Source: Porticoccus sp. (GTDB lineage: Bacteria; Pseudomonadota; Gammaproteobacteria; Pseudomonadales; Porticoccaceae). From it: a stretch of 64,000 nucleotides of DNA. Each line of letters opens with the position of its first letter. Within the stretch, counting starts at the first letter, position 1. The DNA is taken from the NCBI RefSeq assembly GCF_002707685.1, contig NZ_PANQ01000002.1, one strand, 5' to 3'. A program made the position numbers and the translations under genes. Shown here one piece after another: positions 1-64,000 of the stretch. The notes below the pieces were generated by a model. It did no database searches and was not told the DNA's origin. It saw only the letters and a list, made by a program, of their open reading frames with translations.

Positions 1-1
1 A

Positions 2-253
2 TCTGGCAAGTCACACATCGAAGCCATTTCCATGTCTCTGCATTGTGCGGGACGGGGCGTACTGGTAACGGCTCTGGTACTGATTGCCAGTGTTGCCGTA
101 TGGCTGTTCTCCTCGCTGCGCTTCCAGGCTGAAATGGGCATGTTGATCGGCCTGTGGCTATTTGTCTCTGCCATGAGTGCACTGTTCCTGATGCCGGCGC
201 TTGCCTTTATCTTCAAGCCGCGCTTCCTGTTTGGTGAAGTACAAAGCCATTAA
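2..253 (+). CDS. C-terminal end of an MMPL/RND-family membrane transporter (partial, runs off window)
   Basis: Frame is open from position 2. It encodes ..EAISMSLHCAGRGVLVTAL..FSSLRFQAEMG.., hydrophobic helices typical of the last MMPL/RND segment. Confidence 0.7.
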   Translation, partial: SGKSHIEAISMSLHCAGRGVLVTALVLIASVAVWLFSSLRFQAEMGMLIGLWLFVSAMSALFLMPALAFIFKPRFLFGEVQSH

Positions 254-285
254 CAGAGAAACAGCTTGAACTTCAATGCAATAAC

Positions 286-316
286 AAACAGGGCCCGAAA
301 GGGCCTTGTTTTTTTG
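286..316 (+). terminator. Rho-independent terminator
   Basis: AAACAGGGCCC-GAAA-GGGCCTTGTTT hairpin followed by a T tract. Confidence 0.85.
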
Positions 317-489
317 TATTCAGGATAGTGAGTCAGGTTTGCCCGTGGCTGAGGGTTTGTTCACATGAATATGCCAGATTTGCCGGGGTTGACACTGACA
401 GTGATCGGAGCTGACAGATACTTTGTCTGTGTTGGCTCAGTCGATGAACGCACTGTTAAATAAAATACGGATTTGACCCAACAACAATA

Positions 490-774
490 ATGAAAATGAA
501 TACCGATGTGCTGGAATTTAATGAATCCTACCGGAATGGTGCAAAAAAGCTGGCTGTTTACCCGCTCTATGGCCTGACCAAACGTGAATCCGAAGTTGTA
601 TTGCGGATCGCGCTGGGCAAGACCAATGATGAGGTGGCGGCACTGTTGGGCATCACCCCGGCTACGGTCAAGCTCCACATGAGAAGTGCGCGGCTCAAGC
701 TGGGCGCCAATAACTCGATCTATCTGATCAGTCGTTGCTTCATGCTGGGTATTTTGCGTGCCGTGTCCGGTTGA
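490..774 (+). CDS. Stand-alone LuxR-type HTH transcriptional regulator (94 aa)
   Basis: LTKRESEVVLRIALGKTNDEVAALLGITPATVKLHMRSARLKLG matches the LuxR/GerE HTH pattern. No sensor domain is present. Confidence 0.8.
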   Translation: MKMNTDVLEFNESYRNGAKKLAVYPLYGLTKRESEVVLRIALGKTNDEVAALLGITPATVKLHMRSARLKLGANNSIYLISRCFMLGILRAVSG

Positions 775-846
775 TTGCCCTGCCGTATTAATGAATGTTT
801 GACACCGCTGCTGGTAGTTCCCCCGACAATCTGGTGGCGGGACGTA

Positions 847-2475
847 TCAGGGAATTCTGAATAATCCCGTGCGGCGGTTGATGTGGTCAAGCAATTGTCG
901 CGTAGACGGGTCAGGTGCACCTACGCCGTTTCTATTGCTGTCATGTTCAGAGAGCAAGCCGGACGCAATGCCTTTGCCGAGTTCGACGCCCCACTGGTCG
1001 TAGGAATTGATGTTCCAGATCGCGCCCTGCACAAAGACCTTGTGCTCATAGAGCGCCAGCACCTGGCCGAGATGGTAGGGTGTGAGCGTATCGAGCAGCA
1101 GTAGGTTGGAGGGTTTGTTGCCGGGACATAATCTGTGGGCCGGGAGATCCGCCTGGTCGCGATTGCCGACCATTAACGCAGATGCCTGTGCCAGTAAATT
1201 CGCCAGCAGTGTGCGGTGGTGTTCATCAATACTGTGGGGTTCATTGACCGCGGCGATCAAGTCGAGCGGTATTAAATGGGTGCTCTGGTGAAACAGCTGA
1301 AAAAAAGTGTGCTGTGCGTTGGTGCCGGTTTGTCCCCAGAGGGCGGGACCAGTCTGGTAATCAATGGTTTCGCCGGATTGCGAGACAGACTTGCCGTTAC
1401 TCTCCATATCGAGTTGTTGCAGATAGCTGGGCAGCTGTGACAAACGCTGGCAGTAGGGGATGATGGCCACTGATGGTGCGTCGAGAAAATTCCGGTACCA
1501 GATACCCAGCAGGGCCATGATAACCGGCAGGTTCTCGGCGAAAGGTGCTGAACGGAAATGCCGATCCATTGCCCGGGCGCCACTTAGCATTTCTGTAAAA
1601 TGCTCGTGTCCCAGACTGATCGAAATGGTCAGTCCCACACAGGACCATACCGAGTAGCGACCACCCACCCACTCATCAAATGTCAGAATCTGTGATGACG
1701 GGATACCGAAAGCTTCGGCGTTTTGACGGCTGGCGGTCAGTGCGATGATCTGGCGGCTGCTCACCAGTCCCGACTGCTGCAGTTTATTCTCCAGCCAGTG
1801 CAGGGTGGTACGTGTGTTTAACAGTGTTTCCTGGGTAGTAAAGGTCTTGCTGGCGACAATCACCAATGTTCGTTCAGGATCGAGTTGATTGAGGGTGTTG
1901 AGTACATCCTCTCCATCCACGTTGGCGATAAAGTGAACCCGCAGATCGGGGTGCCTGTAGGGGCGCAATGCCTGGCAGGCCAGCTGGGGGCCGAGTACTG
2001 AGCCGCCGATGCCGATATGAACGATATCCCGCACGGGTTTGCCCGTGACACCGAGCCACCTGCCTTCGCGGATTGACCTGCTGATAGTCGCCATCTCGGC
2101 CAGTGTGGCACTAATCTGTTCGTCCAGTGGTTGTCCCCCGCACTGGTAACCATCTTCCCGCTCACCTCGCAGTGCCGTGTGAAGTGCAGCGCGCTGTTCC
2201 GAGCTGTTGATTAGATCCCCGTTAAACAGGGCAGCCCGCTGTTGCTCCAATGCGGATTGTTCGGCGAGGGCCAGCAGGGCTGAAAAAATGGTTTCGTCGA
2301 TCAGATTTTTTGAATAATCCAGCAGCAACCCGTCCACCGACAGGGCAAAACGCCGATGGCGATCCGGGTCCTTCTGGAACAGCGACATCAAGTCGAGTCG
2401 TTTGCCTCCCGCTGCCAGTGTTTCCAGCGTATGCCAGGCAGGCAGTGTATCGGGCGGGGAGGTTGTTTTTGTCAT
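847..2475 (-). CDS. pgi: Glucose-6-phosphate isomerase
   Basis: Motifs HIGIGGS, ASKTFTTQET, WVGGRYSVWS, QQLDMESNGK and DQWGVELGK. Confidence 0.97.
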   Translation of the reverse strand: MTKTTSPPDTLPAWHTLETLAAGGKRLDLMSLFQKDPDRHRRFALSVDGLLLDYSKNLIDETIFSALLALAEQSALEQQRAALFNGDLINSSEQRAALHTALRGEREDGYQCGGQPLDEQISATLAEMATISRSIREGRWLGVTGKPVRDIVHIGIGGSVLGPQLACQALRPYRHPDLRVHFIANVDGEDVLNTLNQLDPERTLVIVASKTFTTQETLLNTRTTLHWLENKLQQSGLVSSRQIIALTASRQNAEAFGIPSSQILTFDEWVGGRYSVWSCVGLTISISLGHEHFTEMLSGARAMDRHFRSAPFAENLPVIMALLGIWYRNFLDAPSVAIIPYCQRLSQLPSYLQQLDMESNGKSVSQSGETIDYQTGPALWGQTGTNAQHTFFQLFHQSTHLIPLDLIAAVNEPHSIDEHHRTLLANLLAQASALMVGNRDQADLPAHRLCPGNKPSNLLLLDTLTPYHLGQVLALYEHKVFVQGAIWNINSYDQWGVELGKGIASGLLSEHDSNRNGVGAPDPSTRQLLDHINRRTGLFRIP

Positions 2476-2600
2476 GCGGGGGACTCGTTTTAATTTGATC
2501 GCTATCTGATTTTGTCGGTCAGTATCGCATACGCGATGATGAACGGTTGGTATGGAAAGGTCTGGCCGTAGTTTGTCGTATTATTTTAACACCGGTCACT

Positions 2601-3614
2601 CTACAGATGTCGGCCCATGACCAGGCAGGTATCCAGCATGCGGTTGGAAAACCCCCACTCATTGTCATACCAGGCGAGGACCTTGACCAGCTGGTCGCAA
2701 ACCCGGGTGTGTGTGCCATCGAAAATACTGGAATAGGCGGAGTGGTTGAAATCGACGGACACCATCGGCTCATCCGTATAGGCGAGCACTTTACCCAGTG
2801 GGCCGCGAGCTGCCTGCTGCATGATATCGTTCACCTCGGTCGCAGTGGTGGCCCGGCCGGCCGTAAAGGTGAGATCCACCAGCGACACATTGGCGGTGGG
2901 TACCCTGACGGCCATGCCGTCCAGCTTTCCCGACAGTTCGGGCAGCACCAGACCGATGGCTTTGGCAGCGCCCGTGCGGGTGGGAATCATGGATAGCGTG
3001 GCCGAGCGCGCCCGGTAAAGATCTTCGTGGTAGACATCCACCAGATGCTGGTCATTGGTGTAGGCATGAATTGTGGTCATGAAACCCGTTTCAATGCCGA
3101 GTGCTGCGGACAGCGGTTGAACCAGCGGTGCCAGACAATTGGTGGTACAGGAGGCATTGGATACGATCCGGTGTTCGGCGGTCAGCAGTGTGTGATTGAT
3201 ACCGAACACGATGGTGGCATCCACATCCTTGCCCGGTGCTGAAATCAGCACTTTTCTGGCTCCGGCCTGTAAATGCCCGGCGGCCTTTTCCCGGTCGGTA
3301 AAGTGTCCCGTGCATTCCAGAACGATATCCACCTGCAACGCCAGCCAGGGGAGGTTTGCCGGATTCGGCTCGGCGAGCACCCTGATGGCGTCCTCGCCGA
3401 TGAACAGGGTCTCGTCGTCGTGGCTCACCGGCTGGTGGAATTGACCGTGAACACTGTCAAACCGGGTCAGGTGCGCGTTGATGGCCACATTGCCCTGATC
3501 ATTGATCGCGACAATGGTCATCTGCTCCCTGAGCTCTGGTTTTTCGTAAAAAGCCCTGAGGATATTCCTGCCGATACGGCCGTAGCCGTTAATTGCTATG
3601 CGCAGCATGCTCAC
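2601..3614 (-). CDS. gap: Type I glyceraldehyde-3-phosphate dehydrogenase
   Basis: [19 protein letters not shown] and [16 protein letters not shown] and TGAAKA favour GAPDH over Epd. Confidence 0.9.
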
Positions 3615-3767
3615 CTCCCTTCAAAGCCTATTATTGCCTGATTGGCCGTCCAACAACATCCCCAATTTAGGCCGTGGCAATAGGCGACAAACCTTCCGTG
3701 TCATATAACCAAAATGGCTTTTCGACTTGACTCTCCGGAGTCACTTCAATATATTACGCGGCCTCAC

Positions 3768-3844
3768 GCACTCGTAGCTCAGCTGGATAGAGTACTCGGC
3801 TACGAACCGAGCGGTCGGAGGTTCGAATCCTCCCGAGTGCGCCA
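3768..3844 (+). tRNA. tRNA-Arg(ACG)
   Basis: 77-nt cloverleaf GCACTCG...CGAGTGCGCCA. Anticodon arm CTCGG-CTACGAA-CCGAG, T-loop GTTCGAA, encoded CCA. Confidence 0.98.
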
Positions 3845-3848
3845 TTTC

Positions 3849-3883
3849 AATAAAAAACCCGGCCTTGTGCCGGGTTTTTTATT
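3849..3883. terminator. Bidirectional intrinsic terminator after tRNA-Arg
   Basis: AATAAAAAACCCGGC-CTTGT-GCCGGGTTTTTTATT perfect inverted repeat. Confidence 0.9.
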
Positions 3884-3911
3884 GAATCGATTTTGAGAGT
3901 TCGAACCGATT

Positions 3912-4016
3912 GGAGGTTCGACAACTTCCGTGAGGAAGTTGGACCCAGCAACCGCAGGTTGCGCAGCCCCGCAGGGGGCAAAGCGGCCATAAGCCGTTTT
4001 GAGTCAATCCTCCCGA
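3912..4016 (+). repeat. Duplicated tRNA-Arg T-arm interrupted by an 85-bp four-hairpin cassette
   Basis: GGAGGTTCGA (3912-3921) and ATCCTCCCGA (4007-4016) are identical to tRNA nt 3817-3836 and flank four tandem hairpins. Confidence 0.75.
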
Positions 4017-4224
4017 AGTTCAAGCCGAGCACATAGATGTGAGACAGCCCGCGGCCCAGAGGCGGTGACCCAAGTAATCCTCCTTGACGAGTTATAAGCG
4101 GCTACATACGGTCACAACTCTGCAAACTGGTCGTATTGCCGGCCCGCCATCAGAGCTGACGGTCGTTCAACGGCGTGCAAAATGGCGATTTGTAGATACT
4201 CTCCCGAAGCGTCCGCCATAAAGC

Positions 4225-4251
4225 AAAACCTCGCCTTTTCAGGCGGGTTTT
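4225..4251. terminator. Intrinsic terminator downstream of the DAACS symporter
   Basis: AAAACCTCGCC-TTTTCA-GGCGGGTTTT hairpin with A/T flanks. Confidence 0.7.
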
Positions 4252-4294
4252 CTGTCATTGAGGATATTTGAAGGGGCTCAGTCTATACCGATGA

Positions 4295-5740
4295 CTATCC
4301 CTCTCGCAGGTTGTTTGTGTTGGTGAGTACGTCCTCACCAGTTTGTTCGCGAACGATTTCCTGCTGCTGCTCCTTGAGCCGCTCGGCATGGTGGCTGAGA
4401 TTGCTGCCCACCCATTGATCCATCAGTTTTGCGGTCACCAGGTCGCCACTGACATTGATGGCTGTGCGACACATATCGAGTATCCGGTCAACCCCCATGA
4501 TGAGTGCGATGCCCGCAGCCGGTATGCCGACACTGTCGAGAACCATGGCGAGTATGACGATACCCACCCCCGGGGTTGCCGGTGAACCGATTGATGCACC
4601 AACCGCAGTGATCACGATCAATACCATGCCGCCAAGTCCGATATCGATGCCGAATACCTGCGCGATAAACATGGCTGCCACACCCTGATAGAGTGCCGTG
4701 CCGTTCATGTTGATGGTGGCGCCCAGCGGGATCACGAACTGCGATATGGAGGGTCTGACGCCGAGTTTTTCCTCAGCCACCTTGATGGATAGCGGCATTA
4801 CGGCTGCGGAGCTGGAGGTGGAAAAGGCCAGCAACAGCACCTCCTTGATGTCGTTGAGGAAGGTCAGCGGGTGTCGCCTTGCCACGATCAGAATAATCAA
4901 CAAATACAAACCCAGTAACACCAATAAGCCCAGCAGGACTGTGATGACATAGACGGCCATGCCCAGCAGGGCATCGATGCCGAGCTTGGCGGTCAGCTGT
5001 AGTATTAACCCGAACACGGCGATCGGTGCCAACAGCATGGCCCAGCGGACGACGGTCATGCAGACTTCCTGGAGGGAGCCCATCAAATCAAGCAGTGGCT
5101 TGGCCTGCAGTGGTGTCATCATCACCAGTGCCACACCCATGATCATGGCGAAAATGACCACCTCCAGCATATTGCTTTCCACCATCGCGGAGAGCGGATT
5201 AGAGGGCAGTAGCGTGACGATTTTTTGCGGCAGCTCATCGAGTACGGGGTTGCCGGACGCTTCTGCCGTCGGGATTGTCTCGATCAGCGAAGCGAGCTGC
5301 AGTGCCTGCTGGTCGACGTATTGCCCCGGCTTGATAAGGTTGGCGATGGTGATGCCAATCACGATGGCGATGGCTGTGGTAAAGATAAAATACAGCACCA
5401 CCCTGAAACCGGTTTTCTTGAGCTGATCCAGATCCTCTGTGGCCGCCAGCCCCCGAATGATGGAGGCAAAAACCAGCGGAATGACAATCATCTGAATCAG
5501 GGCGAGAAAGAGTTTGCCCGGCAGTGCCAGCCAGTCGCTGATGGCGGCAGCATCGGCCGGTGAGACCCAGCCCAGGCTGGGCCCCATCAGAATGCCGACG
5601 ACAATGCCGAGAAACATGCCAACCAGCACCTGCAGCCACAGTTTGCCCCTGATCAACCCCTGCAGGGACGCGCTTAGATATTTAAGTGAGCGGGGCTGAA
5701 GAGCCTTGACGGTAGAACTGAGAAGGTTGTGATTTGGCAT
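4295..5740 (-). CDS. Dicarboxylate/amino acid:cation symporter (DAACS, GltP-like)
   Basis: AFSTSSSAAVMP, PLGATINMNGTALY and GVDRILDMCRTAINVSGD motifs. Confidence 0.95.
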   Translation of the reverse strand: MPNHNLLSSTVKALQPRSLKYLSASLQGLIRGKLWLQVLVGMFLGIVVGILMGPSLGWVSPADAAAISDWLALPGKLFLALIQMIVIPLVFASIIRGLAATEDLDQLKKTGFRVVLYFIFTTAIAIVIGITIANLIKPGQYVDQQALQLASLIETIPTAEASGNPVLDELPQKIVTLLPSNPLSAMVESNMLEVVIFAMIMGVALVMMTPLQAKPLLDLMGSLQEVCMTVVRWAMLLAPIAVFGLILQLTAKLGIDALLGMAVYVITVLLGLLVLLGLYLLIILIVARRHPLTFLNDIKEVLLLAFSTSSSAAVMPLSIKVAEEKLGVRPSISQFVIPLGATINMNGTALYQGVAAMFIAQVFGIDIGLGGMVLIVITAVGASIGSPATPGVGIVILAMVLDSVGIPAAGIALIMGVDRILDMCRTAINVSGDLVTAKLMDQWVGSNLSHHAERLKEQQQEIVREQTGEDVLTNTNNLREG

Positions 5741-5815
5741 GGCGGGTAATCACTTTTTAACGTCCGGGGAGATACTGTCGCACATGGTGCACGGAGGGGC
5801 CAGCGTCCCGGAAGG

Positions 5816-8800
5816 TCAGGGGCGCTCGATTCTCCAGAGGATATCCATGCTCTGCGTTGCGCCGGATTCAGCCCGGATCCTGAATTTTTTGGAGATCGAG
5901 TACTCGAGCAGTAAACCGGCATTGGGTGAGACAATGTTCTGAATATAGCTGGCGTAGAGCCTCGGCGTGAGGTATTTGCCAAAGGTGATGGCGCTCTCTT
6001 CGATACCGCCATCGCTGGAGACCGACAGCACGTCGAGCCCGAGTTGTTGTTGCAGCTGCCCGGTCAGTGAGCCGCTCTGGCTAAAGCCCAACGATGCGGC
6101 GGCATTGATCAGGGTCGATCCCTCTGTCTGGGTGGTTCCCGCCAGGGATTTGCCAGTGATCAGCATGGCCAGGATCTCCGTCTGTGGCAGGGTGGGGCTT
6201 GAAAACAGGTCGCTGGTCAATGTGCCCGGTACCCCATCTATCTGGATACCCACCAGCGTGTCGCCTACTGTCCGGGAGGCACGGGCATGAATCAGTGGGT
6301 TGTCCGGTGCCCCCTGAAAAACCAGCCTGCCGGAGTCAATCGTCAATGCCTGTCCGTAGATTCGGTAGATACCATCGACTATCTGCAGAATACCTTCCGC
6401 CCGCACTGGTTGGGTCGGTTTTTCGCTGAGACGGAGTTTTCCCGTGATCTGTCCGTGGATGCCAAAACCGCTGAATTGGATATTGTCTCCCAGCTCAAGG
6501 GCGACATCCGCTAACAGGTTGAGTGGGGGACGTTTTTTTTCCACTGGTATGGTCTGGTCAATAATCAGTGCATCTTCTGAGACGGTAACGGCACTGGCGG
6601 GCATGTCCTTGAGCGCAATCTCGGCATCGGGGACCTGAATCTTGCCGGTGATGTGCAGTTGCTCCGGAGTCACCACTATTTTCAGGGTTGGGCTGAGGCT
6701 GGCCTTGATTGTCTCCAGGTCAACCGTCTTTACTCCCACTCCGGTCAGAAACAGTTCACCGCGCCAGTCGTCGGGCCGGCGGACTTCAAACAGGCCGTTC
6801 ATCGCCAGTGACCCCTCTCCGGAGTCCACTGTGCCGTCCAGCTGCCAGCTTGTCCGGTCACGGTGTTTCAGTTGCAGGTCGCCGTTGGCCAGATGAATAC
6901 CGAGCTGCGGAACATAGGCGGATAGACCGTTCAACTGAAGTTGTCCTGACAGCACCGGTCGGTCGGCCGTACCAGCAAACCTGATGAACGCATTGGCGCG
7001 ACCCTGCAACTCGTCGACAGAGGTAACAAAGGGGTTCAGCCAATCCAGTTTGTCCAACTCAAGGTGGAGGGTGCCGTCAATAGCCCGATCCGCTTCTGTC
7101 AGTGGCCAATGGAGCTGGATCCGGGCGTTGCCGGTATCGGTAAACTCAGTGTTTCCGGTGAGCTCCAGCTGTTGTCGTTCGAGGCGGATGTCAAGGTCGG
7201 TATTGTCCAGGATGACCTGTCGCCGTTTTTTGGCGCTGTCGTCAACGGTGAATCGGGCCGCTGCGGTACTGAGGGACAATTGCCCGACCAGCGTTTCATC
7301 CCAGCCCGCAAGTTTGAGGTCGCCATTGATTTCGCCAGTGAGAGCGCTGTTGCCCGGTAGCCAGGGTTGTAACCATTGCAGAGGTAGGTGGTGGAGGGTG
7401 GCTGTGGTCTTGATACCGGTTTTTTGATGCCACGTCAGATGGCCGCAGGCAGCCCTGTCGAGCTGTTTCCAGCAGTGCGCCTTAAGCTCGGCACCGTGCT
7501 CTGAAATCCGGCCTTCGACGCCGTTATCCAACTGCCAGTTACCAATCAGCGGGGCGCCGATTTTGCTGTCCGAAATTCGGGTCTGCCATTCGCCCTGTTG
7601 CCAGTGACCGCTACCCTGCAAGGTCAATGTCAGGTCCTGCTGCGTTGCGGAAAGCTGATAATGGTGCTTTTCGGGTCGTCCACTGGCCTTGAGTTGCAGG
7701 TCGGTCTCTCGCTGTTGGTCGCCGGCCAGTGAACCCGACAGCGCCAAGTCTATATGCTGCTGGCCGTCTTTGTCGATGTTGAGACGCAGGTCCAGCGAGC
7801 GAATGCTGTGCCCGTCAAAGGCCAGTTTTTCGGCGCTGGCGGTACCCTGAATCACAGGTAAGTGGTCTGGTGAGAGGGTGCCTCCCCGACTGGAAACCTG
7901 GCCCGTGGAGAGCAGTTTGCCGGAGAGGCCGGGGTAGAGCTCCGCCAGATTATTGGCAGTGAGCTGCCAGTTGAGTGGGGTCTTGCCGTCCCACTCCCCG
8001 TTCACCCGCAGATGGTTATCACCGATCTGGGCGGTAAAGCCACGGCTGGAATACACGCCCTGCCGGGAGGACAGCTGACCGCGCAGTGTCACCGGGTAAC
8101 CGTTCAGAGAGCCTGTCAACTGGTCTATTTCCGCGTCTACCGACAGGCCCTGATCCGTATAGCTGCCGGTGGTGGAGAGCATGCCCGCCAGCTTGCCTGA
8201 CAGCTTCTGGTCCAGAAAATAGCCGGGATCAACCTCGTCGAGGTTGATAGCCAGTTGCCAGTTGGGTGTTGTTTGCCAGGCCAGGTCCCCCTGAATACCG
8301 AGTTTGCCAGCTTCGGAGTGCAGATCAATGTGCTCGAGATGCAGGCCCTGACGATCGCCCCGGAGGTCAACAGCAACCTGTTGTGTGGGTAATGGCGATG
8401 GGGATTGCAGGCTCAGATCAAATGCGCCCTGCAATTGATAGTTATCCAGTGAACCGGTGAGCCTCAATTGCCCACGCGAGTTGATGGCGGGCAGGTCTGG
8501 CCAGACAGTCCGGTTGTCAATGGTCCAGTCATTGACCACATTCACCGAGATGGCCAGTGGGTTCAACGTTCCCCGGTCCCAATCCGCGCCACTGATCAGA
8601 GTCCCGCTGGTGGAGAGACTGAAGGGCGCCGCCAGTCGGTGTTCAATGGTCATAGTGGCCAGGTTGCCGCCCAGTCTGGCCTCGCCCTCGAAGTGGTTTT
8701 GCTGGAATTCGGTGTGCCACTGGAGTGCGATATTGAGCCGATAGGGAGGTTTTGCCCTGATGGTGCCCTGCAGTGCCAGCTGTTGTTCTGGCTGGCGGAG

Positions 8801-9328
8801 GATCAGTTCCCGCAATTCAATACCGAGCAGGTTGATGCTGCCGGCGGCGGAGATTGTCTCCAGCGCCAGGGAATCCGGGCCGCTGCGGTAGCGGAACCGG
8901 TCGATGGTGAGGCGTTCCAGGGTTACCGGCATGACACTGTTCAGGCTGGGCCATACGAACTTTGATGGGGGATCCGTGGTGGCGGGCTCCAGATGGACTT
9001 GCAGGTCAGCGAATTCAAGGGACTGGATAGGGACTTGGCCGCCCAGTAGCCCGAGTAGCTGCCATTGTCCTGCGGCAGAGGTAGCGGTGATCTGCAGGCC
9101 AGATCGTTCGATGACCAGCCCTGTAAAAGCGATCCCCTCCATCAGGGTGCCATCCATTTTGTTCCAGCTGATGTGGGTGCCACTGAAAGAAACGGCCTTT
9201 GCCACCAGCCAGTGGCTTCCTGGACGGGTGGCGAGCAACAGGTAGGCAGCGATCAATAGTGCCGCGCCCAGGGCGATCAATGCCCCTGATGAGAGCAGCA
9301 CACTGCGGGCTATCAGGCGCCGGTTCAC
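5816..9328 (-). CDS. tamB: Translocation and assembly module TamB (DUF490)
   Basis: 1170 aa with an N-terminal anchor and a DUF490-like C-terminus (..GKYLTPRLYASY..). Lies directly downstream of tamA. Confidence 0.9.
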   Translation of the reverse strand: MNRRLIARSVLLSSGALIALGAALLIAAYLLLATRPGSHWLVAKAVSFSGTHISWNKMDGTLMEGIAFTGLVIERSGLQITATSAAGQWQLLGLLGGQVPIQSLEFADLQVHLEPATTDPPSKFVWPSLNSVMPVTLERLTIDRFRYRSGPDSLALETISAAGSINLLGIELRELILRQPEQQLALQGTIRAKPPYRLNIALQWHTEFQQNHFEGEARLGGNLATMTIEHRLAAPFSLSTSGTLISGADWDRGTLNPLAISVNVVNDWTIDNRTVWPDLPAINSRGQLRLTGSLDNYQLQGAFDLSLQSPSPLPTQQVAVDLRGDRQGLHLEHIDLHSEAGKLGIQGDLAWQTTPNWQLAINLDEVDPGYFLDQKLSGKLAGMLSTTGSYTDQGLSVDAEIDQLTGSLNGYPVTLRGQLSSRQGVYSSRGFTAQIGDNHLRVNGEWDGKTPLNWQLTANNLAELYPGLSGKLLSTGQVSSRGGTLSPDHLPVIQGTASAEKLAFDGHSIRSLDLRLNIDKDGQQHIDLALSGSLAGDQQRETDLQLKASGRPEKHHYQLSATQQDLTLTLQGSGHWQQGEWQTRISDSKIGAPLIGNWQLDNGVEGRISEHGAELKAHCWKQLDRAACGHLTWHQKTGIKTTATLHHLPLQWLQPWLPGNSALTGEINGDLKLAGWDETLVGQLSLSTAAARFTVDDSAKKRRQVILDNTDLDIRLERQQLELTGNTEFTDTGNARIQLHWPLTEADRAIDGTLHLELDKLDWLNPFVTSVDELQGRANAFIRFAGTADRPVLSGQLQLNGLSAYVPQLGIHLANGDLQLKHRDRTSWQLDGTVDSGEGSLAMNGLFEVRRPDDWRGELFLTGVGVKTVDLETIKASLSPTLKIVVTPEQLHITGKIQVPDAEIALKDMPASAVTVSEDALIIDQTIPVEKKRPPLNLLADVALELGDNIQFSGFGIHGQITGKLRLSEKPTQPVRAEGILQIVDGIYRIYGQALTIDSGRLVFQGAPDNPLIHARASRTVGDTLVGIQIDGVPGTLTSDLFSSPTLPQTEILAMLITGKSLAGTTQTEGSTLINAAASLGFSQSGSLTGQLQQQLGLDVLSVSSDGGIEESAITFGKYLTPRLYASYIQNIVSPNAGLLLEYSISKKFRIRAESGATQSMDILWRIERP

Positions 9329-11169
9329 AGGTCCGGCCCCATGGACAGGTGAATCCGGAATGCCTGCTCCGAGGTGTCGGGGAAGGCCAGGTCCAGCCTG
9401 ATCGGTCCCAGTGGCGAACGCCAGCGCAATCCGACACCAAAGCTTCTCTTGAGGGTAAAGCTGCTGTTGTCAAAGGCGTTGCCCACATCGTAAAAAACGG
9501 CGAGGGCATAGTTCTTGTAAACCGGGTAGTCGTATTCCACAGAGGCGGTCAATAAATGCCGCCCGCCGACCACATCGCCACCATCATTCAGCGGTCCCAA
9601 TTCCTCGTAGTCATAGCCGCGGACACTGTTGTCACCACCGGCAAAAAACCGGAATGAGGAGGGCATCTCCTCAAAATTACTCATCAGACTCAGGCCACCT
9701 TCCAACCGCCCCAATAACCGACCGCCGAGCAGCGGTAGAATATATTTGCCACTGCCCTGCAATTGCAGGAAAGACAGGTCTGAGCCAAGGGACTCGGCGG
9801 CACCCCGCAGGCTGAAACGGGTGCGCCAGCCAGTGAAGGGGTAGGCCGGGTTGTCTGCGCGGGTTTTCTGCCAGCCGATACCGGGTACTACCAGTTCCGT
9901 GCTACTCCGGTCATCACCCACTGCAAAGGATTCAACCCGATAAACCAGATCGAGGGTTCTGATCCAGCCGTTGTCCAGACTGCGGCTGTGGGCGGCACCG
10001 ACGAACCAGGTTTCGCTGTCGGCGCTGTCAGTGTCTTCTTCTTCCCAGCCGGTTTTGAGCGTGACAAATTCGGTATCCGGTTGTTGCAGGGGAATCTGGT
10101 ATTCCAGGCTGATGATGGATTTGACCCGGGATAACTGAGCGTCGGCCCCATAGCGATGCCCCTTTTGATTAGCCCGGTTGTTTCTGAATCCGATGCTGCC
10201 TCTTGGACCGGTATCCGTGGCAACTCCCACCCCCAGCGAGGTGCTGTAACGGGGCCCGGGGGTGAGCACCACCTGAACGGGGATCTGTTGAGTACCCCGT
10301 TCGGGTGGTAGCTGTGTGACGACGACCTGATCAAAATAACGGCTGTTGATCAGCGATTGTTGGAACTGGCCGAGCAGGGGGGCGTGAAAAGGGGTGGCGG
10401 CAGAAAACGGCAGAAACTGCGCCAGAAAAGCATCGTCAAAAACTGCCTGTTCAAAATTCACGGATCCAAAATGGTAGCGGGGGCCGCTATTGAAGCCGAG
10501 CAGTATGTCGGCACGCTGACTTTCGAGGCTGATCTGTAATTGCTGTCGGGTAAAATGACTTTCAGCATAACCGCGCTGTTGCGCCAGTTTTTGCAGGGAC
10601 TGTTTCAACGTTTCGTATTGGTCGTGATTCAACTGCTCACCGGTTTTTGGCAGCGATGTCTCCAGTAACCGGGCAAATGCCGGATCGTTCCTGGCATCCC
10701 CGTCAATCTCTACCTGTACCCGGTCCAGGGTGGTGGCTGTGCCCGGTGTTAACTCAATCGTTATTGTCCAGCACTGGTCGTTACTGGAAAGTGCGGAATG
10801 CCATCTGGCATGGTAGTACCCCAGTGCCTGCAGTGCCTGGCGGATTTTTTCGTCAGCGCCGTCGAGCAGTACAGCGCGACGCCGCTCGCTGATTTGACAG
10901 TGCTCGCTGCCCAGCCCCAGATGCTGGAGAATATTTTTCCTGACGACGGCGGAGACTTCGCCGGAAATAACAACGTTGGGTTGCGCCTGTGCCATAACCG
11001 CCGGGGCACTGGCCAGCCAGCCCAGTATCAATAATCTGCCCACCAGCAGGATCAGGCTTCGCAACCCCGGGAGGCCCGCCTTCTGGTGGGGTCCCGGGCA
11101 GACAGATTGGCAGAATGGGATGGGCAATGGCTGGGATCCGGTTGTCAATGTTATGCATGAAGCGGGCAA
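9325..11169 (-). CDS. tamA: Translocation and assembly module TamA (Omp85 family); true start probably about 100 nt downstream of the ORF start
   Basis: POTRA repeats, FFAGGDNSVRGY and GLRWRSPLGPIRLDLA. Confidence 0.93.
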   Translation of the reverse strand: MPASCITLTTGSQPLPIPFCQSVCPGPHQKAGLPGLRSLILLVGRLLILGWLASAPAVMAQAQPNVVISGEVSAVVRKNILQHLGLGSEHCQISERRRAVLLDGADEKIRQALQALGYYHARWHSALSSNDQCWTITIELTPGTATTLDRVQVEIDGDARNDPAFARLLETSLPKTGEQLNHDQYETLKQSLQKLAQQRGYAESHFTRQQLQISLESQRADILLGFNSGPRYHFGSVNFEQAVFDDAFLAQFLPFSAATPFHAPLLGQFQQSLINSRYFDQVVVTQLPPERGTQQIPVQVVLTPGPRYSTSLGVGVATDTGPRGSIGFRNNRANQKGHRYGADAQLSRVKSIISLEYQIPLQQPDTEFVTLKTGWEEEDTDSADSETWFVGAAHSRSLDNGWIRTLDLVYRVESFAVGDDRSSTELVVPGIGWQKTRADNPAYPFTGWRTRFSLRGAAESLGSDLSFLQLQGSGKYILPLLGGRLLGRLEGGLSLMSNFEEMPSSFRFFAGGDNSVRGYDYEELGPLNDGGDVVGGRHLLTASVEYDYPVYKNYALAVFYDVGNAFDNSSFTLKRSFGVGLRWRSPLGPIRLDLAFPDTSEQAFRIHLSMGPDL

Positions 11170-11308
11170 TCAAACAGGCTAAAGTGATGATACACGGGTT
11201 GTATTGCCGTTGCGCCCGATACTGCCACAGAGCATGCTGTGTTGTCGGGTTTGGCCGGGTGCTCGTGGATGGCCCTAACAGAATACCATCGAATAATAAG
11301 CGGAGATC

Positions 11309-12427
11309 GTGATGCAGATAGGGGTGCCGAAAGAGGTCAAAAACCATGAATACCGGGTCGGCCTGACGCCGGATTCCGTGCAGGAGTTGGTGTCCGCGGG
11401 GCATCAGGTGCTGGTGGAGCAGAATGCCGGGGCGGCCATCGATTTTGCCGACGAGGATTTCCGTCGCGCTGGTGCGGTTATTGTCCCTTCGGCGGCGGAG
11501 GTGTTTGCCCGGGCGGATATGATTGTCAAGATCAAGGAGCCCCAGCCGGATGAGTGCCAGATGCTGAAGACCGGACAGCTACTGTTCACCTACCTGCATC
11601 TGGCGGCCGATCCCCGCCAGGCTGAACTGTTGCTGAAATCCGGCGCCATTGCCATGGCTTACGAAACCGTAACTGATGATCGCGGGCATTTGCCGCTGCT
11701 GGCACCGATGTCTGAAGTGGCCGGTAGAATGGCCGTGCAGGCGGGTGCCCACCATCTGGAGAAAGCGCAGGGTGGTCGGGGCGTATTGCTGGGCGGTGTA
11801 CCCGGTGTAGCGCCGGCGAGGGTATTGATTCTCGGCGGCGGAGTCGTGGGTAGCAATGCGGCTGGTGTGGCGCTGGGCATCGGTGCCGATGTGACGATTA
11901 TGGACCGCTCTGTGGAACGGTTGCGTGAACTGGACCGGATGTTTCCGGCGTCGATTCGTTGCGTTTATGCCACTGCGGCGGCCATTGAGAATTACCTGCC
12001 GGAGGCCGACCTGGTGATTGGTGCCGTGCTTTTGCCGGGGGCATCAGCTCCCCGGCTGGTCACCCGGGAGATGGTCGGCCGGATGAAACCCGGCGCGGTG
12101 GTGGTGGATGTGGCGATTGATCAGGGCGGTTGTTTTGCCACCTCCCGGCCCACCTCCCATCAGGACCCCACCTATGTGGTGGATGGCGTGATCCACTACT
12201 GTGTCGCCAACATGCCGGGCGGCGTTGCCCGCACGGCCACCCAGGCCCTGAACAATGTAACTCTGCCGTTTGTTTTGCAACTGGCGGACAATCCTGTGCG
12301 TGCGTTGCTGACCAATGCCAATCTGCGCAACGGACTGACCATCCACTGTGGTCGCGTGACCCATAAAGCGGTAGCCGACTCCCTCGGCCACGATTTTACC
12401 GATGCCTTTGAAGCACTTAAAAAATAA
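11309..12427 (+). CDS. ald: Alanine dehydrogenase
   Basis: IGVPKEVKNHEYRVG, VDVAIDQGGC and HYCVANMPG. Confidence 0.97.
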   Translation: MMQIGVPKEVKNHEYRVGLTPDSVQELVSAGHQVLVEQNAGAAIDFADEDFRRAGAVIVPSAAEVFARADMIVKIKEPQPDECQMLKTGQLLFTYLHLAADPRQAELLLKSGAIAMAYETVTDDRGHLPLLAPMSEVAGRMAVQAGAHHLEKAQGGRGVLLGGVPGVAPARVLILGGGVVGSNAAGVALGIGADVTIMDRSVERLRELDRMFPASIRCVYATAAAIENYLPEADLVIGAVLLPGASAPRLVTREMVGRMKPGAVVVDVAIDQGGCFATSRPTSHQDPTYVVDGVIHYCVANMPGGVARTATQALNNVTLPFVLQLADNPVRALLTNANLRNGLTIHCGRVTHKAVADSLGHDFTDAFEALKK

Positions 12428-12576
12428 ACAGCACTGAAGAAACAGCAAGTACTTGAAAAAAGCGGGCGCCCGACCTGCTCCGACCCAGTTTCGGAAATAC
12501 CTGCCGGTAGTTGCAGCATTCCCCGGGAGCTGGGAGAATCCGCGCAGTTTTTTATCACGGTTGTTCAGAGGTTACA

Positions 12577-13119
12577 GTGACGAAGATCGGTTTGTTCTTT
12601 GGCAGTGACGAGGGAAATACCGAATCCATTGCCCACCGGGTTGTCTCCCGTCTGGGGGATGAGGTGGTGGATATTCACGATATCGGTGATGTCACCCAGT
12701 TGGAGTTTCTGCCCTATGACAAACTGATTCTGGGTATTCCCACCTGGGATTTCGGTCAGATTCAGTCGGACTGGGAGGACTTCTGGGACGATCTGGAGGC
12801 CATCGACTTTTCCGGCAAGACGGTCGCGTTTATTGGCCTGGGAGACCAGTTCGGTTACGGGGATTTCTTTCTCGATGCCATGGGTATGCTGCACGATGTG
12901 GTGGTGAAAACAGCAGATCGAGTGGTCGGTCACTGGCCCACGGCGGGCTACGAATTTGACGCTTCAAAAGCCATGGTTGCCGGACAGGCCCTGTTTGTCG
13001 GTCTGGGTATCGATGAAGACCAGCAGCCAGCTCTCAGCGCCGAACGACTCAATCGCTGGTGTCGGCAGATACACGGCGAGTTTGGTCTGGCGACGCCGAT
13101 GGTCGAGCTGGACGATTAG
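12577..13119 (+). CDS. Long-chain flavodoxin (GTG start after an AGAGG RBS)
   Basis: IGLFFGSDEGNTE, LGIPTWDFG and GLGDQFGY FMN-binding motifs. Confidence 0.92.
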   Translation: MTKIGLFFGSDEGNTESIAHRVVSRLGDEVVDIHDIGDVTQLEFLPYDKLILGIPTWDFGQIQSDWEDFWDDLEAIDFSGKTVAFIGLGDQFGYGDFFLDAMGMLHDVVVKTADRVVGHWPTAGYEFDASKAMVAGQALFVGLGIDEDQQPALSAERLNRWCRQIHGEFGLATPMVELDD

Positions 13120-13139
13120 TTGGCTATTCGGGAAATGCC

Positions 13140-14117
13140 TCAACTTTCCGCGACAAAGACCGCGCGGATCGGTCCCGGATGACCTTCGACCGTGCGGTCA
13201 TGATCGGTTGTGTCAAGGAAGTCCGGCAGGGATTCATAGGTCATCCATGCCGTTGAACGCTGCTCCTCGATAGACGTTCGGGTGCTGTCCACCAATCTTG
13301 GGTTCCGATAGCCGCATTTGCGCAACCAGCTGAGCAGGGTGTCCGCACTTGGCAGAAACCACACATTGCGCATTTTCGCGTAACGCCCTTCGGGCACCAG
13401 CACCTCGCCTGGACCGCCCTCAATAACCAGGGTTTCCAGTATCAGTTGGCCGCCCGGTCGCAGGCAGTCTTTCAATTCTTTGAGGTGGTCCATCGGCGAG
13501 CGGCGATGGTAGAACACGCCCATGGAAAATACGCTGTCAAAGCACTGCATTTCGGTCGGCAACTGCTCGATGCCGAGGGGCAGTACATCCACCGGTAGAT
13601 CGCCAAGGTAATGCTTTAATACATTGAATTGAAAGACAAATTTTGCGGATGGATCAATGCCGATCACCTGCCGCGCACCCTCGCCGAGCATCCGCCAGCA
13701 GTGGTAGCCATTGCCGCAACCCACATCGAGGACCAGCCGGTTTTTCAGCGGGGCGATGTGGGGCAACACCCGATCCCATTTCCAGTCCGAGCGCCACTCG
13801 GTATCAATGGTCAGGGCAAACAGCTGGTAGGGGCCCTTGCGCCAGGGATGAAGGCCCATCAGGGTCGTGTGCAGCTGTTGGCGCGTCTGCTCGTCGCAGT
13901 CCGCGACATCGCCTACCGTAACGGTGGACCGTAAATCGATCCGGGATGGCTCGAGCGGTGGCAGTTGCGCCAGTGTCGCCTGCCAGTCCGGCAGATCGCC
14001 CCAGCGCTCTACCGACATACCCTGGGCAAGCTGAGGAGGCAGCTGTGCGGCCCAGGCTTGCAGTGCGGGGTGTTCTGCGTTGGCGAGGCTGGTGAGCAGA
14101 GAGGAAAAATTGATCAT
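13140..14117 (-). CDS. cmoB: tRNA U34 carboxymethyltransferase CmoB
   Basis: PWRKGP, IDTEWRSDWKWDR, LDVGCGNGYH and RYAKMRNVWF. Confidence 0.96.
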   Translation of the reverse strand: MINFSSLLTSLANAEHPALQAWAAQLPPQLAQGMSVERWGDLPDWQATLAQLPPLEPSRIDLRSTVTVGDVADCDEQTRQQLHTTLMGLHPWRKGPYQLFALTIDTEWRSDWKWDRVLPHIAPLKNRLVLDVGCGNGYHCWRMLGEGARQVIGIDPSAKFVFQFNVLKHYLGDLPVDVLPLGIEQLPTEMQCFDSVFSMGVFYHRRSPMDHLKELKDCLRPGGQLILETLVIEGGPGEVLVPEGRYAKMRNVWFLPSADTLLSWLRKCGYRNPRLVDSTRTSIEEQRSTAWMTYESLPDFLDTTDHDRTVEGHPGPIRAVFVAES

Positions 14118-14152
14118 AGGGGCTTTTGGGTGTGTGGTTGATTGGTGGGCCG

Positions 14153-14884
14153 CTATTTTATGGCAATCAGCGAGGCGAAGTTGAAGCATTGAAACCAGAC
14201 ATCGACACTGCTGAAACCGGCCTCTCTGAGGCGCTGGCGGTGCACGGCGAGGGTTTCCGGGACCAGTACATCCTCCAGTGCGGAACGCTTCTGGCTGATT
14301 TCCAGCTCGCTGTAACCATTGGCCCGCTTGAAATGGTGGTGCAGTTCGATCATCAGTTGCTGGTGCTGGGGGTCCTCAAAGGCCACTTTCTCCGACAGCA
14401 CCAGCACGCCGCCGGGCTGCAGGCCATCACTGATACGCTGGAGCAGAGCGTTGCGCCGATCGACCGGAATAAACTGCAGGGTGAAATTCAGCACCGTCAT
14501 GGTGGCGTTGTGTACCGGGATCTGTTCAATATCGCCGCAGACCAGCTCCACGGGGATTTCCCCGTCATCATCGGCCAGAATCTCGCGGCACTGACTGAGC
14601 ATGGCAGCGCTGTTATCCACGGCAATAATCCGGCAGTCGCTGTGGCGAACATGGTGGCGCATGGCAAGGGTAGACGCCCCCAGGGAGCAACCCAGGTCGT
14701 AACATTGGCTGCCGGGCTGAACGTATCGCTCTGCCAGGGTGCCGGTCATGGCGATGATGGTTTCGTAGCCCGGCACCGAGCGCCGGATCATATCGGGAAA
14801 CACGCGGGCGACCGCCCGGTCGAAACGAAAACCGGCGATCTCCAGTTGTGGTGTGGCGAACAGGGTATCTTTCGTGCTGGTCAT
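14153..14884 (-). CDS. cmoA: Carboxy-S-adenosyl-L-methionine synthase CmoA
   Basis: FPDMIRRSVPGY, YDLGCSLGA and WFQCFNFAS. Adjacent to cmoB. Confidence 0.96.
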   Translation of the reverse strand: MTSTKDTLFATPQLEIAGFRFDRAVARVFPDMIRRSVPGYETIIAMTGTLAERYVQPGSQCYDLGCSLGASTLAMRHHVRHSDCRIIAVDNSAAMLSQCREILADDDGEIPVELVCGDIEQIPVHNATMTVLNFTLQFIPVDRRNALLQRISDGLQPGGVLVLSEKVAFEDPQHQQLMIELHHHFKRANGYSELEISQKRSALEDVLVPETLAVHRQRLREAGFSSVDVWFQCFNFASLIAIK

Positions 14885-15288
14885 GGGGCGTCGTTGTGTT
14901 CCAGCAGCAGCGGCGTGATGAGCTTGCGAACAGCGTCCGGCATTGGCCGGGAGCACTGGGCTGCGTAGTCAAACCACACCAGCACGGCCTCGCCCTTCGC
15001 CACCAGCACCTCTTTCTGGTGAGCCAGATGGGCCACCGTAAACGATTTGCTGCCGATTTTACTAATCCCGGTGGTAATGACGACCTCGCTGCCGAGGTGA
15101 ATCTGATGGACAAAATCCACGGCGATATGCGCGAGGATCATCGGCCAGTCAGCGGGGTTGAGGCTGGGGTGGACCAGTCGGAAAATATCGGCCCTGGCCG
15201 CTTCAAACCACACCGGCACGACGGTGTTGTTGATGTGACCGAGGGCGTCGGTTTCTGAAAATCGCGGCTGAATACGCAATTCAAACAT
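14881..15288 (-). CDS. Acyl-CoA thioesterase (4HBT/hotdog family)
   Basis: ETDALGHINN motif. Confidence 0.88.
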   Translation of the reverse strand: MFELRIQPRFSETDALGHINNTVVPVWFEAARADIFRLVHPSLNPADWPMILAHIAVDFVHQIHLGSEVVITTGISKIGSKSFTVAHLAHQKEVLVAKGEAVLVWFDYAAQCSRPMPDAVRKLITPLLLEHNDAP

Positions 15289-18206
15289 TACAGCGATACC
15301 GGGGTCAGTTGCAGGGCGTCTGCCAGACTGGCCTGATCGGGACTGGTGATCACGGCGGTACTGACATTCTCTGCCACCAGATAGGTGGCGGCCACCCGAC
15401 GCAGATCATCCAGTGTGGTTTCCCTGACCCGGTTGCGGAAGGTTTCCCTCACTTCGCGGCTGCGGCCATAGAGCTCCGCCTGAAAGGTTTCCTTGGCCTC
15501 GCCCGCCGGGGACCCGGGTTTGTCGATCGAGCTGATCACACCGAGAATGGCTTCTTCGACCTGTTGCCACTGGTGTGTTTCATTGTGCAGCCATTGCAGT
15601 GCCCGGTCGAAGTCACTGAGGGTGTCTTCGAGACGGGGGTCGCGGTATGAGAAGAAGCGGAACGCGGCGATGTTGTTTTCCTGGCTGGCCCCTCCGCCGT
15701 AGGCACCGCCCTGTTCGCGGATGGCGCGGTGCAAATAGCCATTGCGCAGAAAACCGCCCAGCACGGTCAGCGGTGCGGCATCCGGATGAGACAGGGGCAC
15801 CGTGGGGTAGGCTTTGGCGCAGAAATTGACTTGGGTGCTGGCCTTCCACAGCTCCGCCACCCGTCGATGCAGTTCCGGTTGCTGAAAGGCATTGAACCCT
15901 TCGCCGGTAATCGGTGTGAACTGCTGCTGAATGACTGCCTGATAGTCCGCCAGTCGGTCATTTTCGCCCACCACCAGAAATTGCCGCGGCGCGCTCAACA
16001 CCTGTCGGTGGATGGCGGCCAGTTCGGCGGCCAGCCTGTCCACCAGGGTGCTGTCGGACAGACTGCTATCCAGTTGTTTGATATAGCGGATACCTGCCAG
16101 GCCACCCCAGCGATGTGCCAGATCCGCGCCCGGGCTGATCCCGCTGCAGGCCGCCGCCATGGCCAGCTGGTGGCCACTGCCGGTGACGCTGGCCTCACGG
16201 CTGGCGCGGGTCTGGGCAATCAGTTCGCGGATCCGGTTCAGTTCATCGAAGCGAACCTGTTCCAGTGTCGCCTGCATGAGGTCGGTGAGTTCGGATTGAT
16301 GTCTGGCCAGTCCCTTGCTGGACAGAACCAGGTGTCCGGACAGATCCTGTGGGTTGTCCGGCTTGCCGCGAACGGTGGCGTAGGAGTGAATGCTGCCGCA
16401 CACTTTCGATTGCCATAGCTGGGTCGCCAGGTAATCCCGGTCGCCAATCCCCAGTTCTGTCAGGCTGTTGCAGTAGATCGGTAGCAGGTCGAGTTGTGCT
16501 TCGCTCAGGGCCGGCAGCGGCAACAGGATCTGTTGATAGACCAGACCGTTGGTGCCTGTGCCGTAACTGGTCAGGGCCAGTGGGCGGGTTTTTCGTTCAG
16601 TGGCCGCCACATAGTCCATATGCGTAGGAATGTCGTCCAGACCCACTTTGGGCAGGATGGCATCGTCATCCTTCTGTTGCTGACGCTGGTTGAGAATCTC
16701 GGCCTGTTCCACAATTGCCTGTTTGCCCGCGTCATCGAGATCGGCTTTGATGGCAGCGAGCTTGTCTGCTTCCTCTTTTTCACGGCGGGCGGACAGCTCC
16801 CGGTCCGGACTCATGGTGAGACGCACCCGGTGGGGGTTGTCCAGCAGTAGCCGGCGGGCAAGTTGCTTGATGTAGTCGGGGTCCTGGATCAGGCGCCTGA
16901 GTTTTTCCAGTACCGGGTCCAGGTTCAGCAATGCGATGGGGTCACCGCGGTGGGTGGCGCTGGTAAGTGCGGTCAGAAGCAGTTGCAGGCCATAGGGGAA
17001 ATTGCCGCCACCGATTTCACGCTGTTGCAGCTCCAGCTGGTGGAGGGAAGCCGCCAGTTGCTCTTCCGGGATGCCATTCTCTGCCACGTCCTCGAGCACC
17101 GAGAGCACCAGCGCCTGCAATGCATCGGCACGATCCGGTTCGCTACCCTCGATCCCGCAGACAAAGCAGAGCTCGCGCTGGGAGTCATCCAGCCCGCACA
17201 GTGGCGAGGGCGATGAACCCAGTTCGGTGGTTTCCAGTGCCTTTAGCAGCGGGGAGGCGCTGTTGTCGAGCAACACGCTGCACAGCAGGTGTGCCTCCAT
17301 GGTGGCTTCCAGGTCGGTGGCCTTGCCGAGCAACCAGCCCATCACGATGTGGGTGCGGTTGTCGCTGCTGCCTTCCTCGTTGAACGGATAGCTGGCTTCA
17401 ACAGTCACCGGGTCGCTGTAGCGCTGTTCGTCGGGGACGGAGATTTCCGTGTCCAGCCGGTCGAAACGCTGCAGGGCATGGTTTTCAATGTCGGTCTGCA
17501 GCTCCGTCACCGGTATATCGCCGAAGGTCATGAAAATGGCATTGGTGGGATGGTAGTGGGTTTTATAGAAAGCCTTTAATTGCGTGTAACTGAGATCGGG
17601 TATACGGGCCGGATCGCCGCCGCTGTTGTAGTGATAGGTGGTGGTGGGGTAGAGGTGTTCGCAGAGGGTCTGCCACAGGGTCGAGGGCACGGAACTCATG
17701 GCCCCTTTCATTTCGTTATAAACCACGCCCTTGTAGACCAGCGGCGAGTCGGTATTGCCGGGCTCGGCAAATTCCACCCGGTGGCCTTCCTGGCGGAAAT
17801 CCAGTTCGTCCAGTCGCGAAAAAAATACCGCGTCCAGATAGACATCCAGCAGGTTGTCAAAATCCTTGCGGTTCTGGCTGGCAAAGGGGTAGGCCGTCCA
17901 GTCAGAGCTGGTAAGGGCGTTCATAAAGGTATTCAGGGATCGTCGAATCATCATGAAAAAAGGATCGCGTACCGGGTATTTTTCGCTGCCGCAAAGGGCA
18001 GTGTGTTCCAGTATGTGGGCTACCCCGGTGGAGTCCTCGGGCACGGTGCGCAACGCCACCAGAAAAACGTTTTCCGGATTGTCGGCGTTGATATGAATAT
18101 GCTGGGCACCGGTTTTTCGGTGGCGGTATTCCGCCACGTCAATATTCAGGGAGTCGATGCGCTCGCTGCGCAGAAACTCAAAGGCGGGATGTGCCTGTGT
18201 CGTCAT
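15288..18206 (-). CDS. M16C (insulinase/presequence protease-like) zinc metallopeptidase
   Basis: Inverted zinc motif HILEH, plus VRDPFFMM and REQGGAYGG. 972 aa. Confidence 0.92.
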   Translation of the reverse strand: MTTQAHPAFEFLRSERIDSLNIDVAEYRHRKTGAQHIHINADNPENVFLVALRTVPEDSTGVAHILEHTALCGSEKYPVRDPFFMMIRRSLNTFMNALTSSDWTAYPFASQNRKDFDNLLDVYLDAVFFSRLDELDFRQEGHRVEFAEPGNTDSPLVYKGVVYNEMKGAMSSVPSTLWQTLCEHLYPTTTYHYNSGGDPARIPDLSYTQLKAFYKTHYHPTNAIFMTFGDIPVTELQTDIENHALQRFDRLDTEISVPDEQRYSDPVTVEASYPFNEEGSSDNRTHIVMGWLLGKATDLEATMEAHLLCSVLLDNSASPLLKALETTELGSSPSPLCGLDDSQRELCFVCGIEGSEPDRADALQALVLSVLEDVAENGIPEEQLAASLHQLELQQREIGGGNFPYGLQLLLTALTSATHRGDPIALLNLDPVLEKLRRLIQDPDYIKQLARRLLLDNPHRVRLTMSPDRELSARREKEEADKLAAIKADLDDAGKQAIVEQAEILNQRQQQKDDDAILPKVGLDDIPTHMDYVAATERKTRPLALTSYGTGTNGLVYQQILLPLPALSEAQLDLLPIYCNSLTELGIGDRDYLATQLWQSKVCGSIHSYATVRGKPDNPQDLSGHLVLSSKGLARHQSELTDLMQATLEQVRFDELNRIRELIAQTRASREASVTGSGHQLAMAAACSGISPGADLAHRWGGLAGIRYIKQLDSSLSDSTLVDRLAAELAAIHRQVLSAPRQFLVVGENDRLADYQAVIQQQFTPITGEGFNAFQQPELHRRVAELWKASTQVNFCAKAYPTVPLSHPDAAPLTVLGGFLRNGYLHRAIREQGGAYGGGASQENNIAAFRFFSYRDPRLEDTLSDFDRALQWLHNETHQWQQVEEAILGVISSIDKPGSPAGEAKETFQAELYGRSREVRETFRNRVRETTLDDLRRVAATYLVAENVSTAVITSPDQASLADALQLTPVSL

Positions 18207-18292
18207 ATTCGGACCTCGGTTATCGGGTGTTCGGGCAAAGGGCCATTCTACCTGTGGGCCGGGTGCTTAGCCACGCCGGATATGGGGTGGGG

Positions 18293-19258
18293 TCAGACCA
18301 GCGCCAGTGCTTTAAGGGTCAGTAAACCGCCGGTGACGGTCAGCATGCCCAACAGGGTCGACAGCACTACCATATTGGCGGCCAGCTCGCCGTTGCCCCC
18401 CATGGACTTCACCTGAATAAAGCTGGCCACCGCTGTGGGTGTTGAGGTCAGCAAAAACAGGATTCCCAGTGCCATGCCACTGACACCGAGCCAGGCGGCC
18501 GTGCCGACAATCAGCAGCGGTGTCACCACCAGTTTCAGTATAGCTGCAGTAAGTGTGCTGGCACCGGAGTGTTTCAGTGCCCTGAGGTTCATTGAGGCGC
18601 CAATGCAGAGTAGTGCCAGTGGCAGGGTCATCTGGGCAAAGTAGTTGCCGGTGTCCTCCAGAAGGGCTGGTAATGGCAGCCCGCCGAGCTTGAACAGAAA
18701 GCCCAGAGCGATCCCGATCAGTAGCGGGTTGGTGAGTGTATTGCGCAGCATCCTCCTCATCGGAGATTGGCCGTCACCGGTCTGGATGGGGTTGAGCGCC
18801 ACTACTGCGAGTACGTTGTACAGCACGGTCAACAGGGCAATGGGCAGAGCGGCGGTTGCCAGACCAGTCTGCCCATAGGCATTGCCACAAAATGCCAGCC
18901 CGATGACCGCCAGATTACCCCGGAAAACACCCTGTACGAAGATGCCGCAATCGGCCTTGTTTTCGCCATTGAATAACCGGCCAATGGGCCAGGCCAGGGC
19001 GAATATCAACACCGTCAGGGGGATCGCCACCAGCAAGGGCAAACCCATGGCAACGCTTCCCATATCTGCCCGGTAGATACTGAGAAACAGAATCACCGGC
19101 AGCCCCACCTTGAATACCAGGTCGGATGCCGGCTGGATAAACGCGGTGGGAATCAGGCCGACTTTTTTCAGCAGCAGACCCAGCAGGACCACCAGGAAAA
19201 TCGGGCCGGTAATTGACAGCGCAAAGCCCAGCAGGGCGAGGGGAGCGGTTTCGTTCAT
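18293..19258 (-). CDS. AEC (auxin efflux carrier-like) family transporter
   Basis: About 10 TM segments with FRGNLAVIGL, NPLLIG and PTAVAS motifs. Confidence 0.88.
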   Translation of the reverse strand: MNETAPLALLGFALSITGPIFLVVLLGLLLKKVGLIPTAFIQPASDLVFKVGLPVILFLSIYRADMGSVAMGLPLLVAIPLTVLIFALAWPIGRLFNGENKADCGIFVQGVFRGNLAVIGLAFCGNAYGQTGLATAALPIALLTVLYNVLAVVALNPIQTGDGQSPMRRMLRNTLTNPLLIGIALGFLFKLGGLPLPALLEDTGNYFAQMTLPLALLCIGASMNLRALKHSGASTLTAAILKLVVTPLLIVGTAAWLGVSGMALGILFLLTSTPTAVASFIQVKSMGGNGELAANMVVLSTLLGMLTVTGGLLTLKALALV

Positions 19259-19337
19259 AACAGCCGATCAGAGAAACTGTCCATCATCATACCAGCCCGG
19301 TTGCCCTGACAATATGGCGGGTCTATTGCACTGACAT

Positions 19338-19366
19338 AAAAAAACCTCCACCGCTGGGGTGGAGGT
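19338..19366 (-). terminator. Intrinsic terminator of the TonB-dependent receptor gene
   Basis: Minus strand reads ACCTCCACC-CCAGC-GGTGGAGGT followed by a T run. Confidence 0.85.
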
Positions 19367-19393
19367 ATCAAGGTCTGAAGGTGGGATTGGCAA

Positions 19394-21544
19394 TCAGAAT
19401 GCGTATTCAATACCGACGGAGGCAGTGCGCGGTTTATTGGGGCGTGCGCCATCGGGTAGGCGGGAAACAATCTCCTCCCGGTCAAACACGTTGTCCACTT
19501 TGGCGTAGACCACCGTGTCCGGATTGACGCTGTAACGGCTGATCAGGTCCACTACAAACAGGCTGTCGGTTCTGCCGAGCCTCGAGCCATTGTCGCAACC
19601 GATATTGCTGCATAATCTGTCGGTGTATTTGGCGACCATGTAATTATTCCAGCCCATCGGGGTTTCAAGCCCGGCGCGAAGACTGAAGGTATTTTTGGGT
19701 ATGTCTGCCAGTCGGTCACCTTTTTCAAAACCGAGAGCCCCTTCATCTTCACTGATTTCAGCCTTGGTATAGGTGTAGGAGAGGTCTACCGGAATCATAA
19801 AGTCGCCGGCCTGGAAACGGTTGCCCGCAGTCAGCTCAATGCCCTGGATAACCGCTTCTCCGGTGGTAAAGCTGCCACTGGTATCGCCATTGCTGCAGGG
19901 GTTGGCAACTGAACAGTTTTCGGTTTTGTTGTCGAAGTCGCTATAGAAACCGATCATTTCGGCAAAGAAGCTGTTTTCGTTGAAACGGACCCCGGCTTCA
20001 TAGTTGATGCTGGTTTCCGGATCCTCGCGTTCCGAAGCACCGCCACCCAGGGGTGAAAAGCCGCGGTGTACCCCGGCCAGTACCTGCCATTGGTCGTTCA
20101 GGTCATAGGTAAACGAAACACCCGGCAGGAGCTCTTCTGAACGGTTGGATTTTTTACTGCTGATAGTATTGCGGGATTCATCCGTATAGCGCTCCTCCGA
20201 CGAATGCACTTTCTCGTAGCGGAGGAATAAATTCAGTGCCAGTGCGTCGGTAACCTGCCAGTTGTCCGTCAGCCAGAACGAGATGGCCTCGGCATCTTCC
20301 ACGCGATTGTCGCCACTGGATATCGGATTGGTGCTCACATAGACCAGCTTGCCATCCACCTGATCGTAGACATCTACCGGTTGCAGTCGATCCACCTCAT
20401 CTTCGTGGGCGCGACCACCGATGTTGAGCTGGTGTACACCCATGTCTACGGCAAAATTCAGTTCCAGGCCGTAGGATTCGTATTCGCGATCATTGTTTTT
20501 GTAGGTCAGGCCCGTCGTATCGGCGGTGCCATCGAGAATTGCCTGAGCGTTGGCATCCCCCCCGTTGGCCGCGTTAATCAGGGCGCTACCGCCGCTCAAC
20601 TTCAACCAGTTGCGGGAAAACTCATTGTAGTAGCCGGTGGCCGTCATCCGCACACTGTCGGTCAGATCAAGGTTGTAGATGGCGCTATAGCGCTTGTGCC
20701 GCAGGCTCATTTCATCCGGCAGGGACAGTCCGTAACGGCGTTTCGGGTTGTCCCGGAAATCGGCATCGGTGAGTCCGAGGTAGGTTTCATCGGATACTTC
20801 CTCGGAATACTGGGCTTTTAACAACAGACTCTGCCCCTCGATTTCCCACAACAATTTGCCCATGTAGTCTTCGATGTCATAACCGGTATCGCGACCGCTG
20901 CGGTCAATTTTTTTGAAGCCGTCTGCATCGCGCTGCACGGTTTCCAGCAGCCAACCGAAGTTCCCCAGTGCGCCGCCACCGAACCTGCCGCCATAGTTCA
21001 GATGCAAGTCCCGCATGCCGTCCTCACCGGCAGCCAGCCGCAACTTGCCGCTATTCTCCTCGGGGATCGGTGTGGATCTCAGGTTGACGATGCCGCCGGT
21101 GGTCTGGGGGCCATAGCGCAGCAGGGGCGCCCCTTTCAATACTTCAATGGAATCCATGCGCATTGTGGTGGGGAAGGAGTAGGCAGCTGGTCCCGCATAG
21201 GGCGCGGGTGCGATCATAATACCGTCTTCCAGCAGGGTGATTTTTGAGGAGCGCTCCGAGGTGGCACCGCGGATACCGATATTCGGGCGCAGACCGAAAC
21301 CATCCTCTTCGCGGATATAGATGCCGGGAACTGTTTTCAACAGCTGGTTGATGTCAGTGGACGCCTCGATAGCGATCTGCTCCTGATCAATCAGGGCGCC
21401 GGAGCCGGCGAGTTCCTGGACGTCTTCCCTGGAGCCGATGATAGAGATGGTTTCAATGTCGGTTCTTGTCTCGTCCACTGCCATTGCCACCAAGGGCAGT
21501 GTCAGTGAAGCGGTGAAAATAGAGAGAGAGAGTTTGTTGGCCAT
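19394..21544 (-). CDS. TonB-dependent outer-membrane receptor (FecA-like)
   Basis: Signal peptide, plug motif GLRPNIGIRG..SKITLLEDG, and C-terminal ..GIEYAF. Confidence 0.92.
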   Translation of the reverse strand: MANKLSLSIFTASLTLPLVAMAVDETRTDIETISIIGSREDVQELAGSGALIDQEQIAIEASTDINQLLKTVPGIYIREEDGFGLRPNIGIRGATSERSSKITLLEDGIMIAPAPYAGPAAYSFPTTMRMDSIEVLKGAPLLRYGPQTTGGIVNLRSTPIPEENSGKLRLAAGEDGMRDLHLNYGGRFGGGALGNFGWLLETVQRDADGFKKIDRSGRDTGYDIEDYMGKLLWEIEGQSLLLKAQYSEEVSDETYLGLTDADFRDNPKRRYGLSLPDEMSLRHKRYSAIYNLDLTDSVRMTATGYYNEFSRNWLKLSGGSALINAANGGDANAQAILDGTADTTGLTYKNNDREYESYGLELNFAVDMGVHQLNIGGRAHEDEVDRLQPVDVYDQVDGKLVYVSTNPISSGDNRVEDAEAISFWLTDNWQVTDALALNLFLRYEKVHSSEERYTDESRNTISSKKSNRSEELLPGVSFTYDLNDQWQVLAGVHRGFSPLGGGASEREDPETSINYEAGVRFNENSFFAEMIGFYSDFDNKTENCSVANPCSNGDTSGSFTTGEAVIQGIELTAGNRFQAGDFMIPVDLSYTYTKAEISEDEGALGFEKGDRLADIPKNTFSLRAGLETPMGWNNYMVAKYTDRLCSNIGCDNGSRLGRTDSLFVVDLISRYSVNPDTVVYAKVDNVFDREEIVSRLPDGARPNKPRTASVGIEYAF

Positions 21545-21595
21545 GGGTGATTCCGAAAATGATTTGGTTGTTAAAGTGCGCTTGTCTCGAAGTGT

Positions 21596-21626
21596 GATAA
21601 TGCTAATCCAAATGGTAACCATTATC
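21596..21626. promoter_or_regulatory. Fur box(es) upstream of the TonB-dependent receptor
   Basis: CCAAATGGTAACCATTATC (21608-21626) matches the Fur consensus GATAATGATAATCATTATC at 14/19. It overlaps an upstream GATAATGCTAATC. Confidence 0.75.
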
Positions 21627-21784
21627 AATTATAATCTGTCGAGAGGGCCCAGATTTTGAGAGCAGGGGTAAAAAGCAGGATTATTTTCGGTGTCAATTAT
21701 TCAGTAGGGTTGAATGAGAACCCGCCTGGAAAAACAGCAAAAACCCGGTAGAACCCGGGTTGATGGGGGGGTGAAGGACGTCTA

Positions 21785-22000
21785 TCAGTCAGTGGGTTTC
21801 CTAGTCGAGCAGGTATTAAAGCCCAGCAAGCTATAGACCGGACAATTACCTGCCAGTGCCGTGACAAGGGGAATGACACCTATCCAGCCCCAGGCCGTTT
21901 GTGGTCCAACAAATACCAGGGCGATCAAGACCAGTCCCACCACAAGCCGAAGCAGGCGATCTACGGTACCCAGATTAATTTTCATAATAATGTTCTCCAC
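21785..22000 (-). CDS. DUF2892/YgaP-like small membrane protein
   Basis: NLGTVDRLLR..GNCPVYSLLGFNTC pattern. Confidence 0.85.
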   Translation of the reverse strand: MENIIMKINLGTVDRLLRLVVGLVLIALVFVGPQTAWGWIGVIPLVTALAGNCPVYSLLGFNTCSTRKPTD

Positions 22001-22122
22001 GTTGTGTTCTATTGAGTATGGATGTCACGGGGCAATTCTGATTTGATGGTGATCAATCAGAGGGCAGGTATTCTCATGCCGGTCCGAACCCTCGTGTCGG
22101 TTGTGTGTTTAAAGGATAGACC

Positions 22123-22773
22123 ATGACGCGTTTTCGTTCGTTTCTTTGCCTGACGCTTCTCGGCGGACTGACCGTCGTGTTGCCCATTGCACTGCTGGCA
22201 ATGATCTTCCTGTGGCTGTTCGATCTGGTGGCAGGTCTGATCAGTCCCCTCACCGGCCTGTTGCGGGAGCAGGCCACGATCAGCGAATTTCTGGCTTTGC
22301 TGGTGGTGCTGCTGTTGATCCTGGGCAGTTGTTTTGCGGTCGGGCTGTTGATCAGAACCCGTCTGGGTAACTGGATGCACGGCCATATGGAGATCTGGCT
22401 GACCCGGCTGGCCCCGGGTTATCGCACTATCCGGGCGATCGTAACGCAGTTGCTCGGCGGTAGTGGTGAAACCACCTTGCTCAGCGGTCAGACCGCACTG
22501 GCAAAAATCTACGGCGCGGATTCACCGGTCACGGTAACGGCGATTGTGACCAGCCGTCACGGGGATGGTGCCTATACGGTATTCGTGCCCACTGCCCCGA
22601 TTCCGACGTCCGGGATGACCTACCACCTGCCCGCTGACTGTGTGCAGATACTGGCGCATGTCTCCGTGGAGGAGGCTATGCGTACCATTATCGCCTGTGG
22701 GTCGGGTTCCGCTGAAATGCTGGTCAGAAATGCGCGGGAAGCGTCGGAAAAAGTCAGAGATTACGAGGAGTAA
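22123..22773 (+). CDS. DUF502 family membrane protein
   Basis: GGLTVVLPI at the N-terminus, VFVPTAPIPTSG and VSVEEAMRTIIACG. Confidence 0.85.
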   Translation: MTRFRSFLCLTLLGGLTVVLPIALLAMIFLWLFDLVAGLISPLTGLLREQATISEFLALLVVLLLILGSCFAVGLLIRTRLGNWMHGHMEIWLTRLAPGYRTIRAIVTQLLGGSGETTLLSGQTALAKIYGADSPVTVTAIVTSRHGDGAYTVFVPTAPIPTSGMTYHLPADCVQILAHVSVEEAMRTIIACGSGSAEMLVRNAREASEKVRDYEE

Positions 22774-22850
22774 CAGACAGTTCTAACGGAGTGACCTATG
22801 CTGGGAGGTGTAGGAAACCATGATATGGCATCAGGTACTGGGGCGGAATA

Positions 22851-23510
22851 ATGATAGATAACAGTAACCCCGTTCGGGGCGGGCACCCGTGGTTGGCCCT
22901 GCTGGTGATGTCGATGTTTTTGCAGGCCTCCTGCTCTTCCGTCTCGCAAACCCGGGATGCCCTGCGCACGGCAGAGGTCTGCTGCGATGACTTTGCGGCG
23001 ATGTCCTTTCCCGTCATCCACTCGGTCAACCCATCGGATACCCCGGTCGTGGTCGAGCTGAATGATCGTTCACCGGTATACCCGTTCAGAACGGGCAAGA
23101 GCTATTTTTCGGCATATGCCCTCAGTCACGGCCAGCCGGGCAGCGATCTGCTGTTGATGTTCGCGCCGGGTCGGTTCAATGCCCTCAACAGCGGGACCTT
23201 TTGCCCGATAGTGACTTACCTGAACAGCCAGCACGAACCGATTGCAAGCGAGGATCTGGTGATCCGCTGGGTCTCGAGCGATAAATCCAGGACCGGCTAT
23301 TGGACAGCAGCACAAACGGTACCTGCGGCAGCGAGTTACCTGATTGTCCATACTTCGGATGAGATGCTGTCGCGTCAATTATCGATCGACGCCGTGACAG
23401 AAAATCAGACCATTATGGTGGGTTATGCGGTGGCGACCATACCTGTGACCCGCGCGGCGGGCTATCGGTGTCTGCCGGTTGGTGAGGTGCAAGTGATTCT
23501 GTTGGGCTGA
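22851..23510 (+). CDS. Putative lipoprotein, MalM-like
   Basis: Lipobox-like LQASC, CC pair, and SP..F..GKSYF.AY.L resembling the MalM family. Resemblance only. Confidence 0.45.
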   Translation: MIDNSNPVRGGHPWLALLVMSMFLQASCSSVSQTRDALRTAEVCCDDFAAMSFPVIHSVNPSDTPVVVELNDRSPVYPFRTGKSYFSAYALSHGQPGSDLLLMFAPGRFNALNSGTFCPIVTYLNSQHEPIASEDLVIRWVSSDKSRTGYWTAAQTVPAAASYLIVHTSDEMLSRQLSIDAVTENQTIMVGYAVATIPVTRAAGYRCLPVGEVQVILLG

Positions 23511-23545
23511 CTGTTACAGCCGGACGATAACCTGAACAATGTCAG

Positions 23546-23956
23546 GTGATGCTAGCAATGTCATATACGTTATTTGCCGATCTGATACTGATACTTCACG
23601 TGGGGTTTGTTCTGTTTGTAGTGGGAGGGCTGCTGCTGATTGTGCTGGGCAACCTGTGCCACTGGCGATGGGTGAACCGGTGGTGGTTCCGGTTGGCGCA
23701 TCTCGGTGCGATCGCCGTGGTGGTGGCTGAATCCTGGGCCGGGTGGGTCTGTCCGTTGACGACCTTTGAGCAGTGGTTGCGGGCCAGGGCAGGGGATATC
23801 AGTTACAGTGGCAGTTTTATTGAACACTGGTTGCAGGAGTTGCTTTATTACGATGCGCCTAACTGGGTGTTTCTACTGATTTACTCCCTGTTCGGGTTAC
23901 TGGTGTTGGCCAGTTGGTGGCTTTTCCCTCCGACTCCTCGCACTGGCAAAAAATAG
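23546..23956 (+). CDS. DUF2784 family membrane protein
   Basis: ADLILILHVGFVLF, CPLTTFEQWLR and FIEHWLQELLYY. Confidence 0.85.
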   Translation: MMLAMSYTLFADLILILHVGFVLFVVGGLLLIVLGNLCHWRWVNRWWFRLAHLGAIAVVVAESWAGWVCPLTTFEQWLRARAGDISYSGSFIEHWLQELLYYDAPNWVFLLIYSLFGLLVLASWWLFPPTPRTGKK

Positions 23957-24006
23957 CTGAGCGGGATTTACCGGTTGCTGTGATTAAAAAAAGAAAAGGA
24001 TTCCCT

Positions 24007-24408
24007 GTGATTACCGTTGCCACATTTTCCTTTCCCCATGAGGCACACATTGCCAAGTTGAAACTGGATGCCAAGGGAATTCCTGCATTTGTCGCCGATG
24101 AGCACACCATCAATATGCAGTGGTTGTATTCTTCTGCCATAGGCGGGGTGAAACTGCAGGTGCCGGCACCATTTGTCGAGCAGGCGACCCAGGCATTGGC
24201 GGAAGATTTCTCCGACCTGTTCGACAGCGACGAAGAGAATGACCGGGACCAGCTGAGCTGCCCGGCCTGTGGCGGTCAGAAGCTGACACCATTCATTCGC
24301 GGCAAAAAACCGGCCTTTGTGGTGTTTCTGTTGTTGGGGTTCCCGCTGTTTTTTTACCGGCGCGGTTTCAGATGCGATGTCTGCGGAACCTTTGTGGCGT
24401 CGCCATGA
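24007..24408 (+). CDS. DUF2007 (putative signal-transducing) protein with a C-terminal Zn-ribbon-like motif
   Basis: TVATF..PHEAHIAKLKL..GIPAFV.DE and AIGGVKLQV, with CPACG..CDVCG. GTG start follows AAGGA. Confidence 0.8.
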   Translation: MITVATFSFPHEAHIAKLKLDAKGIPAFVADEHTINMQWLYSSAIGGVKLQVPAPFVEQATQALAEDFSDLFDSDEENDRDQLSCPACGGQKLTPFIRGKKPAFVVFLLLGFPLFFYRRGFRCDVCGTFVASP

Positions 24409-24420
24409 GAGCTGCTGTGC

Positions 24421-26502
24421 TCACTGTTTGCCGCGCTTCATGTCTCTGATGATAAAGCGACCCGGGTGTATCGCCTGACGCAAATCCTGCTCCAGTGGTG
24501 GAACCTCACCGCAAATCTGACTGGCCAGCAATTCTGCGCACAGCGGTGCGTAACTCATGCCCCGGGAACCGTGGCCGCAGTTCAGGTACAGGCCCGGCCA
24601 GCAGGCGCCCGCCACCGGGATGTGGGCCCGGGCATTCTTTCGCAACAGGGCATAATCCAGCCGGTAGTGTTCGGCAATCGGTGCCGGTCCGGCGATAGGC
24701 AGGTAGTCCGGGGTGGTGCAGCGGAAGGCGGCACGGCCGTCGAGGTGGTTTGCATCCACAGGGTCAAACAGGGCAGCGGCTTCCGGGGCTGTTTTCTGCA
24801 ACTGGGCCAGGTTGTCCCGATGATCCTCCTCACGCAGCGTGGTGCAGGTTTCGCCAATATTGTAGGTGGCCCCCAGGGTATGGATCCCCTCACTGGCCGG
24901 GGCCAGATAGCCTTCGCCGCAGATCACCGCTTTGAGTTGATTGCTGTCCGCGGTGGCGGGCAGGCAGCTGATTTGACCGCGAATCGGTTTTAACGGCAGG
25001 TGTGCCGTCTGGGTAAATGCCGCACTGCCTGTGCCACTGGCAATCACGGCCACTGACGCAGTGGCTGACAGGGTGCCGTGTTGGTCATATGCCTGCCACT
25101 GATGCTGTTCATGGTGGAGAGTGGCGATAGTAGCCGTCTGGCGACGGATCAGTGGGTGGTCAGTCAGTGCCCGGCAGACAGCGACGGGTTTGATCCAGCC
25201 CAATTGGGGAAAGAACAGCCCAGCTCCAATGCCGAGTGATATACCGGCGATCTCATTCAGTTGACTCCCGGTCACCAGTGCAACCAGTTCCGCCGGATGT
25301 TGCCGGGCGAGCGCTTCAAACAGCGGCAGCTCATGCTGATCCTTCGGCAGAACCAGCACACCGCATGGGCTGCCGGTGGCTTCCTCCCCGAGAAAACGTT
25401 GGTGATAACGGCTGGCATGGAGTAATGCCATTAGGCCAAACCGGCTCAGAGGTGAGCGTTGGCTGGACAATTTGGGATAGAGAATAGCCTGCGGGTTTCC
25501 CGAACCTTCACTGGCCAGTTGGGGATGTTGTTCGATCAGGGTGACACTGATACCCCGATCGGCCAGTGATCTGGCTGTGGTGCACCCGGCAATGCCGCCA
25601 CCAATCACCAGGGCAGATGACGGAGGACTGAGTTGGGGAGGTAGATACCAGGGTGGTTGGAATTCCGCATTGTGGCTGGCTGGTTGCCAGTCAATGTCCG
25701 ATACGTCTGGTGCGATGGGTTCTGCCATATGCCCGCACAGCATGTGCAGTTTTTGGCCGAATCCCGACACTTTCTGCACTTCGAAACCGGCGGCCTGAAG
25801 GCCGCGACGAACCGAGCCGGCGGCGGTAAAGGTACTGAATGTGGTTCCCGGGACGCTCAGCCTGGCGAGGGTCTGAAACAGATCGTCTGTCCACATTTGC
25901 GGGTTCTTTGCCGGGGCAAAACCATCCAGGAACCAGGCGTCCACAACAGGGTTGTTCCGGGATGAAAAAAGTGGATGATCGCTCCCTGACAGACTGGCGA
26001 ACATGGTGTTGGCATCGCCGTAAAGCAGGGTAAGTACAATGCGCTTGTTGGCCAGGTAAAGCCGATGAATGCCCGGAGTCGGTGGTGGGTACTGTTCGAT
26101 AAGTGCATTGGCCAGCCCCGACAGCGTCGGCCAGAGGGATAAAGCCTGTTGTAGATCTGACCGGGATAAGGGATATTTTTCCGCAGAGATAAAATGCAGT
26201 GTGCCGCTGCTGATTTGATCCAGCCAGAGACTGGCGGCCGTAAGGAAGTTCAGGCCGGTGCCAAACCCGGTTTCACCGATGGTAAAAAAGGGGCGTGTAG
26301 AGATTGTCCAGCGCTGTGGCAGCCCGTTATGGTGCAGGAAGACATGGCGGGCTTCCGACAGGCCGCTGGTGCGGGAAAAGTACCTGTCATCAAAATCTGT
26401 GGCGTGCGGCTGGCCCTCTGCATCCCAGTTTATGGTCGCCCGTTGTAGCATATCTGCGGTAGGTTCAGGCATTGATAGGTCCGTAGCTGTGGCAGCGGCC
26501 AT
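24421..26502 (-). CDS. mnmC: Bifunctional tRNA mnm5s2U34 methyltransferase / FAD oxidoreductase MnmC
   Basis: ETGFGTGLNFL, DAWFLDGFAPAKNPQMW, IGGGIAG and GHGSRG. Confidence 0.96.
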   Translation of the reverse strand: MAAATATDLSMPEPTADMLQRATINWDAEGQPHATDFDDRYFSRTSGLSEARHVFLHHNGLPQRWTISTRPFFTIGETGFGTGLNFLTAASLWLDQISSGTLHFISAEKYPLSRSDLQQALSLWPTLSGLANALIEQYPPPTPGIHRLYLANKRIVLTLLYGDANTMFASLSGSDHPLFSSRNNPVVDAWFLDGFAPAKNPQMWTDDLFQTLARLSVPGTTFSTFTAAGSVRRGLQAAGFEVQKVSGFGQKLHMLCGHMAEPIAPDVSDIDWQPASHNAEFQPPWYLPPQLSPPSSALVIGGGIAGCTTARSLADRGISVTLIEQHPQLASEGSGNPQAILYPKLSSQRSPLSRFGLMALLHASRYHQRFLGEEATGSPCGVLVLPKDQHELPLFEALARQHPAELVALVTGSQLNEIAGISLGIGAGLFFPQLGWIKPVAVCRALTDHPLIRRQTATIATLHHEQHQWQAYDQHGTLSATASVAVIASGTGSAAFTQTAHLPLKPIRGQISCLPATADSNQLKAVICGEGYLAPASEGIHTLGATYNIGETCTTLREEDHRDNLAQLQKTAPEAAALFDPVDANHLDGRAAFRCTTPDYLPIAGPAPIAEHYRLDYALLRKNARAHIPVAGACWPGLYLNCGHGSRGMSYAPLCAELLASQICGEVPPLEQDLRQAIHPGRFIIRDMKRGKQ

Positions 26503-26558
26503 ATTATCAGTAGATCAAGCCCTTGGCTTGATCGGTATTTTTCAAACAGGAGAGCCAG

Positions 26559-26957
26559 ATGACGCAGGGTTTAAGTATGGATATTTCGATGATTTATATC
26601 GCTCTCAGCGGTCTGCTAATGGTAGGGCTGGCTGTGGATGTGGTGCGTGGACGTCTTAAATATCAGGTGGGTCTGGGGGATGGAGGCCACGAAGCCCTCG
26701 GTCGCCGTATCCGGGTTCACGGCAATGCCGTAGAATATCTGCCCATCGGGCTGTTGTTGCTGCTGGCGGTCGAGAACTCCGTCTCCAGTGGTTTGCTGGT
26801 ACATCTGCTCGGCGGTCTGTTGGTCTTCTGTCGGCTGTTGCATGCGTTTGGTTTGCGCAAGAGTGCCGGCACATCCCTGCCGCGCTTTATTGGCACGGCC
26901 GGTACCTGGAGCATGATGCTGGTTTCAGTCGGATTGATTCTGGCGAACAGCTTTTAG
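26559..26957 (+). CDS. MAPEG family protein (YecN-like)
   Basis: RIRVHGNAVEYLP motif with 3-4 TM segments. Confidence 0.88.
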   Translation: MTQGLSMDISMIYIALSGLLMVGLAVDVVRGRLKYQVGLGDGGHEALGRRIRVHGNAVEYLPIGLLLLLAVENSVSSGLLVHLLGGLLVFCRLLHAFGLRKSAGTSLPRFIGTAGTWSMMLVSVGLILANSF

Positions 26958-27043
26958 TCCCGGATAGAGTGGCAATGCTGTGAATTCGTGACTGTTAGTA
27001 AGCCGGGTGCACTGTCCTAACAGCGCCATCATCACTTTGTAGG

Positions 27044-27583
27044 TCATTTGCTATCGAGGTGAAATTCCCGGAGGATCTGGGCGCACCAGCGTTCAATGCG
27101 CTGGTCGGTGAGTTCAAACTGATTTTCCTCGTCTATTGCCAGACCGACGAAGTGTGTGCCGTCAGCTGTGAGCGCCTTGGAATCGCTGAACTGAAATCCT
27201 TCCACCGGCCAGAACCCCACGGTGGTTGCGCCCAGCGTGCAGACTTTTGCCCAGAGAAATCCCAGTGCGTCGAGAAACCATTCCGGGTAGCCGATCTGGT
27301 CGCCCAGACCGAACAGTGCCACTGTTTTATCGGAAAAATCGACGTTGTCCAGGGCCTCCCAGCAGTTTTCCCAGTCCTCCTGCAGCTCGCCGTAATCCCA
27401 GGTGGGAATGCCGAGTATCAACAGCGGGTAGTTTTCCATCAAGCTGACGGGGGTCTCTGCCACGTTGTACACATCCACCCGGTCTTCACCGAGGCGGGCC
27501 GCTATTGTCTCGGCCGCCATTTCGGTATAGCAGGTGGATGAGCCATAGAACAGGCCGATAGGTGCTTGAGTCATGGGATACAT
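27044..27583 (-). CDS. fldB: Flavodoxin (FldB-like)
   Basis: GLFYGSSTCYTEMAAE and GIPTWDYGELQEDW, characteristic of FldB. Confidence 0.85.
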   Translation of the reverse strand: MYPMTQAPIGLFYGSSTCYTEMAAETIAARLGEDRVDVYNVAETPVSLMENYPLLILGIPTWDYGELQEDWENCWEALDNVDFSDKTVALFGLGDQIGYPEWFLDALGFLWAKVCTLGATTVGFWPVEGFQFSDSKALTADGTHFVGLAIDEENQFELTDQRIERWCAQILREFHLDSK

Positions 27584-27650
27584 GTAATTGACGTTGAACA
27601 GGGTTCGATTCTACGGATTTTGTTATCACTGTGCATGCCCGGTCGGCAAG

Positions 27651-28901
27651 TCAGTGGTTTTCCAGACCGCTGTGCAATCCCCGGCGGTACGCGCTAATGG
27701 CGGGAATCAGTGCGATGACAAAAGTAGTGACAAATGCCAGTCCCAATGCGTTCAGGGTCGTGACGGTAATGATCTGGTCGCTGAGAAACAGGCCGTACCG
27801 CTCGCCGAGCATTGGTCCGGCTACCGTGAGAGCCCCCTTCAACAGGCCGACGGCAACGACGGCTCCGGCGGCTACCAGCAGCAGTGCCTCCAGTTCCAGC
27901 AACATCAACAGAGTCAGTGGCCGCAACCCGAGAATCCGCAACAGGGCAATCTCCCGCTGTCTCTGTTGCAGCGTCGATAACAGCATAGTTGCCAGCCCCA
28001 ATAGGGATGCAAACAGTACCAGCAGGGCGATAAAACCGAGGGTTTTTTCTACCCAGGACATCAGTTGCCACAATTCCGAAAGCGCCACACCGGGCAGAAT
28101 GGCCATCAGTGGTTCGTCTGGGTAACGATTGATTTCACGTTGTAAGCGAAAGGTGGATAACCGGTTGTTCACGCCGATCAGGATTGCCGTGACGGAGTCC
28201 GGCTCAAGGTCTTGCTCCTGCCCGGGGTTTGTGTGTTGGTGAGTAGCCACCCGTGTGCCGCTCTGCCAGTCGCGGTGGATACTGTCCAGGTCCTTTAGAT
28301 TAATGTGCAGTGTGCGATCTACGGGGGTGCCTGTGGGTTTGAGAATACCGGTCACCTGAAAAGGAGAATCCCTGTGCAGGGAAAAACTGGTGGCCGCCAT
28401 GCCGTGGGCCAGCACCAGACTCTCGCCAATCCGGTAGTTGAGCTGACTGGCGACCTCAGCGCCAATCACCACATCAAAAGGTTGTTCAAAGGGCTCCCCC
28501 TCGGCAAACCCCAGTGGTTGCTGATGGCCATAGCGGAAGTGCTGAAAGTAGGCATCGGTGGTGCCGAGTACCGGATATCCCCGGTGGGAGTCCCCCAGTG
28601 ACAGGGGAATTGCCCAGGCTACATCCGGTTTTTTTGCCAGTGTTTGAAAACTGTGCCAGTCGATATTGTTGGTGGCACCACCGAGACGGAACACCGAGTA
28701 CAACAGCAGGTTCAGCTGCCCGGTGCGCGGACCGACGATCAGATCCACCCCGGAGACAGCCTGGCTGAAACTGTGTTTGGCCTCTTGGCGGATATGACCG
28801 ATACCGAGCAGTACGAACAGGCAGATGGCAATGGAAAACACGGTGATCAGTGCCGTGGTGCGGCGACTCGCCAAACTGTGCAGGGCAATTTTAATCAGCA
28901 T
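27651..28901 (-). CDS. ABC transporter permease (MacB/FtsX type, ZrgC-like)
   Basis: PLSLGDSHRG, HGM..HRDSPF and TGTPVDR. Lies in the zinc cluster. Confidence 0.85.
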   Translation of the reverse strand: MLIKIALHSLASRRTTALITVFSIAICLFVLLGIGHIRQEAKHSFSQAVSGVDLIVGPRTGQLNLLLYSVFRLGGATNNIDWHSFQTLAKKPDVAWAIPLSLGDSHRGYPVLGTTDAYFQHFRYGHQQPLGFAEGEPFEQPFDVVIGAEVASQLNYRIGESLVLAHGMAATSFSLHRDSPFQVTGILKPTGTPVDRTLHINLKDLDSIHRDWQSGTRVATHQHTNPGQEQDLEPDSVTAILIGVNNRLSTFRLQREINRYPDEPLMAILPGVALSELWQLMSWVEKTLGFIALLVLFASLLGLATMLLSTLQQRQREIALLRILGLRPLTLLMLLELEALLLVAAGAVVAVGLLKGALTVAGPMLGERYGLFLSDQIITVTTLNALGLAFVTTFVIALIPAISAYRRGLHSGLENH

Positions 28902-29598
28902 GTTTGTCTCCTGACCGGTTTATCTCGGCAAGCGCTGTCACCCGCTGAAATTGCCGACCGAGGCTGTCGTCGTGACTGACAAAAATCAGCGTGCTCTGCC
29001 ATTCACGGGTCAGGGCCAGCAGATGCTGTACAAAGCTGTCGCGGAGTTGGCTGTCCAGTGCCGAGGTGGGTTCATCGGCAATCAGGATTTCGGGGGCATT
29101 GACCAGTGCCCGGACAATCGCAACACGCTGTTGCTGACCTGCACTGAGTCGTGTGGGGTGCTCGGACAGCAATTGCTCGTCCAGTTTCAGTGTGTCGAAT
29201 AATAGGCCAGAGCGCTCCAGAGCCGCGGCTGTTGTCGTCCCACCAAGCTTTGCCGCCAGTAACAGGTTATCCCTCACACTGAGGTAGGGAATGAGATTGA
29301 ACTGCTGAAACACCACCCCGATATGGGAGGCTCGAAAATGATCCCTCTGGCGGGCACTGCGCTGAGCCAGGTTGACCCCGAGGACTTGCAGTGTGCCGGA
29401 TCGGGCACAGAGCGTGCCACTCAACAGATTTAGCAGGGTGGTTTTGCCGGAACCCGAGGGTCCTTTCAGGAAAATCTGTTCACCTCGGGCAATTTGCCAG
29501 TGAGGGATATCCAGCACGGCAGTACGCCTGTTACCGGGATACTGGAAAGTCAATTGGTCAATGGAAACTGCATGGGTCTTGTCTGTGGAATTTTGCAT
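28891..29598 (-). CDS. ABC transporter ATP-binding protein (ZrgB-like)
   Basis: Walker A GPSGSGKT, LSAGQQQRVAI and ADEPTSALD. Confidence 0.92.
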   Translation of the reverse strand: MQNSTDKTHAVSIDQLTFQYPGNRRTAVLDIPHWQIARGEQIFLKGPSGSGKTTLLNLLSGTLCARSGTLQVLGVNLAQRSARQRDHFRASHIGVVFQQFNLIPYLSVRDNLLLAAKLGGTTTAAALERSGLLFDTLKLDEQLLSEHPTRLSAGQQQRVAIVRALVNAPEILIADEPTSALDSQLRDSFVQHLLALTREWQSTLIFVSHDDSLGRQFQRVTALAEINRSGDKHAD

Positions 29599-29647
29599 CG
29601 TTTTTTGGTGTCTGGGTGACGGCTTTACTGGTTTGTTTAGGCTATAA

Positions 29648-29664
29648 ATGATACAACATATCTC
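29648..29664. promoter_or_regulatory. Candidate Zur box in the divergent ABC-ATPase/DUF3299 promoter
   Basis: ATGATACAACATATCTC is 13/17 identical to the reverse complement of the site at 34479. Confidence 0.55.
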
Positions 29665-29712
29665 TTTTCGTTTTGCCAAAAATTTACCGAATAAGCAAAA
29701 AGGATTTACAGG

Positions 29713-30309
29713 ATGAAAAGTGGGCACCGCTTTGCACGTTTAGCGTTACTTGTCGGCAGCCTGTGGTTGTGTATGACCTGCGCTTTGGCGATGGCTGATA
29801 AGGGCGCGGTGTTTGAAAAGGAGGATTTCAGGACTGTCGAGTGGACCGAGCTGATGCCCGATGGCGACCTGAATGCATTGATGAATCCCCCTGATTATCT
29901 GTCCGATATCGAAGACGGGGGTGAGGAGGATGTGCTGGAAAGTCCCATTCGAGGCACCGGAGACCCTGCCGGGGATCGTTACCAGCAGGCATTGACCTCC
30001 ACCGAGATAAGGCCGGAATTTGATGGTCAACTGATACGCATTCCCGGGTTTGTGGTGCCGCTGGATTTTGATGAGCGGCAGCGGGTGACGCGGTTTTTCC
30101 TGGTGCCATTTTTCGGTGCCTGTATCCATGTGCCACCGCCTCCACCCAATCAGATAGTCTACGCAGAGAGCGAGAAGGGCTTTGAGCAGGCGTCTCTCTA
30201 TGACGCTTTCTGGCTGAGTGGCCGGATCAGTACCACCATGACGGAGAATGACATGGCCGTTTCAGCCTATGCCATAGAGGTAATGGCGGTTGAGGTCTAT
30301 CAAGAATAG
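29713..30309 (+). CDS. DUF3299 protein (ZrgD-like)
   Basis: IPGFVVPL and FFLVPFFGACIHVPPPPPNQIV. Confidence 0.9.
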   Translation: MKSGHRFARLALLVGSLWLCMTCALAMADKGAVFEKEDFRTVEWTELMPDGDLNALMNPPDYLSDIEDGGEEDVLESPIRGTGDPAGDRYQQALTSTEIRPEFDGQLIRIPGFVVPLDFDERQRVTRFFLVPFFGACIHVPPPPPNQIVYAESEKGFEQASLYDAFWLSGRISTTMTENDMAVSAYAIEVMAVEVYQE

Positions 30310-30326
30310 CTCGGGATTGATAGCTG

Positions 30327-31349
30327 TTAAGGCAGCAGACAGTGGGTCAGCCACTGTTCCATCTGTTGCTCATCCCCCTGTCGCCGGGTTATCTGCTCCA
30401 CGCGACTGTCGGCGGTTTCGTCTATAAAGTCACTGGTGGTTTCGCCATCGGTCCGGTTGAAACGCAAAATACCTCGATTGGTGATAAACACACCTTTCAA
30501 TCTGATGGCAGGGGTCTGGTTGAGCAGCGCCATCAATTTACGGTAGTCGAATACATGGTTGGGTTCGAAAATCCAGCCGTTGCTGAAGTAACCTTCTCCC
30601 TGGTGGTCAATTCGCAAATACCCTTGCTCTGGCATGGGAGGCAGTCCCTCCTCATAGTCCATGCTCGGGGTGTTGTGCCGTTGGGTGTGTGTGGGGACAG
30701 CAACGGCACGGCTGGGTTGATCCAGCAGGTCGGGTTCCATCGCCCCCCTGGTCAGGGGTATCACTGGCTGTGACAGGCCGTTTTTGTCCAGAAAGGAGTG
30801 CAGTTGTGGTAGGTTTTTGGCACTGTACAGGTCCGCTTTATTGGCCAGGATGATATCAGCTGCCTGCAGTTGCTGATTGAATACCGCGTGGTCGTGGTAG
30901 CGTTTATCAGTGATATGGCGGGCATCTACCAGGGTCAGAGTGGCCTGTAGTGACAGCACCTCGCGGTAATATTCCCCACTCAATAATTCCAGTAATTCGC
31001 GGGGGTGCCCCAATCCTGTGGGTTCGATCAGCAGCCGCTGTGGTCGAGCACGGCTCAATAACAGGTTGAGGGCAATCTGGAGGTTCAACTGGTTGGTGCA
31101 GCACAGGCAGCCGCCAGGTACTTCCCGAACAAGGATGTTGTCAGTCTCCCCGCTCTGATTCAGTAACGCGGCATCGATACCCACCTCGCCGAATTCATTG
31201 ATCAGTAATGCCCAGCGTTGTTGCGGTGGTTTGTGAGCCAGCAGATGGCGTATGGCGGTGGTTTTTCCGGCACCGAGAAATCCGGTGATGATATTGGTGG
31301 GAATCTGTTTCAGGGGGGCAGCCTGGCTACCCCTGGAATCAGGCGGCAC
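30327..31349 (-). CDS. COG0523/CobW-family G3E GTPase
   Basis: [25 protein letters not shown] and EPTGLGHP. Confidence 0.92.
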   Translation of the reverse strand: MPPDSRGSQAAPLKQIPTNIITGFLGAGKTTAIRHLLAHKPPQQRWALLINEFGEVGIDAALLNQSGETDNILVREVPGGCLCCTNQLNLQIALNLLLSRARPQRLLIEPTGLGHPRELLELLSGEYYREVLSLQATLTLVDARHITDKRYHDHAVFNQQLQAADIILANKADLYSAKNLPQLHSFLDKNGLSQPVIPLTRGAMEPDLLDQPSRAVAVPTHTQRHNTPSMDYEEGLPPMPEQGYLRIDHQGEGYFSNGWIFEPNHVFDYRKLMALLNQTPAIRLKGVFITNRGILRFNRTDGETTSDFIDETADSRVEQITRRQGDEQQMEQWLTHCLLP

Positions 31350-31809
31350 TTGTCTGGCTGCATTCGTCGCAGAGGCAATGCAGTTCCAGTTGGTGGTTGA
31401 TCAGGTGGTAACCTGCTTTGGTGACATTAATGTTCAGTGCGTCAATGATCTCCTTGCCAATCGCAATTTCCTTGACCTTATTGCAGTGGTCACAGATCAG
31501 GAACTGGGGCACCTGGTGTTGGTGGTTACAGGCAATGTGGGAGCAGGCAATAAACTTGTTTTCCGATACCAGTTTGTGGGCCAGGTTTTCAGTCATCAGG
31601 AAATCCAGCATTCGGTACACAGACATGGGCGGGACGGATTCGTGAAACTGTTGTTGATAGCGCTCGGCCAATTCGTAGGCGGACAGGGGGCTGCCAGAAC
31701 GCAATAACAGAATCAGAATATTTTTGCGCTTGGGTGTCAGTTTGGCACCTGGGTGGTTGCAGTGCTCTTCCGCTTTTTTGATCACTTGATCCAGTGTCGA
31801 TATGCCCAT
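31339..31809 (-). CDS. zur: Fur-family regulator, Zur-like
   Basis: LSAYEL, PPMSVYRMLDFL, FIACSH..H.H and two CxxC motifs. Zinc-cluster context supports Zur. Confidence 0.75.
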   Translation of the reverse strand: MGISTLDQVIKKAEEHCNHPGAKLTPKRKNILILLLRSGSPLSAYELAERYQQQFHESVPPMSVYRMLDFLMTENLAHKLVSENKFIACSHIACNHQHQVPQFLICDHCNKVKEIAIGKEIIDALNINVTKAGYHLINHQLELHCLCDECSQTSAA

Positions 31810-31811
31810 GG

Positions 31812-32444
<633 letters not shown>

Positions 32445-32477
32445 AGTCTGGCCAGTTGTTTGATGGCGCATTGTTGT

Positions 32478-32500
32478 AAAAAAAGGCCCCCGAAGGGGCC
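32478..32500 (-). terminator. Intrinsic terminator after DUF1826
   Basis: Minus strand reads GGCCCC-TTCG-GGGGCC-TTTTTTT. Confidence 0.85.
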
Positions 32501-32531
32501 GAAGGACCCTCGACTATACAGGTTGGATGGA

Positions 32532-33206
32532 TTACCCAAAGTCCAGTGATAGCATCAATCTGGCTGCGCCGGAGGGCATGGGAGGAGATCGGTGGACGGC
32601 CCCCCGGCCTTCGTTGCCATGCCATGACTCACCTTTTAGCAGGGCAGCATCGCCGACGGTGAGTTGCCTGATATGCCGGGGTGAGTGGAATACATCTGAT
32701 TGGTCGTCAGGCTTTCCTTTTCTGCCTTTGCCGAGTCTGGTGCGGTCGACCCGGTTGTTTTCAAGCCATTCGGTGGCCGGGCCACCGTAGGTTGTCACCA
32801 TTCGGCAGGGAATATGATCCACATGGAATCGCGGGCACATAGCCTGACTCAGCAGGGCCACGCGCAGGCCGATGCGTTGCAGGTCAAACAACACCGAAAA
32901 CATTTCGCACAGCCGGGAAATATCCGCAATCAATGCGGGTTTCCCCCGACGGTTCGGCAGGTGGGCGGAGAGCCAGGGCGCTATTTCTCCCACCTGCATG
33001 ACGGCCTGTAATGTCTGAAAAACAGGCGGACTTTTTATCAGCGACGCCACATAAACCTGTGTCGGCAGATCGAGGCTTCTCTGCCAGATAGCCATGTTGA
33101 TATCGGCATTGTAGATACTTGAGAACACACCTGGGTCCGTATCGGCGACACTGCTGCTATCCTCAATGGTCAGCAGTTTCAGGGCAGAGTTATCGGGCAT
33201 GATCAT
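32532..33206 (-). CDS. DUF1826 protein
   Basis: [26 protein letters not shown] and VHRSP. The ATG overlaps the stop of the upstream GTPase (ATGA). Confidence 0.9.
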
Positions 33207-34420
33207 TGCTCCTCTGGGGAGGCCCACGCCTGGAACGGGTCCGGTAGAGACAGCCAGTGTTCTTTGCCCGCAAACAGTTCTTCTTCCGAGAGGAGGCAAT
33301 CGTTCAGTTGTTGGTAAACCTGGTCGCGATCGAGTCCCTGTCCGATAAACACAAGTTCCTGTCGCATATCTCCAAAAGGCTCTTCCCACTGCTTTAGAAT
33401 TGCCTCCCTTGTTGCCGGATCCTGGGGCCACTGATCTTTGGGTACCGCCCTCCAGAATATGCCGCCAACGCCACACCGGGCGATACCTCCCGCCTGATTC
33501 CAGCTGCCGATATGTGCCGGGCGTGTGGCCAGCCAGAAGCAGCCTTTCGAGCGAATCAGTTTGCCGTGCAATTGGGGGTTGTGGAGAAAGTCGTGGAATT
33601 TCTTGGGGTGGAACGGGCGACGTGCCTTGTACACAAAACTGCTGATACCATATTCTTCGGTTTCAGGTACGTGCTCACCGCGCATTTCCTTCAGCCAGCC
33701 GGGTGCCTGTCGTGCCCGCTCAAAACTGAATCTGCCAGTGCCCAGTACTTTGCTCAAATCTATCTGGCCGTTTTCAATGGCGACGATATCCGCTTCGGTA
33801 TTGAGTGTTCTCAGTACACCTTTGAGTTTGTTTAATGCTTCAGCTGACACCAGATCGGTTTTGCTGATGAGGATCACATCACTGAATTCCACCTGGTCAA
33901 CCAGCAGGTCGGCGACACTTCGGTGGTCGTCCTCGCCAAGGCTTTCGCCGGTCTCCTGTAGCTGTTTTGCTTCGATATAGTCATGCATGAAATTGACCGC
34001 ATCCACGACGGTTACCATGGTATCCAGTTGTGCGGCATCGGACAGGCTTCGACCCTGCTCATCGGCAAATGTAAAGGTTTCTGCCACGGGCAGGGGTTCC
34101 GAAATACCGGTGGATTCAATCACCAGATAATCAAAACGGTTTTCGGCGGCAAGCCGGCCGACTTCCTCCAGTAAATCCTCTCTCAGGGTGCAGCAGATAC
34201 AGCCATTACTCATTTCTACCAGACGCTCTTCACTGCGGTTCAGCTGTACTTCATTCTGGATGGTGGCTGCATCGATGTTGACCTCGCTCATGTCGTTGAC
34301 AATGACGGCGACCCGACGGCCATCCCGATTGTGGAGGATATGGTTTAGCACAGTAGTTTTTCCTGCGCCCAGGAACCCGGACAACACGGTGACGGGCAGT
34401 TTGTTGTGTTGAGTTTTCAT
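33203..34420 (-). CDS. Zinc metallochaperone GTPase (ZigA/YciC-type COG0523)
   Basis: [34 protein letters not shown] and [12 protein letters not shown]. Confidence 0.93.
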
Positions 34421-34478
34421 AGTGGTGGTATCCATGGCGGCAAAGGTGTCTCCGTTTTTATTGAGAACCGTGAATAAG

Positions 34479-34495
34479 ATGATATATCGTATCAT
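34479..34495. promoter_or_regulatory. Candidate Zur box upstream of the zigA-DUF1826 operon
   Basis: ATGATA-TATCG-TATCAT, a perfect 6-5-6 inverted repeat with the geometry of the gammaproteobacterial Zur motif (ATGTTA-N5-TAACAT). Confidence 0.7.
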
Positions 34496-34669
34496 AATTC
34501 TCACCGTGACAAAGTCAAGTGCGATGATTCATTGTCCACTTCCCAGTATTTTGATCCATAAACCGCGGTGCTTGATTGCCACCGTGCGTCATGGGTGGTG
34601 ACGGAGACAGTATGTCTGACGGGGGTTGCACCTGTTAGAATGGTTGCCTCATCTTCGCGTGATCTCTCT

Positions 34670-35134
34670 ATGTTTCACATTGCCCTTTACGAACCGCAGA
34701 TTGCTCCGAATACGGGTAATATCATCCGTTTGATGGCGAATAACAGCAGTCATTTGCATCTGATTGAACCGTTGGGTTTCGACCTGGAAGCAAAGAAGTT
34801 GCGCCGGGCCGGGCTGGATTACCGGGATATGACCTCAGTCACCCGTCACTCCGACTACACGGCATTTCTGGCGCAGATGGCTGACAGGCGGATTTTCGCC
34901 TGTACCACAAAGGGAGGCGCGCTCTATGACGGGATCGCTTATCGCCCCGGTGACGTTCTCCTGTTCGGTTCGGAAACAGCCGGTTTGCCGCAGTCAGTGA
35001 TGGACAGTTTTGCCCCGGCCCACCGTCTGAGAATTCCCATGCGTCCCGGCTGTCGCAGTATGAATTTGTCCAATGCGGTGGCCATTGTCAGTTATGAGGC
35101 CTGGCGACAAAATGATTTTGCTGGTGGGCAGTAG
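34670..35134 (+). CDS. trmL: tRNA (cytidine/uridine-34 2'-O)-methyltransferase
   Basis: [19 protein letters not shown] and [10 protein letters not shown] (SPOUT). Confidence 0.95.
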
Positions 35135-35273
35135 TGATCTGACTGCTTCCTATAGCTGGTCTTGCAAAGTGTTGCCGGTTAGGATGCTCCGCCCGGTAGA
35201 AGATGGCGTGTGCGTATCGACGAATTGATGCGCAGGTTTTAACGACAGAACGAATAGTTAACAAGGGAGCGAT

Positions 35274-36254
35274 ATGCTGATTGCAATGTTGGCGGTGTTG
35301 GTGGGTTTTGCTCTGTTGATCTGGAGTGCTGACCGGTTTGTGGATGGTGCTGCGGCGACAGCCTATCATGCCGGTATGCCCAGCCTCCTGATCGGGATGG
35401 TGATTGTCGGTTTTGGCACTTCTGCCCCAGAGATGGTGGTGTCGGCCATGGCGGCCCTGGATGGCAGCCCTGAGCTTGCTCTGGGTAATGCGTTGGGGTC
35501 CAATATTGTCAATACCGGCCTGATACTCGGTGTCACAGCTCTGATCATGCCGATCATGGTGCATTCAAAAATCGTTCGCAGGGAGTTGCCGCTGCTGATT
35601 CTGATCTGTCTTGGCGCGGGCCTCATGCTTTGGGATAACGCAGTGCTTCGCTGGGAGGCGGCATTGCTGCTGATCGGTTTTTTTGCCTTGATCGGCTGGT
35701 CGGTTTTTTCTGCTATTCGGGACCGGGGTGATGCCCTAGCAACAGACTTCGATCAGGAAATACGTGAACATACCATGCCGCTGGCGAAAGCCATCTTCTG
35801 GTTGGCAGTGGGTTTGATCGTATTGGTGGCCAGCTCGAGGCTGCTGGTGTGGGGGGCTGTGACCATTGCCGAATCCCTGGGTGTCAGCGACCTGATTATC
35901 GGTTTGACAATAATCGCGCTGGGCACATCCCTGCCTGAATTGGCCTCCTCTGTTATTGCCGTGCGCAAGGGTGAGCACGATATTGCCATCGGCAATATCG
36001 TCGGCTCCAATATGTTTAATATTCTGGCGGTGGTCGGTATCGCGGGTCTTATTGAGCCCTTGACCAATCTGTCACAACAGGTGTTGACCCGCGATTGGGG
36101 CACAATGATGCTTCTCATGGTGATGCTGCTGTTTATGGCCTACGGCTTTAGAGGGCAGGGCCGGATTAACCGGCTGGAGGGGTTTGGTCTGCTATCGATC
36201 TTTATTATCTACAATAGTTATCTGGCATTCTCGGTATTAACCGGTTCAGCCTGA
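35274..36254 (+). CDS. Calcium/sodium antiporter (YrbG family)
   Basis: Two alpha repeats GTSAPE/GTSLPE with GNALGSN/GNIVGSN. Confidence 0.93.
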   Translation: MLIAMLAVLVGFALLIWSADRFVDGAAATAYHAGMPSLLIGMVIVGFGTSAPEMVVSAMAALDGSPELALGNALGSNIVNTGLILGVTALIMPIMVHSKIVRRELPLLILICLGAGLMLWDNAVLRWEAALLLIGFFALIGWSVFSAIRDRGDALATDFDQEIREHTMPLAKAIFWLAVGLIVLVASSRLLVWGAVTIAESLGVSDLIIGLTIIALGTSLPELASSVIAVRKGEHDIAIGNIVGSNMFNILAVVGIAGLIEPLTNLSQQVLTRDWGTMMLLMVMLLFMAYGFRGQGRINRLEGFGLLSIFIIYNSYLAFSVLTGSA

Positions 36255-36309
36255 CCGTTTACACAATGCCGGGCTTTACTTTAATCCCGGTTTGCTCTGG
36301 AGTTGGCCC

Positions 36310-37080
36310 ATGGAAAACCACGATAAGCTCGGAGAGATTGAGGATTTTAGAGCCCACCATCATCCTCAGTTGATTGCCCAGCGTCTGGATGATGGCCCGG
36401 ACTCTGTTTATGTGAGGGACTTTATCTACGGTGCGGTGGATGGTGCCATCACCACGTTTGCCATTGTTGCGGGTGTTGCCGGTGCCGGTCTGTCTTCTTC
36501 GGTAATTATTATCCTGGGTTTTGCCAACCTGCTGGCGGACGGTTTCAGTATGGCGGTGAGTAACTACCTGGGTACCCGTGCGGAGAACCAGCACCGCATC
36601 AAGATCCGCAACCGGGAACTCGAGGAAATTAAACGATTTCCCGAGGGCGAGGTGGAGGAGATTCGCCAGATTTATGCCCGCAAGGGTTTCGAAGGGAGTG
36701 TTCTCGAAGATGCTGTGGATGTGATTACCTCGGATGAGAAAACCTGGGTGGATACCATGGTTCAGGAAGAGTTTGGTCTCTCGCTGCAATCACATGACCC
36801 GTTCAAGGCCGGTCTGGCCACCTTTGGCGCCTTTTGTCTGGTAGGGTTTATCCCGTTGGTGACTTATGTCGCCAACTGGTTATCCCCGGGGCTGATCGAT
36901 TACGCCTTTGGCCTGTCCGCTGGCCTCACAGTGATAGCTTTTTTCATCGTCGGTGCCATGAAGGGTCGCTTTGTGGATCAGGGTTGGCTGGTGTCGGGGC
37001 TGGAAACGGTGGCGATCGGTGGTATTGCTGCCGGGATGGCATTTGGGGTGGGATTGTTATTGAAAGGCCTGGTTGCCTGA
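36310..37080 (+). CDS. VIT1/CCC1 family transporter
   Basis: IYGAVDGAITTFAIVAG and ANLLADGFSMAVSNYL. Confidence 0.92.
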   Translation: MENHDKLGEIEDFRAHHHPQLIAQRLDDGPDSVYVRDFIYGAVDGAITTFAIVAGVAGAGLSSSVIIILGFANLLADGFSMAVSNYLGTRAENQHRIKIRNRELEEIKRFPEGEVEEIRQIYARKGFEGSVLEDAVDVITSDEKTWVDTMVQEEFGLSLQSHDPFKAGLATFGAFCLVGFIPLVTYVANWLSPGLIDYAFGLSAGLTVIAFFIVGAMKGRFVDQGWLVSGLETVAIGGIAAGMAFGVGLLLKGLVA

Positions 37081-37086
37081 ATGCCT

Positions 37087-37599
37087 TCAGGTCTGTTCCA
37101 GCTCCACCATGAGGTCGTCCGATACACTTTCCAGTGCCTGTTGTAGTCGGCTTCTGTCGAGGTCCTGTGGCAATTGCAGGGTTGCACTGGCCCGGAACAG
37201 GATTTCCGAGCTCATCGGAGCATCTTCGCAGTGGGTATTGAGTTCCTCCACGTTGACCTGCAGTTTTGCCAGAATACCGGATATCTCGCCGACGATACCC
37301 GGTCGGTCGTTGCCGACCACCGTCAGTGTAACGCGCTCGCCATCGGCTGGATGCAGTGAGGAGCAGGCCTCGCCGGTTACCCGAATACCCTGCTGCTCTA
37401 GTTGTTCCAGCGCCGTGAGCAGAGCCGCCTGTCGGTCTTCGGCAATATCCACCAACAGGATGCCGGCGAATTTGCCGGCAAGGCGGGACATGCTGCTTTC
37501 CAGCCAGTTGCCACCGGCGCGAGTGACGACATCGGCGATGCGCTCCACGATGCCGGGGCGATCATTGGCGATGACGGTCAATGCGAGATAGTGTTTCAT
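37087..37599 (-). CDS. Tandem ACT-domain protein (GcvR-like)
   Basis: Two ACT repeats: DRPGIVE and DRPGIVG. Confidence 0.85.
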   Translation of the reverse strand: MKHYLALTVIANDRPGIVERIADVVTRAGGNWLESSMSRLAGKFAGILLVDIAEDRQAALLTALEQLEQQGIRVTGEACSSLHPADGERVTLTVVGNDRPGIVGEISGILAKLQVNVEELNTHCEDAPMSSEILFRASATLQLPQDLDRSRLQQALESVSDDLMVELEQT

Positions 37600-37719
37600 G
37601 CGCGGTTCTTATTCCTGTGCGGTTGTGGGACTATTATGGCCTAACAATCGGCCCCCGGCCACGATCGGACATTATCTGTTGGCCATTTTGGAGTCTTCAG
37701 AGACCCAGAGGAGATCGAG

Positions 37720-38532
37720 ATGAAAATCATTAATCCGTTACTGTTGCTGGTGTTATGGCTGGGATGTGTCGATGCTATAGCCGATGCATCTCCTTTTACG
37801 GGAGCTCACCGAACCCCCGAATTTGTGGCACGCGACAGTTATCGTCATCCGGTGGAAACCCTGGCCTTTTTTCAGGTGGAACCGGGCATGACCGTGGTGG
37901 AAATTTCCCCCGGCGCTGGCTGGTATACCGAGATCCTCGCGCCACTGGTCCATCACGGGGACGCTGATCAAGGCCTGTTGTATGCGGCCCATTTTCCAGA
38001 AGACAGCGGTGTGCCCTATTACGAACGGTCGTTGGCGAGATTTACCGCGAAGCTGGCCGCTGATCCTACGGCGTATGGCGATGTGATCCTGTCGACATTC
38101 GATCCGGCGAATGGTGTGCTGACGGTGCCCGATGGAGTCGCCGACCGGGTGGTGACGTTCCGCAATGTACACAACTGGTTGCGTTCTGATAGTGAAGGAA
38201 AAGCGTTTGAACTGTTTTTCCGGGCGCTCAAACCCGGCGGGGTGCTCGGTGTTGTGGAGCATCGCACCAGCCGCACCATCGACCGGGCCGAAATGGTACG
38301 CAGCGGCTATATGCCCGAGGCCTACGTGATTGAACTGGCGGAAAAAGCCGGTTTTGTGCTGGCGGCCAAGTCCGAACTCAATGCCAATCCCAAAGATACG
38401 ACCGATCATCCCGAGGGTGTCTGGACCCTGCCGCCCTCCCTGCGGTTACAGGAGAAGGATCGAGAGAAGTATCAGGCCATTGGCGAAAGCGACCGCATGA
38501 CGCTGAAGTTTATCAAGCCGGCGGCTCCGTGA
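37720..38532 (+). CDS. Secreted class I SAM-dependent methyltransferase-like protein
   Basis: Signal peptide, RHPVETLAFF, PGAGWYT and TFRNVHNW. Confidence 0.85.
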   Translation: MKIINPLLLLVLWLGCVDAIADASPFTGAHRTPEFVARDSYRHPVETLAFFQVEPGMTVVEISPGAGWYTEILAPLVHHGDADQGLLYAAHFPEDSGVPYYERSLARFTAKLAADPTAYGDVILSTFDPANGVLTVPDGVADRVVTFRNVHNWLRSDSEGKAFELFFRALKPGGVLGVVEHRTSRTIDRAEMVRSGYMPEAYVIELAEKAGFVLAAKSELNANPKDTTDHPEGVWTLPPSLRLQEKDREKYQAIGESDRMTLKFIKPAAP

Positions 38533-38765
38533 TTCAGATTCCACCACATCGGTTATCCGACGAACTGCTCACCGCGCTGCTGGAGGACTTTATCGCCCGT
38601 GAGGGCACGGACTACGGCTTCGAGGAGTTGACTTTGCAGGCCAAACGGCAGCGGCTCAGACGGCAGGTAGATCGCGGTGATGTGGTAATTACCTTCGATC
38701 CGGTGACAGAAAGTTGTAATTTGCTGTCGCGGCAACAGTTTCGTCAGCTGGCAGATTCACCGTGA
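38529..38765 (+). CDS. YheU (UPF0270) family protein
   Basis: IPPHRL..LLEDFIAREGTDYG. Confidence 0.9.
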   Translation: MIQIPPHRLSDELLTALLEDFIAREGTDYGFEELTLQAKRQRLRRQVDRGDVVITFDPVTESCNLLSRQQFRQLADSP

Positions 38766-39415
38766 CAGAGATTCCCCTGAGCTATCTGATAGACCGGCCA
38801 GCGGAGCAAACACGGCCAGTTGGTTCATTGATCCTGGCCCACGGTGCCGGTGCACCGATGGACAGTGATTTTATGGCGGCCATCACCCGACAGTTGACGG
38901 TCGCGGGTGTGACTGTTGTGCGCTTTGAGTTTCCCTATATGCGACAACGTCGTCTCACCGGGAAAAAGCGGCCGCCAGACCGCCAGCCCGTATTGCTGGA
39001 TTGTTGGCGCGAAGTCTACGCCCACTGCTGTCACCGCGAGGATCTTCCCGCCCCGATACTTATCGGTGGTAAATCGATGGGTGGTCGTATGGCGAGTATG
39101 GTTGCCGACGAGCTGGGCGCAGCAGGGCTGTGTTGCCTCGGCTATCCTTTTCATCCGCCCGGTAAACCAGAGCGGATGCGGGTTGATCACTTGCAAATCA
39201 TGACGACGCCGGCCCTGGTCTATCAGGGCACCCGTGATCCCTTTGGCAAGCCCGATGAGTTGGCCTCAATCCCGTTGAGCCCTGCCGTAACAATCCACTG
39301 GCTGGAGGATGGCAATCACGATCTGAAACCCCGCAAGGCCTCGGGCTTTGATCAGACTGAACACCTGGCTGCCGTCGCCAACTCCGTGTCGGCCTTTGCT
39401 CGCAATTGCCCATAG
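38762..39415 (+). CDS. Alpha/beta hydrolase (KANL3/Tex30-like)
   Basis: AHGAGAPMDS, GGKSMGGR, QGTRDPFG and GNHDL. Confidence 0.9.
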   Translation: MTEIPLSYLIDRPAEQTRPVGSLILAHGAGAPMDSDFMAAITRQLTVAGVTVVRFEFPYMRQRRLTGKKRPPDRQPVLLDCWREVYAHCCHREDLPAPILIGGKSMGGRMASMVADELGAAGLCCLGYPFHPPGKPERMRVDHLQIMTTPALVYQGTRDPFGKPDELASIPLSPAVTIHWLEDGNHDLKPRKASGFDQTEHLAAVANSVSAFARNCP

Positions 39416-39703
39416 GCTCACATTGAGAGGCAGCCTCGGTACATAGTCCTGAGCTGCATTGATGAGTTATTGAGACAAGGCTGTTTGGCAAGGAGAATTG
39501 GGAAGGAGGCTGGGGCGGCAACAGCGTGCCTGACAACAGAAAACGGGGTGAGCAGGACAACCGACCCGAGTCACACAGGATTATCGGGTCTGTTTCATTG
39601 AGCCGCCCGGTGCCATCATCGGGACAGCTTTGATGTTACCCCACGGGCTGTCAGCGGCGCTTTAATTTTACAGGCCGGGTTTCCCCAGTCCCTGCCGCTT
39701 TAC

Positions 39704-40399
39704 TCAGGACTCCACCAGCATGGAGATCGCTGCCAGTGCTTCCGGATCCTGCGCCTTGATCTTGTTGGCGATATGGTGCTGGAAGAAATAGCAGAAAGTC
39801 TCTTCGCCTTTGGCTGAGTAGAGGCACGCATCGCCGGGCAGCACTGGTGTGCTGATGATTTTTTCATCATCGATCAGCATGCCCTGCACGGTGCCGTCGT
39901 ACAGCAGTCGCCAGCTGACGACTTCCTTCAGCGTAATACTTTTGAACCCGTCGCTCGACAGTACCGCATGGGTGCCAATGGTGTCCGGCAGTTCCTGGAC
40001 GACATCGCTGTCTGTCTCGCAATCGACCTCATAGTATTCTGCAGCTGTTTCCACCTCCAATACCTTGTGGATGGGCGCTTCAAAGAAGACTTCATCGATG
40101 CCCGGGTCGTAGTAGCCCTCCCAGTGACCATTCAGCGGATCCTGTATCTCGGTACATGGCATGATGTCATCGAGCCAGGGCACCAGACCCACCACCTCAC
40201 CATCGGCACGCAATGCCCAGCACAGTACTTTGACACTGAACAGCTTGTTGGGGTGAGTCTCGTTGGAATAGATCATTTCCAGACCATCGAGTTCGGGAGC
40301 GAGACGGATAATGCGGCGGTTTAACCGGGAGGAGTAGGGCTTCCCTGTGAAGAGATCGACCACGTTGTCCGTGTTGTGGTCAGGTGTTGAGGTAGTCAT
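39704..40399 (-). CDS. Hypothetical acidic protein with an internal duplication
   Basis: 231-aa ORF with a good RBS and no recognised family. Confidence 0.7.
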   Translation of the reverse strand: MTTSTPDHNTDNVVDLFTGKPYSSRLNRRIIRLAPELDGLEMIYSNETHPNKLFSVKVLCWALRADGEVVGLVPWLDDIMPCTEIQDPLNGHWEGYYDPGIDEVFFEAPIHKVLEVETAAEYYEVDCETDSDVVQELPDTIGTHAVLSSDGFKSITLKEVVSWRLLYDGTVQGMLIDDEKIISTPVLPGDACLYSAKGEETFCYFFQHHIANKIKAQDPEALAAISMLVES

Positions 40400-40545
40400 A
40401 ATACAGCCTCCTCAAATGGCGGTTCGAACAGGCCCTGAGGAACTGCGTCCTGAATCGGGGCCTGTAGGTGCGTACGGCTAAAACGCATCCACGCAAAATA
40501 AGGTACTACCGATCATTTCAAAGCACAATACCTTGGGTATATTTT

Positions 40546-41013
40546 GTGAGCTACTATTTTGCCTATGGCTCAAATATGAATTCACAGCGCATGGCTGCGC
40601 GTGAGATGCGAGTTGTCGGCCAGTGCGCTGGCTGGCTGGATGGTTATGGCCTACGGTTCAATAAACGCTCCGGCCACGATGCCCGGCTGGCTTGCGCCAA
40701 TATCGTTTTTGCCCGGAATGAGCGGGTGGAAGGGGTTCTTTACCAGCTGGAAAGTTCTGTAGAAATTGCCAGGTTGGACCCCTTTGAGGGCACGCCATTC
40801 AGGTACAGTCGCGAACGTTTTCCGGTACAGACAGAATGCGGTGTCGTGCCCGCCTGGACCTATATAGCCAATCCCGCCGTGATTGATCACGCCATTCGCC
40901 CGGCACGCTGGTATATCGAACATTTACTGGCGGGCCGTGATTACCTTTCCCCTGACTACTGGGAGAAAATCAACAACACAGTTTGCTGTGAGGGTGTGAC
41001 GATTGTCTGGTGA
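40546..41013 (+). CDS. Gamma-glutamylcyclotransferase family protein
   Basis: YFAYGSNM, VEGVLY and LDPFEG. Confidence 0.88.
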   Translation: MSYYFAYGSNMNSQRMAAREMRVVGQCAGWLDGYGLRFNKRSGHDARLACANIVFARNERVEGVLYQLESSVEIARLDPFEGTPFRYSRERFPVQTECGVVPAWTYIANPAVIDHAIRPARWYIEHLLAGRDYLSPDYWEKINNTVCCEGVTIVW

Positions 41014-41566
41014 TACGGTTATTTTTGACCCCCGGACGTGTCAGTTGATGGGCGTTTTCAACGATCTGTTTGCCGACTCCTGCAATACCCTGTTGAGCGG
41101 AGGCGGTGAGGAACCGGTCTATCTGCCTGCCGAGGGGGTAGATGACTGTCACCAGTTGATTTTCCGGCAGGATTATTTTTCCAGTGCCCTTCATGAAATT
41201 GCCCATTGGTGTATTGCCGGTGAGCAGCGTCGTCAACGGGTGGATTTTGGTTACTGGTATCGGCCCGATGGCCGCAGTGTCAATGAGCAAAGTGCTTTTG
41301 AGCAGGTGGAGATCAAACCCCAGGCACTGGAATGGATATTTTCCGTGGCGGCAGGGCAACGGTTTCAGATTAGTGCCGATAATCTGTCCGCGGATGTCGG
41401 TGCCAGTGACGCGTTCGCTGCGGCAGTAGCCGACCAGGCTCAGAGCTGGTGTGTTGGCTGTTTGCCGATGCGGGCAGCGCTGTTCGCCGCATCGCTGTCG
41501 GAGATGTTTGGTGGTCGGGACTACCTGGATCCCTGCCACTACCGTGTCGGTTCGCTGGGATCCTGA
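41003..41566 (+). CDS. epmC: Elongation factor P hydroxylase
   Basis: EPVYLPA, SALHEIAHWCIAG, DFGYWY.PDGR and FEQVEIKPQALEW. Confidence 0.93.
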   Translation: MSGDTVIFDPRTCQLMGVFNDLFADSCNTLLSGGGEEPVYLPAEGVDDCHQLIFRQDYFSSALHEIAHWCIAGEQRRQRVDFGYWYRPDGRSVNEQSAFEQVEIKPQALEWIFSVAAGQRFQISADNLSADVGASDAFAAAVADQAQSWCVGCLPMRAALFAASLSEMFGGRDYLDPCHYRVGSLGS

Positions 41567-42507
41567 TGGTGACACGAAAACCCCCACTGTATTTGGTAGA
41601 TGCCTCCATCTATATTTTTCGCCATTATTTTACGCTGCCGCAGCGGTGGTATTCCGGGGAAGGCTATCCCACGCAGGCCGTGTACGGTTATCTCGGTTTT
41701 CTGCTGGATATGCTCGAGCAGGTTCAGCCGCAGTTTATGGCAGTGGCTTTTGACGAGAGCCTGGGCCAATGTTTCCGGAATACGATTTACCCGGACTACA
41801 AGGCCAATCGCGAGCTGCCCGACGACGCACTCGCCTTTCAGTTACGGGCCTGTGCTGAGGTGACAGCTATCCTGGGCATTTTGACCCTGGCCAGCGATTC
41901 CCATGAAGCGGATGATATTATTGGCACCCTGGCTGAAAGGGGGCGTGACGACGGCCACCCGATCGCGGTGATCAGTGGCGATAAAGACCTTGCCCAGTTA
42001 TTGCTGGACGACGATGCGTTACTCTGGGACTTTGACCGTACGCCTGCCAGGGATCGATTTGCCATCAAAAGAGAACTCGGGGTCTGGCCGGAGCAGTTGG
42101 CAGATTATCTGGCACTGGTGGGTGACAGAGTCGATAACATACCCGGCTTACCGGGCGTGGGTGTAAAAACGGCGATTGAATTGTTAGCGCATTGCGCGTC
42201 GCTGGATGGGTTGCTTGCGGCTGGATCTGAAATCGCCAATCTGCCCGTGCGCGGTGCGAAGCAGCTACCTGAAAAAATTGCCGCCCACCGGCAGCAACTG
42301 CTAATGGCCCAATCCCTGACCCGGATAGCCCTGGACGCACCCGTTGGGGAACCCGCTTTGCAACGTGCCCCGATCGCATTGGATAAACTGGATGATTTCT
42401 GTCAGCGAATGGGGCTGGGCACTACACTGAAAAATCGTGCCGTAAAACTTGCGCACGCCAGAGGCCAGACGCAGCGCATCGTGAAGGAGGCATCACACAC
42501 CCGATGA
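41566..42507 (+). CDS. Stand-alone 5'-3' exonuclease / flap endonuclease (ExoIX/PolI N-terminal like)
   Basis: LVDASIYIFR, FRNTIYPDYKANR, EADDIIGTL and GDRVDNIPGLPGVG (H3TH). Confidence 0.92.
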   Translation: MVTRKPPLYLVDASIYIFRHYFTLPQRWYSGEGYPTQAVYGYLGFLLDMLEQVQPQFMAVAFDESLGQCFRNTIYPDYKANRELPDDALAFQLRACAEVTAILGILTLASDSHEADDIIGTLAERGRDDGHPIAVISGDKDLAQLLLDDDALLWDFDRTPARDRFAIKRELGVWPEQLADYLALVGDRVDNIPGLPGVGVKTAIELLAHCASLDGLLAAGSEIANLPVRGAKQLPEKIAAHRQQLLMAQSLTRIALDAPVGEPALQRAPIALDKLDDFCQRMGLGTTLKNRAVKLAHARGQTQRIVKEASHTR

Positions 42508-43601
42508 AAATTGTTGCCGATGACAATATGCCATTGGTGAGGGAATTGTTCTCGCCCTATGGCGAGGTGGTGACCTGTCCCGGCCGTGAGCTGACGGCAG
42601 CACGTTTAGTGGATGCGGATGTGTTACTGGTCCGCTCGGTCACTCCGGTCAATGCGGCGCTGCTCGAGGGCAGTCCGATACAATTTGTCGGTTCTGCCAC
42701 GATAGGTGTCGACCATGTGGATATGGATTATCTGACGTCCAGAAACATTCGATTTGCCAGTGCGCCAGGTTGCAACGCCAATGCCGTGGTTCAGTACGTG
42801 CTCTCGGCACTGTGTCGTCTGCGACCCGGCTGGCTCGGGGAAACGGTGGGCATTGTCGGCTGCGGTAATGTGGGCGGCAGGCTCTATCGTACCCTGCGGG
42901 CGCTGGGCGTCGATTGCCGCTGCTACGACCCGTTTCTCGATAACGCAGCTATCGGGGGCCTGACAACCTTTGAGCGGGTGCTCGAAGCCGATATTCTCTG
43001 CCTGCATACCCCGCTGACTATCGGTGGGCCCTATCCGACCCACCACATGCTGAACGAAGCGGCGCTAATGAATTTTGCGCCCGGCGGGCTATTGCTCAAC
43101 GCCGGGCGCGGGCCGGTGGTGGATAATGCGACGCTGTTGCGTTTGAATCGTGGTGAACAGTGGCAGGTTGTGCTGGATGTGTGGGAGTCTGAGCCAGAGA
43201 TATCATTGCCCCTGCTTGAACAGGTTACCATTGGCACGCCGCATATCGCCGGGTATAGCGTGGACGGCAAAATCAATGGTACCCGCATGGTGTGCGAGGC
43301 ATTTTGTCAGTGGTTGGGGCAACCCTCGCCGGAAAAACCCGGGCGTGATGAGGCTGTCCAGTGGCTCCGTGCCACGTCTCTGGCGGAGTCGGTACTGGCT
43401 GTTTACGATATAGCAGATGACGACCGTCGTATGCGTCAGGCGCTGCTGTCAGCCCGTGACCCCGCAGCAGTGGGTTTTGGGTTTGACCAATTGCGGAAAA
43501 CCTATCCCGCACGTCGTGAATTCCAGCATTTTGGCGTCAGAGTGGATAGCGACGAGTCTTTGGCCCGACAGTTGGCTGCCTTGGGATTTATTGTTGTATA
43601 G
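42504..43601 (+). CDS. pdxB: Erythronate-4-phosphate dehydrogenase
   Basis: KIVADDNMP, VGSATIGVDH, APGCNANAV and TPHIAGYS. Confidence 0.95.
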   Translation: MKIVADDNMPLVRELFSPYGEVVTCPGRELTAARLVDADVLLVRSVTPVNAALLEGSPIQFVGSATIGVDHVDMDYLTSRNIRFASAPGCNANAVVQYVLSALCRLRPGWLGETVGIVGCGNVGGRLYRTLRALGVDCRCYDPFLDNAAIGGLTTFERVLEADILCLHTPLTIGGPYPTHHMLNEAALMNFAPGGLLLNAGRGPVVDNATLLRLNRGEQWQVVLDVWESEPEISLPLLEQVTIGTPHIAGYSVDGKINGTRMVCEAFCQWLGQPSPEKPGRDEAVQWLRATSLAESVLAVYDIADDDRRMRQALLSARDPAAVGFGFDQLRKTYPARREFQHFGVRVDSDESLARQLAALGFIVV

Positions 43602-43773
43602 AAGAGGGTTTTTTGGCTGAGTGGTTTTCTGCCTTTTGGTCCAGATCACTGAATGCATCCTGGACCATATCCTCGGTAATCGGGATTTCCCTGCCATTAT
43701 CATCAATCAGGGCTGCACCGTGAAAATCAGGTGATTTGACGTGTTTATCGGGCTTGATTTTCGGCTGCTCCAT
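43588..43773 (-). CDS. Small conserved protein (PA1571-like)
   Basis: GAALIDDNGREIPITEDMVQDA motif. Confidence 0.7.
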   Translation of the reverse strand: MEQPKIKPDKHVKSPDFHGAALIDDNGREIPITEDMVQDAFSDLDQKAENHSAKKPSSIQQ

Positions 43774-43872
43774 GTTTGCTCACTGGTGATGGTCGACAGG
43801 CAAAACATACCATGATTACCCTGTAAGGCAAGCCCCGGGGTTAAATTTGCAGAGGCACATTCAGGAGCTACC

Positions 43873-44994
43873 ATGTTCACACTCGGCTTGATCGTCAATC
43901 CGCTGGCAGGTATCGGTGGTCCCGCGGCGCTGAAAGGTAGCGACGGTGAGGCTGCTGCCGAAGCGTTGCGGGACGGGGCCGGGTTGCGTGCGCCAGAGCG
44001 GGCTGTCAGAGCACTGGAGGTTATCTTCAATGCGCTCGGAGGCGACGCCGTATCGGTGCTGACCTGTCCCGGTCTGATGGGGGAGTCGGTGGCCAGACAA
44101 TGTGGTTTTGTCCCCGAACTGGTCTGTGAAACGGATCCCCTGAATACCCGGCCGGAGGACACCGAGCAGGCGGCCAGAGTGCTGGAGAACAAAGGCGTGG
44201 ATTTGCTGCTGTTTGTTGGCGGCGATGGCACGGCACGCAATATTTGCAATGCGGTTTCTCCAAATCAGCCGGTCCTGGGTGTACCAGCAGGGGTCAAGAT
44301 GCACTCCGGTGTGTATGCCATTACACCGGAAGCGGCGGGCGAAGTGGTTTGTCGGCTGATTCGTGCCGACCTCGTGGATATTCGCCGGCAGGAAGTACGC
44401 GATATCGACGAGGAGGCGTTCCGCCGGGGCCGGGTCATGTCCCGTTACTACGGGGAGTTGCTGGTGCCGGAAGAAGGACGTTTTGTGCAACAGGTCAAGG
44501 ATGGCGGCCGGGAAGTGGAAGCGCTGGTGGTTGATGAAATAGCCGATACCCTGATGGAGGAAATGGAGGATGACACACTCTATCTGGTCGGCCCCGGCTC
44601 GACCACAGCGGGGCTAATGGCGGCAATGGGGCTCGATAACACATTGCTTGGTGTGGATCTGGTCAGGAATGGACAGTTGCTGGCCGGGGACGTTTCAGCC
44701 GGACAAATTGAACAGGCGCTGGGGGAATTCAACGGTCCGGTGAGTATTATCATTACGCCAATTGGGGGCCAGGGTATACTGCTGGGTCGCGGCAATCAGC
44801 AACTGACACCGGCCATTATCAGACGTGCTGGCCGGGAAAACCTGATAGTCGTGGCGACCAAAACCAAAATCACCGAACTCGCGGGCAGGCCGCTGATGGT
44901 GGACAGTAACGACCCACAACTGGACCGGGAGCTGGCGGGTTACGTCCCGGTACTGACCGGTTATCGGGACAGGATTCTCTATCCGATCGGTTAA
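43873..44994 (+). CDS. ATP-NAD kinase-like family protein
   Basis: NPLAGIGG..LKGSDG, GGDGTAR, GVKMHSGV and GRGNQQL. Confidence 0.9.
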   Translation: MFTLGLIVNPLAGIGGPAALKGSDGEAAAEALRDGAGLRAPERAVRALEVIFNALGGDAVSVLTCPGLMGESVARQCGFVPELVCETDPLNTRPEDTEQAARVLENKGVDLLLFVGGDGTARNICNAVSPNQPVLGVPAGVKMHSGVYAITPEAAGEVVCRLIRADLVDIRRQEVRDIDEEAFRRGRVMSRYYGELLVPEEGRFVQQVKDGGREVEALVVDEIADTLMEEMEDDTLYLVGPGSTTAGLMAAMGLDNTLLGVDLVRNGQLLAGDVSAGQIEQALGEFNGPVSIIITPIGGQGILLGRGNQQLTPAIIRRAGRENLIVVATKTKITELAGRPLMVDSNDPQLDRELAGYVPVLTGYRDRILYPIG

Positions 44995-46247
44995 GGGGCC
45001 ACCTGAGCCAGTTTTACCTTTGTCACCGGATGATTGAGACGGTATTTTTCCAGGAAGCGGGCCAGCCGCTCAATGGCTTCCTCCAGATCGTCTTCCCTCG
45101 GCAAAAATACGATGCGGAAATGGTCGGGATCCGGCCAGTTGAAAGCGGTGCCTTGCACCAGCAGAATCCGTTCTTCCAGTAATAAATCCAGTACCAATTG
45201 CTCGTCGTCTTCAATCGGATAAATTTCCCGGTCCAGTTTGGGGAACAGGTACATCGCCGCTTTGGGTTTGACGCAACTGACACCGGGTATCTGGGTCAAC
45301 AGGGACCAGGCTTTTTCGCGTTGCTGGTAGAGACGGCCCTCCGGGGCCACCAGATCATTGATGCTCTGATAGCCGCCCAGCGCGGTCTGGATGGCATACA
45401 TGGCCGGCACGTTGGCGCACAGCCGCATGGATGCCAGCATTTCAATGCCCTGTATATAACTGCGGGCGCGGTGTTTGGCGCCGCTCACCACCAGCCAGCC
45501 GGAGCGGAAGCCTGCCAGACGATAGGCTTTTGACAATCCGTTGAAGGTGATGCACAACACATCAGTGGCCAGACTGCCGAGTGGTACATGTACTGCATCA
45601 TCGTAGAGAATGCGGTCATAGATTTCATCGGCATAAATAATCAGGTCATGCTGCCGTGCCAGTTCGACAATTTTTTGCAGAATTGCCTCGGAGTAAACTG
45701 CCCCGGTGGGGTTGTTGGGATTGATTACCACGATGCCCCGGGTATTCGGTGTGATCTTCCGCGCGATATCCTCGATGTCCGGTTGCCATTCGTTGGCTTC
45801 ATCGCAGAGATAGTGAACCGCCTTGCCCCCGGCCAGATTGACGGCAGCTGTCCACAGGGGGTAATCCGGCACCGGCACCAGAATCTCATCACCGTTGTTG
45901 AGCAGTGCCTGCATGGCCATGACAATCAGCTCGCTGACGCCGTTGCCCAGGAAAATATCGTCGATGTCGACATTCGGGATGCCGATCAACTGGCAGCGTT
46001 GCATGACGGCCTTGCGGGCACTGTAGATGCCTTTGGAGTGGCAGTAGCCCTGGGCCTTGGCCAAGTTGTGAATGACATCGTGAATGATCTCGTCGGGCGC
46101 TTCAAAACCGAACGGGGCGGGGTTGCCGATATTCAGCTTCAGGATGCGCAAGCCCTCTTCCTCAAGCCGGTTGGCGTGGTCGAGCACCGGGCCGCGAATG
46201 TCATAGCAGACGTTATTCAGCTTGTTTGATTTCTGGATGTGTTGCAT
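44991..46247 (-). CDS. alaA: PLP-dependent alanine transaminase (AlaA/YfbQ)
   Basis: YDIRGP, LNIGNPAPFGF, NGVSELI and FNGLSKAYRLAGFRSGW. Confidence 0.93.
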   Translation of the reverse strand: MQHIQKSNKLNNVCYDIRGPVLDHANRLEEEGLRILKLNIGNPAPFGFEAPDEIIHDVIHNLAKAQGYCHSKGIYSARKAVMQRCQLIGIPNVDIDDIFLGNGVSELIVMAMQALLNNGDEILVPVPDYPLWTAAVNLAGGKAVHYLCDEANEWQPDIEDIARKITPNTRGIVVINPNNPTGAVYSEAILQKIVELARQHDLIIYADEIYDRILYDDAVHVPLGSLATDVLCITFNGLSKAYRLAGFRSGWLVVSGAKHRARSYIQGIEMLASMRLCANVPAMYAIQTALGGYQSINDLVAPEGRLYQQREKAWSLLTQIPGVSCVKPKAAMYLFPKLDREIYPIEDDEQLVLDLLLEERILLVQGTAFNWPDPDHFRIVFLPREDDLEEAIERLARFLEKYRLNHPVTKVKLAQVAP

Positions 46248-46336
46248 AAAGTCTTGTTTCTGGTTGTCCAATTCGGGTAAAAACTGATTGTATATCAAAA
46301 CCCTGCCATAAATAAGAAAACTCTGAGGTGCTGAGG

Positions 46337-46732
46337 ATGGCAAACACAAGACAATTTGATGATGAACAATGGCGCGAACAGCTCACCCCTGATGAATTCA
46401 GAATCTGTCGTCAGAAGGGCACTGAGCCTCCCTTTAGTGGCGCCTATTGCGATGAGAAGACCCCCGGAATCTATCACTGTAAATGCTGCCATCAGCCGCT
46501 GTTTGATGCTGCGGCCAAGTATGACTCAGGTTCCGGCTGGCCGAGCTTCTATCAGGCTATAGAGGACAATGCTATTGATGAATGTTTCGATACCAGCCAT
46601 GGTATGCGCCGCACCGAGATCACTTGTGCGCACTGTGGCGCCCATCTGGGCCACCTGTTTGATGACGGTCCTGAACCAACCGGACTGCGATATTGTGTGA
46701 ATTCGGTCTCCCTGCAACTGGAGCCGTTCTGA
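46337..46732 (+). CDS. msrB: Peptide-methionine (R)-S-oxide reductase
   Basis: [25 protein letters not shown] and RYCVNS. Confidence 0.96.
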
Positions 46733-46863
46733 CATTCTGATCACGGGTTGCCACCGGGCCGCTGTCGTGGGTTTCCGAGCTGCCGGAGAGAAAAACAGAA
46801 TGCAGGGTTGACAGCGCACATGCCGCTTCTTAGAATGCGCGCCTCTCTTGATGAGAACCTTGT

Positions 46864-46939
46864 GTCCCGTTCGTCTAGAGGCCTAGGACACCGCCCTTTC
46901 ACGGCGGTAACAGGGGTTCGACTCCCCTACGGGACGCCA
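46864..46939 (+). tRNA. tRNA-Glu(TTC)
   Basis: GTCCCGT...ACGGGACGCCA with anticodon arm CCGCC-CTTTCAC-GGCGG. Confidence 0.98.
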
Positions 46940-46962
46940 CTTTTATCCTGATGGGATAAAAT

Positions 46963-47038
46963 GCGGGAATAGCTCAGTTGGTAGAGCGCAACCTTGCCAA
47001 GGTTGAGGTCGCCGGTTCGAACCCGGTTTCCCGCTCCA
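46963..47038 (+). tRNA. tRNA-Gly(GCC), ICE integration site
   Basis: GCGGGAA...TTCCCGCTCCA with anticodon arm CAACC-TTGCCAA-GGTTG. Confidence 0.98.
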
Positions 47039-47080
47039 ATTTATGATCTACAAAGTTCTACTGAAGTCTGTAAGTCATTG

Positions 47081-47107
47081 AAAAAAGGAGCGAAAGCTCC
47101 TTTTTTT
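47081..47107. terminator. Intrinsic terminator downstream of tRNA-Gly
   Basis: AAAAAAGGAGC-GAAA-GCTCCTTTTTTT. Confidence 0.9.
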
Positions 47108-47147
47108 GTTCCAGCAAGATCCACTGAAATCTGTCGGCAGCCAAGAC

Positions 47148-47169
47148 TTTTAAGTCCTTTTTTAAGTCC
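47148..47169 (+). repeat. Tandem direct repeat TTTTAAGTCC x2 (candidate integrase arm-binding sites)
   Basis: Copies at 47148-47157 and 47160-47169, between the tRNA and the integrase. Confidence 0.5.
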
Positions 47170-47267
47170 ATTTCAATACGGGCTCGGCGGGTTCCGGATT
47201 AACGCTGGAGGAGTGAGACCGATATGACAAGCATCTAGTCCTGACTCTAAAGTTCAGGAGCTGGAGC

Positions 47268-49082
47268 ATGGCACTATCAGACACCGCCGTTCGGAATGCC
47301 AAGGTCACTGGCAAGGCCTACACACTCCCCGATATCGATGGACTTTCTCTTGCGGTTTCCCCGATTGGAGGCAAGTCTTGGCACTTCCGCTATTATTGGG
47401 TCGGTAAACAAAGACGGATGTCGCTGGGTCCCTATCCGGAGGTGAGTTTGCGTGAGGCACGCCGACTCCGTGATGATGCCCGCGCCCTCTTGGTCAAGGG
47501 CACCAATCCCCACATCCATCGAAAACAGAAGCGCCGGGCGGTCCGTCTGGCGGACGAAAACACTTTCCAGGCAGTGTTCGAAAAATGGGTCGAACACCGC
47601 AAGCTGGTGTTGAAGGAGGGGCGTCAAAGTACACTGTCCCAGATTCAGCGTATCTTCAACAAGGATGTGTTACCGATACTCGGCAAACGTCCCATCTATG
47701 AAATCCAGCGACCAGACCTCTTGGAAGTCGTCGCCAGGATTGAGAAGCGTGGGGCGCTCAGTATTGCGGAAAAAGTGCGCGTCTGGTTTCGGCAGATGTT
47801 TCGCTATGCCCTGATTATTGTCCCTGATCTGCAGCAGAATCCCGCGTTTGATTTGGATGTGGTTGCATTGCCGCAACCACCGGCTCGTCATAATCCATTT
47901 CTGCGCATGGCAGAGCTTCCCGCAATGCTGCAAATGTTGCGCAACTATCAAGGGCGATTACAGACTCAGTTGGGGCTGCGTCTCTTGTTGTTGACTGGGG
48001 TGCGTACTGGCGAGCTGCGTTTGGCAACGCCTGATCAATTTGACTTGGAGCGAGGACTCTGGATCATTCCACCCACTGTCGTTAAGCAACTGCAGCTAAA
48101 GCTGCGCAATGAAAACCGGCGTTCCGACACCATCCCACCTTATATCGTTCCTTTGTCTGTGCAGGCCCTTGAGATAATTCGTTTCATGCTCGAGCGAATG
48201 AAGCCTGCGCAGCACTATCTGTTTACCCACGCGAGCAATCTGAAAAAACGGATCAGCGAAAATACCCTAAATGGTGCGCTCAAGCGTATGGGGTATAAAG
48301 ATCAACTGACCGGACACGGTATTCGCGCGACCCTATCCACAGCGCTCAATGAAATTGGCTACCCCAAGCCGTGGATTGAGGCGCAGTTATCCCACTCTGA
48401 TCCTAATAAGGTGAGCGCCGCCTATAATCATGCCGAATACATTGAGCAACGGCGCCACATGATGCAAGACTGGGCTGACCGCCTGGACCTGTTTGAGCAG
48501 AATCTGGTTGATGCTGCCAGCCGAGTCCTGACTGTTCACCTGGAGGGTGTTCCAGAGCTTGATGAGACGGAGATCGAGGCTAAGGAAAAAGTTGAACCGG
48601 TGATATCCGCTCCCACGCTAACAGTGATGCTGCAAGAGACCGAAAATGCGCCGGTGATCCCCGAGTCTGGACAACGTCTGTCCGCAGTGAAGGGGCCACG
48701 CCCTGTGATGTCCGACTCTCAGCGCCGGCGTCAGGAGATGCTCAATATCTTCAACTCATCACAGGTTGTAACCGCAGCGGACTACGCAAAAATGGTGGGC
48801 AAATCCCGACGCTGGATCAGTTATGAAATCCAAAGGCGCAGGGTGTTGGCGCTCAAAATTGGCAACCTTGGACATCGTATTCCCGGCTGGCACTTTGAGC
48901 CATTGAAGCACAAGCTGATTCAGGCGGTACTCAAGCAGTGTGGAGAGGTGGACCCATGGCAGATTCACGGTGTGCTATCTGAACCCCGCGAGGATCTAGA
49001 CGGGCGTCCTCCTATCGAAGCGGTGACGGAGCATGGATTTCATGAAGTGGCGCTCGAGGTATGTCTGGCTCTAAAAGGATAG
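47268..49082 (+). CDS. P4-like tyrosine integrase (IntB13 type) with a long C-terminal extension
   Basis: Arm-binding N-terminus, RTGELR, HGIRAT, QLSH and AYNHAEY. 604 aa. Confidence 0.95.
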   Translation: MALSDTAVRNAKVTGKAYTLPDIDGLSLAVSPIGGKSWHFRYYWVGKQRRMSLGPYPEVSLREARRLRDDARALLVKGTNPHIHRKQKRRAVRLADENTFQAVFEKWVEHRKLVLKEGRQSTLSQIQRIFNKDVLPILGKRPIYEIQRPDLLEVVARIEKRGALSIAEKVRVWFRQMFRYALIIVPDLQQNPAFDLDVVALPQPPARHNPFLRMAELPAMLQMLRNYQGRLQTQLGLRLLLLTGVRTGELRLATPDQFDLERGLWIIPPTVVKQLQLKLRNENRRSDTIPPYIVPLSVQALEIIRFMLERMKPAQHYLFTHASNLKKRISENTLNGALKRMGYKDQLTGHGIRATLSTALNEIGYPKPWIEAQLSHSDPNKVSAAYNHAEYIEQRRHMMQDWADRLDLFEQNLVDAASRVLTVHLEGVPELDETEIEAKEKVEPVISAPTLTVMLQETENAPVIPESGQRLSAVKGPRPVMSDSQRRRQEMLNIFNSSQVVTAADYAKMVGKSRRWISYEIQRRRVLALKIGNLGHRIPGWHFEPLKHKLIQAVLKQCGEVDPWQIHGVLSEPREDLDGRPPIEAVTEHGFHEVALEVCLALKG

Positions 49083-49135
49083 ACCCCGTGACTCTTGGAC
49101 GTGACAACGAGCCACGCTGTGACTTGTCGGATGCG

Positions 49136-49804
49136 TTAGCTGTCAAAGCCTAGTCGCCCATGGGTGACCCACGGTATTGATAGGGCTCTTTCAATAAAAC
49201 GTCCATCTCTACCTCCAGGGTCCAGATTGGAGCGATGGATCAGATAGGTGGTTGTTGTTGGAGACGGGTTGGCTAAAGGGCGCCCGACGATTCCCCACGA
49301 TTGATATCGTGCCACAATTGGCGCGGGTGCGATGGTAACGCCATAATTTGCCGAAACCAGGGCCATCATGACATCGACGGTTAGGGCGGTCTGTAAGGCA
49401 TTGGGCTGCTGGTTGCCCAGCGATCTGAGAATTGTATCCAGCTCCAGAAACGAGGCTTTTCTGAAAACGGCGTCCCAATGGATGATAGTGAAGTCCATTA
49501 AATGGGCTGGCGTGACAATGGATTCTCGCCCCAATGAAGAGTGGATTGATGCGGCGACTATCCAAGCCTCCCTCCATAGTGGAACGGCTTTCCATCGATC
49601 ATTGACAATCGCGGATCGGGATATCCCGATATCGTATTGTCCGCGGCTAAATTTCTGGGATATTGATGATGTGCTCGACTCGTGAACCTGGATTTTGACG
49701 TTTGGCTCTTCGGCTCTTTGTCGCGCGAGCAGAGTTGCCAATTGAGGATGGGTTAGCGTGTCGCATAGAACGATGTGCAGGCTGCTTGAATTCTCAGTGT
49801 CCAT
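49136..49804 (-). CDS. LysR substrate-binding domain protein lacking the HTH
   Basis: Aligns by eye with the SBD of the LysR at 50206-51120. There is no room upstream for an HTH. Confidence 0.8.
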   Translation of the reverse strand: MDTENSSSLHIVLCDTLTHPQLATLLARQRAEEPNVKIQVHESSTSSISQKFSRGQYDIGISRSAIVNDRWKAVPLWREAWIVAASIHSSLGRESIVTPAHLMDFTIIHWDAVFRKASFLELDTILRSLGNQQPNALQTALTVDVMMALVSANYGVTIAPAPIVARYQSWGIVGRPLANPSPTTTTYLIHRSNLDPGGRDGRFIERALSIPWVTHGRLGFDS

Positions 49805-49836
49805 ATCTGCCGAACCACAGTTGCAAAATTTTCCGC

Positions 49837-49851
49837 TTATCTTATCAATAA
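49837..49851. promoter_or_regulatory. Candidate LysR recognition box
   Basis: TTAT-N7-ATAA inverted repeat (T-N11-A) in the divergent promoter, next to the palindrome GTTAAATTTAAC. Confidence 0.45.
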
Positions 49852-49918
49852 TGAGTTAAATTTAACGTGGTTTAAGCAAAGTCCATAATGGATGCTTTTG
49901 CAGATGCAGAAGCGTTCA

Positions 49919-50203
49919 ATGCAGCGGGGGCGCCCCGTAGGATCCACGACTTATAATGCCGAGCCTGCTCTGGCGTTTGGTGCGGCTGTGCGGGAAGCCA
50001 GGGTCGATTTGGGCATAGCCCAGGAAAAGCTGGCTCACCTTGCAGGGATTGAGCGTTCTCATCTGGGGAAGATCGAGCGCGGCGAACATATGCCGACACT
50101 CGCTTTGATTTTAAAAATCGCAAATGCATTGGGCTGTCGTGCAGGAGTGCTTATAGAGGCTACGGAAGCGCAACTGGACAACAGGGTCAAATCCAGTCCA
50201 TAG
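49919..50203 (+). CDS. XRE-family HTH regulator
   Basis: FGAAVREAR..IAQEKLAHLAGIERSHLGKIERGEHMPTL. Confidence 0.92.
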   Translation: MQRGRPVGSTTYNAEPALAFGAAVREARVDLGIAQEKLAHLAGIERSHLGKIERGEHMPTLALILKIANALGCRAGVLIEATEAQLDNRVKSSP

Positions 50204-50205
50204 CG

Positions 50206-51120
50206 TTAGTCTTCTTCCATAGTGAGTTCCCCGGGAGATCGATCACTGCGACTGACCCGTTGTAGAAACCGTTCAAGTTGTTCAGACGGTTCGGTATTTG
50301 GGCGCAGTAGATAAGTGGTCAGTGTGGCCATCTCCATATCGAGTGGTCGGGGGACCACATCCGGATGTCGGTACACCTTGAGCTGGGACTCCGTGGCAAA
50401 GCCCAGTCCATAACCGGCGGCCACCAGAGTCAGCATCAAGTCGAGTGACGTGGCATGCTCGGCGACGATGGGCTCTGTCTTCACACTCCTGAGTATCTGG
50501 TCGATTTGCCGACTACACCCCTCGCAGACGTCAGGGTGACAGAGCACCAACGGATAACGCAGCAGGGCGTCCAGTGGCACATGGGTGAAAGACAGCAATG
50601 GATGTCGGGAGGGAATAACAGCGACGAGAGTATCGGCCCAAACAGCATCAACCAAAATACTTTTTTCGACGTTGTCTGTGTGGGCAAAACCGACGTCAAA
50701 AATATCGCTTTGCAGTCCCTTGATTTGTTGGGTCAGAGATCGCTCGAACAAGCGAATTTCCACATCGGGTTCCTCTTCCCTGCAAAGGGCGAGCAGCGAT
50801 GCCAAGCGCGGCTGGACGATGCCATCGGAAAGCACAATTCGCAGAGCGCCACGATAGCCGGTGGCGGCAGCTTTGACGTTATTGCGGGCCTGGTCCAAGA
50901 CGGTAAAGATCCGCTGAACATCTTCTAGGAAAACTTGGCCAGCCCATGTCAATTGAGTTCCACGGCGACTCCGCTGGAACAACAGGACATTGAGTTCTTC
51001 CTCGAGCTCCTTGATGGTGCGGGAGAGGGGAGATTGTTCAATATGCAAACGCGCTGCAGCCCGGGCGAAGTGAAGCTCTTCCGCCAATGCAAGAAAATAA
51101 CGCAGATGGCGAAGTTCCAT
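50206..51120 (-). CDS. LysR-family transcriptional regulator
   Basis: MELRHLRYFLALAEELHFARAAARLHIEQSPLSRTIKELE. Confidence 0.96.
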   Translation of the reverse strand: MELRHLRYFLALAEELHFARAAARLHIEQSPLSRTIKELEEELNVLLFQRSRRGTQLTWAGQVFLEDVQRIFTVLDQARNNVKAAATGYRGALRIVLSDGIVQPRLASLLALCREEEPDVEIRLFERSLTQQIKGLQSDIFDVGFAHTDNVEKSILVDAVWADTLVAVIPSRHPLLSFTHVPLDALLRYPLVLCHPDVCEGCSRQIDQILRSVKTEPIVAEHATSLDLMLTLVAAGYGLGFATESQLKVYRHPDVVPRPLDMEMATLTTYLLRPNTEPSEQLERFLQRVSRSDRSPGELTMEED

Positions 51121-51198
51121 GTTTTCACCCTGATATGCCTGTTTGGTTGTATTGTTTTTGCTCCTTGCGCAGAGCCGGTGTATGTCCTCATGTCGTCA

Positions 51199-51228
51199 GG
51201 CAATCAAAAAAGCGAATTCTTGATTGCC
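51199..51228. terminator. Hairpin downstream of the original tonB stop (possible terminator)
   Basis: GGCAATCAA...TTGATTGCC 9-bp stem. Confidence 0.45.
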
Positions 51229-51244
51229 GCGGTAGGGGTCAACG

Positions 51245-53478
51245 CTCGGGTAGGAACGGCCCATTACTGGGCCGCGCCCCCCTAAGAACCGTACGTGCGA
51301 GTTTCCCCGCATACGGCTCAAGCCTCCGCAAAGCCCTGTTCCACGAGAGCCGCCAGTTCACTTCGTCGGGTGGAGTTGTTGGCCTGTGCGGACCGATCCT
51401 GACGATCCGTGGGCAGCCTTAGCCTGTCGGCAAAGTAACCGTCCCATGCCGGATCAAACGGATTAGCTTCCGCCCTGATTTTACAATGACGGCGGATGGG
51501 AACATCGGTGGCTTTCACCAAGCGCACGGTCGTGCGGTTCCCCTTGTCGTCCGTCACTTCCGCACGGAACACCCAATCTCGCGTACCTTCGAGGACGAAG
51601 TAACGTGCTTTCACCCAGCTACGCGATTTGTTCGAGTGCCTGCGACAGGCCCAGCGCCAGAGTTGCTGCCAGATGAGGTGGTCGACCTTTCGAAAGGTCA
51701 TCTTCGCCACCTGGTTGCGGTGATAATTCGCCCATCCCCGGATGACCGGGTTGAGACGTGCTATCACATCCTCCTGCTTTGCGCCGACAGCGCTCCTGAT
51801 GATTGCCCGAACCTTGCACAAGAAGGCCTGCACATTTTTCCTTGCAGGTCTGATAAGAAGCTTCCCATCATATTTGCGCACGTTCCAGCCGAGGAAGTCG
51901 AAGCCTTCCTCAATATGCGCGATACGCGTCTTCTCATCGGATAGGGAAAGGCCCCTGCGCGACAAGAAGTCCTCGACCATCACCTTCGCTTCTTCAAGAA
52001 GGTCCTTCGACCTACCGGTGATGACGAAGTCGTCGGCATAGCGGATCAGGTGGACCTTGGTACGACGACGGTTCGGTCGCCGGGGACCAAAACGGTCCTG
52101 CAGCATCCTCTCCATCCCGTCCAGGGTCATGTTCGCAAGCGTCGGTGAGATAATACCGCCCTGCGGCGTACCCGCTTCCGTCACGAACAGCTCGCCATCC
52201 TGCATAAAGCCGGATTCCAGCCATTTCCGAAGCACCACCTTGTCCGTGGGGATGTTGGCGATGAGCCAGTCATGGCTGATGTTGTCGAAGCAACCGGCGA
52301 TGTCTGCGTCGAGAACCCAGTCCGCCGCATTCCGCAGACGCAGCGCCTTGTAGCACTGTTCGACGGCATCGCGGCTCGCTCGCTTCGGCCGAAAGCCGTA
52401 GGAGTTGGGGTCCGCTGTGGACTCCGCGACAGGGTCGAGTGCTAGCAGGTGGAGTGCCTGCATGGCCCGATCCTTCATCGTCGGAATGCCCAGCGGGCGC
52501 AGTTTTCCGTTCGCTTTCGGGATATATACCCGTCTCAGCGGCTGCGGGCGGTAGCCCCGCCGCGTAAGCGACAACATTCCTCTGGCACGTCTGCCCGGCG
52601 TGTCCCAGATTGCTCCATCGACACCGGGAGTACTCTTTCCTCGATTTTCCGTAACCCGCTTAACGGCAAGGGCCTTGCCACTTTGCGAGTGGGTCAGCAG
52701 CCATTGCAACGCTTTCACCTTGCCCCAGCGGCCTTCCCGAACTGCCTTCGCGATACGCACTTGCAGCCTTCGCACGGTTCGATCCACCCCGGCCCAATCA
52801 ATCCGGTGCCAGTCGGCCTCACCGCCGGAGGCCGCACCAGTCATGTTCATGACCATCATTTGCCTGTCCTCCTTTTCGAGGGTTCTACAAATTCTCTCGC
52901 GACGAGAGACCTGTCGGAAGTCTGCTCCCTTTCGGGCGAGGTAATATTGGCAGACCGCAACCTCTATCCACGTCGTTACAACGCGGCATTCGCTTTCTCC
53001 GACCTCGCATACCCGCACCCCCATCAACTTTCCTTGCGGTCCGCCTGCCCGTTGCCGGGCGGGGATACGGGCTTACCGTGTTTCACCTATGTAACGAAGT
53101 GGGTTAGACCCTGCCTCTTCGCCGGCGGTCATGATGTCCGTGTGCCCCCACTGAACAGAGAGGCAGCCGACCGCGCACCTTTTGGTTCAAGCCTGTCAGC
53201 ATCTTTGGCTTGTCATTCTAAACGACGTTTATCAGCAGTTCACATATGTTGGTCATACCACCCAGCCTGGCGCCCTATCCACATCGATGCTCATAGATAA
53301 TGCTAATACTTCACAGTATCGGCACGATCCGAAGACCCGGCTACGTTGTCCCGGCAGCTTCACACCGGACCGTTACCAGTCCCGCATGTGCCGGTAGGCT
53401 ACTGATGACGGAACATCAGGTTTCTCTCAAGGATTACCTCCTTTTGAAACAATTACATAGGCGACGTCAACGTCGCAC
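51245..53478 (-). mobile_element. Group II intron (IIB-like RNA), about 2234 nt, inserted at the penultimate codon boundary of tonB
   Basis: 5' GTGCG at 53478. Domain V GAGCCGTATGCGGGGAAACTCGCACGTACGGTTC at 51319-51286. Domain VI with bulged A (CCT-A-CCC). RT ORF in domain IV. Confidence 0.93.
51318..52859 (-). CDS. ltrA: Group II intron reverse transcriptase/maturase without an HNH endonuclease domain (513 aa)
   Basis: AGGAGG RBS, RPLGIPTMKDRAMQ, GTPQGGIISP, YADD and GWANYH (domain X). The ORF ends shortly after NPFDPAW, with its stop overlapping domain V. Confidence 0.95.
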   Translation of the reverse strand: MMVMNMTGAASGGEADWHRIDWAGVDRTVRRLQVRIAKAVREGRWGKVKALQWLLTHSQSGKALAVKRVTENRGKSTPGVDGAIWDTPGRRARGMLSLTRRGYRPQPLRRVYIPKANGKLRPLGIPTMKDRAMQALHLLALDPVAESTADPNSYGFRPKRASRDAVEQCYKALRLRNAADWVLDADIAGCFDNISHDWLIANIPTDKVVLRKWLESGFMQDGELFVTEAGTPQGGIISPTLANMTLDGMERMLQDRFGPRRPNRRRTKVHLIRYADDFVITGRSKDLLEEAKVMVEDFLSRRGLSLSDEKTRIAHIEEGFDFLGWNVRKYDGKLLIRPARKNVQAFLCKVRAIIRSAVGAKQEDVIARLNPVIRGWANYHRNQVAKMTFRKVDHLIWQQLWRWACRRHSNKSRSWVKARYFVLEGTRDWVFRAEVTDDKGNRTTVRLVKATDVPIRRHCKIRAEANPFDPAWDGYFADRLRLPTDRQDRSAQANNSTRRSELAALVEQGFAEA

Positions 53479-54354
53479 ATTCAAGAAGAATTCAACCGGC
53501 ACCACGAATTCGAGCGCTTCACCTTGCATCTCCACAGGAGGTTTGGGCAAGGGTTGGGCACGGTCAATCAGCGCCAAGGTTTCTTCGTCCAGCAGAGGAT
53601 ATCCCGCGCTTTGTTCGATACTTTTTGTCAGCACATTGCCTTCCCGGTCCATGGTGAAGCGCAAGTAGGCAACCCCCTCCTGCCGGTATCGGCGTGCTTG
53701 GGTGGGGTAGCTCTTGGCCTCATTGAGCTTCAACATCAGGCTGTTTTGCCAGGTGGGGATGGCGTTCGAGTTGACAGCGGGTGCGGAGACACCTTGGTTT
53801 GGCGCAGCGGCTTCTACGTCATCCTGGGGTGCATCTGGCGGTGCACTGGCTGCGCTGGCCGGTTTATCTTCGGGTGGAGTGATCTCCGGTTCTTCTTGCT
53901 GAAGCTCATTTGACGTTTGTTTTTCGGGCTTTGGTTCGGATTTCGGTTTCACCGCCACTTCCGGTTTAACCGCAGGTGGTGCCGGAGGAATTTCCGGTTC
54001 GGGTTCCTGTTGTGGCTCGGGCTCGGGGGGAGGTGCGACTTCCGCCTGCTCAGGACCGGGTGGCATATCCGGTTGTGAGGCTGGCGCCACTGGCGCGGGA
54101 GCCAGTTCGACCACCATGGCGGCGGGCGGTGGTGCATTGGTGCCGGGGTTTTGCTCCGGTATCAGCCACCAGGTCAGGGGTGCGCCGTAAGCGACCACAA
54201 CCATCAGTAGGGACGTCAGCCAGCGGAAAGTGTTGTTTTCTCTCGGGACGGGCTCGTCGTCCAGTTTGGGCGCGATGTCCGCAACGTCCGGGGAAAGTCT
54301 GCCGCTTGCCTTGACCAGCGTCAGCGTGGGTTTGCGGGCCAGGTTGTCTTTCAT
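53467..54354 (-). CDS. tonB: Energy transducer TonB (C-terminus rewritten by the intron)
   Basis: TM anchor, Pro/Glu/Lys-rich linker, and C-terminal domain YPTQARR..EG..SAGYPLLDEE..AQPLP. Confidence 0.9.
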   Translation of the reverse strand: MKDNLARKPTLTLVKASGRLSPDVADIAPKLDDEPVPRENNTFRWLTSLLMVVVAYGAPLTWWLIPEQNPGTNAPPPAAMVVELAPAPVAPASQPDMPPGPEQAEVAPPPEPEPQQEPEPEIPPAPPAVKPEVAVKPKSEPKPEKQTSNELQQEEPEITPPEDKPASAASAPPDAPQDDVEAAAPNQGVSAPAVNSNAIPTWQNSLMLKLNEAKSYPTQARRYRQEGVAYLRFTMDREGNVLTKSIEQSAGYPLLDEETLALIDRAQPLPKPPVEMQGEALEFVVPVEFFLNVRR

Positions 54355-54800
54355 GAACCTGGTCTCTCTATGGCTGTGCTTCCCGAGCCCCCGGCTTCCA
54401 GGGCCACTAGTGCAACTTTCAGATAGCCTGCTTCCCGCAGCCGGTTCATGGTTTGCATCAGAGTATCGTAGTCCACGGTTTTGTCCGCGCGCAGAAAGAT
54501 ACGCTGTTCCACATTATCGTCCGAGGAGGCCTTCAAGGCATTGGGCAGGGTTTCCAGCGTGACAGCATCGTTGCCCAAGGCCAGGCTGTGATCCGCCTTG
54601 ATGGTCAGGTACAGGGGTTTGTCGGATTTTGGTTGGGATTCTGCAGTGGAAGCGGGTAAATCCACCTTCACATCCACAGTTGCAAGGGGCGCGGCCACCA
54701 TAAAGATAATTAGCAGTACCAGCATGACATCGATAAAGGGCGTGACATTGATCTCGTGGTTTTCCACCAGTTCGTCGTCGTGTTGGATCCTGGCGGCCAT
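54351..54800 (-). CDS. exbD: ExbD
   Basis: INVTPFIDVMLVLLIIFMVAAPL and LRADKTVDY. Confidence 0.95.
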   Translation of the reverse strand: MAARIQHDDELVENHEINVTPFIDVMLVLLIIFMVAAPLATVDVKVDLPASTAESQPKSDKPLYLTIKADHSLALGNDAVTLETLPNALKASSDDNVEQRIFLRADKTVDYDTLMQTMNRLREAGYLKVALVALEAGGSGSTAIERPGS

Positions 54801-54803
54801 GGC

Positions 54804-55454
54804 TTAGTCCTCTCCAACGGCCTTGAGGCCGGTAATTGTGTGACGGCTAAGGTCGCGGGATACCAGCCTCAGAATGGCTACGGAAGTGTCACCCACCAAT
54901 GCCTTGTAGGCGGCGATCTGACGGGCAAAGTGGTTGTAAATCACCACGGCGGGGATAGCTGCCACCAGACCCAGGGCGGTGGCCAATAGGGCTTCGGCAA
55001 TCCCGGGGGCTACTACCGCCAGGTTGGTGGTTTGTGCTTTTGAGATGCCGATAAAACTGTTCATGATGCCCCATACCGTGCCGAACAGACCGACAAAGGG
55101 TGCGGTGGCGCCGATGGTAGCGAGGATGCTGGTGCCCTTGGTGATCCTCCTGCCGCTGGCAGCTTCCAACCGTTCCAGGCTGGAAGCAACCCGTTCCTTG
55201 ACGCCTTCGGTATCCGCCAAGGTGTTGGCAGACAAGCGCAGCTCCTTGGCGGCGGCGCGGGTCAGTTCTGTGCTGCCCTGGCCTTCATCGAGCTTTTCGT
55301 GGGCGGCTTTCAGGCTGTCCGCATCAGATAGGACCGAGAGGGATTGTCGTTGCCGCTTAACCAGGATCCGTAACTCCCGGGTCTTGGCTACCAGCACTGT
55401 CCAGGTGGCAATGGAGGCCAGCGCCAGGCCGATCATCACCGCTTTCACCACCCA
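54804..55454 (-). pseudogene. exbB: 5'-truncated exbB
   Basis: WVVKAVMIGL..ATAPFVGLFGTVWGIMNSF..APGIAEALLAT. Upstream DNA belongs to a different gene on the opposite strand. Confidence 0.85.
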
Positions 55455-55773
55455 GGCCTTGTCTCAGGGGCAGCGGAAGCGGCTTGCCTTGGTGGCAGCC
55501 TGCCTGGAGGACCGCCCGTTTCTGGTGTTCGACGAATGGGCGGCTGACCAGGATCCGGTATTCAAAGAGGTGTTTTACCGGGAGTTGTTACCCGAGCTGA
55601 AAACGCAGGGCAAGGCGGTGCTGGTGATCTCCCACGACGACCGCTACTTCCATCTTGGTGACCGGTTGTTGAAGCTGGAAGATGGACAACTATCCAGCAT
55701 TGAGCAGACCGAAACCGCAGTGGAGCAACCGACGGTAAATCTTCGTCCAGCAGTGCCGGTGGGGTCGTCCTAG
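55444..55773 (+). pseudogene. 3' fragment of a cyclic-peptide/siderophore export ABC transporter (PvdE/SyrD/YojI-like)
   Basis: LSQGQRKRLAL, FDEWAADQDPVF and ISHDDRYF. Walker A and the TM domain are absent. Confidence 0.88.
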
Positions 55774-57623
55774 GCATGCGTCCCGTTCTGGTCTGCTTTG
55801 TCATTTCCCTGAAGTTCGATCAGGGAAAGGTACGGATTATTTGGTGGAGTCTCATTCATTAATACGCCAGGATCCGCCATTAGATACCCGTGTACTTTCC
55901 GCGATTTCCTGGGGCCGGTGACGTTGAACGTCCAGATGTTCAGGCCATCGGCTTGTTTGCGGTGCAGTTGCAGGCGTTCGAAGCGTTTTTGAATCCACTG
56001 CCAGTCCTTGACTTGATCCTGTTTGGCGAGGGGAGAGATTTCAGGATGCTCCTGCGCGTAGCGTTGGAATATTCCCGGGCTGATCAGGCAAAAGGTATCC
56101 TCAACGGTATGTACCAGGGCCTTGGCGTCATTGATGATCAGTTTTCGGCTCAGCATGCTGGTTCTCAGCCACTCTGTGAAATGCTCGCCTGACGGTTCCT
56201 GTGGCGGAGGGTGGGTGATAGGTGAGTCGGTTACTGTTGGTTTTTGGGAGGAAGGTGTTGTTACTCCTGAACCGGTGTTTTCAGCTTCGGCTGCGGTCCC
56301 TTTTCCGGCGCCACCTGTTGGCTCACCCCGCTTGGGGCTGGATAGCAGATCCATTAATGCGTCGATATCGTCGGTCTGAGCCCTTTCGGCAGGGGCATCA
56401 CTTTTCTTGGGCTGGGCGGGCGCTTGTCGTGGCGTTGTCTCTGGTGACACTTCGGCATGCGTGTCGTTCTGAGCGTCCTGTTCAATCTGTACGGTGCCGC
56501 TAAACGGTGCCGGTCTGTCGCCCGCTTCCCAGATGAGTGAGGGTGACAATTTGAGGAAGGTGAAGGTGTTGACCCAGCCATTGTCGCCGGTGACGGTGGC
56601 CCGCCAAATGGCTTTGCCCTCGCCATTGGGTTGAATCATACCGTGGTCCTGCAGCACGTCGAACAACACTGTATTCTTTTCCGGAATCCCTTCCAGTCCC
56701 TGAGACAACAGGTGTGCCCGCAGCTTGTCGGAGATGGTTTTGCTCACCAGCCACAGGGTTTCCTGGGTCAGCCAGCCGTCCGAGGCCTGGGGCTGGTTGA
56801 GTTTGAAGGCCTCCCTGACCAGATAGCGCAGCCCCTCCAAAAGTTTGCGTTGCAATGCCTGTTTGGGCGCGGCCAGTGCTTTGGCGGGGTTGCCGCCGAG
56901 GGCCTGGGCAACCGAGGCCTGATCAGCTTTGGTGACCAGTTCACCCAGTATCCCGGCGTGTTCGTATTTACCCGCCAGCATATAGAGCAGCGCGGACCAC
57001 AGTTCAGGGTAGGCACACAGCCAGTCGAGAATAGCGCGGCTGAGCAGTTGGGTGTACAGCAGTCCGGAGGCGGCGCTGTGCAGGCGGTATTCGCGGTTCG
57101 GTTGGTAACGGAAGCGGTATGGGGCGGACAAGGGGCCGTGCCAGGGATGCCACACTGTGCCGTCCCGGTACTCGACATGTAGATCCACAGCGACCTTGCC
57201 GATATCGTGCAGCAGTGCCGCGTAGGCGAGACCGGCTGTCCAGGCATCGGCCTGGGCGGCTTGTGTTTCCGGCGGCGCGCCCGGCGGCAGGAGGTGGGAT
57301 TGCCTCAGCTTCAAGGCGTAGATGACGATTTCCAGGCCGTGATCCAGCATCCCGCCGGGGTAGGCGTGGTGATGGCTTTCCGAGGCTGGAAAGGCCTGTA
57401 CCCATTCGGCGTATCGCTCCAGTGGGGCCCGGTAGAGCGTGGCGTATTGCTGTCTGGAGACGGCGGTGAGCTGCCAGATGCGCTCCAGCAGTTTTTGGCG
57501 ATGGGGCTCTCCCAGCAGGGAGGCGGCGCTCCGCGGAGGGAACAGGCCTGTGACTTCCTCTGTGCCCGGAGTGGATGAGGGTGGTGGCCTTTTGCCAATT
57601 TTGGATCGAAGCAGTGTAAACAT
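55770..57623 (-). CDS. traI: MobH-family (TraI_2, PFGI-1 class) ICE relaxase
   Basis: PASESHHHAYPGG.LDH.LE, LLHDIGK, ADQASV, and a C-terminal DUF1528-like region. Confidence 0.95.
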   Translation of the reverse strand: MFTLLRSKIGKRPPPSSTPGTEEVTGLFPPRSAASLLGEPHRQKLLERIWQLTAVSRQQYATLYRAPLERYAEWVQAFPASESHHHAYPGGMLDHGLEIVIYALKLRQSHLLPPGAPPETQAAQADAWTAGLAYAALLHDIGKVAVDLHVEYRDGTVWHPWHGPLSAPYRFRYQPNREYRLHSAASGLLYTQLLSRAILDWLCAYPELWSALLYMLAGKYEHAGILGELVTKADQASVAQALGGNPAKALAAPKQALQRKLLEGLRYLVREAFKLNQPQASDGWLTQETLWLVSKTISDKLRAHLLSQGLEGIPEKNTVLFDVLQDHGMIQPNGEGKAIWRATVTGDNGWVNTFTFLKLSPSLIWEAGDRPAPFSGTVQIEQDAQNDTHAEVSPETTPRQAPAQPKKSDAPAERAQTDDIDALMDLLSSPKRGEPTGGAGKGTAAEAENTGSGVTTPSSQKPTVTDSPITHPPPQEPSGEHFTEWLRTSMLSRKLIINDAKALVHTVEDTFCLISPGIFQRYAQEHPEISPLAKQDQVKDWQWIQKRFERLQLHRKQADGLNIWTFNVTGPRKSRKVHGYLMADPGVLMNETPPNNPYLSLIELQGNDKADQNGTHA

Positions 57624-57779
57624 GACGCTATCAGATACGGGGCCGGATAAAGGTGACATCCGGGTATAAGGCATCGGGCGCGTGGCGGCTATGGAGAATG
57701 GGAAATGGCGTTGGTGCGGATTACCTCCGTTTTCGGTCCATCCCAAAAGCGACAGGGTTTCGCATCGTTGTGGCATAGC

Positions 57780-57960
57780 GATTTTGGGTATTCTTGAACG
57801 CCAGGAGAATATTTCTCTGTTGGGCGAGGATGATTGGCGGGAGAGCCTTTTCGCCTTTTACAGGTAGGGCCTTTCCCCTTGATCACCCTTCCGTTGTGCC
57901 AGCCTTTTCAGCCCTTAATGCCGTTTGGGGTTGCGACGGTACGCATGTGCTGAGGATGTC
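57780..57960. other. Candidate oriT / traI upstream region
   Basis: Non-coding region upstream of traI with repeated GCCTTT(T) motifs. An ICEclc oriT is known to lie upstream of traI. Confidence 0.4.
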
Positions 57961-57983
57961 TTTGGGAGGGTATTGAATTTCTG

Positions 57984-58016
57984 TTAGTCAATGACTAATA
58001 TGCAGTCATTGACTAA
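57984..58016. promoter_or_regulatory. Operator of the toxin-antitoxin operon
   Basis: TTAGTCAATGACT-N7-AGTCATTGACTAA perfect 13-bp inverted repeat just before the GGAGGAG RBS. Confidence 0.75.
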
Positions 58017-58028
58017 TGGAGGAGAGCC

Positions 58029-58277
58029 ATGGCTACAATGACTATTCGTAATATTGAAGACGAGCTCAAGACTCGATTGCGTGTGCAAGCCGCTTCACAC
58101 GGACGGTCGATGGAAGATGAGGCTCGGGACATTCTTCGGGCGGCATTGTCGTCTGAACCGGTACGGGGCGCTTCCCTGGTGAAGGCGATCCGGGAGCGCA
58201 TTGCACCTACGGAAGGCATTGAGCTGGAGCTGCCCGCCCGGGAGGCGATCCGCACGCCACCGGAGTTGGATGCGTGA
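58029..58277 (+). CDS. FitA-like ribbon-helix-helix antitoxin
   Basis: MATMTIRNIEDELKTRLRVQAASHGRSMEDEAR. Confidence 0.9.
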   Translation: MATMTIRNIEDELKTRLRVQAASHGRSMEDEARDILRAALSSEPVRGASLVKAIRERIAPTEGIELELPAREAIRTPPELDA

Positions 58278-58693
58278 TTATCCTGGACACAAACGTGTTG
58301 TCCGAAACATTGCGTCCAAGTCCGGACGCGCGCGCCCTGGCGTGGTTGGAGGCGCAACCTCGCGCGGCGTTGTTTACCACCACAATCACCCAGGCGGAGG
58401 TGCTATATGGTGTTCGCGTGCTACCGAATGGCCAGCGTAAAGCTGCGTTGTTGGATGCTGTTCAGGCTATTTTTGTCTCCGACATGGCCGGGCAGGTGCT
58501 GGGGTTTGACAGTGATGCTGCGGCAGCCTATGCGGAAATTGCCGCCTTCCGTAAAACGGCGGGTAAGCCGATCAGCCAGTTTGACGCCATGATTGCCGCG
58601 GTGGCCAAATCCCGTGGCGCCGGTCTGGCGACACGAAACGTCAAGGATTTCGCCGATTGCGGTATCCAAGTGGTAGATCCTTGGCAGTATTGA
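58274..58693 (+). CDS. vapC: VapC/FitB PIN-domain toxin
   Basis: IILDTNVLSE, FDAMIAAVA and LATRNVKDF. GTGA overlap with the antitoxin. Confidence 0.93.
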   Translation: MIILDTNVLSETLRPSPDARALAWLEAQPRAALFTTTITQAEVLYGVRVLPNGQRKAALLDAVQAIFVSDMAGQVLGFDSDAAAAYAEIAAFRKTAGKPISQFDAMIAAVAKSRGAGLATRNVKDFADCGIQVVDPWQY

Positions 58694-58843
58694 GGATGCC
58701 CTGCCGTGACTTGCGTCAAAATCCTGTGGCATGAACTGAAACAGTATGCGGCGGGTCATAGACGAAGAGCGTTTCACTCAGCGAGTTGATGGAATGATGG
58801 CGTGGTTATGAGTTGACGCAGAACTGCAAAGCGAGGCAGAACG

Positions 58844-59224
58844 ATGGCAACTAATGCACATACCGAAAGGTGGGCTCATCGGGCTGGCTGTAAGGTTGGC
58901 CGTGCGTGGCGTGGAGTTGTGCGTCAGGATCGGCGAGCCATTGAGTGGTTTGTGAAACACGGTTGGCCAACTGGTCTCGCCAAGGCGATGCTCTGGATTA
59001 CGAAGTTGGCTGTTCTCGGTGTGTTGCTGTACACCGCGTTCTGGCTGACGTTACTGTTTGTTCTTGCGCTTCTGGTTACTTGCGGGATTGCCAATAGCGA
59101 CCAAGGGGACGAGCAAGTGAATGCAAATGACGAATGGAGGTTTGGTGAATCTGGCTATGGCCTCTATTCATCTGGAGGACAGCGCATTGATCCTCATGAT
59201 CCAAATGACCCGTACGATGAATGA
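58844..59224 (+). CDS. DUF3742 family ICE membrane protein
   Basis: GRAWRG..RQDRR..LW..KLAVLGVLLY.AFW, acidic tail with G.SGYGLY. Expected ICE position. Confidence 0.8.
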   Translation: MATNAHTERWAHRAGCKVGRAWRGVVRQDRRAIEWFVKHGWPTGLAKAMLWITKLAVLGVLLYTAFWLTLLFVLALLVTCGIANSDQGDEQVNANDEWRFGESGYGLYSSGGQRIDPHDPNDPYDE

Positions 59225-59237
59225 AGGGAAGCATTGG

Positions 59238-60755
59238 CTACTTCAGTTTGCCTGATACTTTGTTTATGCCGGAAGCTGTACTGTCCCTGGCATCTTTTGA
59301 GCCCCCTGCCAAATTTTGTGCTATTCCACCGGCACGTATGCCCACCCACCCCAAGGCCGTGACCCAAAACGTGGGTAACACAATAAACATCGCTGCCATC
59401 ACAAAGTTCAGCAACATATCCCCGAAGGCATTGTTCAACCCCATCAGCAGGTTGAAATTGGTGTGGGGTCGGTCTGCCCCCAGCCCCCAGCCGTAGAGGG
59501 CATCGAGTATGGTCGAGTCGAGCCAGCGTGCGAGCTGGAACCAGAAATCCACGAAGAACAGGGCGAACTGCACGCAACTGACGATGACCACGGATTTCAG
59601 GTCATAGGTGCCCACTACCAGTATCAGCGGAATGCAGATGGCCATGGCCATTTTCAGGAACGACAGCACCATGGGCAGAGCCTGGCGCACGATATCCATG
59701 GCGGGGAAAAAGCCCAGCGAGCCGACGGTCAATCCCACGTCGGCGGCACCGCGGGCCACGATATTGGGGATCGTCATCTCGATCTGGCCGCCGTAGTCGG
59801 TGTAGACGGCGCCCTGGTTCATCTTTTGTTGACGCGGGGAGGCGATGGCGCGTATCACCGAGTCATTGATCTGGTCTTGGGTCAGGAACCCCGCCCATTC
59901 ACCGATGCGATCCAGTAGATCGGGATCCACCTGCTCCAGCAACTGCGTTCGCAGCCCCTGGGGACTGTCGGCCCACCACTGTCGGCAGGTAGGGTAGCCG
60001 CCGCCATTGACCACTTCCGGAAATCCGGCGTCCCGGACTGTGTCATAGGGCCAGTCCGGTCGGGGGAGGGTTGTGTGGTAGGTGTCGTAGAAGCCAGGCG
60101 TTTCGAGGAAATAGCCGGAGCCGATCCAGTTGATATCGTTCATTTCATCCTCACCGAGAGTTGGCCGGTTCATGAACAGCTTTGCCCGTGAAGGGCCATA
60201 GCAATCGTGGGTGAAGTCGGCCACCTCCTGGGCCAGCACCGGGTCGTCGATGCGGGTGCTGTCGATGTCCATGCGGATCTGGCGCAGGTCGGTCCCGCAG
60301 GGGATCGCCGCCACCGCCGCGCCGGTGATGGCCTTCGAGAGACTGTGCATGAAGAACCACCAGACCGGCACTTGGGCACTCTGGTCGTTAAGGGTGGTAA
60401 AGCTGGTGGCCCAGTCCGTCTCGTCGGGCAGGGGCACATCGACCTGGCACTGGATAGAGCGGGAGCGGTCGAATGCCAGTGTACTCAGGTCCAGTGGGAT
60501 AAACGGAATACCCGCAAACAGAATCACCACAATGGCGACCCATACCCGGTTTTCGATACGCAGTGAGGACAGCACGCCCTTGTTGCCTTCGTCGGCTCCC
60601 TCGGCGCGGGCGCGCAGCCACTCCTGAATGATGATGGCAAGAAACGGCAAGGCGAACACCCCACTGGCCACCAGGACATGCCAGATGCCGTTACTGACGA
60701 TCCAGCCCACCAGGGTCAGATAGTATTCCAGATAGTCCGAGGTATAGAGCGTCAC
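59238..60755 (-). CDS. Conjugal transfer TraG N-terminal domain protein
   Basis: YLEYYLTLVGW, VPVWWFFMH and YPTCRQWW. Confidence 0.9.
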   Translation of the reverse strand: MTLYTSDYLEYYLTLVGWIVSNGIWHVLVASGVFALPFLAIIIQEWLRARAEGADEGNKGVLSSLRIENRVWVAIVVILFAGIPFIPLDLSTLAFDRSRSIQCQVDVPLPDETDWATSFTTLNDQSAQVPVWWFFMHSLSKAITGAAVAAIPCGTDLRQIRMDIDSTRIDDPVLAQEVADFTHDCYGPSRAKLFMNRPTLGEDEMNDINWIGSGYFLETPGFYDTYHTTLPRPDWPYDTVRDAGFPEVVNGGGYPTCRQWWADSPQGLRTQLLEQVDPDLLDRIGEWAGFLTQDQINDSVIRAIASPRQQKMNQGAVYTDYGGQIEMTIPNIVARGAADVGLTVGSLGFFPAMDIVRQALPMVLSFLKMAMAICIPLILVVGTYDLKSVVIVSCVQFALFFVDFWFQLARWLDSTILDALYGWGLGADRPHTNFNLLMGLNNAFGDMLLNFVMAAMFIVLPTFWVTALGWVGIRAGGIAQNLAGGSKDARDSTASGINKVSGKLK

Positions 60756-60771
60756 CGGGCAGGCTCCCCTT

Positions 60772-61119
60772 TTACGACCGGTAGAGCCAAGCGTTGGCTT
60801 CCATTAGAAACAGGGCGGTGCCCGTGGCGATTTCCACTCTCAACACGCGGGCGCGGGCCGAGGGTTCCCGCCGCAGTAGGCGGGGACGTAGCCGCCACCA
60901 GCCGTAACCGATGACGCCATAGAGGCAGAGTCGCCATACCAGAAAGTTCCCGGCGTGGGATTTGAGCCAAAGATGCCAGGCCGTTTGGCTGCCGACGGCC
61001 TGAATGCCCGCCCAGGAGGCCAGGAAGGCTGTCGTGGCCAGTAACACCATCCAGATACCCGCCCAGGCCAGTCGGCGGCAGTAACGGCGGATTGGCGATG
61101 AATGTGGCGGCGAGGTCAT
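60772..61119 (-). CDS. Small conserved ICE membrane protein
   Basis: W..WL..H...F.VWRLCLYG....GWW..R.R pattern at its usual position. Confidence 0.75.
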   Translation of the reverse strand: MTSPPHSSPIRRYCRRLAWAGIWMVLLATTAFLASWAGIQAVGSQTAWHLWLKSHAGNFLVWRLCLYGVIGYGWWRLRPRLLRREPSARARVLRVEIATGTALFLMEANAWLYRS

Positions 61120-62513
61120 GGTGTGTCGTCCGGTTTCTCCGCTTCGCGCAGCCGGTCGCGGATGGTCTCACCGTCATAGATGCCACCGGAGTTGGCACCG
61201 CGCACACGGTTGCGCTGGATGATGGCCAATGGGGAATTACCCGCCAGGGTGCGCCGCAGCTCCAGTTCGGTTTTGAGGTTGCTGATGGCCTGCTCCAGAG
61301 TCTTAAGCTCCTTGTCCACCGCCGCGATGGCCAGTTCGTTTGAGGCCACATTGGGTTCTTTCATCCCCGCCAGTAGGGTGCGTTGTAACAGCAGGGCTTT
61401 TTCCAGGATGCTGGACAGGGCGATATCCGATGCCAGGCGGCGTCCCAGGATGTCCTGATCGGGCTCATCCCGCAGGGCCTCGATCACTGCCCGGGTAATG
61501 GGCAGGGAACGGCTGCCGGCAGCCTCCAGGTTGTCGATGGTGGTGGATGAGCGCCCCGTCACCAGATCCTGCAGAGAGAGCAGTTTCTCGTCGTATTCCT
61601 CCTGGATCAGTGGCGTCAGGCCGACACCGGGGGTGGTGCGCGTCTTGGTGCAGCTGTCGCAGGTGTGCTGCTCCCGTTCACCCAGTACGCGGACGGCCCA
61701 GTCGGCGGCTGCCTCGGGAGACGGCCAGGCCCTGCAGCCCAACTGGTCAGCGCAGGTCGTGGGATCAATGTTGGAGGTGTCATCAACCGCCCGGCTGTTC
61801 AACAGGTTGTAACCGGCGCGGGTGACATCGCCGATCACGCGGATCGGTGCCTGGCTATTGCCCCCCGCATTGTCGCCGCCCACCCAAGGGACGCCGCCGT
61901 TGCCGCGGTTGGCTTCCGCTTCTTCAATGGCGGCGACCGCATCGTTGTCGGCGACGGCCTCTTTCAGGGCCATACCTTCGGCCAGTTGATCCCATCCCAG
62001 TTGGCCGCCCGCTGTGTCAGCCATGCGGTTGGCGATGGCCCGGCAGGTCATTTTGGAGCGGTCAAAATCCAGCCGCGCCTGCAAAATACCGTTGGTCAGT
62101 AGGTTGTAGAGGCCGGGGTCGGCGCGCTGAATGATCAGGGCGGGTAGCGAGGCCACCGCAGCTGTCGCATTCTGAATCACGTTGCTCATGATGCTCTGAA
62201 AGCCGTTGGTGATGCCGTTAAGTTGGTTGTGGAGGGTGGTGGTGATGCTCATGTCCCCACAGATTAGATTGCTGTTCCAGCCCACGCCGACACCGAGGCT
62301 TTGCATATTGCCGGCGCTGCCCATGGAAACCGCCCGTCCGCCGCCAATGGTGTAGAGCACATCGTCGCCAATTACACTGCCGGTGACGCTGACCCCATCG
62401 CCGTCAATCGTGGTTTGCGCCGACGTGATATGACAGCTGCTGAGCAATAGTGCCAGGGTGAGGCATTGGATAAGGCGAGGACGAGTGATGAGGTGGCTAT
62501 GGCCCAGATGCAT
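61116..62513 (-). CDS. ICE protein, PFL_4711/TIGR03755 family (start uncertain)
   Basis: YTIGGGRAV, WNSNLICG, IIQRADPGLY and GVGLTPLI. Confidence 0.88.
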   Translation of the reverse strand: MHLGHSHLITRPRLIQCLTLALLLSSCHITSAQTTIDGDGVSVTGSVIGDDVLYTIGGGRAVSMGSAGNMQSLGVGVGWNSNLICGDMSITTTLHNQLNGITNGFQSIMSNVIQNATAAVASLPALIIQRADPGLYNLLTNGILQARLDFDRSKMTCRAIANRMADTAGGQLGWDQLAEGMALKEAVADNDAVAAIEEAEANRGNGGVPWVGGDNAGGNSQAPIRVIGDVTRAGYNLLNSRAVDDTSNIDPTTCADQLGCRAWPSPEAAADWAVRVLGEREQHTCDSCTKTRTTPGVGLTPLIQEEYDEKLLSLQDLVTGRSSTTIDNLEAAGSRSLPITRAVIEALRDEPDQDILGRRLASDIALSSILEKALLLQRTLLAGMKEPNVASNELAIAAVDKELKTLEQAISNLKTELELRRTLAGNSPLAIIQRNRVRGANSGGIYDGETIRDRLREAEKPDDTP

Positions 62514-62523
62514 ATCTGTCGCC

Positions 62524-63465
62524 TCACTGCACATCGATGCTGCCGAGAAACACCTGGCCTTGCCGTTCGCAGCACTGGTAGGGGCGCCACAGTGCCCAGG
62601 CATAGTCTCCCTGGGTGGCCTGAGCATGGTTCCCGCTGTTGGGAAAGACAGCACAGCTTCTGGACAGGGTGGGGGTCAGTTCCTGCCATTTGCCGGTGGC
62701 GGCATCGCTTTCCACCAGGGCACCGGCGGGCCAATACCCCGCGGATTGTCTGACCAGCAGGGGCTGGTAGACGTGGACCTGGCCGCGGCGGGTTACGATG
62801 TCGCCCGCCCGCTGGGCCACCACCGCCCCTGCCTTGTGATCGTCCACGTGATGCAGGAAACCCCCGCGGGGGTAGACATTGCCCCAGAGGTTGAGGGTGC
62901 TGCGCGCGCCGATTTCGCGCCTGCCCGGTATCAGGGCTTCCGGGTAGAACGCTTCGGGAAGGTTGTAACGCCAGGCGAGGGTGTCCAGGGTGCTGAGCAG
63001 GTAGGGCATAAAGGCCGTACCCGCCCCTTTGCAGCTATAGCCCCACTGGCCGGCGAACTGGCTGAAGATATAGCCGCCGGGATGGCCGATGACATCCGCA
63101 TTCTTGAACTTGGCCAGGTTGTTCTCATGGGATTCGTTGGTCGTGCCGTCACCGCCGGCCTGTGCCGTTTCGTTGGGCGGGCTCATGGCGGCGACCTCCG
63201 CCCAGGGGTTTTCGCCGGTATCGGAATAACTGGAGACCACCGCGTCGGGTACATAGTGACTGACCTTAATGGAGGTTTCGACGGAGCAACTGTAGGGCGT
63301 GCAAAACAACCAATAGCAGATGCCGACAACGCGGTATTCGAGGCAGTCCGGTGACACCGTGGACGAGACAATGTCGGCGGTGGTGAGTGCCCAGGAGGAC
63401 AGGGCGTGGCATAGCAGGATGATGGCAGCTTTGCGGCGAAGTCGATGACGGAGAGGGCGTCTCAT
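62524..63465 (-). CDS. ICE protein, PFL_4710/TIGR03756 (TraU-like) family
   Basis: CLEYRVVGICYWLFC, FKNADVIGHP, WGNVYPRGGF and WRPYQCC. Confidence 0.9.
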   Translation of the reverse strand: MRRPLRHRLRRKAAIILLCHALSSWALTTADIVSSTVSPDCLEYRVVGICYWLFCTPYSCSVETSIKVSHYVPDAVVSSYSDTGENPWAEVAAMSPPNETAQAGGDGTTNESHENNLAKFKNADVIGHPGGYIFSQFAGQWGYSCKGAGTAFMPYLLSTLDTLAWRYNLPEAFYPEALIPGRREIGARSTLNLWGNVYPRGGFLHHVDDHKAGAVVAQRAGDIVTRRGQVHVYQPLLVRQSAGYWPAGALVESDAATGKWQELTPTLSRSCAVFPNSGNHAQATQGDYAWALWRPYQCCERQGQVFLGSIDVQ

Positions 63466-63872
63466 GGTTGCTGTCTCCGGTATGCCTCGATTCGGGACAG
63501 TGCGCGGCGGAGATTGTGCTCGCCGTAGACGACGTAGCGCTGGTCGACGACCACAGCCGGAATGCGATCAACCCCCAGCTGCCAGGCATCGATAACGTCC
63601 TGGTACGCTCGGCTCAAACGCAGGTGCAGCGCTTTCTTTCCCGCTGCCATGCGTTGCCGGACTGCCGCTGCTGCATTCTCCGGGTTGGTGGGTAAGCCGG
63701 CGGAAAAGGCCGCCTCAATACGCGCCGGGGCATCCAGTTCAATCAGCCGATCCGGCGTGCCGGCAACAGGATGGTGCTGGTCGGTGACTACCCAGACTTC
63801 GGTACGGGCGAGCGAGGCCCACAGACATAATCCGATGGTGACGGCGTAAAGCCACAGCGATCCTGTTCGCAT
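63462..63872 (-). CDS. ICE protein, PFL_4709/TIGR03757 (DUF1525) family
   Basis: VTDQHHPV, LDAPARIE and AWQLGVDRIPAVVVDQRYVVYG. Confidence 0.9.
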   Translation of the reverse strand: MRTGSLWLYAVTIGLCLWASLARTEVWVVTDQHHPVAGTPDRLIELDAPARIEAAFSAGLPTNPENAAAAVRQRMAAGKKALHLRLSRAYQDVIDAWQLGVDRIPAVVVDQRYVVYGEHNLRRALSRIEAYRRQQP

Positions 63873-64000
63873 AAATACTCACCTAAACAAGGGGGCAGGC
63901 GAGTAGTAGGCCCCGGTTGAGCATGGAGGGGCGACAAAGAAAGGGAATTGCCGGATGCCGGATTGATTGCTCGTGTAGGGCAATGGACCCATGTAGGTTT

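Follow-up and report, generated by a model that had tools for sequence, protein, structure and literature searches.

Organization of the locus downstream of tRNA-Arg(ACG)

The window, i.e., the whole stretch of 64,000 nucleotides from Porticoccus sp. analyzed here, contains a tRNA-Arg(ACG) gene among housekeeping genes, with gap and pgi upstream and genes for an SDF symporter, TamB, and TamA downstream. The tRNA gene is followed by an array of two to three decayed repeat units (positions 3887-4252), the first of which is the subject of this study. This unit starts 43 nt 3' of the tRNA gene, on the same strand and beyond its terminator T1. Only one promoter-like site was found between positions 3600 and 4400, namely that of tRNA-Arg (3727..3755), and none lies between T1 and the unit. 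Since T1 has both an A-run and a T-run, it looks bidirectional. Its hairpin is also present 3' of the empty tRNA-Arg locus of a close relative (G020). All features are listed in Table 1.

Table 1. Features of the tRNA-Arg(ACG) locus and of the integrative conjugative element (ICE) elsewhere in the window
Feature	Position	Strand	Remarks
tRNA-Arg promoter	3727..3755	+	sigma-70-like, TTGACT-17-TATATT
tRNA-Arg(ACG)	3768..3844	+	source of the T-arm and 3' end copied downstream
Intrinsic terminator T1	3846..3886	+	extended palindrome with 18-bp stem, A-run and T-run
Unit leader ('ext')	3897..3921	+	GAGAGTTCGAACC-GATT-GGAGGTTCGA, degenerate T-arm-like repeat
Copy of tRNA positions 49-58	3912..3921	+	GGAGGTTCGA, T-stem 5' strand GGAGG plus TTCGA
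Four-hairpin core	3922..4005	+	hairpins H1-H4, then GAGTC at 4001-4005; 129.8 bits to model R1
Hairpin H1	3922-3941		CAACTTCC-GTGA-GGAAGTTG
Hairpin H2	3948-3962		GCAACC-GCA-GGTTGC
Hairpin H3	3966-3979		GCCCC-GCAG-GGGGC
Hairpin H4	3980-4000		AAAGCGGC-CATAA-GCCGTTTT
Copy of tRNA positions 58/59-68	4006..4016	+	AATCCTCCCGA, A(A)T plus T-stem 3' strand plus CGA
Degraded canonical RtT-type ('a-type') unit	4017..4083	+	GTTCAAGCCGAG...AAGTAATCCTCC
Spacer	4084..4200	+	about 115 nt, conserved with G021 and G016; fits neither unit type
Decayed distal tRNA-Arg 3'-end copy	4201..4218	+	CTCCCGAAGCGTCCGCCA, orthologous to intact CCTCCCGAGTGCGCCA in G021
Terminator T2	4230..4251	+	end of the array
ICE	46864-63500
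ICE: tRNA-Gly(GCC)	46963-47038
ICE: P4-type integrase	47268-49082
ICE: two LysR-family ORFs
ICE: group II intron	51244-51321, 53271-53420		Rfam matches
ICE: RT/maturase ORF of the intron	51318-53027
ICE: TraI_2 relaxase/helicase	55770-57776
ICE: TraG_N	59238-60755

The unit is built on a copy of the T-arm of the adjacent tRNA. Its two flanks, GGAGGTTCGA and AATCCTCCCGA, match positions 49-68 of tRNA-Arg(ACG), and the 84-nt core splits this copy at T-loop position 58/59. The original prediction had described exactly such T-arm halves around four tandem hairpins, and its sequences and coordinates for hairpins and flanks were confirmed; only GGAGGTTCGA shifts, to 3912-3921 from the implied 3913-3922. 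Its notion of the insert as a discrete structured cassette held as well: RNAfold recovered the four hairpins in the unit (-55.9 kcal/mol, z = -4.2, with none of 200 shuffles as stable), and they covary in 32 copies (see below). The core can be closed by an invariant GAC (3920-3922) pairing with GTC (4003-4005). The additional GTTCGAA upstream, at 3899-3905, is part of a fifth hairpin, H0, in which TCGAACC (3901-3907) pairs with GGTTCGA (3915-3921). The leader as a whole is the counterpart of the TGAGAACC...GGTTCGA leader found in other copies and in the RtT RNA of E. coli.

The tail of the window unit is limited to the 11 nt of AATCCTCCCGA; the remaining acceptor 3' strand and the CCA are absent. 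The a-type remnant that follows agrees in 76 of 95 bases with an intact unit of a relative (G011), has internal deletions, and has decayed too far for a score with the Rfam model of RtT, RF00391. The spacer behind it may be another decayed unit. Hairpins of the T2 type are also found 3' of the tails in three relatives (G021, G015, and G016). The core itself shares 95% identity with its G021 counterpart, and more distant copies are separated from it by compensatory changes.

A family of units that copy the end of their tRNA

The Porticoccus genome from which the window was taken carries four copies: one at tRNA-Arg(ACG), one at tRNA-Arg(CCG) with the flanks AGAGGTTCGA ... AACCCTCTCGGGTGCGCCA, and two in tandem at tRNA-Lys(UUU) with the flanks GGTTCGA ... 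AATCCAGCACGACCCACCA. In the tRNA-Lys pair (G000 C2:97739-98050; L010 838-1151), the first unit is a canonical RtT (a-type) and the second belongs to the type found in the window, which we call b-type. Each of the two has one terminator, and the first trailer is almost identical to the distal one. A scan of 185,579 species genomes for the exact pattern returned 28 matches in 24 DNA stretches, all of them within Porticoccaceae, Microbulbifer, or Zhongshania. Cultured carriers include Porticoccus litoralis DSM 25064, Microbulbifer marinus, and Zhongshania marina. Because the combination of T-arm and hairpins recurs, it is far beyond chance.

An alignment of 32 copies (A2) had 87.8% of its cells paired. 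Covariation amounted to 0.249, compared with 0.108 after shuffling (none of 500 shuffles reached 0.249) and at most 0.072 in slid controls, with many double changes in H1, H2, and H4. These compensatory changes support the predicted hairpins. A model built from A2, and thus from b-type copies only (R1), detected copies in 104/301 genomes (49/134 genera) of an order sample, in 63/400 genomes (58/321 genera) of a class sample, and in 28/401 genomes (19/212 genera) of a phylum sample. Seventeen of the 28 carriers in the phylum sample come from two non-gammaproteobacterial families. Homologues and covariation, both proposed as checks in the original prediction, were therefore found. Tandem arrays in relatives comprise 2-5 units with a period of about 161-198 bp, mostly 170-185 bp.

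We then compared the flanks of 59 distinct tRNA-adjoining units, located just 3' of a tRNA gene on the same strand, with the tRNA upstream of them. These units serve 16 tRNA species, i.e., Arg (ACG, CCG, TCT, and TCG), Ser (GGA, GCT, CGA, and TGA), Lys, Met, Leu, Asp, Gln, Pro, Val, and Phe. A perfect 16/16 copy of positions 61-76 of the upstream tRNA was present in 25/59 units, compared with 0.07% in cross-tRNA controls, and a match of at least 13/16 was present in 32/59 units, compared with 5.9%. Thus, whether the flanks match the neighboring tRNA, a further check that had been suggested, can be answered in the affirmative. Unlike the window copy, the sister b-type copies with a 16/16 match keep the full tail. 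5' of GGTTCGA, the units carry the same tRNA end once more, inverted and decayed (mean match 9.3 vs. 8.3 of 16, p = 9e-9).

An intact b-type unit is composed, in this order, of a leader, tRNA positions ~49-58 (GGTTCGA), the four-hairpin core, tRNA positions ~59-76, and its own terminator. The UUCGA pentamer of the T-loop is preserved, and intact units finish in the acceptor strand of the tRNA plus CCA. The Rfam RtT consensus includes pairing between leader and tail; in b-type copies, this pairing is weak.

Some units contain further repeats. Three loci with units 3' of tRNA-Arg (L130 in G021, L129 in G015, and L054) carry a tandem 9-mer, GCCTCCTCA, in up to ~7 copies between the unit leader (…GAGAACCTCCTCA) and GGTTCGAG; these runs look like slippage on a motif derived from the T-stem. 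In other units (L096 unit 5, L118, L078, and L121; G320 and G191), a mini-hairpin of ~35 nt (…ATACCCAA…GTGGGGCATGCTAAC…) is placed between H1 and H2, and is a cassette within the cassette.

Relation to RtT RNA

RtT was described in E. coli between about 1978 and 1991 and has since been a curiosity of one operon without a settled function. Its prototype is the set of 178-bp repeats of the E. coli tyrT-tyrV operon, with the sRNA RttR (b4425) and the overlapping tpr ORF. A tyrT/tyrV unit reads GGGGAAGGA-TGAGAA-GCTTCGaccaa-GGTTCGAC-(four hairpins)-GAGTAATCC-TTCCCCCACCACCA. RefSeq labels these sequences 'RtT sRNA', with 0-10 copies per genome in 5,426 complete E. coli genomes. The annotated RttR starts 7 nt 3' of tyrV, and its 3' end coincides with the CCA of the pseudo-tail, in line with a tRNA-like 3' maturation.

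The units of tyrTV scored 133-138 bits with RF00391. R1, which contains neither E. coli nor a-type sequences, matched 4/4 E. coli units with 23-28 bits (E about 3e-8 to 7e-7 in a 2.1-kb search). Of all sequences in the genome of the window, only the a-type unit behind tRNA-Lys, which is shorter than the b-type, passed RF00391, with 60.1 bits (gathering score 45). The intact b-type copies of this genome were also missed by RF00391, and there was no match within positions 3840-4300 of the window even at E<=10. Since RF00391 is blind to the window unit, the latter represents a divergent subfamily. When the window was scanned with Rfam 15 at gathering scores, and the region of the unit at E<=10, only sub-threshold terminator noise overlapped this region. 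Indeed, the curated model covers a minority of the units: RF00391 passes its cut-off in only 19 of the 301 genomes of the order sample, far fewer than the carriers found with R1. G011 has units of both types interleaved at its orthologous tRNA-Arg locus, and the window contains a degraded equivalent of this arrangement.

Taken together, we propose that the window feature is one unit of an RtT-type tRNA-trailer repeat and belongs to a divergent b-type subfamily, and we assign a probability of roughly 0.7 to this assignment. Its proposed membership in RtT is based on the shared architecture, the co-occurrence, and model R1, and not on RF00391. The original prediction had left the feature without a named family; it would now be placed as a divergent member of RtT RNA (RF00391; E. 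coli rttR).

A sub-threshold match of AbsR25 (RF02607, an Acinetobacter sRNA; 35 bits, E = 2.8e-4, gathering score 47) was observed at the tRNA-Lys locus (L010 914-996), where it spans the tail and terminator of an RtT unit. AbsR25, too, may be a tRNA trailer of the RtT kind.

Cores outside the T-loop

The core is not confined to T-arm copies. Upstream of an intact tRNA-Ser(GCT) gene, it lies in a 5' copy of that tRNA split in the D-loop (...GGCCGA/core/TGGCTGAAGG; L090 6190-6300, G110), and upstream of an intact tRNA-Arg(CCG) gene, in a copy split in the anticodon loop (...CTTCCGA/core; L122 about 440-570). At a further locus (L127), it is found in a complete pseudo-tRNA-Val, again upstream of an intact tRNA gene. 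Cores are also located in non-tRNA hairpins with flanking stems (L123-L126), e.g., in a 15-bp inverted repeat (L124); these hairpins belong to a second repeat family in G320. In one a-type unit of G011, the T-arm-like hairpin of the leader contains a b-type core, and the window holds a decayed version of this fusion. With copies in D-loops, anticodon loops, and other hairpins as well, the cores behave like cassettes and do not represent the scar of an integrase.

One copy may be a clue to the origin of the units. At L090 14405-14520 (G110), tRNA-Arg positions 59-76 are followed by a terminator, the exact reverse complement of 59-76, and then the module, forming a perfect palindrome. The inverted copy is a perfect 18-mer here, while the same segment is decayed elsewhere, and the whole looks like a freshly made unit.

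These observations can be accommodated if the core of ~85 nt is a non-autonomous mobile element that targets loops, with the RNA as a by-product. Such an element would be compatible with the RtT identity of the unit. It would be placed after CGA in each case (TTCGA/A in the T-loop, GCCGA/G in the D-loop, and TCCGA/A in the anticodon loop), and the same event would produce the partial duplication, which leaves one tRNA gene intact, and the inverted copy of the tRNA end. We regard this as a possible but still doubtful explanation. The cores in D-loops, anticodon loops, the pseudo-tRNA-Val, non-tRNA hairpins, and the a-type leader argue for it, as do the palindrome of the young G110 copy, a sign of recent placement, and the patchy spread in the order, class, and phylum samples. 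Copy numbers range from 0 to 34 per genome, and in G320 related core variants are shared among Met, Arg, and Ser loci, with core halves recombined.

On the other hand, no enzyme was found. Y1 HUH transposases (PF01797; IS200/IS605/RAYT) do not follow copy number: they are absent from G299 with 13 copies and from G291 and G247 with at least 10 each, and present in 9/13 zero-copy genomes tested. The window unit, used as a blastn query (E<=1e-3), had no match on plasmids or phages. Moreover, the cores within Porticoccus group according to tRNA locus, a pattern suggestive of vertical descent; unequal crossing-over explains identical tandem units; and no clean filled-versus-empty pair was found to fix the boundaries of the insert. 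Integron attC-like sites, serine-recombinase dinucleotide crossover, IS91 targeting of GTTC, rolling-hairpin concatemers, and target-primed reverse transcription were also considered, and none of them fits all junctions.

In its widest form, the proposal would hold that RtT-type cores, including the classical RtT of E. coli, are unrecognized and very widespread non-coding mobile cassettes. They would home to tRNA genes, at T-, D-, and anticodon hairpin loops that contain CGA, and leave behind one intact gene together with a partial copy split by the cassette and an inverted copy of the tRNA end. We put this forward tentatively, as a conjecture with somewhat less than even chances.

Putative transcription and maturation, and turnover of the units

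The units are gained, lost, and shuffled between close relatives: the tRNA-Arg(ACG) locus is empty in many Porticoccus species, and elsewhere shows differing orders of units and terminators in near-identical backgrounds. Beyond the identity and anatomy of the unit, E. coli and comparative data suggest how such repeats may be transcribed and turned over. Transcripts of the window unit, which has no promoter, would arise only by read-through from tRNA-Arg, as its trailer. A terminator separates the unit from the tRNA gene, which is not the case for the E. coli units, and transcription of the window copy is therefore doubtful. As the annotated RttR of E. coli indicates, tRNA-like trimming would give intact units a 3' end at the CCA of their tail. 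Recombination between the repeated tRNA ends probably lengthens and shortens the arrays. In the window copy, the acceptor/CCA part of the tail appears to have been lost, and the unit to have been fused to the degraded canonical RtT unit. This copy is most likely an ageing relic with a core that is still well preserved.

The strand on which the core folds was also assessed. Consensus pairs included 52 G-U compared with 38 A-C, which falls short of significance. Between the strands, MFE differed by -0.5 kcal/mol (p = 0.15), and MFE-based G-U counts pointed in the opposite direction. Since neither wobble pairs nor folding energy pick out a strand, an RNA function of the core would be a supposition. 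A Tpr-like peptide encoded by the unit is unlikely, as the frames are short and the compensatory substitutions fit structure and not coding.

An RNA function is the essence of another reading, according to which the unit is a small RNA that benefits the host. As a mimic of the tRNA 3' end or of a minihelix, it would regulate, or act as a decoy in, tRNA processing, the action of tRNA-targeting nucleases, or the stringent response. Compensatory change keeps the core structure throughout the class, the UUCGA pentamer is intact, and intact units close with the acceptor strand and CCA, all of which would suit such a role. For E. coli, PMC3318445 and bioRxiv 10.1101/2024.07.17.603846 state that rttR is encoded by one repeat unit and report, citing Bosl & Kersten 1991, an RNA product and a link to stress or the stringent response; there, RttR is assumed to influence both the processing of the tyrT transcript and the stringent response, its mode of action being given as unknown. 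However, the presence of the units is patchy, their copy number is very variable, and their tails decay freely. The window unit in addition is promoterless, lies behind a terminator, and lacks the CCA tail. We therefore consider a host-beneficial RNA unlikely. The original prediction had guessed at either a small non-autonomous element at tRNA genes or a structured RNA that mimics tRNA ends; each survives in part.

Integrative elements and the array

The original prediction had also entertained an island-end scar. In that case, the unit would be an attR-side remnant of an island, or a derivative of ~180 bp moved in trans by a tyrosine integrase crossing over in the T-loop. tRNA 3' ends are classical attB sites, arrays of tRNA 3' fragments resemble attB accretion, and at two loci (L047 and L060) the tRNA variant kept in the distal tail is older than that in the proximal tail, in agreement with integration. 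Against this, the tRNA copy is not a continuous direct repeat but is broken at 58/59 by 84 nt, the array has housekeeping genes on both sides and no integrase next to it, and copies in D-loops, anticodon loops, and non-tRNA sites are incompatible with a single integrase site. The 11 tyrosine recombinases (PF00589) of the genome are located elsewhere, beside other tRNAs.

Real islands were seen only to displace the arrays. Those at L090 and L091 have their own contiguous tRNA fragment, located between the tRNA and the displaced array. In G110, tRNA-Arg(ACG) is separated by an integrase island from its displaced, contiguous 3' half, which is followed by the old terminator and then the module array, and at tRNA-Met of G041 a serine-recombinase/MobA element displaces the array likewise. 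The real ICE in the window, which is inserted at tRNA-Gly(GCC) (Table 1), comes without such a module. Gene context and the loci L090 and L091 thus largely refute the scar, which we consider very improbable.

Implications and comparison with known systems

If the proposed assignment is right, the RtT-type design, a structured core at T-loop position 58/59 of a duplicated tRNA end, serves many tRNA species, and its b-type subfamily is common in marine gammaproteobacteria, where the standard RNA-family model misses it. The locus offers a concrete route to a broader RF00391 and to the annotation of hundreds of 'orphan' tRNA-trailer repeats. The units also account for puzzling tRNA 3' fragments, which island-finding programs may take for att sites. 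Whether RtT is a mobile cassette or a functional mimic of tRNA ends becomes a testable question. A literature search for T-loop-inserted elements returned nothing relevant.

Integrative elements at tRNA genes (attL/attR, with T-loop sublocation) and CIMEs, which derive from them and lack genes, resemble the units in their repeated tRNA 3' fragments, in turnover between strains, and in stacking behind one intact tRNA. The units differ in that they are not associated with integrases, that the tRNA fragment is split by a cassette within the T-loop, that copies are also found in D-loops, anticodon loops, and non-tRNA hairpins, and that they measure only 125-185 bp.

Like the cores, IS200/IS605 ends, the non-autonomous PATEs derived from this family, and REP/RAYT hairpins are small, gene-less, and rich in hairpins, with end hairpins that are alike (H1 ~ H4), and they are placed beside a short conserved motif with no obvious classical target-site duplication. 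In the core, however, a hairpin abuts the left junction, and so there is no space for a guide segment. IS200/IS605 elements also lack the flanking partial gene duplication and the inverted copy seen with the cassettes. An assignment to PATEs or REPINs of the IS200/IS605 type was rejected, as Y1 (PF01797) does not co-occur with the cassettes.

tRNA-like domains with insertions (the TLD of tmRNA; T-loop motifs, positions 59-60) have an acceptor-type 3' strand with CCA, an intact UUCGA pentamer, and the insertion on the 59/60 side, as in the units. Unlike these domains, b-type copies show no convincing pairing of a 5' acceptor strand. The Rfam 15 models of tmRNA, Y-RNA-like RNAs, ribozymes, and others had no match in the window region.

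The closest counterpart is RtT of E. coli. The b-type differs from it in a long first hairpin of 8 bp, an A/U-based fourth hairpin, and GAGTCAATCC, in the intrinsic terminators that usually lie between tRNA and unit and between units, and in serving at least 16 tRNA species instead of tRNA-Tyr; the window copy differs further in its truncated tail. Yet in both, the units lie directly 3' of a tRNA gene in the same orientation and form tandem arrays of ~175-185 bp with strain-variable copy number. They have in common the TGAGAA(C/G)C leader, GGTTCGA, four hairpins, and GAGT(C)AATCC in the same order, and both RtT and intact b-type units finish with the last ~19 nt of the tRNA's own 3' end, including CCA.

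Follow-up and report, generated by a model that had tools for sequence, protein, structure and literature searches.

In group II introns, the penultimate A contacts G1, and the G-A bases of J2/3 join the catalytic triplex of domain V (D5). The comparison of GU-AY with GU-AG ends is a standard argument for the descent of spliceosomal introns from group II introns. According to reviews and experimental papers, the 3' boundary of group II introns reads AY and the gamma base is a purine (PMC4424553, PMC4238363); the literature that we searched mentions 'some variations' of AY and gives the natural gamma-gamma' pairs as G-C and A-U. The pair is a transient contact that, for exon ligation, brings the 3' splice site close to the catalytic metals (Jacquier and Michel 1990, as cited in PMC4238363; PMC6224600). 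It has been probed by mutagenesis, together with EBS3-IBS3, in RmInt1 from Sinorhizobium meliloti, an intron of class D. Engineered gamma-gamma' swaps that kept Watson-Crick pairing still lowered the efficiency in vitro, mismatches harmed the second step more than compensated swaps did, a CC mismatch still permitted the formation of lariat-derived products in vivo, and the identity of the pair altered fidelity and the product mix (PMC4238363). EcI5 from the E. coli O157:H7 plasmid pO157 is the model IIB1 intron and is classified as IIB1/CL1 (PMC8643678), and a specialised IIB1 lineage that homes to start or stop codons carries a 5'-subterminal insertion of 300-700 nt in domain I (Michel et al. 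2007, as cited in PMC12584367).

The intron analyzed here comes from a marine bacterium and lies on the minus strand of a 64,000-nt stretch of the Porticoccus sp. contig NZ_PANQ01000002.1 (hereafter the window). It is complete, comprises 2,234 nt from 53478 to 51245 (GTGCG...CCCGAG), and is exactly the segment that the empty-site alleles L007 and L008 lack. Its 5' boundary motif GUGCG (GTGCG, 53478-53474) follows the GUGYG rule of group II introns and is invariant in alignment A1, in which the intron is collinear with six plasmid-borne relatives. Covariance models called the element on the minus strand, as anticipated in the original prediction, with 116 bits for domain I (Rfam RF02012, 53420-53271) and 64.6 bits, at a gathering score of 40, for D5/D6 (RF00029, 51321-51244). 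The RF00029 alignment and the fold place the 34-nt domain V at 51319-51286 and domain VI, with its bulged branch-point A at 51251, at 51282-51248; the D5-D6 fold has -48.5 kcal/mol (z = -5.7) and contains the bulged A51251.

Domain II (53072-53011) has a 12-bp basal stem that is conserved in A1 and is formed by 53072-53061 (GCCCGTATCCCC) with 53022-53011 (GGGGGTGCGGGT). The basal stem of domain III (53003-52913) consists of GTCGGAG (53003-52997) with CTTCCGAC (52920-52913) and covaries among relatives, for example as TGTGGAG with CTTCCACA. The coordinates and sequences first given for the D6 end, the exons, D2, and D3 are all correct on the minus strand. For J2/3, a linker reading C-G-A had been described; C53007, G53006, and A53005 are indeed present between the two stems, but the junction really comprises about 7 nt (AUG-CGA-G), so that the description was slightly simplified. 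The G-A that follows gamma (53006-53005) was invariant in all 62 rows of the composite alignment described below. A G53076-C53007 pair that would prolong D2 was dismissed, as relatives are unable to form it.

The intron-encoded protein (IEP, 52859-51318, minus strand) is a reverse transcriptase/maturase of 513 aa with matches to Pfam RVT_N, RVT_1, and GIIM and to NCBIfam TIGR04416 (383 bits versus a cut-off of 300). It has no HNH domain (PF01844), which many relatives of about 566 aa possess; C-terminal DNA-binding and endonuclease domains are usual in the CL1 lineage, though not in all of its members. The 3' exon is recognized by EBS3-IBS3, as is characteristic of subgroup IIB (internal loop of domain ID), and not by delta-delta', the EBS1 and EBS2 loops offer about 6 and 5 nt, and the RNA is homologous to EcI5. 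By these features, 53478-51245 is an intact group II intron of structural subgroup IIB1 and of the EcI5 family, and from the RNA similarity to EcI5 and the IEP relatives we infer that the reverse transcriptase is of the CL1 type. An assignment of the family to the RmInt1-like class D was ruled out, as RmInt1 ends in CC and the strong RNA match is EcI5, and class B was ruled out because introns of this class have been reported from Firmicutes alone (PMC4424553).

With EcI5, the window intron shares 75% nucleotide identity over 616 nt of D1-D3, the 5' start GTGCGAC with its hairpin, the x-G-A of J2/3 ahead of D3, D5, and a D6 that ends ...CUACCCGAx; the organization of EBS1, EBS2, and EBS3 in IIB1 introns (PMC8643678) also matches. 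The two introns have different targets, the reverse transcriptase ORF of the pO157 copy has about 574 aa as opposed to 513 aa without HNH, and EcI5 ends GAU with an A-U gamma-gamma' pair, whereas the window intron ends GAG with C-G. The six plasmid-borne introns L001-L006 from Rhizobium, Agrobacterium, Sinorhizobium, Bradyrhizobium, and Sphingomonas are 75-79% identical over their full length and share the size (2,231-2,237 nt) and the 513-aa IEP without endonuclease domain. Unlike the window intron, all of them end GAC, have G as gamma, and use another target, with the IBS1 AAGGTSA. Like the specialised IIB1 lineage, the window intron homes beside the stop codon of a conserved gene on the chromosome and leaves the host protein almost undamaged, but its target is tonB and not groEL, and it lacks the 300-700 nt insertion in domain I, since the 620 nt upstream of the IEP ORF align collinearly with ordinary relatives and D1 is thus collinear with EcI5-type introns. 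RmInt1 resembles it as a bacterial IIB-type intron with an endonuclease-less IEP and a non-consensus 3' end, but belongs to another IEP class and deviates at the penultimate base, with G as gamma and C as gamma' (PMC4238363), whereas the window intron keeps the canonical penultimate A and has its last pair flipped.

The host gene is tonB. It is annotated as an unspliced ORF (54354-53467) within an exbB-exbD-tonB cluster, and its product matches Pfam TonB_C and NCBIfam tonB_Cterm. The 5' exon (54354-53479) runs through the codon AAT (Asn), and the 3' exon starts with CGT TGA (Arg, stop; 51244-51239), all on the minus strand, so that the intron is inserted one codon upstream of the stop codon. 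Removal of 51245-53478 joins TTC TTG AAT/CGT TGA (a slash marks the junction), which encodes F-L-N-R-stop. Among the 14 TonB homologues listed, 13 have R as their last residue, mostly at the end of ...VPVEFFLNR. The last two intron bases are then A51246 and G51245 instead of AY.

Intron-free tonB alleles, which had been proposed as a check, were indeed found. In a closely related strain, the sequence reads TTCTTGAAT/CGTTGA, and the contigs L008 and L007, the latter with 17.9 kb and the same synteny, have ...GAATTCTTCTTGAAT/CGTTGACCCCTACC..., with the junction exactly at AAT/CGT as predicted. L007 shares 96% and 93% identity with the window in its two flanks, and the joined exons of the window (300 nt) match L007 at 98.3% without any gap. 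The TonB protein of L007 and L008 (P0001) is 97% identical, has 293 aa versus 295 in the window, and ends ...FFLNR. The register is unambiguous, because the insert begins and ends with G, while the flanking bases are T and C. The AG end at 51246-51245 that had been proposed is therefore real, as the empty-site alleles leave only one register.

As it was in principle possible that the true 3' splice site lies in another register, after A51246, C51244, or G51243, so that there would be no real AG end, we considered the alignments that point in this direction: the RF00029 alignment reaches 51244, one base past the AG, and contains an inserted base, and BLAST alignments to relatives end at A51246. 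The three corresponding registers (GA/G, GAGC/, and GAGCG/) are each contradicted by the empty site, by EBS3, or by gamma. Among 55 introns, column 53117 complements the first 3' exon base best (91%), and its G in the window, EBS3, predicts a C as first exon base, which is C51244 (IBS3), whereas the C at gamma predicts a G as last intron base. The end of D6 reads ...CCT-A-CCC-GAG/CGTTGA, which makes the bulged A51251 the 7th base from the end, a geometry (...YUACCC-G-A-x) that is common to about 80 relatives, and the TonB tails that would result from other registers are absent from the 14 homologues listed. Another register is hence very improbable. Four lines of evidence, independent of one another, define the 3' boundary: the empty site, the protein end, EBS3-IBS3, and the geometry of domain VI.

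An origin of the AG end by sequencing or assembly error has practically no probability. Nothing was found in its favor, and the same sequence occurs in 20 public runs, 8 of which contain at least 99% of the sampled words, and in 10 metagenome contigs, including independent TARA, JGI, and ENA assemblies. All of these copies contain the paired change with C53007, in agreement with the earlier argument that a double change speaks against a sequencing error.

To locate gamma without prior assumptions, we aligned the first 640 nt of 55 distinct related introns with MAFFT and scanned for columns complementary to the last intron base. Position 53007 was the sole column with 100% complementarity (G in 48, A in 4, and C in 3 introns); the next-best columns were merely invariant G, at 87-89%. 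In 62 distinct composite rows, we counted 51 G-C, 6 A-U, and 5 C-G pairs and not a single mismatch, which was equalled by none of 500 shuffles. When the partner was slid by 1-3 columns, 2-82% of the cells still paired, and the covariation score, which is 0.625 at the true partner, was 0.00-0.16. Gamma (53007) and gamma' (51245, the last intron base) thus form a Watson-Crick pair, C53007-G51245, although the textbook rule that gamma is a purine does not hold here. The swap to C-G that had been proposed is supported by this unbiased scan, which puts gamma of the window intron at a C; in relatives, the column holds G or A only where these end in C or U. In the sample, introns with C at gamma never ended in C or U, and those with G or A at gamma never ended in G. 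The fourth state, U-A with an AA end, was not seen in the introns sampled. The penultimate base, A51246 in the window, is likewise A in 57 of the 62 composite rows, with GGC ends (L048, L078, L089) and a GTC end (L063) as exceptions. Apart from the reversed orientation of the pair, the window intron is canonical at the penultimate A, G1, the G-A of J2/3, D5, D6, and EBS3.

The reversed state is not confined to the window. The intron L010 from Sphingobium scionense likewise interrupts the last codons of tonB, has C as gamma in a J2/3 that reads C-G-A, and ends CCCGAG/TGA; it differs in having U as IBS3 and is inserted directly ahead of the TGA (VPVEFFLR/intron/TGA). In a neighbor-joining tree, L010 falls within A-U-ended introns (L100, L120) and apart from the window intron, and therefore its C-G state probably arose separately. 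Its IEP (P0126, 80% identical) has lost the stop codon, and the ORF runs into D5/D6. L100 is also inserted ahead of a TGA triplet, its 5' flank lying outside its contig, and L009 is a second tonB intron. The tree comprised 77 distinct introns (67 G-C, 6 A-U, and 4 C-G), and Fitch parsimony required 8 changes of the pair state.

A scan of metagenomes with the pattern GTTCTTAGGGG-N22-36-YCTACCCGAG gave 11 loci. Eight of these have a genuine D5, and the remaining matches (L115, L116, L119) were discarded as chance hits without D5. Wherever the contig of an AG-ended metagenome intron includes J2/3 (L109/L112, L111, L113, L114), it reads C-G-A, and L109/L112, L111/L114, and L113 fall into subclades other than that of the window. 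Judged from these sequences, the C-G/AG state, found again in Sphingobium scionense and in two or more unrelated lineages from metagenomes, has arisen several times in the family, in which it nevertheless appears to be rare.

The pairings with the 5' exon are also in place. EBS1 (GUUCAG, 53156-53151) consists of six consecutive columns that covary (85-93%) with exon positions -1 to -6, and all six bases pair with IBS1 (UUGAAU, 53484-53479), the last 6 nt of the 5' exon, by 4 Watson-Crick and 2 G-U pairs. EBS2 (AGAAU, 53219-53215) lies in columns that covary (89-96%) with exon positions -9 to -13 and is complementary to IBS2 (AUUCU, 53491-53487). As EBS1 and EBS2 differ from those of the plasmid-borne relatives in step with the target, the ribozyme is tuned to tonB.

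In the unspliced mRNA, an in-frame TGA within the first intron hairpin terminates translation, so that TonB ends FFLNVRR instead of FFLNR and is two residues longer. The host is thus independent of splicing, and host selection therefore gives no guarantee of ribozyme activity; if anything keeps the ribozyme intact, it would be selection acting on the element. This raises the question of whether the copy is decaying and dead in splicing, with the terminal C-to-G and the J2/3 G-to-C exchanges being unrelated neutral mutations that are tolerated because TonB remains nearly normal. Apart from the low cost of read-through, such decay would fit the one metatranscriptome with the locus, in which the contigs cross both junctions unspliced and show no joined exons, although these contigs may represent DNA or precursor RNA and hide rare forms. 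It would also fit the genomic distribution, since the 10 contig places listed, of 22 contigs with the IEP, all show the same tonB context, and there is thus no sign of recent transposition. However, the changed positions are exactly the two partners of the pair that is never mismatched in 62 distinct rows, and the same double change occurred independently in other lineages, which bears out the original prediction that a paired change argues against decay. Moreover, the EBS-IBS pairings, D5, and D6 are all intact, and so is the IEP ORF, for which dN/dS among clade members is 0.17-0.29 in AG-ended and AU-ended introns alike, and 0.17-0.24 for the window IEP against clade members, indicating that the IEP is under purifying selection. 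We consider decay improbable.

Instead, the data point with good confidence to an intact mobile intron of the IIB1/CL1 type that has retrohomed into the 3' end of tonB and selects its 3' site in the ordinary manner, with a gamma-gamma' pair that has flipped to C53007-G51245 and thereby accounts for the AG end. Domain VI would set the 3' splice site 6 nt past the bulged A, C51244 at the start of the 3' exon would pair with EBS3 G53117, and the last intron base G51245 would pair with gamma C53007 in J2/3 in place of the usual G-C or A-U. The transition from G-C or A-U to C-G would have required two transversions via a mismatch; together with the partial tolerance of RmInt1 to mismatches, this fits a crossing that is rare and yet repeated. 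We predict that the window intron splices and that its C-G pair works as well as G-C.

Whether the C-G pair is an adaptation, which tunes the second step or the lariat-versus-circle outcome in a housekeeping gene, rather than neutral compensated drift, is a related question. The tonB-homing clade never has G-C, the majority state of the family, but C-G (window, L010) or A-U (L100, L101-L108), and the influence of the pair on fidelity and product mix in RmInt1 (PMC4238363) would provide a basis for such tuning. On the other hand, AG-ended introns are found outside tonB as well (L109-L114), and no other column was seen to change along with the gamma-gamma' pair. We therefore regard an adaptive origin as unlikely.

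In the literature searched, in which subscription papers and key older work are thinly represented, we found no description of a natural AG end or of a C at gamma or a C-G pair. The AG end had been called spliceosome-like; the end itself is real, but the likeness to the spliceosomal AG is merely formal, since recognition of the terminal G still relies on a Watson-Crick pair with J2/3, a contact that is unreported for the spliceosome (PMC4424553). As the mechanism appears to be unchanged, the finding refines known biology and does not define a new kind of system. Natural AG-ended, gamma-compensated introns would mean that this contact is a plain Watson-Crick pair without a fixed purine/pyrimidine orientation, that evolution can cross the mismatched intermediate repeatedly, and that a terminal G alone needs no new recognition device. 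For annotators, they are also a reason to call intron ends without imposing AY. On balance, we favor the view that group II introns ending in AG, with the gamma-gamma' pair reversed to pyrimidine-purine, are naturally active ribozymes that evolved repeatedly within IIB1/CL1. If this is true, a GU...AG intron is compatible with the group II active site with nothing else changed, and these introns, which include a previously undescribed alpha- and gammaproteobacterial clade that homes to the end of tonB at its stop codon, would be natural models for how an AY end could become the spliceosomal AG.

The intron in the window belongs to a clade of group II introns that is sited in the last codons of tonB across very different bacteria. 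The tonB gene lies 5' to the intron in the window itself (53479-53500, with the 3' exon at 51239-51244) and at L009:1435-1546, both from marine Gammaproteobacteria, as well as in Sphingobium scionense (L010:836-3120) and in the Komagataeibacter loci L101-L107. Two further introns, L100 and L120, were placed in this clade by sequence; their contigs do not include the 5' flank. The 5' exon of the tonB-clade introns invariably reads ...GTGCC.GT.GA.TT.T.. (VPVEF...), and the pair formed by the J2/3 base (gamma) and the last intron base (gamma') is C-G or A-U in this clade, but never the G-C that is typical of the family. A literature search found no link of group II introns with tonB homing.

Within the same intron family, further 3' ends that depart from the textbook AY type were found at L048, L078, L089, L063, and L028, with three introns ending in GGC, one in GTC, and one in CCCAAC. 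In all five, gamma remains a G that pairs with the final C, and the variation therefore concerns the penultimate base or the base preceding it.

The 513-aa reverse transcriptase/maturase encoded by the window intron (51318-52859) lacks the HNH endonuclease domain (PF01844) that many related proteins, at about 566 aa, possess. This endonuclease-less form is common to the window intron and introns of rhizobial plasmids. In the S. scionense intron (L010:1501-3120) and in L100 (340-1956), the stop codon of the protein is gone, so that a 538-aa open reading frame extends across domains V and VI and ends with the tail ...EPDAGKLARPVLRGERP....

A Komagataeibacter-type intron at L108:840-3100 has a non-tonB 5' flank (TTTTTTATATCCGT|) together with the 3' flank of the tonB copies, which could reflect either a rearrangement or insertion at an ectopic site. 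A second domain V-like motif upstream of the L025 intron (L025:1206) and a second match to J2/3 and domain III downstream of the L036 intron (L036:3715-3828) suggest neighboring or nested intron copies. An Rfam search of the whole window detected no second intron, and it identified three tRNA genes on the plus strand (3768-3841, 46864-46936, and 46963-47035). Two minus-strand ORFs for LysR-type regulators (50206-51120 and 49136-49804) are located immediately downstream of tonB, and this gene order is retained in L007, the intron-free tonB contig of a close relative.

In every tonB-clade member with the 5' junction on its contig, the first intron hairpin contains an in-frame stop, located in the window at 53467-53478 (GTG CGA CGT TGA) and at the equivalent place in L009, L010, and L101. 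The CGTTGA at window position 53472-53467 duplicates the CGTTGA with which the 3' exon starts. Because of the in-frame stop, an unspliced mRNA gives TonB with only 2-3 additional residues, so that the protein from the unspliced window message ends in FFLNVRR* versus FFLNR*.
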